In this document: piece after piece, positions 1-64,000 of the stretch
Numbering within the stretch: position 1 is the first letter of the stretch
How the letters are laid out: every line of letters starts with the position of its first letter
Assembly: GCA_963695555.1 (NCBI GenBank)
Contig: CAVOGR010000005.1
Coordinates: 192,001-256,000, forward strand
Source of the DNA: an uncultured Gemmatimonadales bacterium
GTDB taxonomy: Bacteria > Gemmatimonadota > Gemmatimonadetes > Gemmatimonadales > GWC2-71-9
Length of the DNA: 64,000 bases
Direction of reading: 5' to 3'
The notes under the pieces: model-generated
The model's input: the letters and a program-made list of their open reading frames with translations, nothing else
The model's database searches: none
What the model was told of the DNA's origin: nothing
Made by a program: the position numbers and the translations under genes

Positions 1-412
1 TCGCAACATCGTTGCTCACAGTAGGTTCGCTCACCGCCACCACGACCCCCGCGCCAGTCAGCCGGCACGATTCCGGCTGGTTTGGCAGGCATCGTCGAAT
101 CTGATCCAGGCTTCCTGTTACACCACGGATTCGGGTCGCGAGCCTGCCGGCCATTGTCAGCGGGCGCTCTCCGTTCCAGCGATCGCAGGTACTCGCATCG
201 GTGCACAGGATGCGCGTGTCGAGCACCGCACGTCCAGGCGGGAGACTGTCGCGGATGGCATCCAGAACTGGAACAAGCATGTCGCTCGATTCGGCGGGTT
301 CCTGAGCCGTTATGGTAGACACCGCCCCGAGGGCACATACCAAGGAAAGGAGGAGAAATCCCAATCGCGAGCGCGAGGGCTCGAGCAGCTGCCTCACTGG
401 GAGGCCGGTCAT
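1..412 (-). CDS. Secreted hypothetical protein, runs off the window start (partial)
   Basis: Not in the ORF track. Manual translation from ATG 412 gives MTGLPVRQLLEPSRSRLGFLLLSLVCALGAVSTITAQEPAESS..., open to base 1, with a signal-peptide-like N-terminus. The ATG overlaps the upstream gene's TGA (ATGA, 409-412). Confidence 0.6.
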   Translation of the reverse strand, partial: MTGLPVRQLLEPSRSRLGFLLLSLVCALGAVSTITAQEPAESSDMLVPVLDAIRDSLPPGRAVLDTRILCTDASTCDRWNGERPLTMAGRLATRIRGVTGSLDQIRRCLPNQPESCRLTGAGVVVAVSEPTVSNDVA

Positions 413-885
413 CGTGTGCCGCATTGCACCTCCATCATGCTCGCGAGAAGTTCGCTGTTGGTATCGAAGGCAATGTGCGCGCCTTCGTGGGCCAGAGTTT
501 CGCCGACCATACCCGGTGTGTTGAAGGAGCCAGCCCAGATGTGGATTTCATTGAGCGAGCTGTGGTTGTCTCCCCAATTCCCGTCATCGGTATCATACAC
601 TTTGATGTCACTGCGCTCAACATACTCCATGAGCGTGGCCTGGATATTGGAGCAGGTCATCGCATCGATCGCACCCACAATCGCCTTCAATTCGGCCGCG
701 GTGGGCATGCGGGGTTTGCAGGTCGGGTCGCTGACGAGATCGCACCCATAGAACTCCGCACTCTTCAGGAACGAAGGTTCGAGTTGATCGTTCGCGGGCC
801 CGAGGTCCGTGCCGCACCCGCCGAGTGCGGCGAGCGTGAAGATGACGGCGAATGTCCATCGTCCCCGTTGTCCAACGTGTCGCAT
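409..885 (-). CDS. Putative lipoprotein with HExxH zinc-metallopeptidase motif
   Basis: Start set at ATG 885 after AAGGAG; lipobox-like LGGC; C-terminal ETLAHEGAH motif. Confidence 0.65.
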   Translation of the reverse strand: MRHVGQRGRWTFAVIFTLAALGGCGTDLGPANDQLEPSFLKSAEFYGCDLVSDPTCKPRMPTAAELKAIVGAIDAMTCSNIQATLMEYVERSDIKVYDTDDGNWGDNHSSLNEIHIWAGSFNTPGMVGETLAHEGAHIAFDTNSELLASMMEVQCGTR

Positions 886-1081
886 GGTGTGCTCCTTGTG
901 AGTGAAGACGTGTATGGCAACTCCGAGGAGCACATTTGCAACCTACCCTCAACTGACCCTCAACTCTCCCGACACGCCGCCGCCTGGGGAACGCACGAGA
1001 GCGGTTATCCGGTGCGCAGGAATTGTTACCGTCTGCGCGTTTGTGATTCCCAGCTCATACGGCCGTGTGCTAGCATGCACC

Positions 1082-2983
1082 GTGACGTCCGATCTCACGG
1101 CCCGGCTGGCGCTGGCCCGCGGCCTTCTCGCGCGCCACCTGGGCTACGCCGACTTTCGCCCGGCCCAACGGCGGGTGGTGCAATCCATCCTCGCAGGCCG
1201 AGACACGCTGGCCGTCCTACCGACGGGGGCGGGGAAGTCGGTGTGTTTTCAGATCCCGGCCATGGTCCTCGACGGCTTTACAGTCGTCGTATCGCCGCTC
1301 ATCTCCCTCATGCAAGACCAGGTGCAGGCGGCGGTGGCCCGCGGCATGCCGGCCGCTCTGCTCAACAGCACACTCGATCGACGCGCGCAGCAATCCGTCC
1401 TGGCAGCGGTCAGAGACGGGGCCGTCAAGCTGCTCTACGTCTCTCCGGAACGTCTCCCGCGGCTGACCGGCCAACTCCGGGAACTCGGCATGCGGCCGGG
1501 CCTCCTCGCCATCGACGAGGCCCACTGCATCGCGGAATGGGGTCACGACTTCCGGCCGAGCTACCGACAGCTTCGTCGAGCCCGGTATCTGCTCGGCCGG
1601 CCCCCAACCATCGCCCTCACCGGGAGTGCCACGCCTGAGGTGCGACAGGATATCGCCGCGTCGCTGGGGTTCGAAGCCGGCGGGCGGAGGTTCGACCTCC
1701 ACCTTGCCTCCTTCGACCGGGCCAATCTCTGGTTCGGAGTGCGGCGGCTGAAGCACGAGCGCGAGCGGCTCCGCCTGCTGCTCGACTTGCTCGACGGCGA
1801 CGATCGGATGGCCATCGTCTACGCGCCGACCCGGAATATTGCGGAGGGAATTACGCGCGGGCTCATCAGGGCCGGCTATTGCGCGGCCCCGTATCATGCG
1901 GGGCTCTCGAAGGACCTCCGCCGGAGGGTGTTGGATCGCTTCCTCGAGGACCGGCTCGAGGTGGTCGTGGCGACGTCGGCGTTCGGGATGGGCATCGACA
2001 AGCCGACGGTGCGGCTGGTGGTGCATTGGACCTTGCCGCCGACCGTGGAGTCCTACTATCAGGAAGCGGGGAGAGCCGGCCGTGACGGCGAGCTGTCCCG
2101 TTGCATCGTGCTCTACCGAAAGGGCGACACCACACTGCACCGGCGGCAGCTCGAGGTCACGTTTCCTTCCACTCGTCTGGTGGAGCGTGCCTGGCAGTCG
2201 CCCGATGGACGAGCGTGCCTGCCGGCGAATATCCTCGCCTCGGTCGACCGGCTCGAGCGGGAACTCAGACCCGATGGCGGACCGGTGGACTGGCGTGGCG
2301 TGCTCGAGCGGCGGCGGCGGGCCCAGGCGCGCCTTCGGGCGATGGAACGTTACGTCACAGCCCGCACATGTCGGCGGCGGGTGCTACTCGCCTACTTTGG
2401 CGAGCGGGCGTCCGGACGCTGCCAAGGGTGTGACCGATGCCGCCCCCCGGCGCCTGGCCGGCCATCCCATCCTGATGCGCGCCGCCGCTTCGCTCGCCTC
2501 ACGGCCGCGATAGGATCCCGGGGTGCCCCCTGGGGCGGGCGCCTTGTGAGCGGTACCACGCTTCGGGCGTTGGCCGAGTCGCCACCGGCGACGGCCGATG
2601 CGCTGGCGTCGTTTCCCGGCGTCGGTCCGGTGGTGGCCGAACGGTTGAGCGGGACCATCCTCTCAGCGCTCGGCTCCACTGATTTAATGGAAGAGGGCGT
2701 TGCGTGCGACTTCGCATTGCGCCGCCTCAGAGCATGGAGAGATGACGCCGCCCGAGCGATGAGTGTCCCACCCTACACGGTGATGCCGGACGCTGTGCTG
2801 CAGCGGATAGTTCGGGCGGCACCCCGGACCCGTGCTGAGTTGAGCCGGATTGCTGGACTTGGCCCAAGGGTCATCATGGCATTCGGCGAGGAGATTGTCG
2901 AGCTGTGCCGAAGTCCGGAGGGTACAACGAAGGCCTCACCGGAGATGGCAGGAAGGTCGGGTGGTGCGGCGCCGAGGGAGTAG
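1082..2983 (+). CDS. recQ: RecQ family ATP-dependent DNA helicase with C-terminal HRDC-like domains
   Basis: PTGAGKS Walker A, DEAHC..WGHDFRP, AFGMGIDK, YYQEAGRAGRDG, zinc-binding CRR..C..CDRC; start estimated at GTG 1082. Confidence 0.92.
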   Translation: MTSDLTARLALARGLLARHLGYADFRPAQRRVVQSILAGRDTLAVLPTGAGKSVCFQIPAMVLDGFTVVVSPLISLMQDQVQAAVARGMPAALLNSTLDRRAQQSVLAAVRDGAVKLLYVSPERLPRLTGQLRELGMRPGLLAIDEAHCIAEWGHDFRPSYRQLRRARYLLGRPPTIALTGSATPEVRQDIAASLGFEAGGRRFDLHLASFDRANLWFGVRRLKHERERLRLLLDLLDGDDRMAIVYAPTRNIAEGITRGLIRAGYCAAPYHAGLSKDLRRRVLDRFLEDRLEVVVATSAFGMGIDKPTVRLVVHWTLPPTVESYYQEAGRAGRDGELSRCIVLYRKGDTTLHRRQLEVTFPSTRLVERAWQSPDGRACLPANILASVDRLERELRPDGGPVDWRGVLERRRRAQARLRAMERYVTARTCRRRVLLAYFGERASGRCQGCDRCRPPAPGRPSHPDARRRFARLTAAIGSRGAPWGGRLVSGTTLRALAESPPATADALASFPGVGPVVAERLSGTILSALGSTDLMEEGVACDFALRRLRAWRDDAARAMSVPPYTVMPDAVLQRIVRAAPRTRAELSRIAGLGPRVIMAFGEEIVELCRSPEGTTKASPEMAGRSGGAAPRE

Positions 2984-3003
2984 TCGCGACTTCGTGCTGT
3001 TCT

Positions 3004-3282
3004 TTAGTTCTCGCTACCCGCAGGATCGCGGCGGTGCGCAATCTCGCGCCGTGCGTGTCGGAACCGGACGATGCCCAATAGCAGGGTGACGACTGCACAT
3101 GCGATGCCGGCCCAGCCGAGCCAGATCAAGGCCGGCGACTCGAAGAGATGCACCAGGCCGATGCCGGTGGCCCCGAATGCGACCGCGGTGCGTCCATATG
3201 CGAGAATGGTCCGCTCATTTGCGAGTTCGGTTCGGATCATGGCCAGGCGATCCCGAACCAGGGTATCCAAATTCTGCTCCAT
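3004..3282 (-). CDS. DUF202 (YidH-like) small membrane protein
   Basis: RDRLA..RTELANERT.LAYGRT motif followed by two hydrophobic segments. Confidence 0.85.
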   Translation of the reverse strand: MEQNLDTLVRDRLAMIRTELANERTILAYGRTAVAFGATGIGLVHLFESPALIWLGWAGIACAVVTLLLGIVRFRHARREIAHRRDPAGSEN

Positions 3283-3445
3283 CGCGGCTCCTTAGAGAGG
3301 CTCGGGTCAGCCAACCCGGGAAAGCTAACCGCGGCAGACTATGCGCGCCGTCGCCCGGTCGTGTGAGCCGTCTCACCGCCGGTGCGGGCGGACATTAATT
3401 ATCTTGCGCCACTCCACCAACTGTCTCACTGAGTCCGGATGCACC

Positions 3446-4912
3446 ATGAGGATGCCCACTATTACACCGCTCAGCCTGCTCCTCCTTTTCGCCTGCGCAA
3501 GTGACACAACCAGCCCCGTGCCCCCGGCCGTGCTGACGCTCGCCGTATCGCCCGCCGGGCGGCATGCATCTGTTGCAAGCGGCAGTACGACCCCCGTGCC
3601 GGACTCCACCGACGTTTTGCTCACCGGCCCCGGCGCGAGTGCCGCAACATGGAATGTCACGCACTCCGGGCAGGCGACCTGGGTGACCCTGACGGCCGCT
3701 AGCGGCACGGGCAGCGGAACGATCCGGTGGACCCGTGACCCTACAGGCCTTCCGGACGGCAGCTATGTCGACACCCTGACCGTGACGGTGGCCGGTGCCT
3801 CGGGGAGTCCCGCTCGAGTGGTCGATACGCTCGTGATCGGCTCGGCTCCCGTCGCGCCTTCACTTGCACTCGTGGCATCGGGCCTCTCAACCCCGCTCTT
3901 TCTCACCGCCCCGCCCGGAGACAATTCGCGTTTCTTCATTGTTGAGAAACTCGGCCGCATCCGGATCGTCAAGAACGGCACCCTGCTCGGCACCCCGTTC
4001 CTCGATATCAGTTCGCAGGTCTCCGGCGGGGGCGAGCAGGGCTTGCTGGGCCTGGCGTTTCATCCGCAATACGCGCAGAACGGCATCTTCGTCGTGAATT
4101 ACACCAACCAGGCCGGCGACACCCGGGTATCGCGCTTCACGGTCTCGGCCAACCCCGACCTCGCCGACGGCGGGAGCGAGCAGGTGATCCTGGCCGTTGC
4201 TCAACCGTTCGCAAACCACAACGGCGGCATGCTGGCCTTCGGACCGGATGGATACTTGTATGTTGGGCTGGGAGATGGTGGTTCCGGGGGCGACCCGCAA
4301 GGGAACGGCCAGGATCGGACGACCTTGCTCGGATCAATTCTCCGGCTGGACCTCGACGGTGCCGCCCCGTACGCGATTCCCCCAACCAATCCCTACGCCT
4401 CGAGTCAGACGTTCCAGCGGGAAATCTGGGCCTACGGCGTCCGGAATCCCTGGCGGTTCAGTTTCGACCGGACGACCGGTGATCTCTACATCGGTGACGT
4501 AGGACAAGGTGCCCGGGAAGAGATCGACTTCCAGGCCGCATCGAGCATGGGTGGGGAGAACTACGGTTGGAACATCATGGAAGGCGCCATCTGCTTCAGT
4601 CCGAGCAGCGGGTGCAATCAAACGGACCTGACGCTTCCGGTACTGGACTACGACCATTCCCAGGGGTGTTCGGTCACCGGAGGGCATGTCTACCGCGGTG
4701 CCGCTGTCCCTGCGCTCCTTGGCCGCTATCTCTATGCGGATTGGTGCCAGGGATGGGTTCGAACCTTCCGAATCCAGGGCAGACAGGCTGTGGAACACGA
4801 GGAGTGGCCAACCCTGGCGCCCGGCGGTTCGATCACGAGCTTCGGGGAGGACGCCCAGGGCGAAGTATACATTCTGGTCGGGTCGGGTTCGGTGTACCGT
4901 ATCGTGCCCTGA
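3446..4912 (+). CDS. PQQ-dependent glucose/sorbosone dehydrogenase family lipoprotein with N-terminal Ig-like (BACON-type) domain
   Basis: Lipobox LFAC; GEQGLLGLAFHP, NHNGG.LAFGPDG.LY...GDGG and G.RNPWR motifs. Confidence 0.88.
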   Translation: MRMPTITPLSLLLLFACASDTTSPVPPAVLTLAVSPAGRHASVASGSTTPVPDSTDVLLTGPGASAATWNVTHSGQATWVTLTAASGTGSGTIRWTRDPTGLPDGSYVDTLTVTVAGASGSPARVVDTLVIGSAPVAPSLALVASGLSTPLFLTAPPGDNSRFFIVEKLGRIRIVKNGTLLGTPFLDISSQVSGGGEQGLLGLAFHPQYAQNGIFVVNYTNQAGDTRVSRFTVSANPDLADGGSEQVILAVAQPFANHNGGMLAFGPDGYLYVGLGDGGSGGDPQGNGQDRTTLLGSILRLDLDGAAPYAIPPTNPYASSQTFQREIWAYGVRNPWRFSFDRTTGDLYIGDVGQGAREEIDFQAASSMGGENYGWNIMEGAICFSPSSGCNQTDLTLPVLDYDHSQGCSVTGGHVYRGAAVPALLGRYLYADWCQGWVRTFRIQGRQAVEHEEWPTLAPGGSITSFGEDAQGEVYILVGSGSVYRIVP

Positions 4913-5045
4913 ACGGCACTCGAGATGTCGGTGACAACCTCTTTTCCTGCAAGAGGTTGACAACCTTTCCCGTCAGTCTCACCTTGTGAAGGACCGGTCT
5001 CCGCGAGCCAGACGCGACCGGTCCTTCTCTTTTCCAAATGGTCCA

Positions 5046-6506
5046 ATGGCAACCAAGAAGACGACGACACTCAAGAACTACATCGGCGGCGAGTGGGTCC
5101 CGTCGCAGGCCACCGAGTACCTCGACATCACCAACCCCGCCGCCGGAACAGCGCTCGGGCAGGTTCCGCTCTCGCCATCGCGTGACGTCGACCAGGCGGT
5201 GGCCGCGGCCCAGCACGCATTTCTCACCTGGCGTGAGGTCCCACCCGTTGTACGGGCCCGCTACCTCTTCGGCTTCAAGGCCCTCATGGAAGAGCATTTC
5301 GAAGAGCTGGCGGCTACGGTGACCCGCGAGAACGGGAAGATCCTGAGCGAGTCGCGCGGCTCCGTCCGGCGTGGCATCGAGAACGTCGAGCATGCCTGCG
5401 GCATCCCCACCCTCATGATGGGCCGAACGCTCGAGGACATCGCCACTGGGATCGATTGCGAGTACATCCGGCAACCACTCGGTGTGTTCGCGGCGGTCAC
5501 GCCGTTCAACTTTCCCGCGATGGTGCCGCTCTGGTTCTGGCCTTACGCCATTGCCACGGGCAACACCTTCATTCTCAAGCCGAGCGAGCAGGTACCGTTC
5601 TCGCCGACTCGCATCGTCGAGTTGGCGCATGAGGCAGGGATACCGCCGGGCGTCTTGAACCTGGTGCACGGCGGGAAGGATGCCGTCAACGCTCTCCTGG
5701 CCCATCCTGGTATCGCCGGCATCTCCTTCGTCGGGTCGTCCCCGGTGGCCCGGCACGTGTATCAGGAGGCAGCCAGAACCGGCAAGCGGGTGCAGGCGCT
5801 CGGCGGCGCCAAGAACCACATCGTCATCATGCCGGATGCCGACCTCGCTCAGAGCGTCGAGAACGTGACCGAGTCGATCTTCGGCTGTGCCGGTCAGCGG
5901 TGCCTGGCGGGCAGCGTGGTGGTCGCCACCGGGAAGGCCTACGAGCCGTTCCGCGACCGGCTGGTCGATGCCGCCTCGAGCCTCAAGCTCGGAAACGGAA
6001 TGGATGCGGACGTGACGATGGGGCCCGTCGTGTCTCGCCGCCACAAGGAGCGTGTGCTCGGCTACGTCGACGCGGGCGAGGCCGAAGGGGCGAAATTGTT
6101 ACTGGACGGCCGAGGCACCAGGGTCGCAAGCTATCCGGACGGCCATTTCGTCGGGCCTACAGTGTTCGACGGGGTGGACCCGGATATGACCATCGGGCAC
6201 GAGGAGATCTTCGGCCCCGTAGCCTCGGTCACCCAGGTGGGCGACCTGGACCAGGCCGTTCAGATGATCCAGCGCTCCGGCTTCGCCAACGCCACCTCGA
6301 TCTTTACTACGAGTGGCAAGGCAGCGCGTGAGTTCCGCTACCGGGTTGGGGTGAGCATGATCGGCGTCAACATCGGGGTAGCGGCGCCCATGGCGTTCTT
6401 CCCGTTCGGCGGCACCAAGGGCTCCTTCTACGGGGACTTGAAGGCACATGGCTCGGACTCGATCGAGTTCTACACGGACAAGAAAGTCGTGATCTCGAGG
6501 TGGTGA
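5046..6506 (+). CDS. mmsA: CoA-acylating (methyl)malonate-semialdehyde dehydrogenase
   Basis: PFNFPAMVP, KRVQALGGAKNH, AGQRCLA, EEIFGPV motifs; pyrimidine/beta-alanine catabolic context. Confidence 0.9.
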   Translation: MATKKTTTLKNYIGGEWVPSQATEYLDITNPAAGTALGQVPLSPSRDVDQAVAAAQHAFLTWREVPPVVRARYLFGFKALMEEHFEELAATVTRENGKILSESRGSVRRGIENVEHACGIPTLMMGRTLEDIATGIDCEYIRQPLGVFAAVTPFNFPAMVPLWFWPYAIATGNTFILKPSEQVPFSPTRIVELAHEAGIPPGVLNLVHGGKDAVNALLAHPGIAGISFVGSSPVARHVYQEAARTGKRVQALGGAKNHIVIMPDADLAQSVENVTESIFGCAGQRCLAGSVVVATGKAYEPFRDRLVDAASSLKLGNGMDADVTMGPVVSRRHKERVLGYVDAGEAEGAKLLLDGRGTRVASYPDGHFVGPTVFDGVDPDMTIGHEEIFGPVASVTQVGDLDQAVQMIQRSGFANATSIFTTSGKAAREFRYRVGVSMIGVNIGVAAPMAFFPFGGTKGSFYGDLKAHGSDSIEFYTDKKVVISRW

Positions 6507-6570
6507 GGGATGTGGGGGTGTAGGGGTGTAGGGGTGTAGGGGTGTAGGAAATAGGCGGTAGGATATTAGG
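6507..6570 (+). repeat. G-rich short tandem repeat arm (GGGGTGTA)x4 plus degenerate TAGG units
   Basis: GGGGTGTA x4 at 6515-6546 followed by ggaaata ggcggta ggatatta gg, directly after the mmsA stop. Confidence 0.9.
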
Positions 6571-6925
6571 AGGGATGACGAAGAGAGCGAAGTAAGCCTG
6601 TTACGAGCCGCATCACGTGTCCGGTCGCGGCAGTGACCTGCTCTGAGGTCTGAGGGGAAAGATAGTTCAGTTCAGATGCCAGGGCCGTGAGGCATTCGAC
6701 CTCGGCAGCCGAGGCCAAAGCGATCCGCAGGTGGCGGCGAAACAGACCCGGGGTATTGAGGGCATAGCCCTCAACGATATTGGCCTCGACGGAAACGGCC
6801 GCTCGTCTGATTTGGTCGAAGAGTATCCGAGCGCGTGGATGATACGCCGCGTCCGTCGTCCGCATCGTGAGCACAGCGAGCCCGTGCGCGCGCTGCCATG
6901 CCTTGAGTGATTTATACTTGTCCAT
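6566..6925 (-). CDS. Four helix bundle protein (23S rRNA intervening-sequence protein family)
   Basis: L.AWQRA...QIRRAAVSVEANIVEGY...F.RHLRIALASAAE signature; 119 aa; antisense within an operon. Confidence 0.9.
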   Translation of the reverse strand: MDKYKSLKAWQRAHGLAVLTMRTTDAAYHPRARILFDQIRRAAVSVEANIVEGYALNTPGLFRRHLRIALASAAEVECLTALASELNYLSPQTSEQVTAATGHVMRLVTGLLRSLRHPS

Positions 6926-6995
6926 TGAGGTAGGATGTCGATGGTGGATGATAGGTGGAGCATCAAATCTCCCGGGCTCAGTCCATTCTGACGCA

Positions 6996-7033
6996 CCTAC
7001 TTCCTACCGCCTACGTCCTATTTCCTGTCACCC
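6996..7033 (+). repeat. C-rich heptamer arm (CCTACnn), inverse of the 6507-6570 arm
   Basis: cctactt cctaccg cctacgt cctattt cctgtca; contains reverse complements of cggtagg and ggaaatagg of the left arm. Confidence 0.8.
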
Positions 7034-7048
7034 GTATCTCGAGGTCTC

Positions 7049-7918
7049 ATGCGTAAGGTTATTGGCGGCCTCATCCAACTCTCCAACCCCATCAACGATC
7101 CTGACGCGTCCGTTTCCAAGATCCGGCAGGCGATGACGGAGAAGCACCTGCCGTTTATCGAAGAGGCGGGGAAGCGGGGCGTCCAGATTCTGTGCCTGCA
7201 GGAGATGTTCAACGGTCCCTATTTCTGTCCCAGCCAGGACAGCAAGTGGTGCGACATTGCCGAGCCCATTCCGGGCCCCACCATCGAGCTGATGCAGGGA
7301 ATCGCGAAGAAGCACGGCATGGTCATGATCGTCCCAATCTACGAACGGGAGATGGCCGGGGTGTATTACAACGCCGCCGCGGTGATCGATGCCGATGGTA
7401 CGTACCTGGGCAAGTACCGGAAGAACCACATCCCACACACATCGGGATTTTGGGAGAAGTTCTTCTTCAAGCCCGGCAACCTGGGATACCCGACATTCAA
7501 GACGCGCTACGCCACGATCGGGGTGTACATCTGCTACGACCGGCACTTTCCCGAGGGCGCCCGCCTGCTTGGCCTCAACGGCGCGGAGATCGTCTTCAAC
7601 CCGTCCGCCACGGTCAAGGGGTTGTCGCAGTATCTCTGGAAGCTGGAGCAGCCGGCCCACGCCGTCGCCAACGGGTACTTCATGGGATGCATCAACCGGG
7701 TCGGCACCGAAGCCCCGTGGAACATCGGCGAATTCTACGGCACCAGCTATTTCGTCGATCCGCGCGGGGCCACTCTGGCCGAGGGCAGCGAGGACCAGGA
7801 CGAGCTAGTCGTGGCAGAGATGGATCTCGACATGATCGAAGAAGTGCGGCGGACCTGGCAGTTCTTCCGGGACCGCCGGCCGGATACATACCAGGACATG
7901 GTGGAGCAACTGCCCTAG
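7049..7918 (+). CDS. Beta-ureidopropionase (nitrilase-family N-carbamoyl-beta-alanine amidohydrolase)
   Basis: LQE.FNGPYFC, KYRKNHIP and ICYDRHFPE carry the nitrilase E-K-C triad; preTA context. Confidence 0.88.
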   Translation: MRKVIGGLIQLSNPINDPDASVSKIRQAMTEKHLPFIEEAGKRGVQILCLQEMFNGPYFCPSQDSKWCDIAEPIPGPTIELMQGIAKKHGMVMIVPIYEREMAGVYYNAAAVIDADGTYLGKYRKNHIPHTSGFWEKFFFKPGNLGYPTFKTRYATIGVYICYDRHFPEGARLLGLNGAEIVFNPSATVKGLSQYLWKLEQPAHAVANGYFMGCINRVGTEAPWNIGEFYGTSYFVDPRGATLAEGSEDQDELVVAEMDLDMIEEVRRTWQFFRDRRPDTYQDMVEQLP

Positions 7919-7988
7919 GGAGTCGGGAGCAGGGAGTGGAGAGTAGGAGCACGCGCTGGCAAACCTACTCCCTACTCCCTACTCCCCC
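7916..7988 (+). repeat. Inverted heptamer repeat pair (TAGGGAG-like / CCTACTC) forming an intergenic hairpin
   Basis: tagggag tcgggag cagggag tggagag taggag ... cctactc cctactc cctactc cc. Confidence 0.85.
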
Positions 7989-8025
7989 AGTTTTCCTCGT
8001 CCCTCACCCCTGCTTCGGATCAAAC

Positions 8026-9312
8026 ATGGACTCCGCAACCGCGCGCGCCAAGCACAAGGAATTTCTGTTCCCGTGTGTTGCCACGTACTACGAGGAGCCG
8101 GTGGTCTTGACGGCGGGGCAGGGCTGCTGCGTTCGCGATGCCGATGGCCGTGAGTATCTCGACTTCTTCGGGGGGATCGTCACCCTCGGCCTGGGGCACA
8201 GCCACCCCCACGTGGTGCAACGGGTGCAGGAACAGATCGCCCGGCTGGAGCACACCTCGAGCCTGTACGTGACGCAGGAGCAGATCCGCGTCGCTGAGCG
8301 GCTGGCATCCATGACACCGGGCAAGCTCAAGAAGAGCTTCTTCACCACGAGCGGGACCGAGGCGGACGAGACCGCCATTCTCCTGGCCAAGATCTTCACC
8401 GGCAGCCAGGAGATCATCGTCCTCCGCCACAGCTACGCTGGGCGGAGCCTCCAGGCCATCGCAATCACCGGCCACAGCCCCTGGCGGCTCATCCCCGCGC
8501 AGGTCCCCGGCATCAAGCACGGGCTGTCGCCCTATTGCTACCGGTGTCCCCTCGGATTGACCTATCCGTCCTGCGAAGTGAAGTGTGCCCAGGACCTGGA
8601 AGAGCTCATCCGCACCGCGACCAACGGCAAACCAGCCGCCTTCATGGCGGAGCCGATCCAGGGTGTCGGCGGCTTCATTACGCCGCCGAAGGAGTACTTC
8701 GAGATCGCGGTTGGCATCATTCGTAAGTACGGTGGCGTGTTCATCTGCGACGAAGTCCAGACCGGATTCGGTCGCACCGGTGACCATTGGTGCGGCATCG
8801 AGCATTGGGGGGTCGAGCCTGAGATCATGACCTTCGCCAAGAGTATCGCCAACGGATTCCCGGTGGGCGCCACCATCGCGACGGACGACGTGGCCGGCGC
8901 CTTCACCGGGCTCTCGCTCTCGACGTTCGGCGGGAATCCGATCTCGATGGCGGCTGCGGAGGCCACGCTGGAAACCATGGAAGGCGAGGATGTGCCCCGG
9001 CGCTCCGCGGCACGCGGCGCCCAACTTCGCCGAGCCCTGGAAGCGTTCCGCGAACAATACGCGTTCATCGGAGACGTGCGCGGTATGGGCCTGATGCAGG
9101 CCATCGAGCTGGTGGAGGACCGGCAGACCAAGGAGCCGTCAGCGAAACGGACCGCCCAATTCCACGAGGCGGCCAAGCGGCAGGGGCTCCTGATCGGGAA
9201 GGGCGGTCTCTATGGCAATGTCATCCGGCTGGCGCCGTCCATGCTGGTGACCGAGAGCGAGATCGATGACGGGATACGGCGGATGGGCTTGGCGCTGGCG
9301 GAGGTGAAGTGA
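8026..9312 (+). CDS. Class III aminotransferase (beta-alanine-pyruvate / AGXT2-like)
   Basis: YLDFFGG, AEPIQGVGG, DEVQTGFGRTG, TFAKSIANG; start at MDSATARAKH (ATG 8026), not the extended ORF. Confidence 0.88.
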   Translation: MDSATARAKHKEFLFPCVATYYEEPVVLTAGQGCCVRDADGREYLDFFGGIVTLGLGHSHPHVVQRVQEQIARLEHTSSLYVTQEQIRVAERLASMTPGKLKKSFFTTSGTEADETAILLAKIFTGSQEIIVLRHSYAGRSLQAIAITGHSPWRLIPAQVPGIKHGLSPYCYRCPLGLTYPSCEVKCAQDLEELIRTATNGKPAAFMAEPIQGVGGFITPPKEYFEIAVGIIRKYGGVFICDEVQTGFGRTGDHWCGIEHWGVEPEIMTFAKSIANGFPVGATIATDDVAGAFTGLSLSTFGGNPISMAAAEATLETMEGEDVPRRSAARGAQLRRALEAFREQYAFIGDVRGMGLMQAIELVEDRQTKEPSAKRTAQFHEAAKRQGLLIGKGGLYGNVIRLAPSMLVTESEIDDGIRRMGLALAEVK

Positions 9313-10808
9313 GCGCGCCAGCCGCTGATTTGGCGATGCGCGGACCGGACGCCCGACTCGCGAATGCCGATCTGCTCCCGGTGGACGCGAGCCAGCGGAC
9401 CTGGGGCCTGTGGAACATGGCGGCCCTCTGGGTGGGCATGGCGATCACGATCCCGACCTACACGCTCGCGAGTAGCTTGGTGGATCGCGGGTGGACTTGG
9501 CAGGCGGCGGTCGGGTCGGTCGTGCTCGGCAATGTGATCGTCCTTATTCCCATCGCGCTCATCTCCCACGCCGGCACCCGGTACGGCATTCCATTTCCCG
9601 TGCTTACCCGGGCGTCGTTCGGGGTCTTCGGCGCCAACGTGCCGGCCCTCCTCCGGGCAATCGTCGCGTGCGGCTGGTTTGGAATTCAGACGTGGATCGG
9701 CGGCTTTGCCATCTTCAAGCTGCTGGAGGTGATGTGGCCGGGGATCGCCTCGCTGCCCGGGATTCTGCCCGGGTGGATGGGGTTGGGCACCGGGGAGCTC
9801 TTCTGCTTCCTCCTCTTCTGGGGGCTCAACCTATGGATTGCTTTGAGGGGCATGGAGTCCATCAAGTTTCTGGAGACCTACGGGTCGCCGTTTCTGCTGG
9901 CGGTCGGTCTCGCCCTCTTTGCCTGGGCCTGGATCCGTTCGGGCGGGCTCGGACCAATGTTGGTGAACCCCCCGGCGACTGAAGAGACACACGCGGGTGT
10001 GACAGCGGTGTTCGGCGCCGGGCTCACGTCGGCCGTGGCATTCTGGGGGACGATGGCATTATCGATTCCCGATTTTTCGCGGTATGCCAAGTCCCAACGC
10101 GACCAGATCGTGGGACAGGCCATCGGGCTTCCTGTGACAATGGCGCTGTTTAGCTTCATCGGCGCCGCCGTCACCAGCGCCACGGTGGTGATCTTCGGAG
10201 CCCGCATCTCCGATCCCATCGAGCTCATGTCGCGGGTTGGCGGGCCCGTCACCGTGATTATTGCCATGCTCGGACTGGCTATCGCGACCCTGACCACCAA
10301 CATCGCGGCCAACGTGGTGGCCCCCGCCAACGGGTTCAGCAACGTCGCGCCGACCAAGATCTCCTTCAAGGCCGGCGTCATCATCACGGCGGTGATCGGA
10401 ATCCTGATGATGCCATGGCGCCTCTATAGCGATGCCGCGGCCTACATCTTCACCTGGCTCATCGGATACGGAGCCCTCCTCGGGCCGGTGGCCGGCATCA
10501 TTATCACCGACTATTTCCTCTTGCGAAACCACCGTCTCGATGTCGAGGCGCTCTATCGGCGGGACGGTATCTATGCCTACCAAGGCGGAGTCAACTGGGT
10601 TGCGATCGTGGCCCTGATTCTCGGGATCGCCCCGAATATCCCCGGATTTCTGGCCGCTCTCCAGGTGGTCGAAGTCTCCTCCTTTTTTCAGGGCATCTAC
10701 GACTGGGCCTGGTTCGTCGGCTTCGGGCTGGCGGCCGTGGTGTACTTTCTCGGCATGCGCGTCACGGGCGCCGCTCCCGCGCGCGCCGTGGAGGTCGCAG
10801 CCGAATGA
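9309..10808 (+). CDS. NCS1 family nucleobase:cation symporter (uracil/hydantoin permease)
   Basis: G.RYGIPFPV..RASFG, ACGWFGIQTW, DFSRYA, NIAANVV motifs; many TM segments. Confidence 0.92.
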   Translation: MSAPAADLAMRGPDARLANADLLPVDASQRTWGLWNMAALWVGMAITIPTYTLASSLVDRGWTWQAAVGSVVLGNVIVLIPIALISHAGTRYGIPFPVLTRASFGVFGANVPALLRAIVACGWFGIQTWIGGFAIFKLLEVMWPGIASLPGILPGWMGLGTGELFCFLLFWGLNLWIALRGMESIKFLETYGSPFLLAVGLALFAWAWIRSGGLGPMLVNPPATEETHAGVTAVFGAGLTSAVAFWGTMALSIPDFSRYAKSQRDQIVGQAIGLPVTMALFSFIGAAVTSATVVIFGARISDPIELMSRVGGPVTVIIAMLGLAIATLTTNIAANVVAPANGFSNVAPTKISFKAGVIITAVIGILMMPWRLYSDAAAYIFTWLIGYGALLGPVAGIIITDYFLLRNHRLDVEALYRRDGIYAYQGGVNWVAIVALILGIAPNIPGFLAALQVVEVSSFFQGIYDWAWFVGFGLAAVVYFLGMRVTGAAPARAVEVAAE

Positions 10809-12127
10809 CCGATTTCATGCCTCCGCTCCCTGCCGAAGAGCTCGAACGACGGTTTGCCGACATCGCTCCCCCGCTCACGCCGGACGCGGCGCTGCTCGAG
10901 GCATCGAAGTGCCTGTTCTGCTACGACGCGCCGTGTACCCACGCGTGTCCGACGCACATCGATGTCCCGGCCTTTATCAAGAAGATAGAAACTGACAACC
11001 TCCGGGGTTCGGCGAGGGTCATTCTCGACGCGAACCCCATGGGTCACTCCTGCGCCCGGGCGTGTCCGGTGGACGTGCTGTGCGAGGGTGCGTGTGTGTT
11101 GAACGACCGGGACGAGCAGCCGATCAAGATCGCGCTGCTTCAGCGGCATGCCACGGACTACGCCCTCGAACACCGGCTCCGGTTGTTCGAGCCCGGCCGC
11201 CCAAACGGCAAATCCGTCGCCATCGTGGGCGCGGGCCCCGCCGGTCTCTCGTGTGCGCAGGACCTGCGGCGTCTGGGCTATGCGGTGACGGTCTATGAGG
11301 CCAAGGCCAAGCCCGGCGGGCTCAACACCTACGGAATCGCCGAGTACAAGATGCGCCCAGCGACGGCCCTGGCCGAAGTCGAGATGATTGCCGACCTGGG
11401 AGTGGACATCAAGACCGGTGTCATGGTGGGGCGGGACCTACCATTCGCAGACTTGGAGCGTGACTTCGATGCCGTCTTCATCGCGGTCGGGTTGGGCGCC
11501 ACGCGCGGGCTCGGCCTTCCAGGGGAAGACCTACCGGGGGTGTTCGAAGCGTTGGCCTTCATCGAACACTTGAAGACCCATCCGTACGCCGAGACGAGAG
11601 TTGGTCGCCGCGTAGTGGTCATCGGGGCGGGAAATACCGCAATCGATGCCGTGACCCAGGCCAAGCGGCTCGGTGCCGAACACGCGACCATCGTGTACCG
11701 GCGGGGGCGCGCAGAGATGCCTGCGTACGACTACGAGTATGAGCTGGCGCAACGCGATGGGTGCGAGTTCCGGTTTTCCACGGCACCGAAACGTGTGGTC
11801 GGAAAGGAGTGGGTCACGGGGCTCGAGTGCGTCAAGACCGAGCCCGGCCCGCCGGGCCCCGACGGGCGCCGTCGGCCGGTCGACGTGCCCGGCTCAGAGC
11901 ATGTGATTCCGTGTGACATGGTGATCAAGGCGATCGGTCAGGCGCCGCGGAGCGAGTTTGCGAAAGAGGCCGGTCTCATCCTCGAAGGCGATCGCGTCCA
12001 GAGCGAGAAGCCCCATGTCTTCGTCGGCGGCGATTGCATGAGCGGCGGCGCCGAGATCGTGAACGCGGCCGCGGACGGGAAGAAGGCGGCGAGAGACATC
12101 GATAGATTCTTGACGGCTAACAGCTGA
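10805..12127 (+). CDS. preT: Dihydropyrimidine dehydrogenase subunit PreT
   Basis: C.FCYDAPC..ACPT and CARACP...LCEGAC Fe-S motifs; GAGPAG and GAGNTAID; adjacent to preA. Confidence 0.9.
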   Translation: MTDFMPPLPAEELERRFADIAPPLTPDAALLEASKCLFCYDAPCTHACPTHIDVPAFIKKIETDNLRGSARVILDANPMGHSCARACPVDVLCEGACVLNDRDEQPIKIALLQRHATDYALEHRLRLFEPGRPNGKSVAIVGAGPAGLSCAQDLRRLGYAVTVYEAKAKPGGLNTYGIAEYKMRPATALAEVEMIADLGVDIKTGVMVGRDLPFADLERDFDAVFIAVGLGATRGLGLPGEDLPGVFEALAFIEHLKTHPYAETRVGRRVVVIGAGNTAIDAVTQAKRLGAEHATIVYRRGRAEMPAYDYEYELAQRDGCEFRFSTAPKRVVGKEWVTGLECVKTEPGPPGPDGRRRPVDVPGSEHVIPCDMVIKAIGQAPRSEFAKEAGLILEGDRVQSEKPHVFVGGDCMSGGAEIVNAAADGKKAARDIDRFLTANS

Positions 12128-12131
12128 GACC

Positions 12132-12221
12132 GGTGGTAGGGAGTAGGTTGTAGGAGGTAGGCGGTCTATCTGGTTGGCCGTACTTACTCCTAACACCCTA
12201 CGTCCTACGTTCCTACATCCC
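12132..12221 (+). repeat. Inverted G-rich/C-rich heptamer arm pair (empty hairpin element)
   Basis: ggtagggagtaggttgtaggaggtagg ... cctaacaccctacgtcctacgttcctacatccc. Confidence 0.8.
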
Positions 12222-12227
12222 TTCAGT

Positions 12228-12259
12228 TAGCCGATAGCCGATAGCCGATAGCCGATAGC
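12228..12259 (+). repeat. Perfect heptamer tandem repeat (TAGCCGA)x4
   Basis: tagccga x4 followed by tagc, upstream of preA. Confidence 0.92.
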
Positions 12260-12283
12260 AACAAGCCTCCCCCGGAGCTTCCC

Positions 12284-13591
12284 ATGGCCGATCTCAGCGT
12301 CAACTTTGCAGGCATCGCGAGCCCCAATCCCTTCTGGCTCGCCTCCGGCCCGCCCACCAACACCTACGGGCAAGTGGCCCGGGCGTTCGATGCGGGGTGG
12401 GGCGGGGCGGTGTGGAAGACCGTGGGAGACCCGATCATCAACGTGTATTCCCGCTACGGATCGGTCGATCTCGGTGCGACGCGCATGATGGGATTCAACA
12501 ACATCGAGCTGATCACCGACCGGCCGATCGAAGACAATCTGAAGGAAATCGCCGAGGTCAAGCGGAACTACCCCGGGCATGCCGTCATCGTGTCGCTCAT
12601 GGTGGAGAGCAAGCGCGAGGTGTGGCACGAGATCATGCGGCGCACCGAGGACACCGGAGCCGACGGCGTCGAGCTCAACTTCGGGTGCCCGCATGGCATG
12701 AGCGAGCGTGGCATGGGCAGCGCTGTCGGTCAGGTGCCCGAGTATACCTGCCAGATCGTCGAGTGGGTGAAAGAAGTGGCGAGCATTCCGGTCCTGGTCA
12801 AGCTGACGCCCAACGTATCGGATATTGCGTATGTGGCACGGGCGGCGGTCAAGGGCGGGGCCGACGCGCTCTCGCTCATCAATACGATCAACTCGATCGT
12901 CGGGATCGATCTAGACACCTTTGCCCCCCACCCCTCGGTGGCAGGGAAGTCGAGTCATGGTGGCTACTGCGGCCCCGCGGTCAAGCCCATCGCGCTCAAC
13001 ATGGTCGCGGCCGTATGCGCCGACCCCGAGGTTGGTATCCCGGTGTCCGGGGTGGGTGGCATCGCCACCTGGCGGGACGCGGCCGAGTTCATTGCCTTGG
13101 GTGCCACCACGGTCCAGGTCTGCACCGCGGTCATGCACTATGGGTTCCGGATCGTGGAAGACCTGAGCGACGGGCTGACGAATTGGATGAACGACAAGGG
13201 CTACCAAACCATCGCTGACTTTCGCGGCCGGGCCCTCCCGAACGTCGTCAAGTGGGAGGAGCTCGATCTCAACTACCATCTCCTGGCGCGCATCGACCAG
13301 GAGAAGTGCATCGGGTGCGAGCTGTGCTGGGTGGCCTGCGAGGACGGTGCCCACCAGGCCATTCGACGCTTGCCCAGGCAGAATGGCGAGCCGGTGGTGG
13401 AAATCATCGACGAGGCCTGCGTCGGGTGTAACCTGTGCTCTGAAGTCTGCCCTGTGCAGGGCTGCATCACGATGGAGCAGGTGCCCAACGGCCATGGGCC
13501 GGTGACGTGGAAGGAATACGCGGCGGGGAAAGGGACCTTGGCACCTCGGTCCGAGCAGTTTCATACGGCCGCATGGTTGGAGCGTCGGTAG
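12284..13591 (+). CDS. preA: NAD-dependent dihydropyrimidine dehydrogenase subunit PreA
   Basis: NPFWLASGPPT, ELNFGCPHGM, VKLTPN; two C-terminal CxxCxxCxxxC ferredoxin motifs. Confidence 0.95.
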   Translation: MADLSVNFAGIASPNPFWLASGPPTNTYGQVARAFDAGWGGAVWKTVGDPIINVYSRYGSVDLGATRMMGFNNIELITDRPIEDNLKEIAEVKRNYPGHAVIVSLMVESKREVWHEIMRRTEDTGADGVELNFGCPHGMSERGMGSAVGQVPEYTCQIVEWVKEVASIPVLVKLTPNVSDIAYVARAAVKGGADALSLINTINSIVGIDLDTFAPHPSVAGKSSHGGYCGPAVKPIALNMVAAVCADPEVGIPVSGVGGIATWRDAAEFIALGATTVQVCTAVMHYGFRIVEDLSDGLTNWMNDKGYQTIADFRGRALPNVVKWEELDLNYHLLARIDQEKCIGCELCWVACEDGAHQAIRRLPRQNGEPVVEIIDEACVGCNLCSEVCPVQGCITMEQVPNGHGPVTWKEYAAGKGTLAPRSEQFHTAAWLERR

Positions 13592-13614
13592 GAGTTCGTC
13601 CGCTGGGGGGTGGG

Positions 13615-13652
13615 AAAGAGAGCGCCCGGCTTCCTGCCGGGCGCTCTCTTTT
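13615..13652. terminator. Bidirectional intrinsic terminator
   Basis: aaagagagcgcccggc-ttcct-gccgggcgctctctttt between convergent genes. Confidence 0.85.
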
Positions 13653-13668
13653 GCTGGGTTGAGTCGGA

Positions 13669-14658
13669 CTACTTGTGCGGCTGGTCCTCATGCGCCTGGA
13701 TGTTGCCGTGATCCAAGACGCCAGATACGGCGAGCACCGGCAGGTCCGTGTTCGGGTCGTCTCCGGGAGCCCAGATCTGAATTGCAGCTTGATCGCTGGT
13801 TCCAGGCTCTCCCGCATCGACGAATGTGAACTTGACGATCGAGCCAGCTACTCCATTGAGGGAACCCGTGCCTTCACCGACGAAGGTGTCAAACGGGGCC
13901 CTGGGGGGAGCTGGATCGACGTTCGGATCGTCGATGCAATACGCGGACGTCAGAGGCTTGGTAATGTGCCAGTTATTTCCGCCGGGCCAGTTGATCTCCA
14001 GGTTGTTGGAGAGGATGATGTCGCAGTGGATCGTGAAGCCCCTGGTGATACGGACTCCGTCGATCCTGATCTGATTGCCACCGCCGGTCATGCGGCCCAG
14101 CGCCGGCGGGGGTGGCGTGTAGGTGTTAGTGAACTCCACGAGAACGCCGACTACGCCGTTCGGCGTATCGCCGCTGAACGCCTCGCTGGTCGAGTTACCG
14201 GCAACAGGCGCATCGACGACCACATTGTCTACGCCGCTCGTCCGCACCAACTTGGTCTTGACGAAGGACGGCATGTAGCTGCCGATGGCCGGGACGGGCA
14301 CTTGCTCTGTCACGGTGACCAGATCCTGGATCGGCCCACCGTCGGTCCAGATCTCCTGACACTCGCCGTCGGCAAGCGTAACCTGGAAGGACACGTCTGC
14401 GCCGGTGTTATTGTTGTCCCGGTCGACTGTCACGTCGAACGTGACCGACGGGCCCGCCTGTCCGGAGTAATCCTTACACAATTCGAACAGCTCGAACTCG
14501 ACGGTGCGGTCTCCGGTGGGATTGATTGGCGCGCCGCCGAACGATGGACGGCCTGGGTCGGTCAGTGTCGAGGAATCCGAGGCGCAAGCCCCGAGTGAGG
14601 CCACGCCGAGCGCGAGTCCCACGCCCGCGATCCAGCGTCCTAGTCTTGAATGCATCAT
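13669..14658 (-). CDS. Lipoprotein, paralog 1 (shared N-domain + GRMTGGG-type C-domain)
   Basis: Lipobox LGAC; N-domain nearly identical to paralog 2; polyproline linker. Confidence 0.85.
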   Translation of the reverse strand: MMHSRLGRWIAGVGLALGVASLGACASDSSTLTDPGRPSFGGAPINPTGDRTVEFELFELCKDYSGQAGPSVTFDVTVDRDNNNTGADVSFQVTLADGECQEIWTDGGPIQDLVTVTEQVPVPAIGSYMPSFVKTKLVRTSGVDNVVVDAPVAGNSTSEAFSGDTPNGVVGVLVEFTNTYTPPPPALGRMTGGGNQIRIDGVRITRGFTIHCDIILSNNLEINWPGGNNWHITKPLTSAYCIDDPNVDPAPPRAPFDTFVGEGTGSLNGVAGSIVKFTFVDAGEPGTSDQAAIQIWAPGDDPNTDLPVLAVSGVLDHGNIQAHEDQPHK

Positions 14659-14790
14659 GCGGCCCTCCGAATGGAAAATTGGAGCACAACTGAATTGGTA
14701 ATGCTCAAGGGGATGCGGGAAGATACTACAGCTTCAAGGCGAAAGCACAAGCGAAATCGGTTGCGGTGCCCCCGGCTGGCGGAGCGAAGT

Positions 14791-14827
14791 AAAGAAAGAG
14801 CCCGGCTCATTGCCGGGCCCTCCCTCT
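14791..14827 (-). terminator. Intrinsic terminator after paralog 2
   Basis: gcccggc-tcatt-gccgggc hairpin with an A-rich run on the left (U-tract on the minus strand). Confidence 0.65.
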
Positions 14828-14872
14828 AGCTAGGCGAGAAAGACGTTCAACCGCCTCCTCGGGGTGACCGAT

Positions 14873-15793
14873 CTAGTTGCCGATCGGGCAGCCCTGTTCG
14901 TTGTACCATGCAAGCGTGTTCTTCACACCCTCGAAGTCGCCACCTGCGTAGGCGGCCTGTACGGCGGCGATCACGCCGGCAGCTGACAGGTCATAGCTGA
15001 CGTCAGGGTGCGACGAATTCAGAAGCGCGGCCACCGCGTGCCGGCCGAGTGCAATCTCGCCGCCACCGCCGCGCCTCACGGCGTCCAGCAGGGTTCCACC
15101 GAAGCTCGACGAGACGCCGAATGTCGCGTCGTACGAGTCACCCTGCCCGTACCCCGTGGGAGGCCACTGGTTGGTCTGGCTCTTGAGGCCGGTGTGGTTC
15201 TTCCAGTATCCCGGCGTGCAACCTTCACCGCCGCCCGGCGGGGGCGGCATGTAGGTGTTGGTGAACTCCACCAGGACACCGACCACGCCGCTCGGCGTGT
15301 CACCGCTAAAGGCTTCGCTGGTCGAGTTGCCCGGGGTGGATGCACCGACAACCACCGCATCCGGCGCCCCGGCCGTACGGACCAATGTGGTTTTGACGAA
15401 GGATGGCGCATAGCTGCCGGTGGCCGGGACCGGCACCTGCTCCGTCACCGTAACCAGATCCTGGGTCGGTCCACCGTCGGTCCAGATCTCCTGGCACTCG
15501 CCGTCGGCAAGCGTGACCTGGAAGGACACATCCGCGCCGGTATTATTGTTGTCCCGGTCGACCGTCACATCGAACGTGACCGACGGGCCGGCCTGGCCGG
15601 AATAGTCCTTACACAGCTCGAATAATTCGAATTCAACGGTGCGGTCGCCGGTGGGATCCGATGGCGTCCCGCCGAACGACGGACGACTCGGGTCGGTTAG
15701 CGTCGCGGAATCCGAGGCGCACGCCCCGAGCGAGGCCACGCCGAGCGCGAGACCCACCGTCGCGACCCAGCGTCCCAGTCTCAAATGTGTCAT
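14873..15793 (-). CDS. Lipoprotein, paralog 2 (shared N-domain + GCTPGYWKNH-type C-domain)
   Basis: Start MTHLRLGRW after GGAGGG; lipobox LGAC. Confidence 0.85.
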   Translation of the reverse strand: MTHLRLGRWVATVGLALGVASLGACASDSATLTDPSRPSFGGTPSDPTGDRTVEFELFELCKDYSGQAGPSVTFDVTVDRDNNNTGADVSFQVTLADGECQEIWTDGGPTQDLVTVTEQVPVPATGSYAPSFVKTTLVRTAGAPDAVVVGASTPGNSTSEAFSGDTPSGVVGVLVEFTNTYMPPPPGGGEGCTPGYWKNHTGLKSQTNQWPPTGYGQGDSYDATFGVSSSFGGTLLDAVRRGGGGEIALGRHAVAALLNSSHPDVSYDLSAAGVIAAVQAAYAGGDFEGVKNTLAWYNEQGCPIGN

Positions 15794-16150
15794 GCGGCCC
15801 TCCTGCTTCAAAGATATGATCAAACTGAACCAATCGGGAATGCCCATGCGGGGGATTACCCTGAAACTACATTTCCTATCTTGAGGTGCAAGTGAAACGG
15901 CTTTGAAATCCTAGTCCAACCGCGGGATGATCACGGGTTAGGTCTGGCCCCACTGCAACTCCGATACCTGAGGGTCAGCCATCACCAGGTGAGGTCGAGG
16001 GCCTAACCGGCAGCACCTTATGCTCTTGCCGTGCAATAGTTTGTGGACCCGGTCCGACAGTGTGATCTTGTTGTGTGCAATAACCTGCGCGGTTTTCGCG
16101 GGCTCGAGATCGAGCACGAGCCACGCTCCGACCTGCGATGCCTGTCGAAC

Positions 16151-16186
16151 GACAAAGAGCCCAGGCGGCTGCCTGGGCTCTTTGTC
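16151..16186. terminator. Intrinsic terminator hairpin after paralog 3
   Basis: gacaaagagcccaggc-ggct-gcctgggctctttgtc perfect stem. Confidence 0.75.
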
Positions 16187-16221
16187 CACTTGCGGCTTAC
16201 GGCATCATTTTGCCGCGACGG

Positions 16222-17157
16222 TCAGTCAAGCACCTCGGAGTCGCAGTGGCCGGGGCCGATGAGGCCCTTGTTGTAGTTGTCCAGCGTGGTGGCCAGGCTC
16301 AGGAACTGCTGCCGCGTGCTGTTGCTGCCCTTGAGCAACGCGATCTGCGCCGGGGTATAGGTGTTGAACAGCGTCGTCGCTGAGGCGAGTGCGGAGGAGA
16401 CGGCCGTCGGGTTTGCGCCCGACAGTACGTTCAGCTTCGCCGCCATGAACTGGTGCGCCAGGTTGTAGTACGCGTTGCCGGACGGCGACGTCCAGAACAC
16501 CTGGAACCAGGATTGTCCGCTAAGGAAGAACGTCGTGTTCGGGCCGCCAACCAGATCCCACGTGGCATCGGTCGGTCCGGCCGGGCCAAGGATCGAGTGC
16601 GTCTTCCAATAACCCTGGGTCAGCGTACAGCCTTGCATCCTGGTGTTGGTAAACTCTACCAGCACACCCACCGTCCCGATCGCGTTGCCGCGGAAGGCGC
16701 CTGACGCCGTGTTGGAGGCGACCGGCGAGCCCACGACCACCTGGTCGCCGCCGCCGCCCAGCTGGGTGCGTTCCAGCCGGGTCATGACGTAGGACGATGC
16801 AAACCCCGCTGGCACGACCTCGGTGACGGTAACCAGGTCGTAGCCTTGGCCCCCATTGAGCCAGATTTCCCGGCACTCGCCGTTCCGAAGATCGACGTAG
16901 AACGTCTCGTCGATGCTGTTATTGTTGTCGATGTCGACCGTGATGTTGAACCTGACGGGAGCCGGATTGTCGACGGGTCCGGCAAAGTCCTTACAGATTT
17001 CGAACTGTTCGAATTCCACCAGCCGGTTCCCTGCCGTGTTGGTTGCCTCCCCGAAGGACGGGTCGGCACCATTCGGTCCGAGCTTGGACTCGCTCGCGCA
17101 CGCCCCCAGCCACACCACGCCAAGGGTCAGGACCCAAGCGAAGCGCAGTTTGCTCAT
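16222..17157 (-). CDS. Lipoprotein, paralog 3 (diverged N-domain + GCTLTQGYWKTH-type C-domain)
   Basis: Lipobox LGAC; shares VEFE.FE.CKD...GEC.EIW..GG...VTVTE...VGVLVEFTNT with paralogs 1 and 2. Confidence 0.85.
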   Translation of the reverse strand: MSKLRFAWVLTLGVVWLGACASESKLGPNGADPSFGEATNTAGNRLVEFEQFEICKDFAGPVDNPAPVRFNITVDIDNNNSIDETFYVDLRNGECREIWLNGGQGYDLVTVTEVVPAGFASSYVMTRLERTQLGGGGDQVVVGSPVASNTASGAFRGNAIGTVGVLVEFTNTRMQGCTLTQGYWKTHSILGPAGPTDATWDLVGGPNTTFFLSGQSWFQVFWTSPSGNAYYNLAHQFMAAKLNVLSGANPTAVSSALASATTLFNTYTPAQIALLKGSNSTRQQFLSLATTLDNYNKGLIGPGHCDSEVLD

Positions 17158-17626
17158 GTTGCGGCCCTCATAATGTCAGATTGTTGACCTCACCGGTGCC
17201 ACTACCCGGCCCTTCAATGTGCGAGACGCTTTCGTTCCCAAGGCAAAGTCGTTAAGCGCAACCTCGGTGCCCGATCTTAATCCGACTTCGGGCCTCGTTT
17301 CTGACCACAACTTCACTCCGGGCCTGGCCACCGATCCGTCCCGGCCACAGAGGTGTTGGTTCGTCGCAACGATCACGTCCGGCAAAGGCCACAATTTTGG
17401 CCTACCGCACCATATGGACGAGTAACGGATGGTCGGTGTTGGCATGGCGGGACAACCGCGCGGGCACGTTTTGGCCATTGCGCGACAGCCAAAGGCGTAA
17501 GTGTCTTCCCCACGCCACAGTTGCCACCTCCGCTGGTCGAGCGCCTGGCGCGGGTCGGCAGCGCAACGTACCCTTTGCAGTTACCGTAACTTAGGCCCAA
17601 CCTCGGCCCTGAACCGGAGCTGATCG

Positions 17627-18781
17627 ATGTCCCCGGCCCCCCGTCTCGCGCTCTCAGTTGCCCTCGCCATGTTTTGGCCCACCTGGGTGCCCGCTCAGGC
17701 GACCCAACCCGATCCCGTTCGGGCCCGAGGCTTGGGGGTACGGCCCGGCATCTTCGAGCCCGGCTCCTTCAACGCCATTACCGATGTGGCGGGCGTCCGC
17801 GTCGGCCAAGTCACCGTTTCGGTGGGAGATTCGATTCGGACAGGGGTCACCGCCATCCTGCCCCACGACGGCAACGTGTTCCTCGACCGGGTTCCCGCGG
17901 CGATCCATGTCGGCAACGGGTTCGGCAAGCTGCTCGGCTCGACCCAGGTGGCCGAGCTTGGCGAGCTCGAGACGCCGATTCTGCTCACGTGCACGCTCTG
18001 CGTGTGGAAGGCGGCCGATGCGCTGGTCGAGTGGATGCTGGCGCGACCTGGGATGGCAAGCGTTCGGTCCATCAATCCGGTGGTCGCGGAGACCAACGAC
18101 GGAGGACTGAACGCCATCCGGTCGCGTCCCCTCAGCGCTGCCGATGTCGTCAGTGCCTTGGAGCGGGCGGACACGGGCCCCGTCGCCGAGGGGAGCGTGG
18201 GAGCAGGCACCGGGACCGTAGCCTTCGGCTGGAAGGGCGGGATCGGTACGTCATCGAGGATCCTGCCGGAACCCCTCGGTGGCTATACCCTCGGGGTCTT
18301 GGTGCAAACCAACTTCGGCGGAGTGCTGCAGGTTTTAGGGGCGCCCGTGGGCCGCGAACTGGGCCGCTACGCGTTTCGGTCAGCAGTAGAGCGGGAGGTG
18401 GGAGATGGGTCGATCATCATCGTCGTGGCCACCGACGCTCCGCTCTCCGACCGGAACCTGGAGCGCCTCGCGGCCCGCGCCATGCTGGGCCTCGCCCGCA
18501 CCGGATCGTCCGGGTCGAACGGATCGGGTGACTACGTCATCGCCTTCTCCACCAGCCCCGACGTGCGTCGCGGTACTGACCAGCCGATGCTCGCCACGCG
18601 TGTCCTGGCCAACGATCGGATGTCGGCGCTCTTTCAGGCGGTCATCGAAGCCACTGAAGAAGCCATCTATAATTCGCTCTTCATGGCAACACCGGTCACC
18701 AGCCGTGGGCGCACGGTCGAGCCGATCCCGCTCGACGCCGTGCGCGAGATTCTCGAGAAGTACCGTGTCGTGGATCGCTAA
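17627..18781 (+). CDS. P1 family (DmpA-like) aminopeptidase, secreted
   Basis: NAITDVAGVRVG, GVTAILPH, NGFGK, EGSVGAGTG and NGSGD autoproteolysis site. Confidence 0.9.
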   Translation: MSPAPRLALSVALAMFWPTWVPAQATQPDPVRARGLGVRPGIFEPGSFNAITDVAGVRVGQVTVSVGDSIRTGVTAILPHDGNVFLDRVPAAIHVGNGFGKLLGSTQVAELGELETPILLTCTLCVWKAADALVEWMLARPGMASVRSINPVVAETNDGGLNAIRSRPLSAADVVSALERADTGPVAEGSVGAGTGTVAFGWKGGIGTSSRILPEPLGGYTLGVLVQTNFGGVLQVLGAPVGRELGRYAFRSAVEREVGDGSIIIVVATDAPLSDRNLERLAARAMLGLARTGSSGSNGSGDYVIAFSTSPDVRRGTDQPMLATRVLANDRMSALFQAVIEATEEAIYNSLFMATPVTSRGRTVEPIPLDAVREILEKYRVVDR

Positions 18782-18796
18782 GAGTCCCCCCCAAGA

Positions 18797-18834
18797 AGAG
18801 AGCCTCCCATGCCTATCGGCATCGGAGGCTCTCT
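18797..18834. terminator. Hairpin terminator between convergent genes
   Basis: agagagcctcc..atgcc-tatc-ggcat..ggaggctctct. Confidence 0.65.
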
Positions 18835-18838
18835 ACAG

Positions 18839-18886
18839 TTCCAACTCCCTACTTCCAACTCCCTACTCCCTACTCCCTACTCCCTG
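18839..18886 (-). repeat. Heptamer tandem repeat (GGGAGTA)n on the minus strand
   Basis: ttccaac tccctac ttccaac tccctac tccctac tccctac tccctg on +, directly after the stop of the LysM-BON gene. Confidence 0.9.
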
Positions 18887-18888
18887 TC

Positions 18889-19362
18889 TTACTGTTTCAA
18901 AGCCGGAATCCGCAGCACCTGACCCGGATAGATCTTGTCCGGATCCTTGAGCATGGGCTTGTTGGCTTCGAAGATGACCGGATACTTCATCGGGTCGCCG
19001 TATTGGGCCTTGGCGATCTTCGACAGAGAATCTCCGGAAACCACCGTGTAGAACACCGCTTCGGGCTCGGGCTTTCCGACAGTCATCCGGTCGTCCACGC
19101 GGGCCACGCCCTGGGTATTCCCCAGGGCCAACACCGCCTTTTCCTTCTCGCCCTGGGAAGCGGCCTTGCCGTGAATGGTGGCAACGCCGTCGTCGAAGTG
19201 CACCTTGAGGCCTTCGATGTCGAGGCCGAGCCCGGTGAGCAGGCGCTGGAGCTTGTTCCCCATGATCGCTTCGTTGGCGGCCTCTTGCTGGGTGGCAGCC
19301 GCGTCCTCCTTCTTGCCGAGGAGCTTCTCACCGGCTCCCTTGACGAAATCGAATATTCCCAT
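18889..19362 (-). CDS. BON-LysM protein (YgaU/Kbp family)
   Basis: MGIFDFVKGAGEKL N-terminus; YTVVSGDSLSKIAK..YG...KYPVIFEAN...PDKIYPGQVLRIP. Confidence 0.92.
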   Translation of the reverse strand: MGIFDFVKGAGEKLLGKKEDAAATQQEAANEAIMGNKLQRLLTGLGLDIEGLKVHFDDGVATIHGKAASQGEKEKAVLALGNTQGVARVDDRMTVGKPEPEAVFYTVVSGDSLSKIAKAQYGDPMKYPVIFEANKPMLKDPDKIYPGQVLRIPALKQ

Positions 19363-19445
19363 CGTGTAATCCTTTCTTCAGTGTTTCACATCTCATGGAA
19401 CTCCGGTCGTCGCACGACCGGGTCCCGACGCCAGCTTTCGGAGAC

Positions 19446-20042
19446 CTATCGCTTGCCGAATAATCCGCCGAGCAGCTTGCCTCCGATTTTGGCGAGATCG
19501 TCGGTTATTTGGCCGTCGTTGTCGCTGTCCAGCAGGCGAGCGAGACCCCCGAGGCCTGGTGCCGAAGCGGCCACCTGCCGCTGCTCGCCCTGGAGCATCT
19601 GCGCCAAACCGGGCGCATCCAGGTTCTGCTGACGTTGGGCTTGGCCTAGCATCCCCATGACGAGCGGAGCCAGCGAGGCCATCATCGTGGCCACGCCCTT
19701 GGTGTCGAGACCACTCGCCTTGCTGATGCCGGCCTCGACGGCCGGGCGCTTGGCGCCGAGCACATGCCGCAGGATGCCGTCACCGGTTTGGGTGTCGGGA
19801 CGCGCGATGTATCCGTCCAGGTTTTGGAGGAGCGACCCGTCGTGATCACGTGCGACGGCTTGGTGCAGCGCCTCCGCACCCTGGCGATTGGTGGCGTTCT
19901 TGGCCAAGGCCGCGAGGAGGAGCGGGAGGGCGGCCTGGAGTGCCTTCTGGGTTGCGGCTTGATCGGCTCCGATGGCTTGGCTCATCTCTGCCGTTCGAGT
20001 ACCGGTCAATTGACCGGCCAGTGTCTCCAACAATGTGGGCAT
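19446..20042 (-). CDS. DUF937 family protein
   Basis: HDGS.L...G.GILRHVLG and LD.D.DG...DD motifs; start moved to MPTLLETL. Confidence 0.8.
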   Translation of the reverse strand: MPTLLETLAGQLTGTRTAEMSQAIGADQAATQKALQAALPLLLAALAKNATNRQGAEALHQAVARDHDGSLLQNLDGYIARPDTQTGDGILRHVLGAKRPAVEAGISKASGLDTKGVATMMASLAPLVMGMLGQAQRQQNLDAPGLAQMLQGEQRQVAASAPGLGGLARLLDSDNDGQITDDLAKIGGKLLGGLFGKR

Positions 20043-20270
20043 GTCGTCTCTCGATCGTGATGAAGTGTCTTGCGGAATACCGTATTCCGGTAGGACTATA
20101 GGCATAGCGAGGGAACCTGTCTACCGGCCGGCCGGAAGGCCTGTGGAATGGGGCCGCGGCGGGTACCGTGCCGGTGTATATTTCGAATTCTCGGGGTGGC
20201 GACATGTATCTCCGACGATACGTGACGCAATTCGCCCACGACATGTCATCTGAGACGAGGTCGCTCGCGC

Positions 20271-21491
20271 ATGGACGACGCCCTGTATTTTTCCGAGCAC
20301 CATCATCAAGTCCGTGAGATGGTTCGGGAGTTCGCCCGGAAGGAAGTGGCCCCCGTGGCGCGCGAGCTCGACCGTAGTCAGGAGTTTCCCTGGGAGAACA
20401 TCAAGAAGATGGGAGAGCTCGGCCTCCTCGGCGTACCGTGGGATGAGGAATTGGGCGGAGCCGGCATGGATGAGTTTTCCTATTACATCACCATCCACGA
20501 GCTCTCGCGGGTCGACGCCAGCCACGGTCTCACGGTGAGCGCCCACACGAATCTCGGGACCTCGCCGATTGTGGAGTTCGGGTCGGCCGAGCAGCGCCGG
20601 ACCTACGTTCCCTATCTCGCGTCGGGACAGGTGATCGGCGGGTTCGGCCTGACCGAGCCCGGCGCCGGCAGCGATGCTGGCGGCACCGCCACTACGGCAA
20701 TGGATCGCGGCGATCACTTCCTCTTGAATGGAACCAAGAACTTCATCACGCATGCCGGCGTCGGGGAGATCTTCTCCGTGACCGCCCGGACCGAGCCGGG
20801 AACGGATCACCGGGGCATCACGAGCTTCATCGTGACCAAGGACACGGTGGACATCGAGCAGTGCCGCCGGGTAGGGGTGGGGCACATCGAAGATCTTCCC
20901 AAGACGCCTGGCGTGCGGTCGGGCAAGAAGGAAGACAAGATGGGTTGGCGGGCGAGCGACACGCGCGAGCTGATCCTGGAAGACGCCATCGTCCCGAAGG
21001 AAAACATGCTGGGCCCGCCGGGACAGGGCTTCATCAACTTCCTGAAGACCCTCGATGCCGGCCGGATCGGCATCGCGGCGCTCTCGCTCGGCATTGCCCA
21101 AGGCGCGTATGAAGAGGCCCTGAACTATGCCGGTGTCCGCCACCAATTCGGGAAACCCATCGCGAGCTTCCAGGGGGTGAGTTTTGCCCTGGCCGACATG
21201 GCGCTCGAGATCGAAGCGGGAACCCACCTGCTGTATCACGCCGTGTGGCTGAAACAGCATGGGAAGCCGTTCAAGAAGGAAGCCGCCATGGCCAAGCTGT
21301 TTTGCTCGGAACTGGCCATGCGGGCGACGACCAAGGCCGTCCAGATTTTCGGAGGATACGGTTATACCACCGAGTACCCGGTTGAGCGGATGATGCGCGA
21401 TGCCAAGGTCTGCGAGATCGGGGAAGGCACGAGCGAGATCCAGCGCATCGTGATTGCCCGGCACATCCTCGCCGCGGCCGCCTCGCACTAG
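20271..21491 (+). CDS. Acyl-CoA dehydrogenase
   Basis: FGLTEPGAGSD, NGTKNFIT, QIFGGYGY, EIGEGTSEIQR. Confidence 0.95.
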   Translation: MDDALYFSEHHHQVREMVREFARKEVAPVARELDRSQEFPWENIKKMGELGLLGVPWDEELGGAGMDEFSYYITIHELSRVDASHGLTVSAHTNLGTSPIVEFGSAEQRRTYVPYLASGQVIGGFGLTEPGAGSDAGGTATTAMDRGDHFLLNGTKNFITHAGVGEIFSVTARTEPGTDHRGITSFIVTKDTVDIEQCRRVGVGHIEDLPKTPGVRSGKKEDKMGWRASDTRELILEDAIVPKENMLGPPGQGFINFLKTLDAGRIGIAALSLGIAQGAYEEALNYAGVRHQFGKPIASFQGVSFALADMALEIEAGTHLLYHAVWLKQHGKPFKKEAAMAKLFCSELAMRATTKAVQIFGGYGYTTEYPVERMMRDAKVCEIGEGTSEIQRIVIARHILAAAASH

Positions 21492-21535
21492 AACTGGCTC
21501 GGGGCCGGCCTCGTCCCGGACCCTCGGCCGGCTCG

Positions 21536-21564
21536 TTGCTCTAACCGTCGGTCAATTCTATATT
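21536..21564 (+). promoter_or_regulatory. Putative sigma70 promoter upstream of the long rne leader
   Basis: TTGCTC-17 bp-TATATT. Confidence 0.6.
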
Positions 21565-21570
21565 TAGGCA

Positions 21571-22030
21571 TGTTGCTGGTCCTCACCCTCGAACGCGCCC
21601 CCGAGGCAGGGAGCGCTTCGCGTCAGCCCCGAGTGCGGGCTGGCACGGCGAGGACCTGCCATCCTGCGATTTCCCCGGACCCCGGAGCGGCTCCAGGGCA
21701 CGAGGTCCGGATCAGATTGTTCCCAAGCAACATCAGTGATGTCGGGCCGGCTCGGCCGGCCGTTCCTCGAAGAGTTTCGGGTCCGTCCCGCGTGGCGACG
21801 CGACCAGGGCTCCCGGGTAGCGGCGGCACGACCGCCCGGACCAACCGGGTTTCACCTTCATCCGCAGTGTCCGTCGCCTCGACTGGCCGCGGATTCGGGG
21901 AACCCTCCTATACGAGATGCTCGGAGCTCCTGCTCCTGGCGTCACCCCCCCACATGGCTGACTGCCGCCGGATACAAGCGATCGGGACTACCGACGGTCG
22001 CTTCCGCGGCGGAGGCCGAGGGTATCAAGT
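21571..22030 (+). ncRNA. Candidate structured ~460-nt 5' leader RNA of rne/rng
   Basis: No credible ORF; multiple stems (ggtcctc/gaggacc, cagccc/gggctg, ccggacc/ggtccgg, aagcgatcg/cggtcgctt). Confidence 0.4.
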
Positions 22031-23668
22031 TTGAAGCGCGAAATTCTCATCAGTGCGGGCCTCCGGGAAACCCGGGTGGCCATTTTGGAGGACGACCGTC
22101 TTGTCGAGATCCTGTACGACGAGCCTGATCGCCGGCGTACGGTCGGCAACATCTATCTTGGCCGGGTCGATGCGGTGTTGCCCGGCATCCAGGCGGCCTT
22201 TGTCGACATAGGGCAGGAAAAGAGCGCCTTCCTCCACGCCTCCGATCTGCTCGAGCCGGAGGAAGACGAGGACCCCGCCGACGCGCCCGACGTCGAAGTC
22301 GACGACGCGGACGGCGAGGCCGACACGGCGCAGCCGGCCGCTGAGCCCTCCGGGCGTCGTCGCCGCGGCCGTGGCCGGGGCAATGGGAACGGCGGGCGGC
22401 GAGAGCCCAAGTCCCGCCGAGCACTCCCCAACATCCAAGACGTCCTGTCCAAGGGCGAGATGGTGCTGGTGCAGGTCACCAAAGAGCCGATCGGGACCAA
22501 AGGGTGCCGAGTCACTCGGCAGGTGTCGCTCCCCGGCCGTTTCCTCGTGTACATGCCGTTCGCCTCGCGCGTCGGCATCAGCCGCAAGATCGCCGACCGC
22601 GAGCAGCGCGCGAAGCTCCGGGAGATGGTCTCGAAGCTGCTTCCGAAGAATGCGGGCGGCGTGATTGTCCGGACCGTTGCCGAAGGAGTGACGGAGGCGC
22701 ACTTCCGCCGTGAAATCGACTCGTTGATCAAGCTGTGGAAGAAGATCAAACGGAAGCAGTCGTTTGTGCGTGCGCCCAGCCTGGTGCAGCGCGAAACGAG
22801 CCTGACACGCGGCATCATCCGGGACCTCTTTAGCGACAAGGTGGATGCGCTCCACGTCGATACCAAAGAGGTGTTCAACGAGATCGGCCAATACCTCAAG
22901 CAAGTCGACCCCGAGCTCATGTCCCGGGTGCATCTGTACAAATCACGCGAGCCACTGTTCGACAAGTACGACATCGAGATGGAAATCCGCGAGCTGTTCA
23001 AGCCGCGCTGCGAGCTTCCCACCGGTGGTTCCATCATCATCCAGCCCACCGAGGCGCTCGTGTCGATCGATGTCAACACGGGCCGCTACACCGGGAAGAA
23101 AGACCCGGAGAAGACCATCCTCCGGACCAATGTCGAAGCGGCCCGCGAGATCGCCCGGCAGATTCGCCTCCGAGACATCGGCGGCATCATCGTGTGCGAT
23201 TTCATCGACATGGAATCGAAGGCCAATCGCGATCGGGTCCTGAACGAGCTCCGGAGCAACCTCGGACGGGACCGGGCCCGCACCAAGGCGTTCGCCGTGT
23301 CGGAGTTGGGGCTGATCGAGATGACCCGCCAACGGGTCCGCCCGTCCCTGTGGCACTCCCATACCACCTCGTGCCCGACCTGCGGTGGCATCGGGCGGGT
23401 GTTCCGGCCCGAAATCGTGACCCGGCGCCTGGAGCGTGCGCTCCGCCGCGCGGGCAACGAGCAGCGGGAGCCGAAGCTCGCGGTCCGGATCCATCCGGAG
23501 GTGGCCCTCTACCTGGCCGAGGAAGAGCCGAAGCTGCTGAAGGGCATCATGAGAGATACGGGGCTGGACATCGAGATCCGGGACGATCCGATGATCAAGC
23601 TGGACGAATTCCGCCTGATGAGCCGGCCAGCCGGTCGGGACGTGACCGAGCTGTACGCGGTGGCGTAG
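22031..23668 (+). CDS. rne: Rne/Rng family ribonuclease
   Basis: GNIYLGRV..VLPGIQAAFVDIG S1 domain, SIDVNTG, RLRDIGGIIVCDFIDM, CPTC zinc link; TTG start. Confidence 0.93.
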   Translation: MKREILISAGLRETRVAILEDDRLVEILYDEPDRRRTVGNIYLGRVDAVLPGIQAAFVDIGQEKSAFLHASDLLEPEEDEDPADAPDVEVDDADGEADTAQPAAEPSGRRRRGRGRGNGNGGRREPKSRRALPNIQDVLSKGEMVLVQVTKEPIGTKGCRVTRQVSLPGRFLVYMPFASRVGISRKIADREQRAKLREMVSKLLPKNAGGVIVRTVAEGVTEAHFRREIDSLIKLWKKIKRKQSFVRAPSLVQRETSLTRGIIRDLFSDKVDALHVDTKEVFNEIGQYLKQVDPELMSRVHLYKSREPLFDKYDIEMEIRELFKPRCELPTGGSIIIQPTEALVSIDVNTGRYTGKKDPEKTILRTNVEAAREIARQIRLRDIGGIIVCDFIDMESKANRDRVLNELRSNLGRDRARTKAFAVSELGLIEMTRQRVRPSLWHSHTTSCPTCGGIGRVFRPEIVTRRLERALRRAGNEQREPKLAVRIHPEVALYLAEEEPKLLKGIMRDTGLDIEIRDDPMIKLDEFRLMSRPAGRDVTELYAVA

Positions 23669-23706
23669 GGTTCAGAATCGTCGAGCCACCGAGGGCGCCC
23701 TCCTCC

Positions 23707-23735
23707 TTGACCCGTGAGGGCCGAGGGCCTAGTTT
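23707..23735 (+). promoter_or_regulatory. Putative sigma70 promoter of rplU-rpmA
   Basis: TTGACC-17 bp-TAGTTT. Confidence 0.6.
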
Positions 23736-23777
23736 TTAAGGCTTGTTCCGACAACGCTTTGTTTGGGGTGAGGACCA

Positions 23778-24095
23778 ATGACGTACGCCATTTTCCGGGC
23801 GCTAGGCAAGCAGTACCGTGCCGAGAAGGGTGCCGTGCTGCGGCTGCCGCGTATGGACGCGGAGCCGGGCTCCACGGTCACCTTCGAGGACGTGCTGCTG
23901 TCGTCCGATGGCAAGACGGTTCGCGCCGGCACCCCGGTGGTCAAGGGCGCCAAGGTCGAGGCCGAGGTCCTCCGGGAGGGGAAGGACAAGAAGATCTACA
24001 TCTTCCGGTTCAAGCGCCGGAAGGGCTATCGGCGGAAGACCGGGCATCGGCAGCGGTTCACCGAGGTTCGCGTCATGAATGTGAAGGCAGGGTGA
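23778..24095 (+). CDS. rplU: 50S ribosomal protein L21
   Basis: YAIF...GKQY and [16 protein letters not shown] motifs. Confidence 0.97.
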
Positions 24096-24101
24096 GGCTC
24101 T

Positions 24102-24377
24102 ATGGCACATAAGAAGGGCGTCGGCTCCAGTCGAAACGGCCGCAACAGCAACCCCCAGTATCTGGGAGTCAAGAAATTCGGTGGCCAAGCGGTCATCGCG
24201 GGGAACATCCTCGTGCGCCAGCGCGGCACCAAGATCCACCCCGGCAAGAACGTGCAGCGTGGGCGGGACGACACGCTATTCGCCCTGATCGACGGGGTCG
24301 TGAAGTTCGAGCCCAAGGACAAGCGGCGCAAGCAGATCTCGGTGTACCCGCCCTCGGCCGAGGCGGTCAGCACCTGA
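24102..24377 (+). CDS. rpmA: 50S ribosomal protein L27
   Basis: [25 protein letters not shown]. Confidence 0.98.
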
Positions 24378-24407
24378 GTCGAGGTCCCGGAACTCGAGCG
24401 ACGGAAC

Positions 24408-24441
24408 AGGGCGCGGCTATCGGTCGCGCCCTTGGTCTTTC
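24408..24441 (+). terminator. Putative terminator after rpmA
   Basis: agggcgcggc-tatcg-gtcgcgccct followed by tggtcttt. Confidence 0.6.
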
Positions 24442-24525
24442 CTGACCCAGGCTTCCGCCGGCCCGGACGGGCCCTACTTTTCGAATTGAAACATTCAATC
24501 GGCGTCCTCCGTCTGAAATAGGGAG

Positions 24526-24554
24526 TAGTGGCCCTCTTTAGTGGCCCTCTTTAG
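24526..24554 (+). repeat. 13-bp perfect tandem duplication TAGTGGCCCTCTT x2
   Basis: Seen directly upstream of the RBS of the 24569 gene. Confidence 0.85.
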
Positions 24555-24568
24555 GGAAGGAGCATTCC

Positions 24569-24934
24569 ATGTCGTCACTGCTGGACCGGCTGAACCAGGA
24601 AATCGAGGATCTGGGCAAGCGAGCCCAAGCTGCGATCGACCAAGGCCGCCTCAGGCTCGACCTCATGCGCATTCGCCGCAAGCAGGACAACGCGGCCCGG
24701 GATCTCGGCCTCCTCATTCACCGCCGGGAACGTGGTGGAGAGGTCGATCCGTCCCGTGTCGAGTCGCTGCTCGCCAAACTCGATCAGGTGGATCAGGAGA
24801 TCACCCGGCTCGAGCGGGAGATTGCGACGGCCAAGGCGGAGTCCGTCACGGTCGATCAGGAACCGGCGCCCAGCAATGCCGAAACGGGTGAAGCTGAGAT
24901 CGTCGAGGAACCCGAGGCCGAGCCGAAGGGCTAG
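24569..24934 (+). CDS. Hypothetical coiled-coil protein
   Basis: AAGGAG RBS; charged helical sequence with an acidic tail. Confidence 0.75.
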   Translation: MSSLLDRLNQEIEDLGKRAQAAIDQGRLRLDLMRIRRKQDNAARDLGLLIHRRERGGEVDPSRVESLLAKLDQVDQEITRLEREIATAKAESVTVDQEPAPSNAETGEAEIVEEPEAEPKG

Positions 24935-24935
24935 G

Positions 24936-25814
24936 TTACGACCTGGGTCGATCGGGCGAAGTCTCCGGGAACAGCGTGAGGCTGTTGTCGGAGAGAATGC
25001 GCCGTTGCGTGGCCGGGTCGAGCGGCAGCGCCCGGAATTGATCGAGATTGTGTTTCAAGTCTCGGACGCCCGGGCTTGGCCAGTCCGTTCCCCAGAGCGT
25101 CTTGGGCGCCAACTCCTCCAACCGCGGGAAGTATTCCAATAGCTTGCTGGGCGGGATTCCGCTCACCTCCAGATGCACATTTCGGTGACGACGCAAGACG
25201 AAGAAGGCCTGCGCCATCCAAAAGGGCCTGCCGCCGTGCGCCATGATGATCCGAAGGTCGGGAAAATCGATCGCCACGTCGTCCAGCTCGAGCGGATTGC
25301 CCCACTTGGACCGGGCACCCGGAAAGATGCTGGTGCCGGTGTGGATCATGACCGGAAGCCCCCGTTCTTCACACCGCGCATAGATCCGCGCGAGCGCCAC
25401 GAGTCCTTCGGTATAGGCGTTTGCCGGAAACAACTGGTGAGACGGGTGGATCTTGAGGCACCGGATACCGAGTTCGATCAGGTGATCGACATCGCCGGCC
25501 GGATCCGTGGTAAAGCGTGGGTGCACGCCGCCGAATGGGATGAAACGCTCGGGCGCTCTGGCGGCGTAGTCGGCGGCGAACTCATTGGTGGAATCGTCGA
25601 ACCCCATGAGATCGGGGCTTGGGTAGTTGATGAGCCCAACCCGCGCGATGCCAGAGCTGTCCATGATCTCGAGCAGCATGTCGGGATGGTCCATGAGCGC
25701 GAGGAGCCAGTCCCAGTGGTCCTCCTTGCCACGACGCATGGCCGCCATGACGGCGGGTTTGAGCTGTCGCCACGGCTGGATGTGGACGTGCACGTCGGTG
25801 ATGGGGTATGGCAT
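24936..25814 (-). CDS. Amidohydrolase family 2 protein
   Basis: DVHVH, LKIHP, MIHTG, MAHGG, WGTDWP motifs. Confidence 0.9.
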   Translation of the reverse strand: MPYPITDVHVHIQPWRQLKPAVMAAMRRGKEDHWDWLLALMDHPDMLLEIMDSSGIARVGLINYPSPDLMGFDDSTNEFAADYAARAPERFIPFGGVHPRFTTDPAGDVDHLIELGIRCLKIHPSHQLFPANAYTEGLVALARIYARCEERGLPVMIHTGTSIFPGARSKWGNPLELDDVAIDFPDLRIIMAHGGRPFWMAQAFFVLRRHRNVHLEVSGIPPSKLLEYFPRLEELAPKTLWGTDWPSPGVRDLKHNLDQFRALPLDPATQRRILSDNSLTLFPETSPDRPRS

Positions 25815-25821
25815 TCGAGTG

Positions 25822-25859
25822 CAGGGTGTAGGAAGTAGGAATGTAGGTTGTAGGGAGAG
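25822..25859 (-). repeat. C-rich heptamer arm (CCTACnn on the minus strand) before the amidohydrolase start
   Basis: + strand cagggtg taggaag taggaatg taggttg tagggag. Confidence 0.8.
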
Positions 25860-25862
25860 AGG

Positions 25863-26645
25863 TCATCTCCCCTTGAACTCGGGCTTCCGCTTTTCCTGGA
25901 ATGCCTTCACGCCTTCCACCTTGTCCTCGCTGGCGAAGGCAATACCGAAGAGGGTCGTTTCCTGACTCAACCCCTGGTCGAGCGGCGTGCGAACGGATGC
26001 GCGGAGCGCCTCTTTGATCAGGCTGAGTGCGACGGGGCTCTTCGCGGCGATGGTGCGCGCCATCTCCATGACGTGGTCCCGGAGGGCGGCGGCGGGCACC
26101 ACTTCATCCACCAACCCGATCCGCAAGGCCTCCTCGGCGCCGATCAGCTGGCCGGAATAGAGCAACCGGAAGGCATTCCCGAGCCCGACCAGCCGGGGGA
26201 GGCGCTGCGTGCCCCCGCCGCCCGGCAGAATGCCGAGGTTCACCTCCGGCTGCCCCAGCTTCGCCGTGTCCGCCGCGATGCGAATGTCGCAGGCCATGGC
26301 GAGTTCGCACCCGCCTCCCAGAGCAAACCCATTGATCATCGCGAGCACGGGTTTTGGAAAGCGGTCGACGCAATCGAAGATGGTGGGTGCGTTCATGACC
26401 CGGAATTGGTCGACGGCGGAGCGGCCCTCGAACTCGCCGATGTCCGCCCCGGCCACAAAGGCCTTGTCGCCTGCTCCAGTAACGATCACGACTCGCGCAT
26501 CGCGAGTGTTGCGCAGGGCATCCATCACGCCGAGGAACTCCGAGCGCGTTGCGGCGTCGAGCGCGTTCAGCTTCTCGGGTCGGTTGATGGTGACCACGGC
26601 GACGCGGTCGTCGATGTCGCACAGGACGAGTTTCGGCTCAGTCAT
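25863..26645 (-). CDS. Enoyl-CoA hydratase (crotonase, PaaF-like)
   Basis: [36 protein letters not shown] (both catalytic Glu present). Confidence 0.92.
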
Positions 26646-27505
26646 GGTGAGGTCCAGTCGTAGAATCCCTGCCCGGTCTTCTTGCCGAGCTTGCCCTCCG
26701 CGACGAGCTGCCGGAGGATGGCGGGAGGCTCGAACTGCGTGCCACCCAAGGTCCGATGGAGATATTCGGCGATGCTGAGCCGCACATCGAGGCCCACCAC
26801 GTCGGTCAGCCGAAGCGGGCCCATCGGGTGGTTGTAGCCCAATTCCATTGCCGTGTCGATATCGGCGGCGCTCGCAACTCCTTGCTCGAGCATGCGCATG
26901 GCCTCGAGGCCGAGGACCAGGCCAAGCCGGCTCGACGCAAATCCCGGGGAATCCTCGACGACGATGGGCTCCTTGCCCAAGCCCCGGACAACGGTCAGCG
27001 CCTCCTCCCGTGTCTCGGCAGAGGTGGACCCGTGCACGACGATCTCCACCAATTTCATGATATGGACGGGATTGAAGAAATGGAGGCCGAGGAATCGTTC
27101 GGGGCGGGGGAGGCGCTCGGCGATGCTGGCGATCGACAGGGACGACGTATTGGTGGCAAAGAGGGCATCCGCCTTCGCCGCGCGGGCCGCCCGAGCCAGA
27201 ACCTCCTGCTTGGCGGCCAGGTCCTCGACCACGGCCTCGATCACCACCTCGGTGCCATCGCAGGCGGCGGCAAGCGATGGCGCGAGCATGAGGCGTCCGA
27301 GTGCTGCACCGCGGCCCTCGTCGTCGAGCTTCCCGCGGGCTACGGCACCGTTCAGGTTGGCGCTGATCCGCTCGCGCGCTCGGGGTAGCGCGTCTGCTCG
27401 TGCGTCGGTGAGCCGGGTGCTCCAGCCGGCCACAGCGAACACCTGGGCGATGCCGGCGCCCATGGTTCCCGCCCCGATGACGGCAACAGTCCGGTCGTTG
27501 GTCAT
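26642..27505 (-). CDS. 3-hydroxyacyl-CoA dehydrogenase (PaaH-like)
   Basis: [30 protein letters not shown]; start MTNDRT at 27505. Confidence 0.92.
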
Positions 27506-28191
27506 CCTTCCCTCCGTCCCACGGCGGCGCGAATACGCTCGGGATAGTTGCCGCATATCCCGTCCACGCCGAGGCTCACGAGCCGCTCGATGTCCGCCTC
27601 TTCGTTCGCGGTCCAGGCAATGATACTGGCACCGGCACCATGTATGAGCGTGACGAGTTCGCGATCGATATACTGACGCGCCTGCCAGAGCGTGCTCGCT
27701 CCCGCCGCGGCTAGCAGTGGGCGGGCGTCGATGGGCCGGGAGGCGAGCAGAATCCCGCGCCGAAGCGAAGGCCGGGTGCGGCCAAGCCGAGCCACGATGC
27801 GGTGGTCGAAACTGTGGACGCTGGAGCGCGCTGGGAACGGTCCGGCATCGAGTTCGGCGAGGAAGCGCGAGTCGTGGCTGGGCGGCAGGCTCTTTATTTC
27901 GATCCACACGTCGCAATCGCCCAGGAGGCTCAGCACCTCGCCAAGCAACGGGACGGTCTCGCCGTTGGGAAGCTTGGTCCGGGTCACGGTCCGAGTGTCC
28001 AACTCCGCAATGATGCCGACCTCTGGCAGATCCGGATCGTGGTGAACCACCATGCCGCCATCGCCCGCGGCATGGACGTCAAGTTCGACCCCGTCGGCCC
28101 CGAGTTCGACCGCGCGGCGAAAGGCCTCCCGGGAGTTCTCGTACGCGTGTCCGGACGCACCCCGGTGGGCCAAGACCACGGCGCGGGCCAT
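27502..28191 (-). CDS. Glycerophosphodiester phosphodiesterase family protein
   Basis: AHRGAS...ENS, VELDV, HHD, IEIK, WTAN and GVDGI motifs. Confidence 0.9.
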
Positions 28192-28274
28192 GACGGCTAG
28201 GGCCTGGCGGGCCAGACGGGACGTCGGGCTGGTATGGGTGGAGACCCCAACCAGCCCGCGCTGATTGAGCGCAC

Positions 28275-29402
28275 TCAGTTCACGTCGAGATTACGTGCTT
28301 CGATCCAATCCGGCTCTTTGAATACGCCGCGCAGATACTCGCGATCTTCATCGGTCGGCGTGACCGAGGCGAGGTACGCCGGATAGGCTGCCTCGCTCTT
28401 CTCCTCTCCCGTGACGGCGAAACACTGCCCGGCGTAGGCGCCGATATGGCGGTTGAACTTGAGATCGGGCACACGCAGGTGTCGGTCGGGGTCTGCAATG
28501 GCCCGATTCAGCCGCTCCACCAGCCTGGACACCTCTTGGCGGTACAGTTCGCGGCTGGCCTCGTTCAGGTGGGCCACGTCGACGTTCATGTCGGTCTCGC
28601 GTTCGTCGAACCGACCCTTGAGCCCCCAGACGTAGGCCCAGTGGGCGCTCGAGGAGTTATCGGTCCCGAACAGATCGAACGCCGTGGGGACCCACTTGTT
28701 GAAATACCGCTGCATGATCTCCGGCGGGATCTTTCCAGCCCGAATGATGCGCAGCAATCCGTTGTTGCCGGTTCCCAGGTGGAAGCTCTCCTCCTTGAGC
28801 ATCGGGCCCATCGACCGGGCCAGCGGGTGAAACGCCGAGGTCGAGAGCATCTTGAGCTGGAACTTGCCGTCGCGGTCGATGAACTGGGTGTAGGTGAAGA
28901 AGTCGAGCCAGTTGTCGACGATTTCGTTGAACGACCCGAGCAGCCGCTGACCCTCCTGGGCCGTACGCTCGAGCAGCTTCTGGGCCTCGCGACGACCCTC
29001 GTCACCGAAGTGCTCGCAGAGCAGGTACGACATTTGCCAGCCGTGCCGCATCTCTTCCATCATGACCCGCATGATCGAGAAGAGGTCGTAGTCGCTGGGA
29101 GAGGTTTCCAACAGGTTCCGTTGTTGCTCCACGGAGGCAAACTCGGTGTCGCCCTGATAGACGATCAGATTGAGCAACGCATCGCGCACCCGCTGGTCGG
29201 GAATGTGCATCAGCGTCGGCCACTTGACCTGACCCTTGTAGTGGCCGAACTCGATGATTTCGACCTCGGGTGGCCCGAACTTCTCTTCGAAGGAAATCTT
29301 GGTGAACGGCGTGCCCTGGAATTCCTTGCTCGCGAGCCCGAGAGACTCCTGCCAGAAGCGGAAGTAATCGATCCAATCGTCCCAATTGTGTACCCGTCGC
29401 AT
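28275..29402 (-). CDS. BoxB-like di-iron aryl-CoA epoxidase subunit (PaaA/PaaC/BoxB ferritin-like family)
   Basis: QGDTE.ASVEQQR, EEMRH, DRDGKFQL and EESFH match benzoyl-CoA epoxidase BoxB motifs; 375 aa. Confidence 0.8.
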   Translation of the reverse strand: MRRVHNWDDWIDYFRFWQESLGLASKEFQGTPFTKISFEEKFGPPEVEIIEFGHYKGQVKWPTLMHIPDQRVRDALLNLIVYQGDTEFASVEQQRNLLETSPSDYDLFSIMRVMMEEMRHGWQMSYLLCEHFGDEGRREAQKLLERTAQEGQRLLGSFNEIVDNWLDFFTYTQFIDRDGKFQLKMLSTSAFHPLARSMGPMLKEESFHLGTGNNGLLRIIRAGKIPPEIMQRYFNKWVPTAFDLFGTDNSSSAHWAYVWGLKGRFDERETDMNVDVAHLNEASRELYRQEVSRLVERLNRAIADPDRHLRVPDLKFNRHIGAYAGQCFAVTGEEKSEAAYPAYLASVTPTDEDREYLRGVFKEPDWIEARNLDVN

Positions 29403-29413
29403 GAATTATTTCC

Positions 29414-30229
29414 TCATCGTCCGTGAAATTCCGGGTCGCGTTTGGAGGCAAACGCGGCGAGTCCTTCGGTCGCATCCTCACTTCTGAAACAGATCAACTG
29501 ATGTTCGGCCTCGCGCGCGAGGGCCGAGCCGAGATCGGAGTGCCGGCCGTGGTAGACCGCCTGCTTGACGAGGCTGACGGCGATGGGAGGCAAGGCCGCC
29601 AGGCGGGCCGCCCACTGGGCCGTCTCTTCAGCCAGCCGGTCGGCCGGGACCACTCGGTTTACCAGCCCGAGGTCGAGGCACCGCGCCGCCGTCACCATCT
29701 CGGTCGACCAGATGAGTTCGAGCGCTCGACTCGGACCCACCAATCGCGGCAGGAAATAGGTGCCACCCATGTCGGGATGGAGCCCGATCTTGTGGAACAC
29801 TTGTCCGATCGACGCGTCGGCGGCGGCGATCCTCAGATCGCACGCCAACGCCAGGTTGGCTCCGCCGCCGGCCGCGGGACCGTTGAGGCTCCCTAGCACA
29901 GGCTGGGGCGCCTGGCGGAGCAGCGCCACCAGCTCGCCGCCCGAGTGGACCAGGGCCATCGCGGCGTCCACATCCTGGCGCCCGAGCGCGTCTCCCATAA
30001 AGCGCACGTCCGCCCCGGCGCAAAAGGCTCGGCCCGCGCCGGTCACCACAATGGCGCGGACGCCTGGGTGATCGATGAGGCGCCGAGCGGCATCGACCAT
30101 TTCTTCGCGCATGATACCGTCGAACGCGTTGAGGCGCTCCGGGCGATTGAGCAGGAGCGTCCCGACACCGCTCCCGACCTGTGCCGTCACAAACTGGTGG
30201 CTGCCCAACGTGACGGGGCGGTCAGGCAT
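29414..30229 (-). CDS. Enoyl-CoA hydratase/isomerase (PaaG-like)
   Basis: [37 protein letters not shown] (Asp-type isomerase motif). Confidence 0.85.
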
Positions 30230-31424
30230 CGTCCATCCGTTCGATGATCATGGCCATGCCCTGTCCCACTCCGATGCACAGGGTGACGAGCCCGTAACGG
30301 CCACCGACACGACGGAGCCCAAACACCAGCGTCGTCAGCAGCTTGGCGCCGGTCGCACCGAGCGGGTGGCCCAGCGCGATGGCGCCGCCCGATACGTTGA
30401 CGCGCGCCGGATCGAGGCTCAGGTCACGGATGCAGGGAAGAGCCTGGGCCGCGAAGGCTTCATTGAGCTCGATCAGGTCGAGGTCCTCGACCCGAAGCCC
30501 AGCGCGTGCCAACGCCTTCCGCGTGGCCGGCACGGGCCCCAGTCCCATACAGCTCGGGTCGAGACCGGCCACCGCGGTCGTGACGATCCGGGCCAGCGGC
30601 GGAACGCCCGCTCGCCCGGCTGCGGCTTCGCTCATCACGACAAGCGCCGCGGCTCCATCGTTGATGCCACTCGAGTTCCCGGCCGTGACGGTGCCGCCCT
30701 CCTGAAACGCCGGCCGGAGCTTCGCCAGCTGCTCCGCGGTAACGTCTGGTCGGGGGTGCTCATCCACCAGGACCCTCGTTGTTGCGCCTTTCCTTCCGGG
30801 CACTTCCACCGCGACCAGTTCCTGGTCGAAGTGCCCCGCGGCCATGGCCGCCTGCGCGCGGCGTTGGCTTTCGAGCGCGAACGCGTCCTGGTCCTCCCGG
30901 GTCACGCTGTGCATCGCGGCAACACGCTCCGCGGTCTGCCCCAAGGAGATCGTCCAGTCAGGATTCATCCTGGGGTTCACGAACCGCCACCCGATGGTCG
31001 AGTCGGCCACCGACGGCGTGGCGCGGCCCCATGGTTGGTCGCTCTTGAGCATCACGTAGGGCGCCCTGGTCATGCTCTCGACGCCACCCGCAATGAAGAC
31101 GTCGCCCTCATTTGATCGAATTGCCTGGGCGGCACTGGCCACGGCCTGCAAGCCGGAGGCGCACAGGCGGTTGATGGTCTGCCCCGGCACCTCAACGGGT
31201 AGTCCGGCCAGGAGGGCCGCCATCCGTGCCACGTTCCGGTTGTCTTCGCCGGCCTGGTTGGTGCAGCCCAGAATGACGTCATCGATCTGGTCGACGGGCA
31301 ACGCGGAGCGGTCAACAACCGCGCGCACGACGTGACTTGCCAAGTCGTCCGCACGGACCGAGGCGAGCGCGCCGCCGGCCCGCCCCACGGGTGTCCGTAC
31401 CGCCGCCGTGATGAAGGCCTCCAT
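30222..31424 (-). CDS. Thiolase (PaaJ/PcaF, 3-oxoadipyl-CoA thiolase-like)
   Basis: [41 protein letters not shown]. Confidence 0.92.
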
Positions 31425-31451
31425 GCCGTGGCTCCTATCCGCAACGGCCGG

Positions 31452-32886
31452 TCATAACCCGACCCAGACCGTCTTCAACTCGGTGTAGTTGGTGAGGGCC
31501 TCGCGGCCGAGATCGCGGCCGAAGCCCGACTGCTTGTACCCGCCGAACGAAGCCGCGGGATCGTAGGCATTGTAGGTGTTGATCCAGACCGTCCCGGCTC
31601 GAAGCGCGGCGGCAACGCGGTGGGCCTTGGACACGTCACGGGTCCAGATGCCGGCCGCGAGCCCATACATCGATTGGTTGGCGAGCGCGACGGCTTCCTC
31701 CAGGTCATCGAACGCCATCACGGCCAGCACCGGACCGAAGATCTCGTCCCGCGCGATGGTCATGTCCGGGGTAACGGCATCGAACACGGTGGCCTCGACG
31801 AAGTATCCCTTGTCGTTGACTCGCGCAGAGTTTCCGCCCGCCACCAGCGTCGCGCCTTCCGACGTGCCTTGGCGGATGTAGTCGAGCACCCGGGTCTGTT
31901 GCGCGTGGGACACGATCGCCCCGAGCCGGGTCTCCTTCGCGAATGGATCACCGGGCACCAGTTTCTTGGCCCGTGCGGCCAACTCCTCCACCACCTGGTC
32001 CTTGACGGCGCGCTCGACGAGAAGGCGACTCCCGGCCGCGCAGACCTCGCCCTTGCCGTAGAAGATGCCGGTCTGGGCGCCCCGGATAGCCGCCTTCATG
32101 TCGGCGTCGGCGAAGATGAGGTTTGGGCTCTTGCCGCCCAGCTCCAGGGTCACCCGCTTCAGGGAGTCGGCGGCTTCGCGCATGATGGTGCGCCCCACCT
32201 CGGTCGAGCCGGTGAACGCGATCTTGTCGACGCCGGGGTGGCGAACCAAGGCAGCGCCGGCGGTTGGTCCAAATCCGGGCACCACATTGAGCGCCCCCGC
32301 CGGGAGGCCCGCCTCGCGAAGGAGTTCGGCCAGCACGAGTGCCGTGAGCGGGGTCTCCTCCGCCGGCTTGAGCACCACCGTGCACCCCGCCGCGATGCGC
32401 TGGGGCCACCTTCCAACTCGCCAGGTTGAGCGGGAAGTTCCACGGGACGATGGCACCGACCACGCCGACCGGCTCACGCAGGGTGTAGGTCAAATACGGC
32501 CCTTCGACCGGGATCGTCTCGCCCGTTATCTTGTCCGCCCACCCTGCGTAATACCGGAGCGTCTCGACGGTCATGGCGACGTCGATCTTCGACTCGAACA
32601 GCGGTTTGCCGTTCTGGAGCGTCTCGAGCCGGGCGATGTCGTCCAGGCTCGATTCCATCAAACTCGCGGCCCGGTACAGGATCGCCCCACGTTTGCGGCC
32701 GGAGAGTGTCTGCCAGTCGTCGGATTCGAAACACCGGCGGGACGACGCGACGGCGGCATCGATGTCGGGGGCATCGCCCTCCGCCACGCTGGCGAGGATC
32801 TCCTCCGTCGCCGGGTTGATGACGTCGAACCGCGCGCCGCCCGCCGCGGCCGAGAACGCGTTGTCGATGAAGATGTCGGTATGCAT
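31452..32886 (-). CDS. Aldehyde dehydrogenase, interrupted by a +1 frameshift near 32397 (likely artefact; ~477 aa if corrected)
   Basis: N-half (..IVPWNFP..WKVAPA) and C-half (IAAGCTVVLKP, LELGGKSP, EIFGPV) lie in adjacent frames; the junction reads gcg-C-atc. Confidence 0.85.
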
Positions 32887-33716
32887 TACACGGCTTTGAA
32901 CGTCGCCATGCGCTTCTCCACGTACGCGGCCAGCCCTTCCTTTGCGTCTTGCGATTGGAAGAGCTGCTGTTGGAGTTCGCGCTCGATACTCAACCCGCTC
33001 TCGAACGGCACTTCCGCACCGGACTGGACGGCGCGCTTGATCAGGCCGACGGCCTTCGATGCCTTGTTTGGCGGGCAGAATTGCTTGGCGTACATGAGGA
33101 CGTCGTCCCAGAAGGTGTCCTTCTCGAATACCTTGTTGACGATGCCCAGTTCCTCGGCCCGCTCGAACGAGAACGTCTCGCCGGTGGCCATGAGCTCAAT
33201 GGCGCGGGACTTGCCGACGATGCGGCAGAGCCGTTGGGTGCCGCCGGTGCCCGGCAAGACGCCCAGATTGACTTCGGGCAGGCCGATCTTCCCGGCATCC
33301 CGCCGCCCCAGCCGGAAGTCGCACGCCATGGCGATCTCGAGGCCCCCGCCGACCGTGTGTCCGTTGAGCGCGGCGATGGTCAGTTTGGGAGTCTGCTCGA
33401 GTCGGTTCAACGTCTCGTTAGCGTGTAGGCAGAAGTAATACTTGAACTTGGGCGTCACGCTGTTGAGCATGCCGATGTTGGCGCCGGCGGAAAAGAACTT
33501 ATTGCCCTCGCCGCGGAGGATGATCACATGGGCTTCGTCCGCCATGCGGGCATCGAGAATGGCCCGGTCGAGCTGCCGCATCATCTCGTAGGTGTAGGTG
33601 TTGGCCGGTGGATCGTTGAGCGTAATGATCGCGAGTCCATCGGTTACTTCGTAGTTGACCAAGACCTGGTCGGTCGGCGCTGGCGCACCTGGACGCTGGG
33701 TTACTGAAGTTGCCAA
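32886..33716 (-). CDS. Crotonase-family protein (candidate ring-opening hydrolase)
   Basis: FFSAGANI, GGGLEIAMACD, LPEVNLGVLPGTGG; TTG start. Confidence 0.85.
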   Translation of the reverse strand: MATSVTQRPGAPAPTDQVLVNYEVTDGLAIITLNDPPANTYTYEMMRQLDRAILDARMADEAHVIILRGEGNKFFSAGANIGMLNSVTPKFKYYFCLHANETLNRLEQTPKLTIAALNGHTVGGGLEIAMACDFRLGRRDAGKIGLPEVNLGVLPGTGGTQRLCRIVGKSRAIELMATGETFSFERAEELGIVNKVFEKDTFWDDVLMYAKQFCPPNKASKAVGLIKRAVQSGAEVPFESGLSIERELQQQLFQSQDAKEGLAAYVEKRMATFKAV

Positions 33717-33721
33717 GGGGA

Positions 33722-34330
33722 TTATCCTCCGTGCGAGGCGGCCAACGGTTGGGCCGCGTGGGATACAGGCTGCAGATACCCGTCGAGAAAGAGTCGGGCG
33801 ATCTCATCGGCCAAGTGTGCCGGCGGGATTTCGCCGCCGGGACGGTACCACGTGTAAATCCAATTCATCATGCCGAACAGCGCGTAGGCGGCAATTTGCG
33901 GGCTGACGTTCGGGACGTCGACCTTTTCGAGCAGCCCCGTCAGAAAGGCCACGTACTCCCGCTTGCGGGCGCGGATGGCGGTGGCCATGGTGCCGGTAAG
34001 CTCTTCGGCCTCGTGCGACAGCACTTTCATCTCCGGCATGTGGCCTGTGAAGAAGCCGACGTGATGCCGGACGAACGCGCCGAGGCGGGCCTCGGGGTCT
34101 GCTTCCTGAGCCACAGCCTCGCGGGCACCGCGGATGACGTCGGCGAAGCACCGCTCCTGAATGAGGAACAGCAGCTCGTGCTTGCTCTCGACGTAATGGT
34201 AGATGCCCGACAGGCTGAGCCCGGAGGCGCGCGAGAGGTCTCGCATGGACGTGCCGTGGAACCCGCGTTCCGCGAAGATCCGCGCTGCATCGGCCAGCAG
34301 GGTGTCGAGGCGATTGTCAGCAGTGGGCAA
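33722..34330 (-). CDS. TetR family regulator (PaaR/KstR2-like)
   Basis: N-terminal HTH A..FAERGFHGTSMRDL...G.IYHY..SK; C-terminal GMMNWIYTWYRP. Confidence 0.9.
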   Translation of the reverse strand: MPTADNRLDTLLADAARIFAERGFHGTSMRDLSRASGLSLSGIYHYVESKHELLFLIQERCFADVIRGAREAVAQEADPEARLGAFVRHHVGFFTGHMPEMKVLSHEAEELTGTMATAIRARKREYVAFLTGLLEKVDVPNVSPQIAAYALFGMMNWIYTWYRPGGEIPPAHLADEIARLFLDGYLQPVSHAAQPLAASHGG

Positions 34331-34337
34331 GGGCCGT

Positions 34338-34353
34338 CCGAACGTTCGTTCGG
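34338..34353. promoter_or_regulatory. Palindromic TetR operator CCGAACG-TT-CGTTCGG
   Basis: Perfect 7-2-7 palindrome 8 bp upstream of the tetR start, overlapping the predicted transcription start. Confidence 0.75.
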
Positions 34354-34357
34354 TCTG

Positions 34358-34386
34358 AACCTAGTCCTGCAACTCCAACCCGTCAA
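34358..34386 (-). promoter_or_regulatory. Putative sigma70 promoter of the tetR-led catabolic operon
   Basis: Minus strand TTGACG-17 bp-TAGGTT. Confidence 0.65.
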
Positions 34387-34428
34387 GCGGCTTAACATTC
34401 GCCCTCCCACAACGTCACCTTACCGAAC

Positions 34429-34977
34429 ATGACCGCCCTCCCCGGACCGGATTCGGCCACGGACGCGGCCCTGATCGAAGCCTATCGGGCGGGGAGCGAG
34501 CCGGCCGCGAGCGAGTTGGTCTCCCGGCATGCCCCTGCGGTCGGGCGGTTCCTGTACAGCGCCGGGGCGGCGGCCAGCGATGTCGAGGACCTGGCCCAGG
34601 AGGCATTCTTCCGCGCGTTCCGGCGGTTGGACACCTGGCGGGGTGACGCGTCGTTCCGGAGCTGGTTGTTTTCGATTGCACGGAACCTCCTCAAGGACGA
34701 GTTTCGGAAGCGGCGAGGACGGCGCGTGCTCTCGATCGAGGACCGCGATGTGCCCGACCGCGACGACCCGGCGGGAGAAGTCGAAGCCCAGGAAGCGGCC
34801 GATCAGCTGCGACGGGGTCTGATGGACCTACCGCGGCTTCAGCGGGAAGTGTTCCTCCTGCGGGTGCAAGAGGGTGGAAGCTATGACGAGATCGCTGCGG
34901 TACTGGACACGACACCGGGGGCGGCGCGGGTTCATTATCATCATGCCGTCAAACGGCTGAAGGAGCTGCTGTCATGA
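34429..34977 (+). CDS. ECF RNA polymerase sigma factor
   Basis: EDLAQEAF.RA, FRSWLFSIARN, LP..QREVF.LR...G.SYDEIA. Confidence 0.92.
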   Translation: MTALPGPDSATDAALIEAYRAGSEPAASELVSRHAPAVGRFLYSAGAAASDVEDLAQEAFFRAFRRLDTWRGDASFRSWLFSIARNLLKDEFRKRRGRRVLSIEDRDVPDRDDPAGEVEAQEAADQLRRGLMDLPRLQREVFLLRVQEGGSYDEIAAVLDTTPGAARVHYHHAVKRLKELLS

Positions 34978-35498
34978 CCGAGCCACCCTGCATGCGACTG
35001 TCGGAGCGAATCCCCGAGGTGGCCAGGGGACGAGCCGACTGGTTGGCCGGCGAGGCCGAGCACTTGTCCGCGTGCGCGGCATGCCGGGCGGAGTGGCAGC
35101 TGGCCCAGACCGCACAGCGCTTGGCGCGTCGCGCCGAGGCGTTGATCGATCCCGATCGGGTCGCGGACGGTGTCATGCGGAGGCTCGCTGAGTCACCGGC
35201 CCGCGGGATCGGCCGGCGGCTCCGGTGGGTCGGGGTCACGGTGGCCGCGGCGGCGGCCATCCTGCTCGTCGTTCGGGTCACGTCCACCCCGGGACCCGAT
35301 ACGGTGCCCGTGGTCGCGAGTACGCCGCCGGATGGCCTTTTTCTCCCGGGCTTGGACAGCCTGACCGTCGAGGAGCTGGAAAACGTGCTGGTGTCGATCG
35401 ACCAGCCCATCGCGGCCGTGTCGACGATCGACGCATATGAGTGGCAGTCCTTGGACGACCACGAGCTGGAGCGCTTATTGCGCGAGTGGGAGGGTTGA
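34974..35498 (+). CDS. Zinc-binding membrane anti-sigma factor
   Basis: HLSACAAC (HxxxCxxC) motif and one TM segment; coupled to the sigma gene. Confidence 0.8.
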   Translation: MTEPPCMRLSERIPEVARGRADWLAGEAEHLSACAACRAEWQLAQTAQRLARRAEALIDPDRVADGVMRRLAESPARGIGRRLRWVGVTVAAAAAILLVVRVTSTPGPDTVPVVASTPPDGLFLPGLDSLTVEELENVLVSIDQPIAAVSTIDAYEWQSLDDHELERLLREWEG

Positions 35499-35499
35499 G

Positions 35500-35988
35500 A
35501 TGCGGTGGTTGATCGTAATTCTAGGCGTGAGCACTGGCATGATGGCCGGAACGACTCAGGGTGCGGCCCAGCAGGGGGTTCGGCCGGGAGCCCAGCGCGC
35601 GCAGATGATCCAGACGATCGAGCGTCGCTTCTGGGCCCGTGTGGTGGAGGACCTAGGCCTGAACAACGACCAGGCCACCCGCCTCCGGGCGACCGTGCGT
35701 GACTATTCGCAGCGACGGCGCGAGCTCGAGCGCCGGGAGGGGGAACTCAAGCAGGCCCTCGCTCGCCAACTCCGACCCGGCATTGCAGCCGATCAGGACA
35801 GCGTTGCGAAGTTGACGAATGCTTTTCTCGACATCAGAGTCGAGTATGCCCAATCGTTCCGCGACGAGCATCGTGACGTCGGCTCGTACCTGAACCCGGT
35901 GCAACAAGCGCAACTGCTCGTGGTACGCGAGCGACTGATGCAGCGCATCCGGGCCATTCAACAGGAACGCGTCGGCCAGGAGCAATAG
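35500..35988 (+). CDS. Periplasmic Spy/CpxP-like helical protein
   Basis: Signal peptide; LGL..DQ and L.P.QQ (LTxxQ-like) motifs; third gene of the ECF cassette. Confidence 0.65.
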   Translation: MRWLIVILGVSTGMMAGTTQGAAQQGVRPGAQRAQMIQTIERRFWARVVEDLGLNNDQATRLRATVRDYSQRRRELERREGELKQALARQLRPGIAADQDSVAKLTNAFLDIRVEYAQSFRDEHRDVGSYLNPVQQAQLLVVRERLMQRIRAIQQERVGQEQ

Positions 35989-36074
35989 GGCCGGCCCGCG
36001 CCCCCCTTTCGACACTACCGGACCCCCGGGGCGGCCGCTAGGTTACGCAGTATCCTTCGCGAAGGAGCGAATGC

Positions 36075-37391
36075 ATGCTGCGCCTGGCGGGGCTGGCAGG
36101 ACTTCTCCTCTCGTCCATCGCCCACCCCCTGGCAGGACAAGAGGTCGTCTACCGCATCCCGATCACCGGCACCATCGAAAACGGTTTGGCTCCCTATGTT
36201 GCCCGCGCGATCCGAGAGGCCGCCGCGGCGCGTGTCGCGCTGGTATACCTCGACATCGACACGCCGGGCGGTCGCGTCGACGCGGCGGAGCGGATAGCAG
36301 ACGCCATCCGCAAGACCGACCTCGACGTCGTTGCCTTCGTCAATCCGCGGGCCTATAGCGCTGGTGCCTTGATCGCGTTGGCGAGCGACGGGATCTATAT
36401 GCGACCGGGCGGAGTCATTGGCGCCGCGACACCGGTGGACGGCGGCGGCACCAAGGCGCCGGAGAAGTACGTGTCCGCCATGCGGGCCGAGTTTCGTGCG
36501 TTGGCGGAGGAGCAAGGGCTCGACCCACGAGTGGCGGAAGCCATGGTGGACGAATCGATCGAGATTCCAGGCGTCGTGCCCGCGGGCAAACTCCTGACCT
36601 TGAGCACCGGCGAAGCCATCGAACTCGGATTCGCCAAGGGCGAAGTTGCGGATGAACGGGCGCTGCTCTCGACGCTCGGACTCACCGGGGCGCAGGTGGT
36701 AACCCCATCCATCAATTGGGCCGAGAGCCTAGTGCGCTTTCTGACTAATCCCGTCGTCGCCCCGCTCCTCCTTTCCCTCGGCATGCTCGGTTTGGTGCTG
36801 GAGATCAAGGCGGGTGCCTTCGGGCTGGGTGGGCTCGTGAGCCTCGGCGCGCTTGGTCTGTTCTTCGGATCGAACCTGCTCCTCGGCCTGGCGGGCTGGG
36901 AAGAGCTGATTGTCTTGGCAGCGGGTGTCATCGCGCTCGCCGTCGAGGTCTTCATCATTCCGGGCTTCGGCATCGCCGGGGTCCTTGGCCTCCTGCTCAT
37001 AGGATCTTCCGTGGTCATGGCCATGCTGGGCAACGTGCCGACCTTTGGCGACGTCACCACGGCGGTCGCCGTGCTCGGCTCGGCGGTAGTCATCACATTG
37101 GCGGTGTTCTACGCCTGGTTCCGTCACCTGCCGAGCAGCAACCGATTCAAGGGGCTTCTGCTCAAAGGCGGCCTGGATCGCGAGGGCGGGTTCATCTCTG
37201 CGCCGGAGCGGAAAGAGCTGATCGGGCAAATTGCCGTGTCGACAACCGATCTCCGGCCGGCGGGCACCGCGCGCGTCGGTGACGAACGAATCGACGTGGT
37301 CACCGAAGGCGATTTCATCGCCTCGGGAAGCAGGGTGCAGATCTTACGAGCGGAGGGCTACCGGCTCGTCGTCCGCCAAGCAGCCGACTGA
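36075..37391 (+). CDS. NfeD family membrane protein with ClpP-like N-domain (YqeZ-like)
   Basis: IDTPGG, AYSAGALIALA, C-terminal TDLRPAG..DVVTEG OB domain. Confidence 0.9.
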   Translation: MLRLAGLAGLLLSSIAHPLAGQEVVYRIPITGTIENGLAPYVARAIREAAAARVALVYLDIDTPGGRVDAAERIADAIRKTDLDVVAFVNPRAYSAGALIALASDGIYMRPGGVIGAATPVDGGGTKAPEKYVSAMRAEFRALAEEQGLDPRVAEAMVDESIEIPGVVPAGKLLTLSTGEAIELGFAKGEVADERALLSTLGLTGAQVVTPSINWAESLVRFLTNPVVAPLLLSLGMLGLVLEIKAGAFGLGGLVSLGALGLFFGSNLLLGLAGWEELIVLAAGVIALAVEVFIIPGFGIAGVLGLLLIGSSVVMAMLGNVPTFGDVTTAVAVLGSAVVITLAVFYAWFRHLPSSNRFKGLLLKGGLDREGGFISAPERKELIGQIAVSTTDLRPAGTARVGDERIDVVTEGDFIASGSRVQILRAEGYRLVVRQAAD

Positions 37392-37424
37392 GGCGCTTAC
37401 CTCACCAGCTAGTGGAGTGTTGAC

Positions 37425-38432
37425 GTGCAAGATTTCTCGCAATTGGGTCCGGCGTTGTTCTTCCTGATGGTCTTCTTCGGGATCGTATTCCTCTTCATAC
37501 TGTTCCGGTTCATCCCGGTCGGGCTCTGGATCACGGCGTGGGCATCGGGTGTTCGCGTCAATTTCGGCACCCTCGTCGGGATGCGGCTCCGGAAAGTCGT
37601 GCCGAGTGCCATCGTGGGCCCGCTCATCGCGGCGCATAAGGCCGGCCTCCACCTCCCTGTCAATTCGCTCGAGGGCCACTACCTGGCCGGCGGCAGCGTC
37701 GACCGGGTGGTGCGGGCTCTCATCTCGGCGGACAAGGCGGGAATCCCGCTGGATCTCAAGCAGGCGACGGCCATCGATCTTGCCGGGCGTGACGTGTTCG
37801 AGGCGGTGCAGGTAAGTGTGAACCCCAAAGTAATCACCACGCCCAAGGTGGCCGCGATGGCCAAGGACGGCATTCAGCTGCTGGCCATGGCGCGGGTCAC
37901 GGTTCGGGCCAACATCAACCGGTTGGTCGGTGGGGCGGGGGAAGAAACAATTCTGGCGCGGGTCGGCGAGGGCATCGTCAGCACCATCGGATCCTCGCCC
38001 AGCCACAAGTCCGTGCTCGAGAATCCCGACAGCATCTCGACCACCGTCCTCGCCAAGGGGCTCGACGCGGGCACGGCGTTCGAGATCTTGTCGATCGACG
38101 TGGCCGACGTGGACGTCGGGAAGAACATCGGCGCCGAGCTCCAGACCGACCAGGCCGAGGCCGACAAGCGCATTGCGCAGGCCAAGGCGGAAGAGCGGCG
38201 CGCGCTGGCTGTGGCCATGGAGCAGGAATTCATCGCTGAGGCCCAGCGGCAGCGAGCCAAGGTCATCGAGGCGGAAGCGCAGGTGCCGCTGGCCGTGGCG
38301 GAGGCCTTCCGCAGCGGGCAGCTCGGGATCATGGACTACCAGCGGTATCTCAATATCCAGGCGGACACCGGCATGCGGCGGTCGATCGCGGGCGAAAGCG
38401 GTAGCTCAGGGGCCGGAAAGAAGGACGCGTAG
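37425..38432 (+). CDS. floA: Flotillin-like protein FloA (YqfA)
   Basis: [37 protein letters not shown] motifs. Confidence 0.92.
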
Positions 38433-38434
38433 GG

Positions 38435-39091
38435 ATGGAAGACTTCGGCCCTCTGGTCTGGATCGCGATCATCTGGTTCTTCGCGACCTTCCTCTCGTCG
38501 CAGAAGAGGAAGAAGCAGCGCGCCGAGCAGGCGCGCCGCCAAGCGCAGGCTCGGACCATACCGCCTCCAGCCACTCCCAAGCCGACCGGGGTCGCGAGGC
38601 GCGGTGGTCATCCTGCCGGGCCGGTGCCGGGTCGCCCCGATGCGACCCAGCGCGAAGGCACGACGATCGAGCGGATGCTCCGCCAGCTTGGGGCGGACAT
38701 GGAACAGCTCGAAGGCGACCAGCGGGGGCCCATGGGGCGGGATGCTCGGGTGGAACTCCCCGCCGCCGAGGAGGTGGAGGATCTGGAGGTCCTCGACCTG
38801 CCGGTGGACCGTGGGGAGCGGACACCGGCAGCGCGAGAGATTCGGGCCGTGGTGGATCACGATGAGGAAGCGGAAGCCTTGCTCGAGCGCCGACTCGCCG
38901 TGTTCGAAGAACATAACCGTCCACGTACCATGGCGGACCATCGCGCGTTCGACGCCAGGATACGGCCCGCGCCGGCCGCGATCCTGAAGAAGACTCCCCG
39001 CTTCACTGCTGACCAGATTCGCCAGGCCATCATCTGGCGGGAGATAATCGGCCCGCCACATGCCCTGCGTGACACGCCTGATTGGTCATAG
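38435..39091 (+). CDS. YqfB-like hypothetical protein (N-terminal TM)
   Basis: Third gene after nfeD-floA; C-terminal RQAIIWREIIGPP motif. Confidence 0.7.
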   Translation: MEDFGPLVWIAIIWFFATFLSSQKRKKQRAEQARRQAQARTIPPPATPKPTGVARRGGHPAGPVPGRPDATQREGTTIERMLRQLGADMEQLEGDQRGPMGRDARVELPAAEEVEDLEVLDLPVDRGERTPAAREIRAVVDHDEEAEALLERRLAVFEEHNRPRTMADHRAFDARIRPAPAAILKKTPRFTADQIRQAIIWREIIGPPHALRDTPDWS

Positions 39092-39151
39092 AGGTGCGTT
39101 GGGTACCAGCCCATCGGCGTCGGTCATGAACTGATGGTCAGGAAGGTCCGG

Positions 39152-39200
39152 ACTCCTTACTCCTTACTGTACTGTCCCCACTCCTTACTCCCTACTCCCT
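39152..39200 (-). repeat. G-rich heptamer arm overlapping the carH-like stop codon
   Basis: Minus strand agggagt agggagt aaggagt ... aaggagt aaggagt. Confidence 0.8.
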
Positions 39201-40154
39201 CTTCCCTTCATTGTAGTCCCGCAGGAACTGCCTGAGTTCGCTCAGGCTTCCAAAGGGAGTGATGCCGAGCCGCTCGAAGTCTCGTGCGACTGGGGCCGCT
39301 CCGCTCCCACCGACGACAATCGTAGCACGTCCGCCGAGTTCCTTCTTCAAGGCCGCCGCATCCTCGAGGAGGCGGCGCGACTCGATCGGAAAGACTGAGC
39401 TCAGGGCGAGGACGTCGGCTTCCAATGACTTGGCCGCGCGCGCGATGTCGAGCGGCGGGAGATCCGCTCCGAGATAGGTCACCTGCCACCCCTCGGCGGC
39501 CGCCGTCCCCGCGGCCAGCATCGCGCCGAACTCATGCCGGTCGCCCGACATGGTGGCGACCACAAACCGTCGGGCGCTCCGCGAAGGCCGGTAGGCTTCC
39601 CGCGTCCAGGTGAGTACCTGGTGGATGACAGCGGAGGCGGCATGCTCATGAGCCGGCGTGAGGGTACCGGCATGCCAGCTCTCGCCGATGTAGCGGAGCA
39701 GCGGCGTCACGACTTCCTCGATCAGCCCGGTGGCGCCCAGGGTCATGGCCGCCTGCCGCAGCGTCAGGTGCAGGCGGGCGGTGTCGAGCTTCTCGATGGC
39801 CTCTTCAGCCCGGTCGACGAAGCCCGCCGCCGCGCGACCATTCTGCCCTGCGTTGAGTGAGGGCGCGACTGCCTGGCGGGCCCGGTCATCGGCCTCAATC
39901 AGGTCCCGCAATTCGTCGTTGGACGCTCCGGCCACCCGGCTGATCGAGCGACCGCCCAGGCTGGCGCGGTGCAACAAGTCCAACCGTTCGATGTCGGCGT
40001 CCGAGTAGAGCCGCTGCCCGCCATCACTGCGGCCGGGCTCCACCACCGCGTACCGCCGTTCCCAGACCCGGAGCAGGTCAGGACTCAGGCCGGTCCGAAG
40101 GGCGACGACCCGTATTGGGTGACGTGGCTCGGAGAAATCATGATCATTTGACAT
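39192..40154 (-). CDS. CarH/LitR-like MerR-family B12-binding (photo)regulator
   Basis: MerR HTH (LRVWERRY, R.YS..D); W-x9-EH motif (WHAGTLTPAHEH); DRHEFG cobalamin-binding motif. Confidence 0.88.
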   Translation of the reverse strand: MSNDHDFSEPRHPIRVVALRTGLSPDLLRVWERRYAVVEPGRSDGGQRLYSDADIERLDLLHRASLGGRSISRVAGASNDELRDLIEADDRARQAVAPSLNAGQNGRAAAGFVDRAEEAIEKLDTARLHLTLRQAAMTLGATGLIEEVVTPLLRYIGESWHAGTLTPAHEHAASAVIHQVLTWTREAYRPSRSARRFVVATMSGDRHEFGAMLAAGTAAAEGWQVTYLGADLPPLDIARAAKSLEADVLALSSVFPIESRRLLEDAAALKKELGGRATIVVGGSGAAPVARDFERLGITPFGSLSELRQFLRDYNEGKRE

Positions 40155-40160
40155 GAAATC

Positions 40161-40239
40161 AATCTAGGAGGCCGTCCAATCCTTGTCAATATTTGAACTT
40201 GGTCAGATACTTGACAAACCGTGTCCAAATAGCTACTTT
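40161..40239. promoter_or_regulatory. Divergent promoters with 11-bp-spaced CarH-type operator repeats
   Basis: Plus strand TTGACA(40211)-17-TACTTT; minus strand TTGACA(40189)-17-TAGATT; TGGTCA/TTGACA/TGTCCA at 40200, 40211 and 40222. Confidence 0.6.
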
Positions 40240-40359
40240 TCCTGGGCATGGGTTGGACAGTGGTCTTGGGCAATCCTGGACCTCGAGGGCGAGGAGGTCG
40301 GTACTGCTGGTGGGATAGGAAAAGTCATCTACTCGAACACTCTCAGAAGGAGCAACACA

Positions 40360-40857
40360 ATGCGGTCAAAGATTCTCGCTGGGTTGGCGGTTGCCTCGTT
40401 GGCGATTGCGGGCAGCGCTCAGGCTCAGCAGAAGTACTCCGAGGCCAAGCAGGCGGACATCGTGGATGTCGCCATTGCGGCCGGTTCCTTTAACACGCTG
40501 GCCACGGCGCTCGAGGCGGCCGGGTTGGTGGAGACGCTCAAGGGCAGTGGTCCGTTCACCGTCTTTGCGCCGACCGATGAGGCCTTCGCCAAGATTCCAA
40601 AGGAAACCTTGAATGCGTTGCTGGCCGACAAAGAGAAGCTCACGGCCGTTCTGACTTACCATGTCGTCCCCGGTAAGGTCATGGCCAAGCAGGTCATGGG
40701 GCTCAAGAACGCCACGACGGTCAACGGCCAGGACGTCACCTTCATGATCCATGACGGGAAGGTGATGGTGGACAACGCAACGGTAGTGAAGGCCGATATC
40801 GAGGCGTCGAATGGCGTGATCCACGTCATCGACTCCGTGATCCTGCCGAAGAACTAG
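40360..40857 (+). CDS. Secreted fasciclin (FAS1) domain protein
   Basis: Signal peptide; [40 protein letters not shown]. Confidence 0.93.
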
Positions 40858-40880
40858 GCGACCACGTACCACGGTTCGTC

Positions 40881-40926
40881 AAACGCCTGCCTACGCGCTG
40901 ATACGCGCGGGGGCAGGCGTTCTTCT
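40881..40926 (+). terminator. Intrinsic terminator after the fasciclin gene
   Basis: aaacgcctgcc...ggcaggcgttt followed by cttct. Confidence 0.65.
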
Positions 40927-40930
40927 TGGG

Positions 40931-40951
40931 ACCACTCCCTACTCCCTACTC
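40931..40951 (-). repeat. G-rich heptamer arm overlapping the slt stop codon
   Basis: Minus strand gag TAG ggagtagggagtggt. Confidence 0.75.
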
Positions 40952-43294
40952 AGGCTCCCACGAATACAGCATTCGGTAGACATCACGATTGCGGAGTACT
41001 GCGCGAACGTAGCCCCGGGTCTCGCGAAAGGGAATGCGCTCGGTGAAGACTTCGAGATCCTCGGATCCCGGCCGCATCTCCCAGCGGTCCACTCGCGACG
41101 TACCGGCGTTGTAGGCCGCGAGGACATGCGTGAGATTGGCCGATCGGCTCAGGAGATCTTCCAGATGCTTCACGCCAAGTTGCAGGCTCACATCGGGCTG
41201 GTACAACAGCACCGGATCCCAGAACGGAAAGCCCTGGGCCCGGGCCACCCGCCGACCGACATCCGGCATGATCTGCATCAGCCCGCGGGCGCCGGCCCGG
41301 GACGTTGCGGTGGGGTCGAAGTTGGACTCCTGGCGGATGAGCCCGGCCACCAGGGCCGGCTCAACACCGTGGGTACGGGCCAATTCGAGAATGCCATCCC
41401 GCTGGAGAATGGGATAGAGCAGCCTGAGAGTGCGAGCGTCCATCTGGGCGCCAAGGTCGACGGCGCGCCATGCCAACCGGATGGCCCGGGACACGCTCCC
41501 GATCCGGCTCAGACTCTCGGCCACTGCCAGCGTCATGTCCGCCGATTTGCCGGCTGACTCGGCGAGGGCCGCCTCCTCCATCTCGGCCTCCTCGCTGAGC
41601 CCGATCCGGCGGAGCAGCTCAATCCGGGCCGCGGCGCTGTCGGCTGCCGGGTAGCTCTGTCTCGAATCCGGCGCCGGCGGAATCGAGAGCGTGATACCGA
41701 GGCGGCGTGCGCTCAGGAATCCGTAATAGCTCCAAGGCTCCCGCTCGATGACGCGGTGCCAGCGTGCCTCGGCGGCCACGCTGTCGCCGGCGAGTTGCCA
41801 CGCCCGGCCGGCCCAGTAGAGCCCGGCCAGGGCCTCGGAGCTTGCCGCGTGCCTGTTGGACACCGTATCTAACTCGAAAGCGGCGGCGCGCGCCTGGCCG
41901 CCGACCAGGGCGATCAGTGCCGCTTGAAAACGCGCCGACGGGGCGTACGGACTCTCGGGCAACGCGGCGGCCGCCGCCCGATACGTTGCACGGGCCGCCT
42001 CGTCCCGTCCCTCATCGATGGCCAGATCTGACAGGAGGATCCGGGCGCGCACCGCGGCGAGCTCTCCGGGATAGGTGCGCAATATGTCGCGGAGGGCATC
42101 CCGGCTGCCGCCCAGTCCACCGCGGAGCAGAGACCGGGCTCTGAGATATGCCGCGTCGGCGGCCAGGCTCTTCGGCGCCTTGACCCTCTCGAATTGGGCT
42201 GCGGCCTCCGGATATTTCCCGAGCGACGCCAATGCGGAGCCGAAGGCGTAGCGGTCGCGCGCGGTACCACGACCGGCTGCGAAGGCACGGCGATACCCGG
42301 TAGCGGCCCGCGCGGTCATCCCGACGATGGACGCTGCCCGCGCCAGTACGAGCTCGTCCTCGGCCCCCAAGGCCTTGAACCTGCGATCGAGCAACGCGAT
42401 GGCGGGGCCAACAGCGTTGCGGGGGCGCTGGGTGGTGAGAATGTCGAGCAGCTCACGGCGAACGGCCTGTTCCCCGGCCGCCGTCCGAGCGAGATCCAGC
42501 TCGAGGTCGAGGGCGGCCGGCAGCTCGTTGGCCGCGCGGTAGATTCGGATGGCCGCGCTGGTGTCGCCGGTCGAAAGCCGGGCGTCGGCCTCGGTGGCCG
42601 AGATGCGGGACCGGACGGCCGGCAGGGTCAGCCGGTCATACACCGCGAACCGGTGGGCACTGTCGGCCGTTACCCCGGCCGCGCGGAGCAATAACCATTG
42701 CGCGACCAGCGGCAGTTCTTCGGCCGCCTCGCGATAGGCCTGGGCGGCGCTGTCGGGCGGTCCGACCCGCTCGTAGGCCCGCGCCAGCACGACCAATCGC
42801 TCGGCCCAATCGGGAGCATCGATCGTGGCCGCGGCTCGACGGGCGTGGCCGATTGCCGCGGAGTCGTCGGTCCGCTCGAGCGCCGCCCGCGCCAAGAGCG
42901 CCCGGGCGCGCCCCTGGAAGAGGGTATCCACCCACGTGTGATCGGCCAGGATTTGTTCGATGTGGTCCCAGCCGCTCCAGCCATTCGCCGCCTCGGCGGC
43001 AACCAGGACGGCCTCCGGTGTCCGCCTGGCCGTATCGGCGACGATCGGCTCGAGACGCAGCGTGGCCCGCCACGGCAGACCCTTGGCGATGTCGGCCCGG
43101 GCCGAGTCGACCGCTCGGTCGGAGGCTCGGGACAGGGTGGAGGACGTGAGCGGGACCGCGTCCGACTGCCCGCACGCCACTCCCGCGAAGGCCGATGCCA
43201 GGAGTCCCAGCAGGAGAGACTGGGGTGGGGGAAGGGGGATCGGCGGTGGCATGGGGAGGGGTCGTCTCCACTGGGCGGCGGTGTGCTGCGGCAC
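40946..43294 (-). CDS. Soluble lytic transglycosylase (Slt70-like) with TPR-like repeats
   Basis: IRQESNF, GARGLMQIMP, AAYNAG, ETRGYV motifs; start uncertain. Confidence 0.9.
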   Translation of the reverse strand: MPQHTAAQWRRPLPMPPPIPLPPPQSLLLGLLASAFAGVACGQSDAVPLTSSTLSRASDRAVDSARADIAKGLPWRATLRLEPIVADTARRTPEAVLVAAEAANGWSGWDHIEQILADHTWVDTLFQGRARALLARAALERTDDSAAIGHARRAAATIDAPDWAERLVVLARAYERVGPPDSAAQAYREAAEELPLVAQWLLLRAAGVTADSAHRFAVYDRLTLPAVRSRISATEADARLSTGDTSAAIRIYRAANELPAALDLELDLARTAAGEQAVRRELLDILTTQRPRNAVGPAIALLDRRFKALGAEDELVLARAASIVGMTARAATGYRRAFAAGRGTARDRYAFGSALASLGKYPEAAAQFERVKAPKSLAADAAYLRARSLLRGGLGGSRDALRDILRTYPGELAAVRARILLSDLAIDEGRDEAARATYRAAAAALPESPYAPSARFQAALIALVGGQARAAAFELDTVSNRHAASSEALAGLYWAGRAWQLAGDSVAAEARWHRVIEREPWSYYGFLSARRLGITLSIPPAPDSRQSYPAADSAAARIELLRRIGLSEEAEMEEAALAESAGKSADMTLAVAESLSRIGSVSRAIRLAWRAVDLGAQMDARTLRLLYPILQRDGILELARTHGVEPALVAGLIRQESNFDPTATSRAGARGLMQIMPDVGRRVARAQGFPFWDPVLLYQPDVSLQLGVKHLEDLLSRSANLTHVLAAYNAGTSRVDRWEMRPGSEDLEVFTERIPFRETRGYVRAVLRNRDVYRMLYSWEPE

Positions 43295-43365
43295 GTGCTG
43301 AACGGCACGCGCCGAAACTCGGTCATGGAGTTTAGTCGCCCTGGTTGGTCCCCTTCAACTGCGCA

Positions 43366-46024
43366 TCATAGCGATTCGAAGCGTCCCTGGAAGAAACGCA
43401 ACTTGGCCGGCTCATAGACGAACCGCAGTCCCGTGATTTGCTGGCGCCGCTCATACAGTCGGATGACGCCCTCCGCCACGGCCTGCATGTGATCGTTACT
43501 GTAGACCCGGCGTGGGATGGTGAGGCGCACCAACTCCAAGGCCGGACGGTAGTTTTCCCCGGTCTCCGGATTTCGTCCTTTCGACACGTTGCCGCGTTCC
43601 ATCGCGCGGACACCGGTCTCGACGAAGATTTCCGCTGCGAGCCGCTGGGCGGGATACTCGTCCTGGTCGAGGTGGGAGAGGAATCGTTTGGCATCGAGGA
43701 AGATGGCGTGGCTCCCAGGCGGGACGACGATGGGGACGCCCGCATCTAGCAGCAGTTGCCCGAGATATGCGGTCTGCCGCACTCGCGAGCTGATGTACCG
43801 GTCATCGACCATCTCCTCGACCCCGCGCGCGATGGCCGCGAGATCGGCCGTGGCGAGTCCGCCGTCCGTGATGTTGCCCTCATAGACCCGGAGCAGGTCC
43901 TGGGCCTTTCGTGCCCATTCCGCGTTCTCGCGGAAGGCGAGGATGCCGCCGATGTTGATCAAGAAGTCTTTCTTCCCGCTCACCGTGCAGCCGTCCCCGT
44001 AGAGCATCATCTCCCGGAGAATGTCCGCCACTTTGACGTGATGGTACTTCGGGTCCCGGGATTGGATCATGTAGGCGTTCTCGGCAAACCGGGTGGCATC
44101 GAAGAAGATCGGGATGCCCGCGGCGCTGCAATACTCGTACACCTCCTTCATGTTCTGCATGCTCACCGGCTGGCCGCCCGCCATGTTGACCGAGTGTTCG
44201 AACGAGATGTAGGCAACGTTTGAGGCGCCGTGACGCTCGACCACGGCCTCGAGCTTCTCCAGGTCGATGTTCCCCTTCCACGGGTAGTCGAGTTCCGGCC
44301 GATGGGCCTCATCCACGATCACGTCGACGAACACGCCACCCGCGAACTCCTGGTGCAGCTTGGTGGTGGTGAAGTACATGTTGCCGGGCACCAGTTGCCC
44401 GGGCGTGATCATGATCTGGCTCAGGATGTGCTCCGCGGCCCGACCCTGATGGGTCGGGATGATGTGTTCGTAGCCGATCACGTCGCGCAGCACTTTGACG
44501 AGTCGGAGGTACTCGTCACTGGAAGTTGCGCTGGCGCGCGCGCCGTCGTATGCAGCCCATTGCGCATGGCTCATGGCCGAGGTGCCGGAATCGGTCAGCA
44601 GGTCGATGGCGACGTCCGCCGAGCGCAGCAGGAAGGTGTTGTAGCCGGCGGCGCGGATGGCCCGCTCGCGTTCGCCGCGGGTCAGTACACCCACCCGTTC
44701 CACCGTATGGATCTCGATAGGGGAAGACGTCGAAGGCAAAGGTCTCCAGCTCGGGGAAGATCCACCGGTATTCCATCTGATCGCGCCAGCTTCCCTCAAC
44801 CGTGGCCTGGAGCCCGCTCACCGCCTCACGCTGGCGATAGAGGCTGATGATAGCGTTTCCGACCTCATCGAGTTGTTCGTTGGTCATGGCCAGGCGCGGG
44901 ATCTGCACCGGCACGAGCCGGTCTCGTCCTACCAGCCCCTGCGCGAGGGCACGCACACCCGATATCAGAAACAGCGCAGCGGAGAGGGTATCCTGCGCAT
45001 GCCGGCCGACGTGCGGGAGGAACTCGTCGGCCTTGAGGTAGGCGCCGTCGCACCCGCGTTCGATCGGCACGCCCGCGTCGCGGAGTCGCTCGGTGAATCG
45101 CTCGGTTTGATGCATGACCCAGTGGACCTCGTCCTCATCACACATTTCCCGGAGACCCCGAGCCAGCACCTCCATCGTGCGCCCGGCCATGCCGCCGTAC
45201 GTGTGGAGGCCTTCGAAGACCACGACTTCGTTCACGAACTTCTCATGATCATCCGGATTGTCGGTGGTCAGGAGGCCACCGGTGTTGCACTTGGGGTCCT
45301 GGGCTCCATCGACCATCAGGATGTGGGTGGTCTTGACGATGTGGCGTACGATGTCGGCGATGGCACGATCGGCCTGGCCTGGTTCGTGGCGTTGGATGTA
45401 CCAGGCGTTTTCGATGATCCGGGAGCCGTCGCAGACCAGCCGCTTGCCGTACCGGTCGGCGAGGGCACGGAGGGCACGGAGATTCGTCAGGCTGAAGGGG
45501 TGTTGGCCATCGGCAAAGGTTTGGAGCCCGACGATGGCGACTCCAGCCTGTTGGAGGATCTTTTCGAGCTTGCCGAGGTCCACGTTGCCCGTGAAGACCC
45601 GCTCCGCGAGGTCGCGTACGTGGGGATAGGCCACCCCCAGCGGTTGGAGGACGTCCATGCCGGTGCGAGCGTTACTGGGGATCACGGAATCGGGGGGCAC
45701 CATCGTCGTGAGGACCAATTTCAGACAGCCCAGCATATTGTGGGTGGGGCAGACATAGCCATGCCCGAGGACCGCGGTAACCGCTTGTTCCAGCGATCCG
45801 AAATTCCGCGACCCCGCATAGGCTTCGTCGCCAATCAGCTGGCCGGCTAGTTGCTCCTGGCTCATGGCGCCGGTGCCCCGGGCACACATGTCGAAGGTGA
45901 CCTGGGTCGGTGTCAGGTTGAAGACATTGAAATGCGCTGCCGCCAGGTGCTGCTTCCGCTCCTCGAGCGAAGGGAATGAGAGGAGCCTGACGGTTTTGAT
46001 CTTGTGCGGCTCGTGCGGCACCAT
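43366..46024 (-). CDS. tpl: Tandem two-domain tyrosine phenol-lyase-like protein (~885 aa) with a +1 frameshift near 44716
   Basis: Two complete beta-eliminating lyase domains. The C-domain has DLLTDSGT, THQGR, NMYFTTT, SGKKD, ERG and LRFF (TPL-type). Start MVPHEPHKIK follows GGAGGA. Confidence 0.8.
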
Positions 46025-46279
46025 GGATCCTCCGGACATCGGGACGAAATCTCCGGCCGTGGACTCGCTCTGCCAGGCGTCTCGGGGCAGGCGCCGCGCG
46101 GGCCCGGCAGGCCGCTGAGGAAGATGGGCGGCCGGGGCCAACGAAATGGTGAAGCCAGTGTGAAGCGGTATTCCAGGAGACTACGCCAGCCATACCCTGG
46201 GCGCACAAGCGTTTCGCTGCTGCGGAGCGTGCCCCGTCGCGCTTGCGAATTCACGGCGCTCCGGACAGGTTTTGGCCGG

Positions 46280-46362
46280 GCCCGAGTGGCGGAATGGCAG
46301 ACGCAGTGGACTCAAAATCCACCGGGGGCAACCCCGTGCGAGTTCGACTCTCGCCTCGGGCA
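46280..46362 (+). tRNA. tRNA-Leu(CAA)
   Basis: Acceptor GCCCGAG/CTCGGGC, D-loop GGAATGGCAGAC, anticodon arm GTGGA-CTCAAAA-TCCAC, long variable arm GGGGCAACCCC, TTCGA loop; CCA not encoded. Confidence 0.95.
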
Positions 46363-46442
46363 CTGGCAATATTTCCGGCGCCTTCTCTGGGCCAGTGATT
46401 ACGGTCTGCGCTCCCGTCCCGAATCTTGAGGCCGGCTCCCCC

Positions 46443-47075
46443 ATGCTCCTTCCCGACGAGTTCCTGAAACTCCTGATCGCGCTCCTGGTGGGTGGGCTGA
46501 TCGGAGCCGAACGCGAGTTTCGTGACAAGTCCGCCGGCTTCCGTACCATGATCTTCATCTGCCTTGGCGCCACCTTCTTCACCATCTTCTCGGCGCGGCT
46601 CGGGGGCCCGGAGGACCCGGTGCGGATCGCCGCCAGCATCGTGAGCGGCATCGGCTTCCTCGGCGCGGGGGCTATTCTCCAGACCGGAGACAAGATCAAG
46701 GGACTGACTACCGCAGCCACCATCTGGCTCGTCGCGGCTCTCGGAATGGGGATCGGGGGCGGGCAGTACGCATCGGTGGCCATCGGCACAGGCGCGACCC
46801 TGGTGGTCCTCTGGGCCTTTCCATGGATCGAGATCTGGATCGACCGGGCGCACGAATCTCACACCTATGAGGTGGTGTGCCCGGTTCGATTCGAGAAGTT
46901 CGCGGAGATCGAGCAGCTGTTTCGCCAGCACGGACTCAAGTACCGGGGGCAAAAGCAGTATAGGGAGGGGGAGACGATGACGTGTGTGTTTGAGGCGGCG
47001 GGACGGCGACGGGGCCACGAGGCGGTGATGGCCACACTGTTCGCGGACCCCGAGGTGGTAGAGTTCAGGTTCTGA
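46443..47075 (+). CDS. MgtC/SapB family membrane protein
   Basis: IGAERE..DKSAGFRT, DP.RIAA.IVSGIGFLGAG, GLTTAA.IW. Confidence 0.93.
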   Translation: MLLPDEFLKLLIALLVGGLIGAEREFRDKSAGFRTMIFICLGATFFTIFSARLGGPEDPVRIAASIVSGIGFLGAGAILQTGDKIKGLTTAATIWLVAALGMGIGGGQYASVAIGTGATLVVLWAFPWIEIWIDRAHESHTYEVVCPVRFEKFAEIEQLFRQHGLKYRGQKQYREGETMTCVFEAAGRRRGHEAVMATLFADPEVVEFRF

Positions 47076-47152
47076 AGCCCGTGTTCGGGCTATGAGATTA
47101 CATGAGATCTATTTCGTAAAACACATATATTACAGAGCATTACAAATTATTC

Positions 47153-47941
47153 ATGAGAAGTTACTGGAGCATCTGCAGGGTCCGGATGGGGATTGGTCTC
47201 TTGGTCCTCGGCTGCGGCGGGAGCACGGCGGGAGTCGTGCCCGCCGCGGGTCCGGGGCCTGAGCGGGGGCGGGCAGTCGGGTCGGACTCGCTGAGGCTCG
47301 AGGCCGTGTGGTCCGAAGCCGGGCCGGCGCCGGAGGGCAGTGCCATCAGCTTCCGGGTCACCTGGAGCCGAAACGGGGAGCATGTCGGGTCGGACACGAC
47401 CACCCAGCTCAGTCGAGGAGCCACGATCCGCCGCATGGGAAACGGCATTCCCGACACGGTCCTGGTGACCCTCTGGACGCTGAACCAAGGCGTGCCGTCC
47501 GAGCGGGCCAGCTGGAAGGAGCGAGTCTATCGGCCCAGGTCGGCCACAAGCGACACCATCGATCTGGGCCCGGCGCCACCACCCGAAACCAACATTCCCC
47601 GAGCCAGCCCCCAGGCGGGGGTCCCTGACTCGGCGGAGCCTACGGCCGACCCTGTCTCCGCCCGAGACCCCGCCCCTCCTCCCGCCCAACGGGCACCGAA
47701 GCCCGTGGCCCCAGCGCCCCAGGCTGGCGCAGCTCCCGCTGTCGCCCCTGCCCCCTCGCGAGCCATCCAGCGCGTGGTTGTCCGGGTGATGAACCCTCCC
47801 GCGTCTTGGGCGGCCAGGGGCTGGGATCGGGACTGCCCCGCGGGCATCCGGCCGGAGGGGCCGCTTGGCATGGTGATCGTGCCTGAAACGCCGGAGCGCT
47901 GCAAGCCGTATGTGGCCTCATACGGAACCACGCCGGAGTAG
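47153..47941 (+). CDS. Hypothetical Pro/Ala-rich putative lipoprotein
   Basis: LLVLGC lipobox-like; AT-rich upstream region; no recognisable family. Confidence 0.5.
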   Translation: MRSYWSICRVRMGIGLLVLGCGGSTAGVVPAAGPGPERGRAVGSDSLRLEAVWSEAGPAPEGSAISFRVTWSRNGEHVGSDTTTQLSRGATIRRMGNGIPDTVLVTLWTLNQGVPSERASWKERVYRPRSATSDTIDLGPAPPPETNIPRASPQAGVPDSAEPTADPVSARDPAPPPAQRAPKPVAPAPQAGAAPAVAPAPSRAIQRVVVRVMNPPASWAARGWDRDCPAGIRPEGPLGMVIVPETPERCKPYVASYGTTPE

Positions 47942-48218
47942 CAGCCCCGCGCATCCCTCGCCAAGGAAGGGGGTCTTCGACGGAGCGCGCGATCTTGGTC
48001 GCCGCCCCGACTTCCGAACAATCTCTGGCGCCAGCGGCAATATTGTTGATATTGGTGTCTGGAGCGTGGTCTCGATGGCGAGACCGACGCGCCGCCGACC
48101 TCGGTGGGTACCCGCTCACGAGGTCGTTTCGTAGTGATTTCACGGGTTCTTCATTCACGGCTGACCAGCTTGACTCGCTGGGTGGCAGCGTCGGATCCTC
48201 TGGAAAGGAGTGAGTACT

Positions 48219-48857
48219 ATGCTACGACGTTCCTTGTCGGTTGTGTTCGCGGTCTTGTTCGCGGTGAGCCTGGCCGTGCCTCAGGCCTCGGCCCAGGGCA
48301 TCAAGGGTGGGGTCAAAGGTGGGGTGAACCTCGCCAAGTTGGGCGGAAGTGATGCCGGGAGCCTCGAGACCAAGGCCGGCCTTGTCGCCGGCGGGTTTGT
48401 GGAGTTCATGATCGGCAACATGTTCGCGATCCAGCCGGAAGTGCTCTACTCCCAGAAGGGCGCCAAGGAGAGCGTCGGTGGCGACGAGCTCAAGTTGAAG
48501 ATCGATTACGTCGAGGTGCCGGTGCTGCTCAAGATCAACATCCCGATCGAGGGCAGCAACGTTCATCCGAATGTCTATGCCGGCCCGGCCGTGGCCTTCA
48601 AGGCAAGCTGTAAGTTCTCCGGGAGTTCCGGCGGCGTTTCTTTCAGCGAGAGCTGTGATGACGCGGGTGTAATGGTCAAGAGCACCGATTTTGGCGTGGC
48701 GTTCGGTGGGGGGGTCAGTTTCGATGTCGGTGGGGCCGAGGTCGGCGTGGACGTGCGCTACACGCTCGGACTCACAAAGATCGACGATGAGCCCGATCCT
48801 GACAATGTCAAGAACAAGGTTATCTCGATCATGGGCACGGTGGGGTTCAGTCGCTGA
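48219..48857 (+). CDS. Outer-membrane beta-barrel (porin family) protein, copy 1
   Basis: Signal peptide; G.KGGVN, IQPEVLYSQKG, DYVEVPVLLK and DVRYTLGL motifs. Confidence 0.85.
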   Translation: MLRRSLSVVFAVLFAVSLAVPQASAQGIKGGVKGGVNLAKLGGSDAGSLETKAGLVAGGFVEFMIGNMFAIQPEVLYSQKGAKESVGGDELKLKIDYVEVPVLLKINIPIEGSNVHPNVYAGPAVAFKASCKFSGSSGGVSFSESCDDAGVMVKSTDFGVAFGGGVSFDVGGAEVGVDVRYTLGLTKIDDEPDPDNVKNKVISIMGTVGFSR

Positions 48858-48881
48858 GCTGATACCCTGTCTAGGAAGGGA

Positions 48882-48917
48882 AGCGCGGGCCGGCAGTTGC
48901 CGGCCCGCGCTGCTTTT
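48882..48917 (+). terminator. Intrinsic terminator
   Basis: agcgcgggccggca-gt-tgccggcccgcgct followed by gctttt. Confidence 0.75.
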
Positions 48918-49048
48918 CAAAGAACATGTCGAGGGCGTGGTTTCTCCGTGTGCCATTTCGCACAATCTTCATCACCGCTTCACCCTCGATGCATGAGTTT
49001 TAGGCGCTGGAGTGGGGTTACCGGACCAAACGAGAAAGGAGTGGCGCC

Positions 49049-49711
49049 ATGCTACGACGTTCCTTGTGGGCCGTCCTCGGGGTCTTGTTCGCGGCGAGCC
49101 TGGCCGTGCCTCAGGCCTCGGCCCAGGGCATCAAGCTCGGGGTCAAGGGCGGGGTGAACATCGCCAACATCGGAGGGAGTGACATCGATGAGTTCGAGAC
49201 CGACCTCGGTGCCTCCACCGACAGCAAGGTCGGCCTTGTCGCCGGCGTATTCGCCGAGTTCATGATCGGGAACATGTTCGCGATTCAGCCGGAGGTGCTC
49301 TACTCGCAGAAGGGCTTCAAGGCGAGTGAAATGGGCGCCGAGGTCAAGTTGAAAGGCGATTATGTGGAAATCCCGGTGCTGCTCAAGATCAACATCCCGA
49401 TTGAGGGTAGCAAGGTGCATCCCCATGTCTATGCTGGCCCGGCCGTGGCCTTCAAGGCCAGCTGCAAGATCGAGGGGAGCTCCGGCAGCGCGTCAGCCAG
49501 CGTGGATTGTGAAGATGCGGGTCTCCTGATCAAGAGCACCGACTTCGGTGTGGCGTTCGGCGGAGGGGTCAGTGTCGATGTCGGCGGGGCCGAGGTCGGC
49601 GTCGATGTGCGTTACACGTTAGGGCTCACGTCCGTCGATGACGAGCCTGACCCGTACAGCATCAAGAACAAGGTCATTTCGATCATGGGGACAGTGGGTT
49701 TTTCCCGCTAG
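49049..49711 (+). CDS. Outer-membrane beta-barrel (porin family) protein, copy 2
   Basis: Tandem paralog of 48219-48857 with long identical stretches. Confidence 0.87.
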   Translation: MLRRSLWAVLGVLFAASLAVPQASAQGIKLGVKGGVNIANIGGSDIDEFETDLGASTDSKVGLVAGVFAEFMIGNMFAIQPEVLYSQKGFKASEMGAEVKLKGDYVEIPVLLKINIPIEGSKVHPHVYAGPAVAFKASCKIEGSSGSASASVDCEDAGLLIKSTDFGVAFGGGVSVDVGGAEVGVDVRYTLGLTSVDDEPDPYSIKNKVISIMGTVGFSR

Positions 49712-49734
49712 GCCATTTCAGCGTACCCAACGCA

Positions 49735-49764
49735 AGCGCGGGCCGGCGATCGCCGGCCCGCGCT
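49735..49764. terminator. Hairpin terminator, duplicate of the 48882 stem
   Basis: agcgcgggccggc-gatc-gccggcccgcgct. Confidence 0.7.
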
Positions 49765-49796
49765 GCTGTCTTGGACCTTCCGGCCACCGGCAGGAG

Positions 49797-51464
49797 CTAC
49801 GAGCCCTGCTGCAGCACCGCCATCCCCTGCTCGAACACGATGTCGACCGGAATCCCCGCGGTCGCCAGGCGATCCAGGTCGGCCTGGAGCTCGGGCCCGA
49901 TGGTGCCGTACTTCTCCATGTAGTCCTGGACTCCGTAGTAGTCGCCGTCGCCCTGATAGGTCAGGATCTTGGCCGAGAGCGCGTCCATGGCCTCCCGCAT
50001 CTTGGCAAAGTCCACCCGGTAGGTGCCGGTGGCCGGATCGCGGCTGAACGCACCCATCTCCTTGAAGAAGTTGAACCGGGCGACGTTGGCCCGACCATGT
50101 GCGCTCGAGGCGCCAAATCGGATCGAGCGGAAGATGCTGGCCATGAAGGTGACCAGGTTGTCGTTGAGATCCTCATTCGCGAGTTCATTCATTTCGTGGA
50201 GCTTGGTCACCATGTAGAGGCCCAGCACATCGGCCTTGCCCTCTTCGAGGGCGGAGGCCTCCTCCTTCAGCGCCTGGCGCACGGTGCCGCGGCCGTCGAG
50301 CGTGTTCTTGATGCCGAGCCCATGCGCCACCTCGTGGAACATGACGTTGCCGAAGAAGGCGTCGAAGGTGACGTGCTGCCGCTGGTCCTCGGCGATGAGC
50401 ATGCCGGCGATCGGTACCAGAATACGATCGAACTTGGCCCGCATGGCATTCTTGAGCTGGAGGCGCCGAGTCCCCTTCGCCAGCTGCACTTCCTCGTCGT
50501 TGGGCAGGTTGATCGCGATGGTCTTGGATCCGGCGTTGGCCTGACCCGCGTAGTAGACCACGTCGTACGCGTTGAGATCGGCATCCGTGCCCGGCTTCTC
50601 GCGTCGGTACTGGGCCGGGACCGGCAACCCGCGCTGAAGGGCCGGCAGTAGCGCCGCATAGCGCGACAACCGGCGGCTCCATTCCTTGTCCTTGACGAGG
50701 ACGACGCCTTCGTGCGCCGCCTTGTAGCCGTAGAGCTGGTCTTCGTATGTCTCGATCGGCCCCACCACGATGTCGATCCCATTGTCCTTCATGTCCATCC
50801 AGGCGACGTCGCTCGGCTGATAGTCGTCACTCAGCAACGCGTCGGCGCGGAGATTCAGGTACTGCTTGAGCCCGGGGTCATCGGCCAACTCAGCCGCCGC
50901 GCGAAGGTTCTGGGCCGCTCGGCCGTGCTCCGCGGCATAGGCCTCGGAGTAGGGCACGGTGGTCAGGGCACGGTTCTGGTCACGCCGCACCAACGTGTAG
51001 AGGCTCTTGAGCGCCGCCACCCGCTCGGGTCGAGCATCGAGCGCGGCCTCGAACTCGCCCTTGGACATGTCCGCCGGGTAGAAATTGGCGCCGGCCGGCT
51101 TGGGTCCGACGCCCGGAAGGAAGGGGGCGTCGCCGTCCACCCGGTCCCAAGGGCCGTAGTTGATCTCGGCGAAGCGTCGGAGCTGGGGGTCAGCGATCGA
51201 CGCGAGCAGGCTGTCCTTGTTGCCGTACGCTTGCTTCCAGTAGACGCGGTTCATTTCGCGCGCCGCCTCGATCAGGAGCGGCAGCATCTGCCGCTCATGC
51301 TCGGACAACTGGCTCATGTCGGTGGTGAGGCGCACGGAGGTGTACTTGTCGGTGAGCGCCGCGGACTCGGTGCTCCCACCGCCCGGGGTCGCCCGGTCGG
51401 CGCGGCACGCCGCGGCGAAGAGAGTGATCAGTCCGAGGGTGAGGTATAACGGCATCCGACGCAT
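49797..51464 (-). CDS. Peptidase M49 (dipeptidyl-peptidase III-like) lipoprotein
   Basis: Lipobox AAAC; GPIETYED, NLPND, HEVAH and EEGKAD motifs. Confidence 0.85.
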   Translation of the reverse strand: MRRMPLYLTLGLITLFAAACRADRATPGGGSTESAALTDKYTSVRLTTDMSQLSEHERQMLPLLIEAAREMNRVYWKQAYGNKDSLLASIADPQLRRFAEINYGPWDRVDGDAPFLPGVGPKPAGANFYPADMSKGEFEAALDARPERVAALKSLYTLVRRDQNRALTTVPYSEAYAAEHGRAAQNLRAAAELADDPGLKQYLNLRADALLSDDYQPSDVAWMDMKDNGIDIVVGPIETYEDQLYGYKAAHEGVVLVKDKEWSRRLSRYAALLPALQRGLPVPAQYRREKPGTDADLNAYDVVYYAGQANAGSKTIAINLPNDEEVQLAKGTRRLQLKNAMRAKFDRILVPIAGMLIAEDQRQHVTFDAFFGNVMFHEVAHGLGIKNTLDGRGTVRQALKEEASALEEGKADVLGLYMVTKLHEMNELANEDLNDNLVTFMASIFRSIRFGASSAHGRANVARFNFFKEMGAFSRDPATGTYRVDFAKMREAMDALSAKILTYQGDGDYYGVQDYMEKYGTIGPELQADLDRLATAGIPVDIVFEQGMAVLQQGS

Positions 51465-51641
51465 GCTCGACTCCGAGAATTGGTAGAGTAGCCTGGAAGA
51501 TAGGGCGCGACAGACGCAGGCGGGAGCCACCCGCCTCGCGGCTCTGTTGGTCTCGCGCGGGCTCTGGCTCACGCGGGTTGGAAAAACGCGGGGCGGCTCA
51601 GCGGCCCCCCCGCGTTCCACCCCAACCAACGAGGGAGGTAG

Positions 51642-52418
51642 CTATTTCTTGAACGCCGCCGCAGCGAGATCCGGCCGCATCATCCCGTCGCGAGTCTCGA
51701 CCCGGCGGGTGAGCTTGAACGCCTTCTCGAAGAGCGCATTGTCGGCGTCGCCGAGCTTTGCATCATTCCGGGCACCGGTCGCGTAATAATCCGCAGGGTC
51801 CATGCCGCTGTTCGCCACGATGTAGAGGGGGAGTTCCGGGCCGGTAATGGCCTGGTACACCCGCCAGCCGTTGTCCATGTTGTTGGCCTTATACATCGCC
51901 GCAAATTCCCGCGCCACGGCCTCGAGCTCCTGCGCCTTGCCCGGCAGCGGGTACCAGTAGGTCCAGTGGCGGAAGGTGCCCTCCGATTCCGCCTTGCTTG
52001 GATTGGCCGGGACGAAGGACATATCCGGCCTGAATGCCACCATCGAGGAGCCGGAGTGATCGACCAGCGCATCGGACTTGGCGAAGATCGCCGGTCCACC
52101 CGCTGCGGCTATGGCGGTCTCCCAGTCCCGGTTGATGCGGTCCATGTCGCCCATGCTCTGCATGGGGAAGGCGTAGAGGTACCAGTTTCCGGAGCCTGAA
52201 GCGGCGATCCAGTCGAGCTTGGCGCCTGCCGGAACGGCCAGGACCTTACCGAGCCCCTCCTTCAGCGCCGCTTCATAGGCCGCCGTGTTGGCGGGAGCCA
52301 CATAGTCGTTGTAGACGAACAACATGGGGGGCGTCGTCGGCTGCTCTTGGGCCATTGCTGTGGCCGGCTGTGCCAGGGCGAGGCTGAAGGCCGCGCCGAG
52401 CAATACGGCTGTTCTCAT
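51642..52418 (-). CDS. Secreted hypothetical protein (possible tandem dimeric alpha/beta-barrel)
   Basis: GGAGGA RBS, signal peptide AMA-Q, two internally similar halves ending in RPD. Confidence 0.7.
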   Translation of the reverse strand: MRTAVLLGAAFSLALAQPATAMAQEQPTTPPMLFVYNDYVAPANTAAYEAALKEGLGKVLAVPAGAKLDWIAASGSGNWYLYAFPMQSMGDMDRINRDWETAIAAAGGPAIFAKSDALVDHSGSSMVAFRPDMSFVPANPSKAESEGTFRHWTYWYPLPGKAQELEAVAREFAAMYKANNMDNGWRVYQAITGPELPLYIVANSGMDPADYYATGARNDAKLGDADNALFEKAFKLTRRVETRDGMMRPDLAAAAFKK

Positions 52419-52548
52419 TGCTGTCCTCCAGAACGAAGTAGAAAACGATTCGAGTCGTCCGCAACTAAGCCGCCCGGCAGGATGGGCGGGGCTGCCGCGA
52501 ATATATCCCCGGGACGTGGGTTGGGAAGGCGTCGCGGGGCCGGAATGG

Positions 52549-53244
52549 TCAGGGTTCGAGTAGATCAGCCAGGCGGGCTGCATGCAGCGGGTTCACCCCA
52601 TCGTCGTGCTTGAGAAAGACGTAGGCCTCGTTCCAGGATTGTCCCGCGATGCGATCGGCCCAGTCCTGGAGCCGGCCATCATCGTATGCGCTGCGACGCA
52701 ATCGGAAGTACCCCCAGTCGGTGGTGGCGACGAGCGGCGTTGCACCCTCATCGGTGTCCGCAACACAGAGGGCCACCCCGCGAGCGCCGAGCGCGGAATA
52801 GACCTCGTCGTCGAACCAACTCTCGTGCCGAAACTCGAATGCCGCCGGCCAGCCCTCCGGAAGGAGAGCGAGGAACTGCTCCAGCCGGGGCAGATCCTTC
52901 TTCATGTTGGGCGGCAGCTGGAAGAAAGTCGGGCCGCGCTTGGTCCCCAGCGCGGACGAGACCTGGACGAGGTAGGATAGCTCGTCCCCGGCGTCCTTCA
53001 GCCTCTTGAAATGGGTGATTCGCCGGGATGCCTTGAGGACGAATGTGAACGCATCCGGAACCTGTTCAGCCCATGAGACCACGACACTCTCCTTGGGCAG
53101 CCGGTAGAACGTGTTGTTGATCTCGACGGTCGAGAACCGGCCGGCATAGTAGCCCAGCATGTCCGCGGCCTTGAGATCCGCGGGGTAGAGCGTGCCCTTC
53201 CATTCTTTGTACGCGTACCCGCTCATGCCGACCAATGCGCGCAT
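52549..53244 (-). CDS. DUF72 family protein
   Basis: G.SGY.Y.EW.G..YP, VEINNTFY, QLPP, EFRH.SW, YFRL motifs. Confidence 0.92.
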   Translation of the reverse strand: MRALVGMSGYAYKEWKGTLYPADLKAADMLGYYAGRFSTVEINNTFYRLPKESVVVSWAEQVPDAFTFVLKASRRITHFKRLKDAGDELSYLVQVSSALGTKRGPTFFQLPPNMKKDLPRLEQFLALLPEGWPAAFEFRHESWFDDEVYSALGARGVALCVADTDEGATPLVATTDWGYFRLRRSAYDDGRLQDWADRIAGQSWNEAYVFLKHDDGVNPLHAARLADLLEP

Positions 53245-53691
53245 GCGGCCCCTTTCGACGACGGTGGCCGAAACCTCGCAGCCGGGACCAGAGAGTCGCA
53301 ACCCTGACACGGATGGTGCAAGCAGCTGCAGTGCGACAGGCCGCTGCAGGTATCGGCAGGCTTGGAGCTTCCAGGATACGACATGGTGGCGTCGTTGCTA
53401 CGATCCGGGGTGCACGGGTGAAGTAGGCGCCTGGGCTACCCCTAGAAAGCGCGGTGGGCAAGGGAAACGCAACGGATCCTAACATATTATCTTTGCGTGA
53501 GTTAACAAGCTTATGTCATACCACCTGCCTGAACGGATCGCCGGGACCAGGACTGAGGATTTCGAGGCATGCGGATTGCAGAAGAAAGGTCCCGGTTACG
53601 TGTGAGCTGTCAGTATTTTGACCCGGTGGACGTGGCCGCCTACTCCGTCCGGGACGGGATTCGCATTGCCACTCCATGGCAGGGAGGCAGC

Positions 53692-53817
53692 ATGAAGAAG
53701 AGGTACGAGAAGCCAGAACTCCAGCGCTTTGGGAAATTCCGAGATCTGACACTGGACTGGTGCTCGGACAACCTGGGTCATCCGCGTTGGGAAGCGGAGG
53801 GGTGCCGGACCAGCTGA
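53692..53817 (+). CDS. RiPP precursor peptide with lasso-type leader (41 aa)
   Basis: MKKRYEKPELQRFGKFRDLT-LDWCSDNLGHPRWEAEGCRTS; YxxPxL..G....T leader; GGGAGG RBS; followed by a terminator. Confidence 0.75.
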   Translation: MKKRYEKPELQRFGKFRDLTLDWCSDNLGHPRWEAEGCRTS

Positions 53818-53861
53818 TCTGTGGTTCCCGAAGGTGCGCGAAACCTCCAATCGCATTACGG

Positions 53862-53900
53862 AACGAGAGGGGCATCACAGATGCCCCTCTCGTTGCTTTG
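53862..53900 (+). terminator. Intrinsic terminator after the peptide gene
   Basis: aacgagaggggcatc-aca-gatgcccctctcgtt followed by gcttt. Confidence 0.8.
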
Positions 53901-54075
53901 TTCGTCGGTCTTTGGCCTACGGATCCGGAGGATCAACACGACGATGACACCGGGAGTTGAACCCGGCAAGAGCTAGGCCGCGGCGCGACTTCCCTTTGCT
54001 CCGGCCCCCATTAGGTTCAAGCCTGCCATCCCGATCCTTCCGCGCGCCACCAACAGCCATTTCTCCGGGTGCGTT

Positions 54076-55563
54076 ATGGCCTTCGATACCACCGTGCTCG
54101 CCGTCCAGCCTCACCGTCATGCGACCCCTCTTCTGGCCGTTCTCGTGCTCAAGGGCAAGATGCCCGCGAGCCTCCAGCAACTGGACGGTACCCTTGGCGG
54201 CGCGCTCGGACGGTTGTACGCGTCCGGTGACTTCATCGGCAAGAAGGGCGAGGCTGCGCTGCTCCATCCTGCCGGTCCTGCCGATCGGGTGCTTCTGGTG
54301 GGGTTGGGGGAGGCGAAGGAGATTGTGCCCAGCCAGGTCCGAGAAGCAAGCGCGACTGCGGCACGCCGCGCAGGGGCGATGGGGGCTCGGACTGCCGCGC
54401 TCTATCTGACCGCGGAGGCGCTCGACCTGGTTGCGGCAAAGGCCGCCGGACAGGCAATGGCCGAAGGCGCGGCGTTTGGGGCCTGGGACTTCATCGAGCT
54501 CCGCCGAAAAGAGGACGACGAACGGCCACTGCTCGAGCGGATGGAAATCCTGGCTCCCCGGAAGACCAAGACCGTTGAGGCTGGGCAGCTGGTCGGTGCG
54601 GCCATCGGTGCCGGCCAATCGTTCGCGCGCGACCTGCAAATGCAGCCGGGCAACATCTGCACGCCCGCCTACTTGGCCCGGTCTGCCAAGGACCTGGGAA
54701 CCCGGCACAAGTTCGGGGTGACGGTGCTCGACCGGCGGGCAATTGTGAAGGAAGGACTGACCGCTCTCATGGCGGTCGCGCAAGGCAGCGCCGAGGACCC
54801 GCGGTTCATCGTGCTGGAGTACCGCCGTGGCGGTGCACGGAAGCCGGTCGTGCTCGTGGGGAAGGGCGTCACATTCGACACCGGCGGCATCTCGATCAAG
54901 CCGGCGGCGAGCATGGAGGAGATGAAGTTCGACATGTCGGGGGCAGCCGCCGTCCTCGGTGTGTTCGAGATGCTGGGCCGGCTCAAGCCGAAGCTGAACG
55001 TGGTGGGTCTGATCCCCGCCACGGAGAACATGCCATCGGGCACCGCGATCAAGCCGGGGGATGTGGTGCGGGCGCATCTTGGAAAGACCATCGAGATCGT
55101 CAATACGGACGCTGAAGGGCGCTTGATTCTGTGCGATGCGCTTTCCTACGCCCGCCGCTACAAGCCCGCCTGCGCCGTGGACATCGCCACCTTGACTGGT
55201 GCCGTGGTGATCGCGTTGGGCGATGCCGCGATGGCGGTGATGGGCAACGACGAATCTTTGGTCGAGGCCCTGCGAGCCTCCGGCGAACGCTCAGGGGAAC
55301 GGGCATGGCCGCTCCCGATGTGGGACGAGTACCGCGAACTGATCAAGTCTCAGATTGCCGACGTGAAGAACTCGGGTGGGCGTCTGGCCGGCTCCATCAG
55401 CGCCGGGTGGTTCCTCCGTGAATTCGTCGAGGGGTTTCCCTGGGCCCATCTCGACATTGCGGGCACCGCCTATTCCGATCGCGAGAAGCCGACTCGGGTC
55501 AAAGGGCCCACCGGGAGTGGAGTTCGACTCCTGAGCGACTTCGTTCTGTCACGCAAGTTTTAA
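54076..55563 (+). CDS. pepA: Leucyl aminopeptidase (M17)
   Basis: VGKGVTFDTGG, MKFDMSG, NTDAEGRL, ATLTGA, HLDIAG. Confidence 0.95.
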   Translation: MAFDTTVLAVQPHRHATPLLAVLVLKGKMPASLQQLDGTLGGALGRLYASGDFIGKKGEAALLHPAGPADRVLLVGLGEAKEIVPSQVREASATAARRAGAMGARTAALYLTAEALDLVAAKAAGQAMAEGAAFGAWDFIELRRKEDDERPLLERMEILAPRKTKTVEAGQLVGAAIGAGQSFARDLQMQPGNICTPAYLARSAKDLGTRHKFGVTVLDRRAIVKEGLTALMAVAQGSAEDPRFIVLEYRRGGARKPVVLVGKGVTFDTGGISIKPAASMEEMKFDMSGAAAVLGVFEMLGRLKPKLNVVGLIPATENMPSGTAIKPGDVVRAHLGKTIEIVNTDAEGRLILCDALSYARRYKPACAVDIATLTGAVVIALGDAAMAVMGNDESLVEALRASGERSGERAWPLPMWDEYRELIKSQIADVKNSGGRLAGSISAGWFLREFVEGFPWAHLDIAGTAYSDREKPTRVKGPTGSGVRLLSDFVLSRKF

Positions 55564-55581
55564 AGGCGCGGCGAGGCTGCC

Positions 55582-57378
55582 GTGCGTGTTGCTTTCCACC
55601 TGGCCGCTTTGATCGCTTTCGGCGCCATCGCGTCCGGCGTGTCCGCTCAGATCCCCGATAGCCTGCCACGGGATTCGGTCCCCCAAGACACGGTCGACCA
55701 GACTGCGCGGTTCCTCGAAGCGCGGGCGCTCGAGGCCGAAGACGTTGGTGTCTTCCCGCTTGTCGGGTCGGAGGGCGTGCGCTCGCCGGGAAGCCGCATC
55801 GTGTTCACCAGAGATTCAATCGACTGGGCCAATGCCCAGACCCTCGGCGACCTGTTGGCACAAGTGCCCGGGGTGTTTCTGTGGCGAGGCGGGTGGATTG
55901 GCCGTCCGGAACTGCCGAACTACGAAGCGCGTGGCGCCGCCTCGGTGGAGTACTTCCTGGACGGACTTCCCTTCCTGCCCGTCGGCCAAGACAGCCTCAG
56001 CGTTGATCCCGTCCTGATTTCCCTCAGCTTGCTGGAACGGATCGAGGTGGAGCAGTGGCCCGGTCTGCTGCGCGTACGGCTCTTCACCCGGCGGCACAAT
56101 CGTCTGGCCGCGCGGTCCCGGATCGGTATCGCGACGGGTGACGACGATGTGGCACGCTACGATGGGGCGCTCGAACGGCGCTTCAAGTCCGGGCTCGGCT
56201 TTTCGTTCGCCGCCGATTTCCTAAGTGCACCTACCGCCAGCGGCGTCGCGAGCGACCATGAACAGACCCAATACTGGATCCAAATGGGGTATCTCCCATC
56301 GCCGCGGTTCGGCGTCCAGGCTCAGCTATTGCGAACCGAGCCCAAGCGGGACCCGTTTCTTGGAATAGGCCAGACCGACACCATCGGGTCGGGCCTCGAG
56401 GGAAAGCGAAGCGACTACCAGGTGCGGCTCTTCAGCCGGCGTGGATCGGATGAACGTCCGCTCCGCGTCGATGTGCTGTACGGCCGCACCACATGGGACG
56501 GGAGCGGCGTGACACAGGCGGTGGATCGGTATGGCGCGACGGTCGCCTATCGTGTCCCGACTCTTTCGCTGGGCCTGTCGGCGTTCGGCGCGTCGCGGTG
56601 GACCACGCTCGAATTGGGCACTGAGGCCGGGTGGTCGCCGGTGGAGGGGCTGTCGTTCCACGCGGAGGGGCATTATGGGCGCCACGACGCCGATCGGTCG
56701 AGCACCTGGGTCGGCCTCGGCGCCGGGTTCCGTCTGCCACTCGGTGTGATCCTGTCCGGTTCGGCTCGGATCGGCTCGGTGGTGGCCACGCCGGCCCTGG
56801 ACGCCGATTCCGCCCAAGACCTGCGGGATGTACGCGTTTCGGCCGGCTGGAACGGCAAGCGGCTGGGGCTGGAAGTGGGGTTGAGCCGGACCGCCGCATT
56901 CCAGCCGAGGGCGTTTCAGCCGTTTCTCGCGGTGGCCTCCCTCGCGGCAGTGCCCGAGACTGAGTGGCTCACGGCCGCCGTCCGAGTGGCGCCGCTCTCG
57001 TGGCTCACGCTCGCCGGGTGGTACAGCGATCCCATGGGGGGCTCGGTGCCGGACGGCCAGCCGCCGGAGCACATGGTCGGAAAAGCGACGATACGGTCGG
57101 GCTTTCTCCGGAAATTTCCGAGTGGGACGTTCGACCTCAAACTGGAGCTCACGGTGGAGCGATGGGGCACCGGGGTCCTGGGCCGCGATGGGGCAGGGGC
57201 CGCGATCGTGCATCCCGGCGCAACCCTGCTCCGGGGCCTGGCCCAAATCCAACTCGGCCGGCTCCACATCTTCTATGACCGCTACAACTTCCAAGGCACC
57301 AACGCCGCGTACGTGCCCGGGTTCACGGTGCCCACCTTCAACACCACGTGGGGAGTCCGCTGGGAATTCCTGAACTGA
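55582..57378 (+). CDS. Outer-membrane protein with TonB-dependent-receptor plug-like domain
   Basis: Signal peptide; TLGDLLAQVPGV, YFLDG.P, LERIEV; C-terminal GVRWEF. Confidence 0.7.
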   Translation: MRVAFHLAALIAFGAIASGVSAQIPDSLPRDSVPQDTVDQTARFLEARALEAEDVGVFPLVGSEGVRSPGSRIVFTRDSIDWANAQTLGDLLAQVPGVFLWRGGWIGRPELPNYEARGAASVEYFLDGLPFLPVGQDSLSVDPVLISLSLLERIEVEQWPGLLRVRLFTRRHNRLAARSRIGIATGDDDVARYDGALERRFKSGLGFSFAADFLSAPTASGVASDHEQTQYWIQMGYLPSPRFGVQAQLLRTEPKRDPFLGIGQTDTIGSGLEGKRSDYQVRLFSRRGSDERPLRVDVLYGRTTWDGSGVTQAVDRYGATVAYRVPTLSLGLSAFGASRWTTLELGTEAGWSPVEGLSFHAEGHYGRHDADRSSTWVGLGAGFRLPLGVILSGSARIGSVVATPALDADSAQDLRDVRVSAGWNGKRLGLEVGLSRTAAFQPRAFQPFLAVASLAAVPETEWLTAAVRVAPLSWLTLAGWYSDPMGGSVPDGQPPEHMVGKATIRSGFLRKFPSGTFDLKLELTVERWGTGVLGRDGAGAAIVHPGATLLRGLAQIQLGRLHIFYDRYNFQGTNAAYVPGFTVPTFNTTWGVRWEFLN

Positions 57379-57498
57379 GTCCGCGCGTCCGGGTTGGCGG
57401 GGCCGGCGTGAGGCAATCGTGTTGATTGTGGCGGGGCTACCGCTGGTGTCGCTACAAGCTTATTTTTAAAGGCTTTACCCGAGCCTGGAGGCCGACGC

Positions 57499-58374
57499 GT
57501 GGCCCACAGCATGACGGGATTCGGGGCGGGTGAGGGGCTAGTCGCGGGAGGACGGTTGCGGGTCGAGATCCGCACGGTCAATCACCGTTTCTTCAACGTC
57601 GCCCTCAAGCTGCCTGCCAACTTGGCCGTCCTCGAGCCCGATCTTCGCGAGCAGTTGCGCCGCGACTTCGAGCGGGGCCACATCGCGGTGACCGGGCGGT
57701 GGGCGGTGTACCCCCAGGAAGGGGAGTCCTCGCTCTATTTGAATCTGGAGCGTGCCCGAGCGGTCGTCGCCCATTTGCGCGAACTCCAGACCGCGCTCGG
57801 GATCGGCGGCGACGTCGATGTCGGCCTGGTTGCTCGGCAACCCGACGTGCTCGGCTCGGTGGCGACCGAGCTGACGGTTGCGTGGAAGGACGTCGAGGCC
57901 ATCGTGCTCGAAGCCGTCGCCGAGTGCAAGGCGATGCGTCGGCGCGAAGGGGCCGTGCTGGTTGCCGAAATGCGCCACCGACTCGATCGGCTGGAAAGCC
58001 TTGCCGCGGCAGTGACGGCCAGGGCCCCGGAGCGGCTCACGCGGGAGCGCGACCGCCTCCGACAAGCGGTGGCCGATCTCTTGGACGGGCGGCAGATCGA
58101 TGAGAGCCGGTTGGCACTGGAAGTCGCGCTGATCGCCGACAAGGTCGATCTGACCGAAGAACTCGTCCGGCTCGGCGCCCACGTCGCTGCGGCCCGGGAC
58201 TCTCTGGATACGGACGGGGCGGTCGGAAAGCGGCTGGGTTTTCTGGCGCAGGAAATGGGGCGCGAGATCAACACGCTCGGGTCTAAGGCCAACGACGCGG
58301 AGATTGCGGCGCAGGTCATAGAAATGAAGGGCGAGCTCGAGAAACTCCGCGAGCAGCTCGAGAACATCGAGTGA
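57499..58374 (+). CDS. yicC: YicC/YloC family endoribonuclease
   Basis: SMTGFG, TVNHRF, D.TEELVRL, QEMGREINTLGSKA, REQ.ENIE. Confidence 0.93.
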   Translation: MAHSMTGFGAGEGLVAGGRLRVEIRTVNHRFFNVALKLPANLAVLEPDLREQLRRDFERGHIAVTGRWAVYPQEGESSLYLNLERARAVVAHLRELQTALGIGGDVDVGLVARQPDVLGSVATELTVAWKDVEAIVLEAVAECKAMRRREGAVLVAEMRHRLDRLESLAAAVTARAPERLTRERDRLRQAVADLLDGRQIDESRLALEVALIADKVDLTEELVRLGAHVAAARDSLDTDGAVGKRLGFLAQEMGREINTLGSKANDAEIAAQVIEMKGELEKLREQLENIE

Positions 58375-59039
58375 CGGGTCTTCTCCTCGTCCTCTCGTCA
58401 CCGTCAGGTGGTGGCAAAACGACCATCGCGCGGCGGCTGATCGAGCGGCGGACCGACATGGCCTTTTCGGTCTCCGCCACGACCCGGCCGATGCGGCCGG
58501 GCGAGCGGGACGGAGTCGATTACCATTTTCTGGCTGCCGAAGAATTCCGGCGCCGGGAAGCGGCAGGAGAGTTTCTGGAGACGGCGTCGTACGAGGGCCA
58601 CCGATACGGCACACTCACGGGTGAGATCCGTGCCATCGTGGAGGCCGGTCGTCACGCGGTGCTCGATATCGAGGTGGAGGGTGGCCGGCAAGTACGCCGA
58701 CAACGGCCCGATGCGGTTTTGGTCTTCATTCTGCCGCCCGCGGTCGACGTGTTGACAGCGCGGCTCGAGGCCCGGAAGACGGACGATCTCGGTGTCGTCG
58801 CCGGTCGGCTGCTTGCAGCGGCCGAGGAGGTACAGGTTGCTCGGGAGTATGACTACCTGGTGGTCAACGACGACCTGGAGCATGCAATCCATCAGGTCGA
58901 GGCTATAGTGGAAGCCGAGGCGAGGCGGGTCGAGCGACACGCCGGGCTCTCAGACATGATCGACTCATTCCGTCGTGATGTCCTAGCAGCGGCGGCCGGT
59001 TTTCGGGAACGCGCACGAGCGAAGGAGCACAATCGATGA
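58371..59039 (+). CDS. gmk: Guanylate kinase
   Basis: SPSGGGKTT, SATTR..RPGE.DG.DYHF, YGT. Confidence 0.96.
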   Translation: MTGLLLVLSSPSGGGKTTIARRLIERRTDMAFSVSATTRPMRPGERDGVDYHFLAAEEFRRREAAGEFLETASYEGHRYGTLTGEIRAIVEAGRHAVLDIEVEGGRQVRRQRPDAVLVFILPPAVDVLTARLEARKTDDLGVVAGRLLAAAEEVQVAREYDYLVVNDDLEHAIHQVEAIVEAEARRVERHAGLSDMIDSFRRDVLAAAAGFRERARAKEHNR

Positions 59040-59251
59040 AGATCTACACCCCGCACGAAGCAGCCGCTGCCGCTGACGGCAACAAATACCTCGGTGTTCT
59101 CGTCGCGTCGCGGTTTGCGCGGTACCTGAACGAGTTCCCCCGGGATCGTCTCGCCGATCAAGACGAGAAGCTCACGACGACGGCGCTCGACGCGCTGGCT
59201 CGGCAGGAGCTGTCCTACAAGCTGGTCCGCCGCCGCCGCTCCGAGGCGTAA
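59036..59251 (+). CDS. rpoZ: RNA polymerase omega subunit
   Basis: NKY..V..A...AR motif; position between gmk and coaBC. Confidence 0.85.
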   Translation: MKIYTPHEAAAAADGNKYLGVLVASRFARYLNEFPRDRLADQDEKLTTTALDALARQELSYKLVRRRRSEA

Positions 59252-59253
59252 TC

Positions 59254-60450
59254 GTGCTGGCGGGACGCCGCGTCCTCCTCGGTCTTTCGGGTGGGATTGC
59301 CAGCTATAAGAGCTGCTATCTCGCCCGGGCTCTGACGGAACGCGGCGCGTTGGTTACCACCGTCATGACACGCGGGGCCGCCGAGTTCGTCGGCCCCGCC
59401 ACCTTTGAGGCGCTCACGCACCAGCCCGTGCTCCGCTCGGTCTGGGAACCAGGCCATGCGCTCGATCACGTGCGATTGGCGCAGGAGTCCGATCTCATCG
59501 TTGTCGCCCCGGCCACCGCGCATGTGATAGCCCGCGCGGCCCAAGGGTTGGCCGATGATCTACTGACGACCATCCTGGTTGCGGCCACCGTCCCCATTCT
59601 CATGGCGCCCGCGATGAACGACGCCATGTTCGCCCACCCCGCGACCCGGGCGAATCTCGCGACGCTCGAGTCACGCGGCGTGCGGTTCGTCGGGCCTGAT
59701 GCCGGGGCCTTGGCGGAAGGACCCTCCAGCCTGCCGGGCCGGATGAGCGAACCCGACGTGATCCTGGCCCACGTGCTTCGGTTGTTGGCCGGGAGCGGCC
59801 CGCTCAGCGGTCGGCGAGTGTTGGTGACCGCCGGCCCCACGCGGGAAGCGATCGACCCCATTCGGTTCTTGAGCAATCGGTCGAGCGGTCTGATGGGGCA
59901 TCGTCTGGCGGAGGTGGCATGGGAGCGCGGCGCCGATGTCACGTTGATCACCGGGCCGACCGCACTGCCGGCCCCGGTCGGTGCCCGCGTCGTGCGGATC
60001 GAGACCACGCGTGAACTCGAAGACGCGGTTCGCCGCGAATTACCCCAAGCCGACGTGCTCATCATGGCTGCCGCGCCCTCGGATTATCGCCCAACCTCGG
60101 CGAGCGATACCAAGCGACCACGCAGCACGGGCGATTGGTCGCTCCCGCTCGAACCGACGGCCGATATCCTGAGCGCGACCCGCGCCGTGCGCAAGGCGGG
60201 AAGCATCATCGTTGGGTTCGCGCTGGAAACCGGGGACGCCCTGGCGAAGGGGCGCACCAAGCTCGAGCAGAAGGGGCTCGATCTGATCGTGATCAACGAC
60301 GCCCTGGAGCCCGGCGCGGGTTTCGATGTCGACACCAACCGCGTGACGATCGTGTCCAAGACCCACGACGAATGGGACCTTCCGCTGCAATCGAAACGCG
60401 ACGTTGCGGTCGGCATCCTCGAGCGAGTGGAGCGGTATCTTGTCCCTTAG
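59254..60450 (+). CDS. coaBC: Bifunctional phosphopantothenoylcysteine decarboxylase/synthetase
   Basis: GGIASYK, APATA, PAMN, TAGPTREAIDPIRFLSNRSSG, GFALET. Confidence 0.95.
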   Translation: MLAGRRVLLGLSGGIASYKSCYLARALTERGALVTTVMTRGAAEFVGPATFEALTHQPVLRSVWEPGHALDHVRLAQESDLIVVAPATAHVIARAAQGLADDLLTTILVAATVPILMAPAMNDAMFAHPATRANLATLESRGVRFVGPDAGALAEGPSSLPGRMSEPDVILAHVLRLLAGSGPLSGRRVLVTAGPTREAIDPIRFLSNRSSGLMGHRLAEVAWERGADVTLITGPTALPAPVGARVVRIETTRELEDAVRRELPQADVLIMAAAPSDYRPTSASDTKRPRSTGDWSLPLEPTADILSATRAVRKAGSIIVGFALETGDALAKGRTKLEQKGLDLIVINDALEPGAGFDVDTNRVTIVSKTHDEWDLPLQSKRDVAVGILERVERYLVP

Positions 60451-61204
60451 ACGCCGATACCTCGCGCAGCAGGCGGAACTCGGCGGCCCCGAAGTGATTC
60501 TGCCCAACGGACAGCCGGAGCTCGCAGCCGGTGCTGCAGGGCCCCCTCCCCGATCGGAGGACGAGCCGGCGTGGAAGCGCGGTGCGCCGCCGATTCCAGG
60601 TCCCGGCCTCACAGTCGACCTACCCGAGCCATCCCTAATTGAAACGGCGGAGACCTACCCGTCGCTCGACGCACTCGCGGAGGCGGTACGGCGTTGCACC
60701 CGTTGCCCGCTGTGTGAGAGCCGCACCCATGGCGTGCCGGGAGAGGGTCATGCAGCCGCGCGGCTCATGCTGATCGGGGAAGGGCCCGGTGCGCGCGAGG
60801 ATGCCACCGGGCGCCCGTTTGTGGGGCCGGCGGGGAAGCTCCTGGACGAGATACTTGCGGCAATCGATATCTCGCGGCAGAGTGTATTCATAGCGAATAT
60901 CGTCAAGTGCCGGCCTCCGCAGAACCGGAAGCCTTTGCCGGATGAAGCCGCGGCCTGCCTCCCGTACCTTCACCGCCAGATCACGCTGATCGCACCAAAG
61001 GTCATCGTCGCGCTTGGCGGGACGGCCGCGGAGGGTTTGCTTGGCGTTCGAAAGAGCCTTGGAGACTTGCGCGGAGCGGTCCATACGTTTGGCGGCATCC
61101 CGCTGATCGTCACGTACCATCCGGCGGCCTTGCTCCGCAACCCGAACTGGAAGAAGCCCACCTGGGATGACGTCCGTATCGCCCGGCAACTTCTCGACCG
61201 CTGA
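60440..61204 (+). CDS. Family 4 uracil-DNA glycosylase
   Basis: CTRCPLC, IGEGPG..ED, KCRPP.NR, TYHPA; start estimated at TTG 60440. Confidence 0.92.
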   Translation: MSLRRRYLAQQAELGGPEVILPNGQPELAAGAAGPPPRSEDEPAWKRGAPPIPGPGLTVDLPEPSLIETAETYPSLDALAEAVRRCTRCPLCESRTHGVPGEGHAAARLMLIGEGPGAREDATGRPFVGPAGKLLDEILAAIDISRQSVFIANIVKCRPPQNRKPLPDEAAACLPYLHRQITLIAPKVIVALGGTAAEGLLGVRKSLGDLRGAVHTFGGIPLIVTYHPAALLRNPNWKKPTWDDVRIARQLLDR

Positions 61205-62570
61205 TCCCTACGTCGGCCGCTCGGCGCCATGGAGCGCGGAAGCGGAGCAGGCGGTGCTCGCCGCCATGCTACTCGACCAGGACGCGGCCCTGCGCGCAGC
61301 GGAACTCCTCGACGACACCATGTTTTACCGGGAGGCCCATCGACGGCTCTTCCGCACCATGCTGGCGCTCACCGAACGCCGGGTCGTCATCGACCATGTG
61401 ACCCTCAATGATGAACTGCTGCGCCGTGGCGAACTGGAAGCGGCAGGCGGCGTGGACTATCTGGCTGAACTGGTCGACGCCGTGCCGACCACGGCCAACC
61501 TCGAATACCACGCGAAGATCGTCCGCGACAAGGCCATCCTCCGCCGGTTGATCGAGACCGCCACGTCGGTCATCTCCGAGGCATATGAAGGGCGCAGCAC
61601 TGCCGGCGATCTGCTGGACACCGCCGAATCGCGCATCTTCCAAATCTCCCAGGAGCGCGGGGACGAAGGGTTCATGCGCATCAAGGAGATGCTGTGGCCC
61701 ACCATGGAGCGCATCGAATCGCTCCAGCGCAGCGGCAAAAGTATTACCGGTGTCGCGAGCGGGTTCGCAGATTTGGATGAAATGACATCCGGATTTCAAA
61801 GATCCGAACTGGTCATCGTTGCGGCCCGGCCGTCGATGGGGAAGACGGCGCTGTGCCTGAACCTTGCCACCCACGCCTCGGTCGAGGCCGACTGCGGCGT
61901 GGCCATCTTCTCGCTCGAGATGTCCAAGGAGGCCTTGGTGCAGCGGATGCTGTGCGCTGAGGCAATGGTGGATAGCCAGCGCGTCCGTCAGGGTCGATTA
62001 CGCGACGAGGACTTCACGCGCTTGGCCCGGGCGGCCGGCGTCCTGCAGAACTGCAAGCTGTGGATCGACGACACGCCGGCCCTCAATCTATTGGAGATGC
62101 GGTCCAAGGCCCGGCGGCTCAAGGTGGAGCACGATATCAGCCTGGTCATCGTCGATTACCTCCAGCTCATGCGAGGCCCCGAGCGCGCGGAGAACCGGGT
62201 CCAGGAAATCTCCGAAATCTCACGGTCGCTCAAGGGTCTGGCCAAAGAATTGGACATTCCCGTTGTCGCGCTGTCGCAATTGTCGCGGGCGTCGGAACAG
62301 CGTGGTGGCGATCGCCGGCCGATCCTGTCCGATTTGCGGGACTCCGGCGCCATCGAACAAGACGCCGATATCGTGATCTTCATTCACCGACCCGAGATGT
62401 ACGAGGGGCCGGTCGACAAAGACGGCAACAGTCTCGAGGGCAAGGCGGAAATCATCGTCGGCAAGCACCGCAACGGGCCCACCGGCAAGGTCGAGTTGTT
62501 CTTCCATAAATCCTTCACCCGTTTCGAAAGCTTCACGGATCGGCCCGAGCCGTCCGGCAATGGCGCGTAA
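61167..62570 (+). CDS. dnaB: Replicative DNA helicase
   Basis: AARPSMGKT, SLEM, DYLQL, SQLSR, LRDSGAIEQDAD, KHRNGPTG; no intein. Confidence 0.97.
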   Translation: MTSVSPGNFSTADPYVGRSAPWSAEAEQAVLAAMLLDQDAALRAAELLDDTMFYREAHRRLFRTMLALTERRVVIDHVTLNDELLRRGELEAAGGVDYLAELVDAVPTTANLEYHAKIVRDKAILRRLIETATSVISEAYEGRSTAGDLLDTAESRIFQISQERGDEGFMRIKEMLWPTMERIESLQRSGKSITGVASGFADLDEMTSGFQRSELVIVAARPSMGKTALCLNLATHASVEADCGVAIFSLEMSKEALVQRMLCAEAMVDSQRVRQGRLRDEDFTRLARAAGVLQNCKLWIDDTPALNLLEMRSKARRLKVEHDISLVIVDYLQLMRGPERAENRVQEISEISRSLKGLAKELDIPVVALSQLSRASEQRGGDRRPILSDLRDSGAIEQDADIVIFIHRPEMYEGPVDKDGNSLEGKAEIIVGKHRNGPTGKVELFFHKSFTRFESFTDRPEPSGNGA

Positions 62571-63927
62571 GGTCCGGTCGGTCTACTGCTGCGCCGAGTG
62601 TGGCCATCAGCACCCCAAATGGGTTGGGCGCTGTGACGGCTGCGGCGCGTGGAACTCCGTTACCGAGGAACCGGTTGCCGAGCCCGCGGGACTCCGCGGA
62701 AGGCGTTCTCGCACCGACCGGGTACACCCCGCCGTACCCCACCGTCTGATCGACCTGGCAACGCCGCGCCTCTCCCGCTGGAAGACCGGGCTCGACGAGT
62801 TCGATTTCGTTCTGGGTGGCGGTATCGTGCCCGGTTCGCTCACGCTCATCGGCGGAGAGCCGGGCATCGGGAAGTCGACGCTGCTGCTGCAAGCCGCGGC
62901 ACGACTCGAAACCGAGGGGCACGCGGTGCTCTACGCCAGCGGCGAGGAGTCACCCGAGCAGCTGCAGCTCCGGGCCGCACGGCTGGAGGAAGACACGGGA
63001 TCGGTCCACGTGCTGGGTGAAACCCGGCTCGAGGCTGTCTGCGCCGCCGCCGCGGCCCTCGAGGCCCGGGTGTTGATGCTCGACTCCATCCAAACGGTCT
63101 ATACCGACGCTCTCGAGAGCGCGCCGGGAAGTGTCGGCCAGGTCCGCGAGTCGGCCGCGGCACTCATGCGCTTCGCCAAGGAGAGCGGTACGGCCGTCAT
63201 GGTCGTGGGACACGTCACCAAGGGCGGCGGCATCGCTGGGCCGAAGACCCTCGAACACATCGTCGATACTGTCCTCTACTTCGAGGGGGAATCCACCCTC
63301 GACTATCGGCTGCTCCGCGCGACGAAGAATCGTTTCGGGTCGGTCGATGAGCTTGGCGTGTTTGCCATGACTGACCGCGGGCTCCAGCCCGTCCCCAATC
63401 CCTCAGCCGTCTTCCTTGCCGCGCGTGCGGTGGGAAGTCCGGGTAGCGCCGTCACCGCACTCATCGAAGGCACGCGCCCCGTGCTGGTCGAGGTCCAGGC
63501 GCTCGCGTCACCGTCCGGGTACGGCACGCCGCAGCGCGTGGCCACCGGACTCGATCCGCGGCGGCTCGCAGTGCTCCTGGCAGTGCTCGAGCGCCGAACC
63601 AGCTCGTCATTTGCCAACCAGGACGTGTTCGTCCAAGTGAGTGGGGGCGTGCGGGTCACCGAACCCGCCGCCGACTTGGCGGTGGCGGCGGCCCTGGTAT
63701 CGAGCCTCTGTAACCGCCCGACGCCCGCCGACGGACTCTATGTCGGGGAGATCGGGCTCGGCGGGGAAGTGCGACCCATCGCCGGACTCGACCGGCGGCT
63801 GGCCGAAGCATCCAGGCTCGGGTTCCACACCGTGTTCGGCTCAGGCCGCGGCGCGACTCGGGTGCCCGGCGTCGAGCTGGTCAGCATGAACCACGTCGAT
63901 GCGCTGGTGCAGAACTTTGCCGCGTGA
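62560..63927 (+). CDS. radA: DNA repair protein RadA/Sms
   Basis: C..CG....W.GRC..C zinc finger, GEPGIGKST, KNRFG. Confidence 0.97.
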   Translation: MARKVRSVYCCAECGHQHPKWVGRCDGCGAWNSVTEEPVAEPAGLRGRRSRTDRVHPAVPHRLIDLATPRLSRWKTGLDEFDFVLGGGIVPGSLTLIGGEPGIGKSTLLLQAAARLETEGHAVLYASGEESPEQLQLRAARLEEDTGSVHVLGETRLEAVCAAAAALEARVLMLDSIQTVYTDALESAPGSVGQVRESAAALMRFAKESGTAVMVVGHVTKGGGIAGPKTLEHIVDTVLYFEGESTLDYRLLRATKNRFGSVDELGVFAMTDRGLQPVPNPSAVFLAARAVGSPGSAVTALIEGTRPVLVEVQALASPSGYGTPQRVATGLDPRRLAVLLAVLERRTSSSFANQDVFVQVSGGVRVTEPAADLAVAAALVSSLCNRPTPADGLYVGEIGLGGEVRPIAGLDRRLAEASRLGFHTVFGSGRGATRVPGVELVSMNHVDALVQNFAA

Positions 63928-64000
63928 CGTCGGTGCCATCATCGTCGCGGCGGGACGCGGAAGTCGGATGGGTGGCACGCTGCCCAAGCCGTTTCGCATG
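63917..64000 (+). CDS. ispD: IspD-like cytidylyltransferase, N-terminal fragment
   Basis: TTG start; MPRDVGAIIVAAGRGSRMGGTLPKPF nucleotidyltransferase signature; follows radA. Confidence 0.75.
   Translation, partial: MPRDVGAIIVAAGRGSRMGGTLPKPFRM

Follow-up and report, generated by a model that had tools for sequence, protein, structure and literature searches.

The minus strand of the stretch of DNA analysed here (64,000 nucleotides, hereafter the window) probably encodes, between positions 46024 and 43366, a conserved single-chain tyrosine phenol-lyase (TPL) of about 885 amino acids. On sequence grounds, this protein would be a pseudo-heterodimer with a composite active site, and the single base that interrupts its gene at 44716 most likely arose as an error of assembly. 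Both TPL and tryptophanase feature in textbooks as PLP enzymes and serve as industrial catalysts (L-DOPA), and to our knowledge they have been described only as symmetric homotetramers. If the proposal is true, the fused lyase would be a natural enzyme forming one site from two domains within a family believed to consist entirely of symmetric homotetramers.

Gene layout and domain assignment

The whole gene (43366..46024, minus strand, as are all features below) comprises 885 codons and a stop codon, interrupted by the surplus base at 44716, and consists of a tandem pair of complete beta-eliminating-lyase domains (Pfam PF01212) with this one extra base between them. Its ATG (46024-46022) is preceded by 3 nt and a ribosome-binding-like motif, GGAGGA (46028..46033), and a start at 46024 agrees with the MVPHEPH start of the homologues. 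As assembled, the sequence is read as two overlapping open frames, 44516..46141 and 43366..44799, which lie in different frames. Without the surplus base, the product has 885 amino acids and shares 98% identity with P0001, an intact homologue of 885 aa.

The N-half (residues 1-436; 44717..46024) is a degenerate lyase domain, or pseudo-subunit, and the C-half (residues 437-885; 43369..44715, followed by the stop codon 43366-43368) is a TPL-like catalytic domain, assigned by its matches to PF01212 and 1c7g and by its score on TIGR02618, which is below the cut-off. In a Pfam search, the C-half matched PF01212 (Beta_elim_lyase) with 241.3 bits and the N-half with 92.8 bits, each above the gathering cut-off of 27 bits, which bore out the two full tandem domains described in the initial annotation of the locus. 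No Pfam domain besides PF01212 was matched in the fused lyase. Among solved structures, the C-half matched TPL 1c7g (E 2e-161, residues 7-454) and the N-half TPL 9j3u (E 1e-61), and each of the 22 solved relatives is a chain with a single domain, 455-569 aa long.

Reciprocal degeneration of the two halves

Every motif named in the initial annotation was recovered when motif positions were read from the sequence. The C-half contains THQGR (44440-44454), NMYFTTT (residues 548-554; 44362..44382), which holds the equivalents of Phe123 and of Thr124, a TPL-type specificity residue, and DATR (44089-44100). Its SGKKD motif (residues 682-686; 43966..43980) carries the PLP lysine, K685 (43969-43971), equivalent to Lys257. 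MERG (residues 808-811; 43591..43602) provides the Met379 and Arg381 equivalents, RLTIPRR (residues 833-839; 43507..43527) that of the carboxylate binder Arg404, and LRFF (residues 875-878; 43390..43401) those of Phe448 and Phe449. Two motifs have changed in this half: GARASATS (residues 494-501; 44521..44544) replaces GDEAYAGS, with Ser at the Tyr71 position and Arg at the Glu69 position, and EGNITDGG (residues 715-722; 43858..43881) replaces EGMPSYGG, with Asp at the Tyr291 position.

The N-half had been described as the mirror image, with its cis motifs gone and GDEAYAGS and EGLHTYGG intact, and the motif positions agree with this description. GDEAYAGS (residues 65-72; 45809..45832) holds the equivalents of Glu69 and of Tyr71, the trans-acting general-acid tyrosine, and EGLHTYGG (residues 271-278; 45191..45214), the second trans-acting loop, those of Met288 and Tyr291. 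In the same half, DGAQD (residues 239-243; 45296..45310) replaces SGKKD, with Gln at the Lys257 position, PTHNMLG (45728-45748) replaces PTHQGRG, and VPVQIPRL (44891-44914) replaces VRLTIPRR. Judged from these residues, the C-half has all that a TPL subunit gives to its own site (the PLP lysine, ring and phosphate binders, Arg404 and the specificity residues) without either of the tyrosine loops that are lent to the partner, and the N-half keeps both loops unchanged but has lost the lysine along with the majority of the cis residues.

Comparison with tyrosine phenol-lyase and tryptophanase

TPL (EC 4.1.99.2) is known from Citrobacter freundii and Erwinia herbicola (PDB 1c7g, 2ez1 and 1tpl). 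The C-half aligns with it end to end and keeps the equivalents of Lys257, Lys256, Asp214, Arg217, Asn185, Arg100, Phe123, Thr124, Met379, Arg381, Arg404 and Phe448/449; the cis binders among them (Lys257, Asp214, Arg217, Asn185, Arg100 and Arg404) are conserved at 100% in 123 rows of the alignment described below, and in the N-half they are either missing or altered. The N-half keeps Glu69 and Tyr71 as well as the loop at 286-293, which reads EGLHTYGG as it does in single-domain environmental TPLs. Known TPLs are homotetramers of identical subunits of about 456 aa with four equivalent sites, whereas the fused lyase has two unequal, complementary halves in one 885-aa chain. The TPL rule that Tyr71 and Tyr291 occur in every subunit is thus broken: the C-half has Ser and Asp, and only the N-half has both tyrosines.

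Tyr71 is described as the general acid of TPL in PMC10170061, which likewise gives roles for Arg381, Thr124 and Lys257. Among the five specificity residues named in PMC5805759 (Thr124, Met288, Met379, Arg381 and Phe448), four are found in cis on the C-half (NMYFTTT, MERG and LRFF), including Thr124, Arg381 and Phe448, the residues first taken to mark the locus as a TPL. The fifth position, 288, comes from the N-half as Leu, and Leu is likewise found there in P0145 and L040, environmental TPLs with a single domain. Against the NCBIfam TPL equivalog TIGR02618, whose cut-off of 720.7 bits applies to the whole protein, the C-half scored 622.1 bits and the N-half 252.3 bits, and the intact fused P0001 reached 875.7 bits only as the sum of two stretches.

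Tryptophanase, or tryptophan indole-lyase (EC 4.1.99.1), is known from E. coli and Proteus vulgaris. It belongs to a common fold family with the fused lyase and likewise has a site shared across the catalytic dimer: Tyr74 and Tyr307 of one subunit are reported to bind the phosphate of the PLP in its neighbour (PMC2770544), and Tyr-72* of the other chain to lie 3.3-3.9 A from the substrate C3 in tryptophan indole-lyase (PMC11301627). By contrast, the fused lyase has Thr, Arg and Phe where tryptophanase has Asp137, Ile396 and His463, according to the residues given in PMC5805759. The C-half (408.5 bits) and P0001 (599.7 bits) both scored below the cut-off of 825.8 bits of the NCBIfam tryptophanase equivalog TIGR02617, although fused proteins are often named 'tryptophanase' in the database.

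A conserved family of fused proteins

Of the 120 best protein matches, 119 had 866-925 aa and the remaining one was a 749-aa partial; intact full-length fused homologues, on whose existence the initial reading depended, are therefore numerous. A single open reading frame spans both halves in 23 of the 32 loci examined, which carry the labels of at least seven phyla.

Conservation was counted over 123 family-A fused proteins and invariant columns over all 127 aligned rows. In the N-half, the trans residues G65, D66, E67, Y69, A70 and G71 are found in 100% of the family-A rows and are invariant in 127/127, and E271, G272, L273, T275, Y276, G277 and G278 of the second loop are also at 100% in family A, with E271, G272, Y276, G277 and G278 invariant in all 127 proteins. 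In the C-half, TDSGT, HQGR, NMYFTTT, VN, D642/T644/R645, S682/K684/K685/D686, MERG, R833 and R838/R839 are at 100% in the family-A rows, and S682, K684, K685 and D686 are invariant in 127/127. The mirror positions of both halves are variable in the same 123 proteins. With the trans motifs of the N-half and the cis motifs of the C-half kept at 99-100%, the reciprocal loss is conserved and is not random decay.

Purifying selection acts on both halves. Compared with P0002, the orthologue in the same-genus genome G023, the N-half has a dN/dS of 0.083 and the C-half one of 0.093, and the first of these values argues against the possibility, raised at the outset, that the N-half is a pseudogene. Across divergent lineages, the N-halves share 27-38% identity, compared with 52-64% for the C-halves. 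In a careful tree, the family-A N halves form one group (100/97*) and the C halves another (98/94*), with a largely matching inner order.

Two adjacent lyase genes are present at nine of the 32 loci. At the seven examined (L039 and L049, where the contig ends within the first gene, were left out), they are a tryptophanase-type and a TPL-type gene, each of which encodes a complete enzyme with the lysine and both tyrosines, and were rejected as a split form of the fused lyase.

The surplus base at the joint

The surplus base (44716..44716; c on the minus strand) lies at the exact joint of the halves and shifts the frame. At this joint the homologues read ...FAFDVFPYEIHTVERV... and the window reads tat-c-gag (44719-44713). 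The extra base, noticed early on at 44716/44717, is missing from the intact 885-aa homologues and from G023, and it is left out in the one bridging contig from each of four public metagenome runs (4/4), which are relatives and not the source sample. As for source reads, 20 public runs share part of the stretch, none of them more than 0.30 of its words.

The frameshift is probably an assembly error, because the aldehyde dehydrogenase gene of the window is split by a second surplus base, at 32398 and 12 kb from the lyase, and 4 of the 33 other genes tested are likewise broken by a frame change. Hence, the protein is most likely intact in the organism itself. The alternative, namely that the frameshift is genuine and that the fused gene has recently been inactivated to a pseudogene here, perhaps together with a single-domain tryptophanase-like paralogue, is unlikely though far from negligible. 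The genome of the window (G000, an assembly of 14 contigs and 87% completeness) has these two beta-eliminating lyase genes and both carry a one-base frame change (2/2 versus 4/33 other genes), a coincidence with a chance of about 3% at the background rate. In addition, the extra base is outside any homopolymer, and the patchy occurrence of the family in the phylum (8 of 301 genomes) implies that losses do occur. A decaying gene is nevertheless hard to reconcile with the lack of any further lesion across 2.66 kb and with dN/dS values of 0.08-0.09. The 18 of 885 residues that differ from P0001 are all in variable columns, and the window keeps 337 of the 338 columns with a conservation of 95% or more, its one deviation being shared with P0001. 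Since a similar single surplus base breaks the aldehyde dehydrogenase and three further genes of this stretch are broken in the G023 assembly, the pattern points to error-prone assemblies.

It was also considered that programmed frameshifting might read through the shift, or that the halves might be made as two polypeptides that assemble. Both the position of the break, precisely at the joint, and the in-frame GTG codons that follow it in the C frame would suit this reading, which is nonetheless scarcely credible: all relatives, even those 96-98% identical, lack the base and encode one chain, tat-c-gag shows no evident slippery heptamer, and the N frame would run on past the joint for 66 out-of-frame residues, an overlap of about 200 nt with the C-half. 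Moreover, none of the 16 short relatives inspected, from a protein search limited to 242-772 aa, is a natural stand-alone N-like subunit; the matches of this search were all fragments, records marked 'partial' or frames that end in an out-of-frame tail.

A whole-genome scan for stop-to-stop overlaps gave 476 frame-error candidates, which are mostly ordinary adjacent genes. GATC occurs near two of three error sites of the window or G000, with a background of 7.4 per kb.

A proposed composite active site

The conserved pattern suggests how an intact 885-aa chain could work. The halves are predicted from sequence to pack as in the catalytic dimer of TPL and tryptophanase, in which case Tyr69 and Tyr276 of the N-half would complete the PLP site of the C-half, and each chain would have one working site, one dead site and one PLP. 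Two chains would probably pair into a pseudo-tetramer, since neither N-terminal arm has been lost. Tyrosine would probably be converted into phenol, pyruvate and ammonium; we infer this substrate from residues, because the C-half alone is under the TIGR02618 cut-off and only the fused whole passes. The pseudo-heterodimer with one composite and one dead site, as put forward in the initial annotation, is consistent with the fused homologues, the reciprocal conservation and the selection on both halves. Its further suggestion of a possible allosteric or ligand-sensing role for the dead site found no support, because the pocket residues vary from lineage to lineage.

This last point bears on a rival explanation, in which the N-half is mainly regulatory, its degenerate pocket binding an effector or non-covalent PLP and so controlling the C-half. 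Pocket positions of the N-half (among them D239, G240, Q242 and D243; S117, N118 and R120; D172, G173 and P176) are at least 90% conserved in the core family and the Asp214 equivalent is retained in 97%, and non-covalent PLP binding has been proposed for the N-half of glycine decarboxylase (PMC7259800). However, conservation of the pocket in the core family is not above the overall level of the N-half (mean 0.79). Across seven divergent family-A lineages, the Lys257 position is occupied by Q, D, Q, E, Q, E and K and the Arg404 position by P, A, N, G, A, F and Y, and the Asn185 region is not alignable, whereas the trans motifs are invariant over the same lineages. A mainly regulatory role is accordingly improbable. 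The N-half still has conserved cis-type residues (P93, H95, G99, S201, R358 and P376 at 100%, D199 at 97%), and given these, some residual ligand binding may persist in the dead site.

Another possibility is that the C-half does not depend on the tyrosines of the N-half, either through C:C pairing between chains or through another acid, and that the N-half is a scaffold or solubility domain. It is true that Tyr71Phe TPL retains activity on substrates with good leaving groups. In a C:C dimer, however, both tyrosines would be missing at both sites, and a scaffold does not explain why two trans loops are invariant in 127/127 N-halves while the rest of the half evolves faster. This explanation is very improbable.

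On balance, although with some reserve, we favour the view that the fused lyases are widespread, obligate pseudo-heterodimeric TPLs, in which the dead N-half would be kept only to donate two tyrosine loops and a Glu69-type cation ligand to the PLP site of the C-half, and of which a second set of fused proteins would represent an earlier stage.

Origin and order of events

Most economically, a duplication or fusion would have come first and degenerative complementation after it: once the trans residues were lost in one half, the site of the other half would be dead, and that site would then decay. The second fused set (P0132, P0133, P0136 and P0139) has an N-half that retains the lysine and a C-half that is already without Tyr291. 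In a quick tree, the N-halves of this set group with tryptophanase-like single-domain proteins. In the careful tree, a single branch (95/99*) separates all 18 N-halves from the rest, possibly through long-branch attraction, and a constraint that joins all 18 C-halves costs 16.2 lnL (p-AU 0.04). If the proposed stage is true, the second set would show in which order the steps of degenerative complementation took place.

Precedents in other PLP enzymes

The conserved fused design is apparently undescribed. Nothing relevant was found in the literature on fused or tandem TPL or tryptophanase, and only single-domain clusters, of 458-482 aa, were found in the ESM Atlas. The statement of the initial annotation that no enzyme of this architecture had been described thus holds for the fused lyase family in the literature searched, but the same principle is known from glycine decarboxylase and from LCB1/LCB2 of serine palmitoyltransferase, as described in PMC7259800 and PMC5371807.

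In concept, the closest precedent is the glycine decarboxylase P-protein (GcvP/GLDC). It is described in PMC7259800 as a chain of about 1000 aa with two homologous fold-type I halves, of which only the C-terminal one has the PLP lysine, and with Gln at the lysine position of the N-terminal half, as in the N-half of the window. The architecture of the fused lyase is the same in concept, with two homologous halves, one lysine and conserved complementary residues opposite. The fused lyase falls outside the GcvP family, because PF01212 is its only Pfam match; GcvP belongs to another family, without PF01212, decarboxylates with the H-protein and arose from a separate, older duplication. Split alpha/beta forms of GcvP are reported from some bacteria and archaea (PMC7259800), in contrast to the fused lyase, which has no split two-gene form among the loci and short relatives inspected.

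More distant is serine palmitoyltransferase, of the alpha-oxoamine synthase family, which is membrane-associated, eukaryotic or viral, and related at the level of fold type only. Its LCB1 is a paralogue of LCB2 without the PLP lysine. The two form a heterodimer, and a natural one-gene fusion is reported in most Emiliania huxleyi viruses (PMC5371807).

Implications and genomic context

With the cis and trans parts on different, linked halves, their roles would be separable, unlike in the mutagenesis of a homo-oligomer, and a change in the N-half would affect the trans contribution alone. The family would offer a clean, sequence-rich case of subfunctionalisation within one polypeptide, parallel to that of the glycine decarboxylase P-protein, and could be used to test whether such asymmetry is adaptive or the product of a neutral ratchet. 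For annotation, the genes are called 'tryptophanase' or 'tyrosine phenol-lyase' with the dead half unmentioned, and long-read assemblies often split fused genes into two 'genes' through frame errors. With respect to phenol in soil and sediment, members of Gemmatimonadota, Acidobacteriota, Eisenbacteria, Planctomycetota and other groups join the candidate producers through this family.

Phenol hydroxylase (PF02332) was matched neither in G000 nor in any control genome, and no conserved partner was found among 92 flanking open reading frames of the window and 11 loci. On plasmids, 92 records match the N-half, all at less than 60% identity (33-34% among the ten matches listed), each with a single match of about 440 residues that resembles ordinary single-domain lyases. 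An Rrf2 regulator, too infrequent to serve as evidence, is encoded immediately upstream of the fused lyase in 2 of the 11 loci (L017 and L048) and 3.5 kb away in L073.

Structure of the fused lyase gene

The fused lyase gene (window 43366..46024, minus strand) lies in two overlapping open frames, read in different reading frames of the minus strand: an upstream one at 44516..46141 (541 aa) and a downstream one at 43366..44799 (477 aa). Both match the Beta_elim_lyase profile PF01212 (cut-off 27), with 92.8 and 241.3 bits, respectively. In a comparison with solved structures, the downstream half matches, over its whole length, the tyrosine phenol-lyase (TPL) 1c7g (residues 7-454, E 2e-161), from which the TPL residue numbers used here are taken, and the upstream half matches TPL 9j3u (E 1e-61). 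Every motif listed in the initial annotation was found in the window sequence where it had been placed. Its guess of an extra base at 44716/44717 was also right: the best homologue, P0001 (885 aa, 98% identity), is intact across the joint (...FAFDVFPYEIHTVERV...), while the minus strand of the window at 44719-44713 reads tat-c-gag, which makes base 44716 surplus. Without it the product is 885 aa long, with an N-half (1-436) and a C-half (437-885) joined without a linker; in P0001, residues 433-883 align with TPL 5-454.

The gene appears to stand alone, between tRNA-Leu(CAA) on one side and an SLT transglycosylase gene on the other, and no conserved neighbour genes were found across the loci compared. 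The tRNA (46280-46363, plus strand) precedes the lyase start by about 250 nt, hence the MgtC ORF called from 46272 must begin later.

Reciprocal conservation of the two halves

Full-length fused homologues were found for the 885-aa product: 119 of the best 120 hits (of 7725) are 866-925 aa long, the remaining one being a 749-aa partial. These 120 are named 'tryptophanase' or 'tyrosine phenol-lyase' and come from Gemmatimonadota, Eisenbacteria, Acidobacteriota and others. Eleven more divergent fused proteins (847-928 aa) were found in a library of 50%-identity representatives and aligned with 116 of the 120 hits, giving 127 rows; the partial (P0069) and three near copies (P0082, P0086 and P0089) were left out.

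In the N-half, G65, D66, E67, Y69, A70 and G71, as well as E271, G272, Y276, G277 and G278, are invariant in all 127 rows. The same holds in the C-half for TDSGT, HQGR, N548, F551, T554, V612, N613, D642, T644, R645, S682, K684, K685, D686, R833, R838 and R839. The mirror positions vary across the 123 rows of the main family. In the C-half, the Tyr71 position is Ser in 74% (T, R, T, S, A, T and Y in seven divergent lineages) and the Tyr291 position is Asp in 94%, otherwise S, N or Q; in the N-half, the Lys257 position is Gln in 96% (Q, D, Q, E, Q, E and K in the divergent lineages). Evolution is faster in the N-half, which shows 27-38% identity in divergent lineages versus 52-64% for the C-half, yet the two N-half loops acting across the dimer are unchanging. 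The reciprocal loss first noticed in the window is thus conserved across the homologues.

In the tryptophan indole-lyase of P. vulgaris, the partner chain of the catalytic dimer contributes Tyr-72*, at 3.3-3.9 A from C3 of the substrate (PMC11301627). In E. coli tryptophanase, two tyrosines of the adjacent subunit, Tyr74 and Tyr307, bind the PLP phosphate through their hydroxyls (PMC2770544). Since E. coli Phe304 is equivalent to TPL Met288 (PMC5805759), Tyr307 corresponds to Tyr291. The TPL reaction uses Tyr71 as general acid and Arg381 as base; Thr124 holds the phenol hydroxyl in place and Lys257 binds PLP (PMC10170061). Set against the roles given in these papers, the invariant columns indicate that the residues acting across the dimer are exactly what the N-half has kept, and those acting within the subunit exactly what the C-half has kept. 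Glu69 of the partner subunit belongs to the cation site of TPL. For the fused protein, the way the halves pack, the number of PLP bound and the activity are predictions from the sequence and the cited structures of relatives.

Substrate and second site

The residues telling TPL from tryptophanase are Thr124, Met288, Met379, Arg381 and Phe448 (PMC5805759). All five positions are of the TPL type in the fused lyase. Four lie on the C-half; position 288 is a Leu of the N-half within EGLHTYGG, a loop also present in single-domain environmental TPLs. Among NCBIfam models, the C-half alone scores 622.1 bits for the TPL equivalog (cut-off 720.7) and 408.5 for tryptophanase (cut-off 825.8), and the TPL cut-off is passed only by the full fused chain, with 875.7 bits summed over two stretches. 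Tyrosine cleavage would be the likeliest activity. The dead site had been suggested to be allosteric or ligand-sensing. Its pocket positions are conserved in the core family, but they differ between divergent lineages, among which no conserved second pocket is seen; an allosteric role is therefore unsupported and rather improbable.

Origin and known parallels

Tree analysis places the main family's 14 N-halves in one group (100/97*) and its 14 C-halves in another (98/94*), the two having a largely matching inner order; the C-halves are sister to single-domain TPLs (94/97). This fits a single fusion followed by joint evolution of the halves. Four public proteins (P0132, P0133, P0136 and P0139; 864-909 aa) form a second set of fused double lyases, whose C-halves are of a non-TPL type (GNQPFTTT, without MERG and LRFF). 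Of the four N-halves, three still have SGKK; the Tyr291 equivalent is missing from the C-halves, of which two keep Tyr71. This set may go back to a fusion of its own, or show the same decay at an earlier point.

Each of the 22 relatives with a solved structure is a single-domain chain, whereas the window gene joins two domains. The view that no enzyme of such architecture had been described stands in so far as no fused TPL or tryptophanase was found in the literature; the principle, however, has precedents. The N-half of the glycine decarboxylase P-protein is devoid of the lysine and carries Gln there, as does the N-half in the window, and split alpha/beta forms of this protein exist (PMC7259800). 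Most coccolithoviruses have serine palmitoyltransferase LCB1/LCB2 in fused form (PMC5371807).

A genome search, with one genome per species, identified 597 stretches encoding a relative, of which the best 80 were kept. The match was longer than one domain in 32 of these 80; in 23 of the 32 loci a single ORF spans both halves (contig ends truncate four of these), and the other nine have two adjacent genes. The two-gene loci were considered as a split form of the fused lyase and rejected, since in all seven examined (L039 and L049, cut by contig ends, were left out) both genes encode complete enzymes, one tryptophanase-type and one TPL-type. At the Bacteroidota-type loci L028, L033, L040, L051, L060 and L073, the tryptophanase-type and TPL-type genes lie head to tail, 6-90 nt apart, with a slight overlap at L051; at L048 (Planctomycetota) the head-to-tail pair is in reversed order. 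No stand-alone N-half-like subunit was found among 16 short relatives inspected, all of which are fragments or carry out-of-frame tails. In the phylum of the window, the N-half type is patchy (8 of 301 genomes, 7 of 127 genera).

Nature of the frame change

Base 44716 is absent from the syntenic region of a same-genus genome (G023), where the frame is open for 986 codons. Four public runs, from different studies, have one bridging contig each, and in all four (4/4) the base is 'left out' as well; these runs are not the source sample, the best share of window words in any public run being 0.30. No damage besides the surplus base was seen in comparisons with P0001, the consensus and G023. Between the window lyase and P0001, 18 of 885 residues are different, all in variable columns. 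The window lyase departs from the consensus in one of the 338 columns of at least 95% conservation, a change shared with P0001; relative to G023, the N-half has a dN/dS of 0.083 and the C-half one of 0.093.

The window's own assembly (G000; 14 contigs, 3.57 Mb, 87% complete) also contains a single-domain tryptophanase-type lyase (G000:C7:61328-62693; L003 1468-3055, minus strand) with the motifs NNNHFDTT, SAKKD, GDESYAG, FVTYGG and LRHF; this gene, too, is broken by a one-base frame change, in the region of L003 2377. In a tblastn survey with 624 ORFs from other loci as queries, coverage sufficed for a judgement at 35 genomic loci, six of which have a frame change: both lyases and four of the 33 others. 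That both lyases are broken has a roughly 3% chance at the background rate, which speaks for a recent, real inactivation of the fused lyase. Such breaks are nevertheless numerous in G000, and over the 38 kb aligned with G023 a second surplus base, at 32398, splits an aldehyde dehydrogenase gene (31452-32886, minus strand), whose two overlapping frames cover positions 7-150 and 147-461 of the Pfam profile; the gene is whole in G023 (579 aa). As 337 of the 338 conserved columns are kept and dN/dS is low in both halves, real inactivation seems unlikely, though a serious minority reading, and the frame change is probably an assembly error. Conversely, single-base differences break three genes in G023 (L085/L086, G023:C2:108001-148000) that are whole in the window: the SLT transglycosylase (40946-43294), an M49 peptidase (49797-51629) and a fasciclin gene (40183-40857). 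Both assemblies thus look error-prone. Six lyase relatives on contigs of 40 kb-3 Mb (P0288, P0304, P0319, P0320, P0336 and P0355) end in Arg/Pro/Ala-rich out-of-frame tails, which shows that the fused gene is repeatedly frame-split in long-contig assemblies and annotated as shorter 'lyase-related' proteins.

Other features of the window

A carbon-nitrogen hydrolase, a cytosine/purine-type permease and a two-gene dihydropyrimidine-dehydrogenase-like pair (Fer4_20/Pyr_redox_2, then DHO_dh/Fer4_21) are grouped at 7049-13591 (plus strand), in what looks like a cluster for reductive pyrimidine catabolism. The stretch 24936-34330, mostly on the minus strand, is a cluster for degrading aromatic or fatty acyl-CoAs, with an amidohydrolase, three enoyl-CoA hydratases, a 3-hydroxyacyl-CoA dehydrogenase, a PaaA/PaaC-like protein and a thiolase, together with the broken aldehyde dehydrogenase and a TetR regulator. 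The plus-strand ORF at 32065-33438, which overlies the aldehyde dehydrogenase and has no Pfam match, is probably spurious. A tRNA-Gly(GCC) is located at 59696-59782 (plus strand), and a MerR-type regulator with B12-binding domains, a CarH-like light or B12 sensor (39192-40154, minus strand), adjoins the fasciclin-domain gene.
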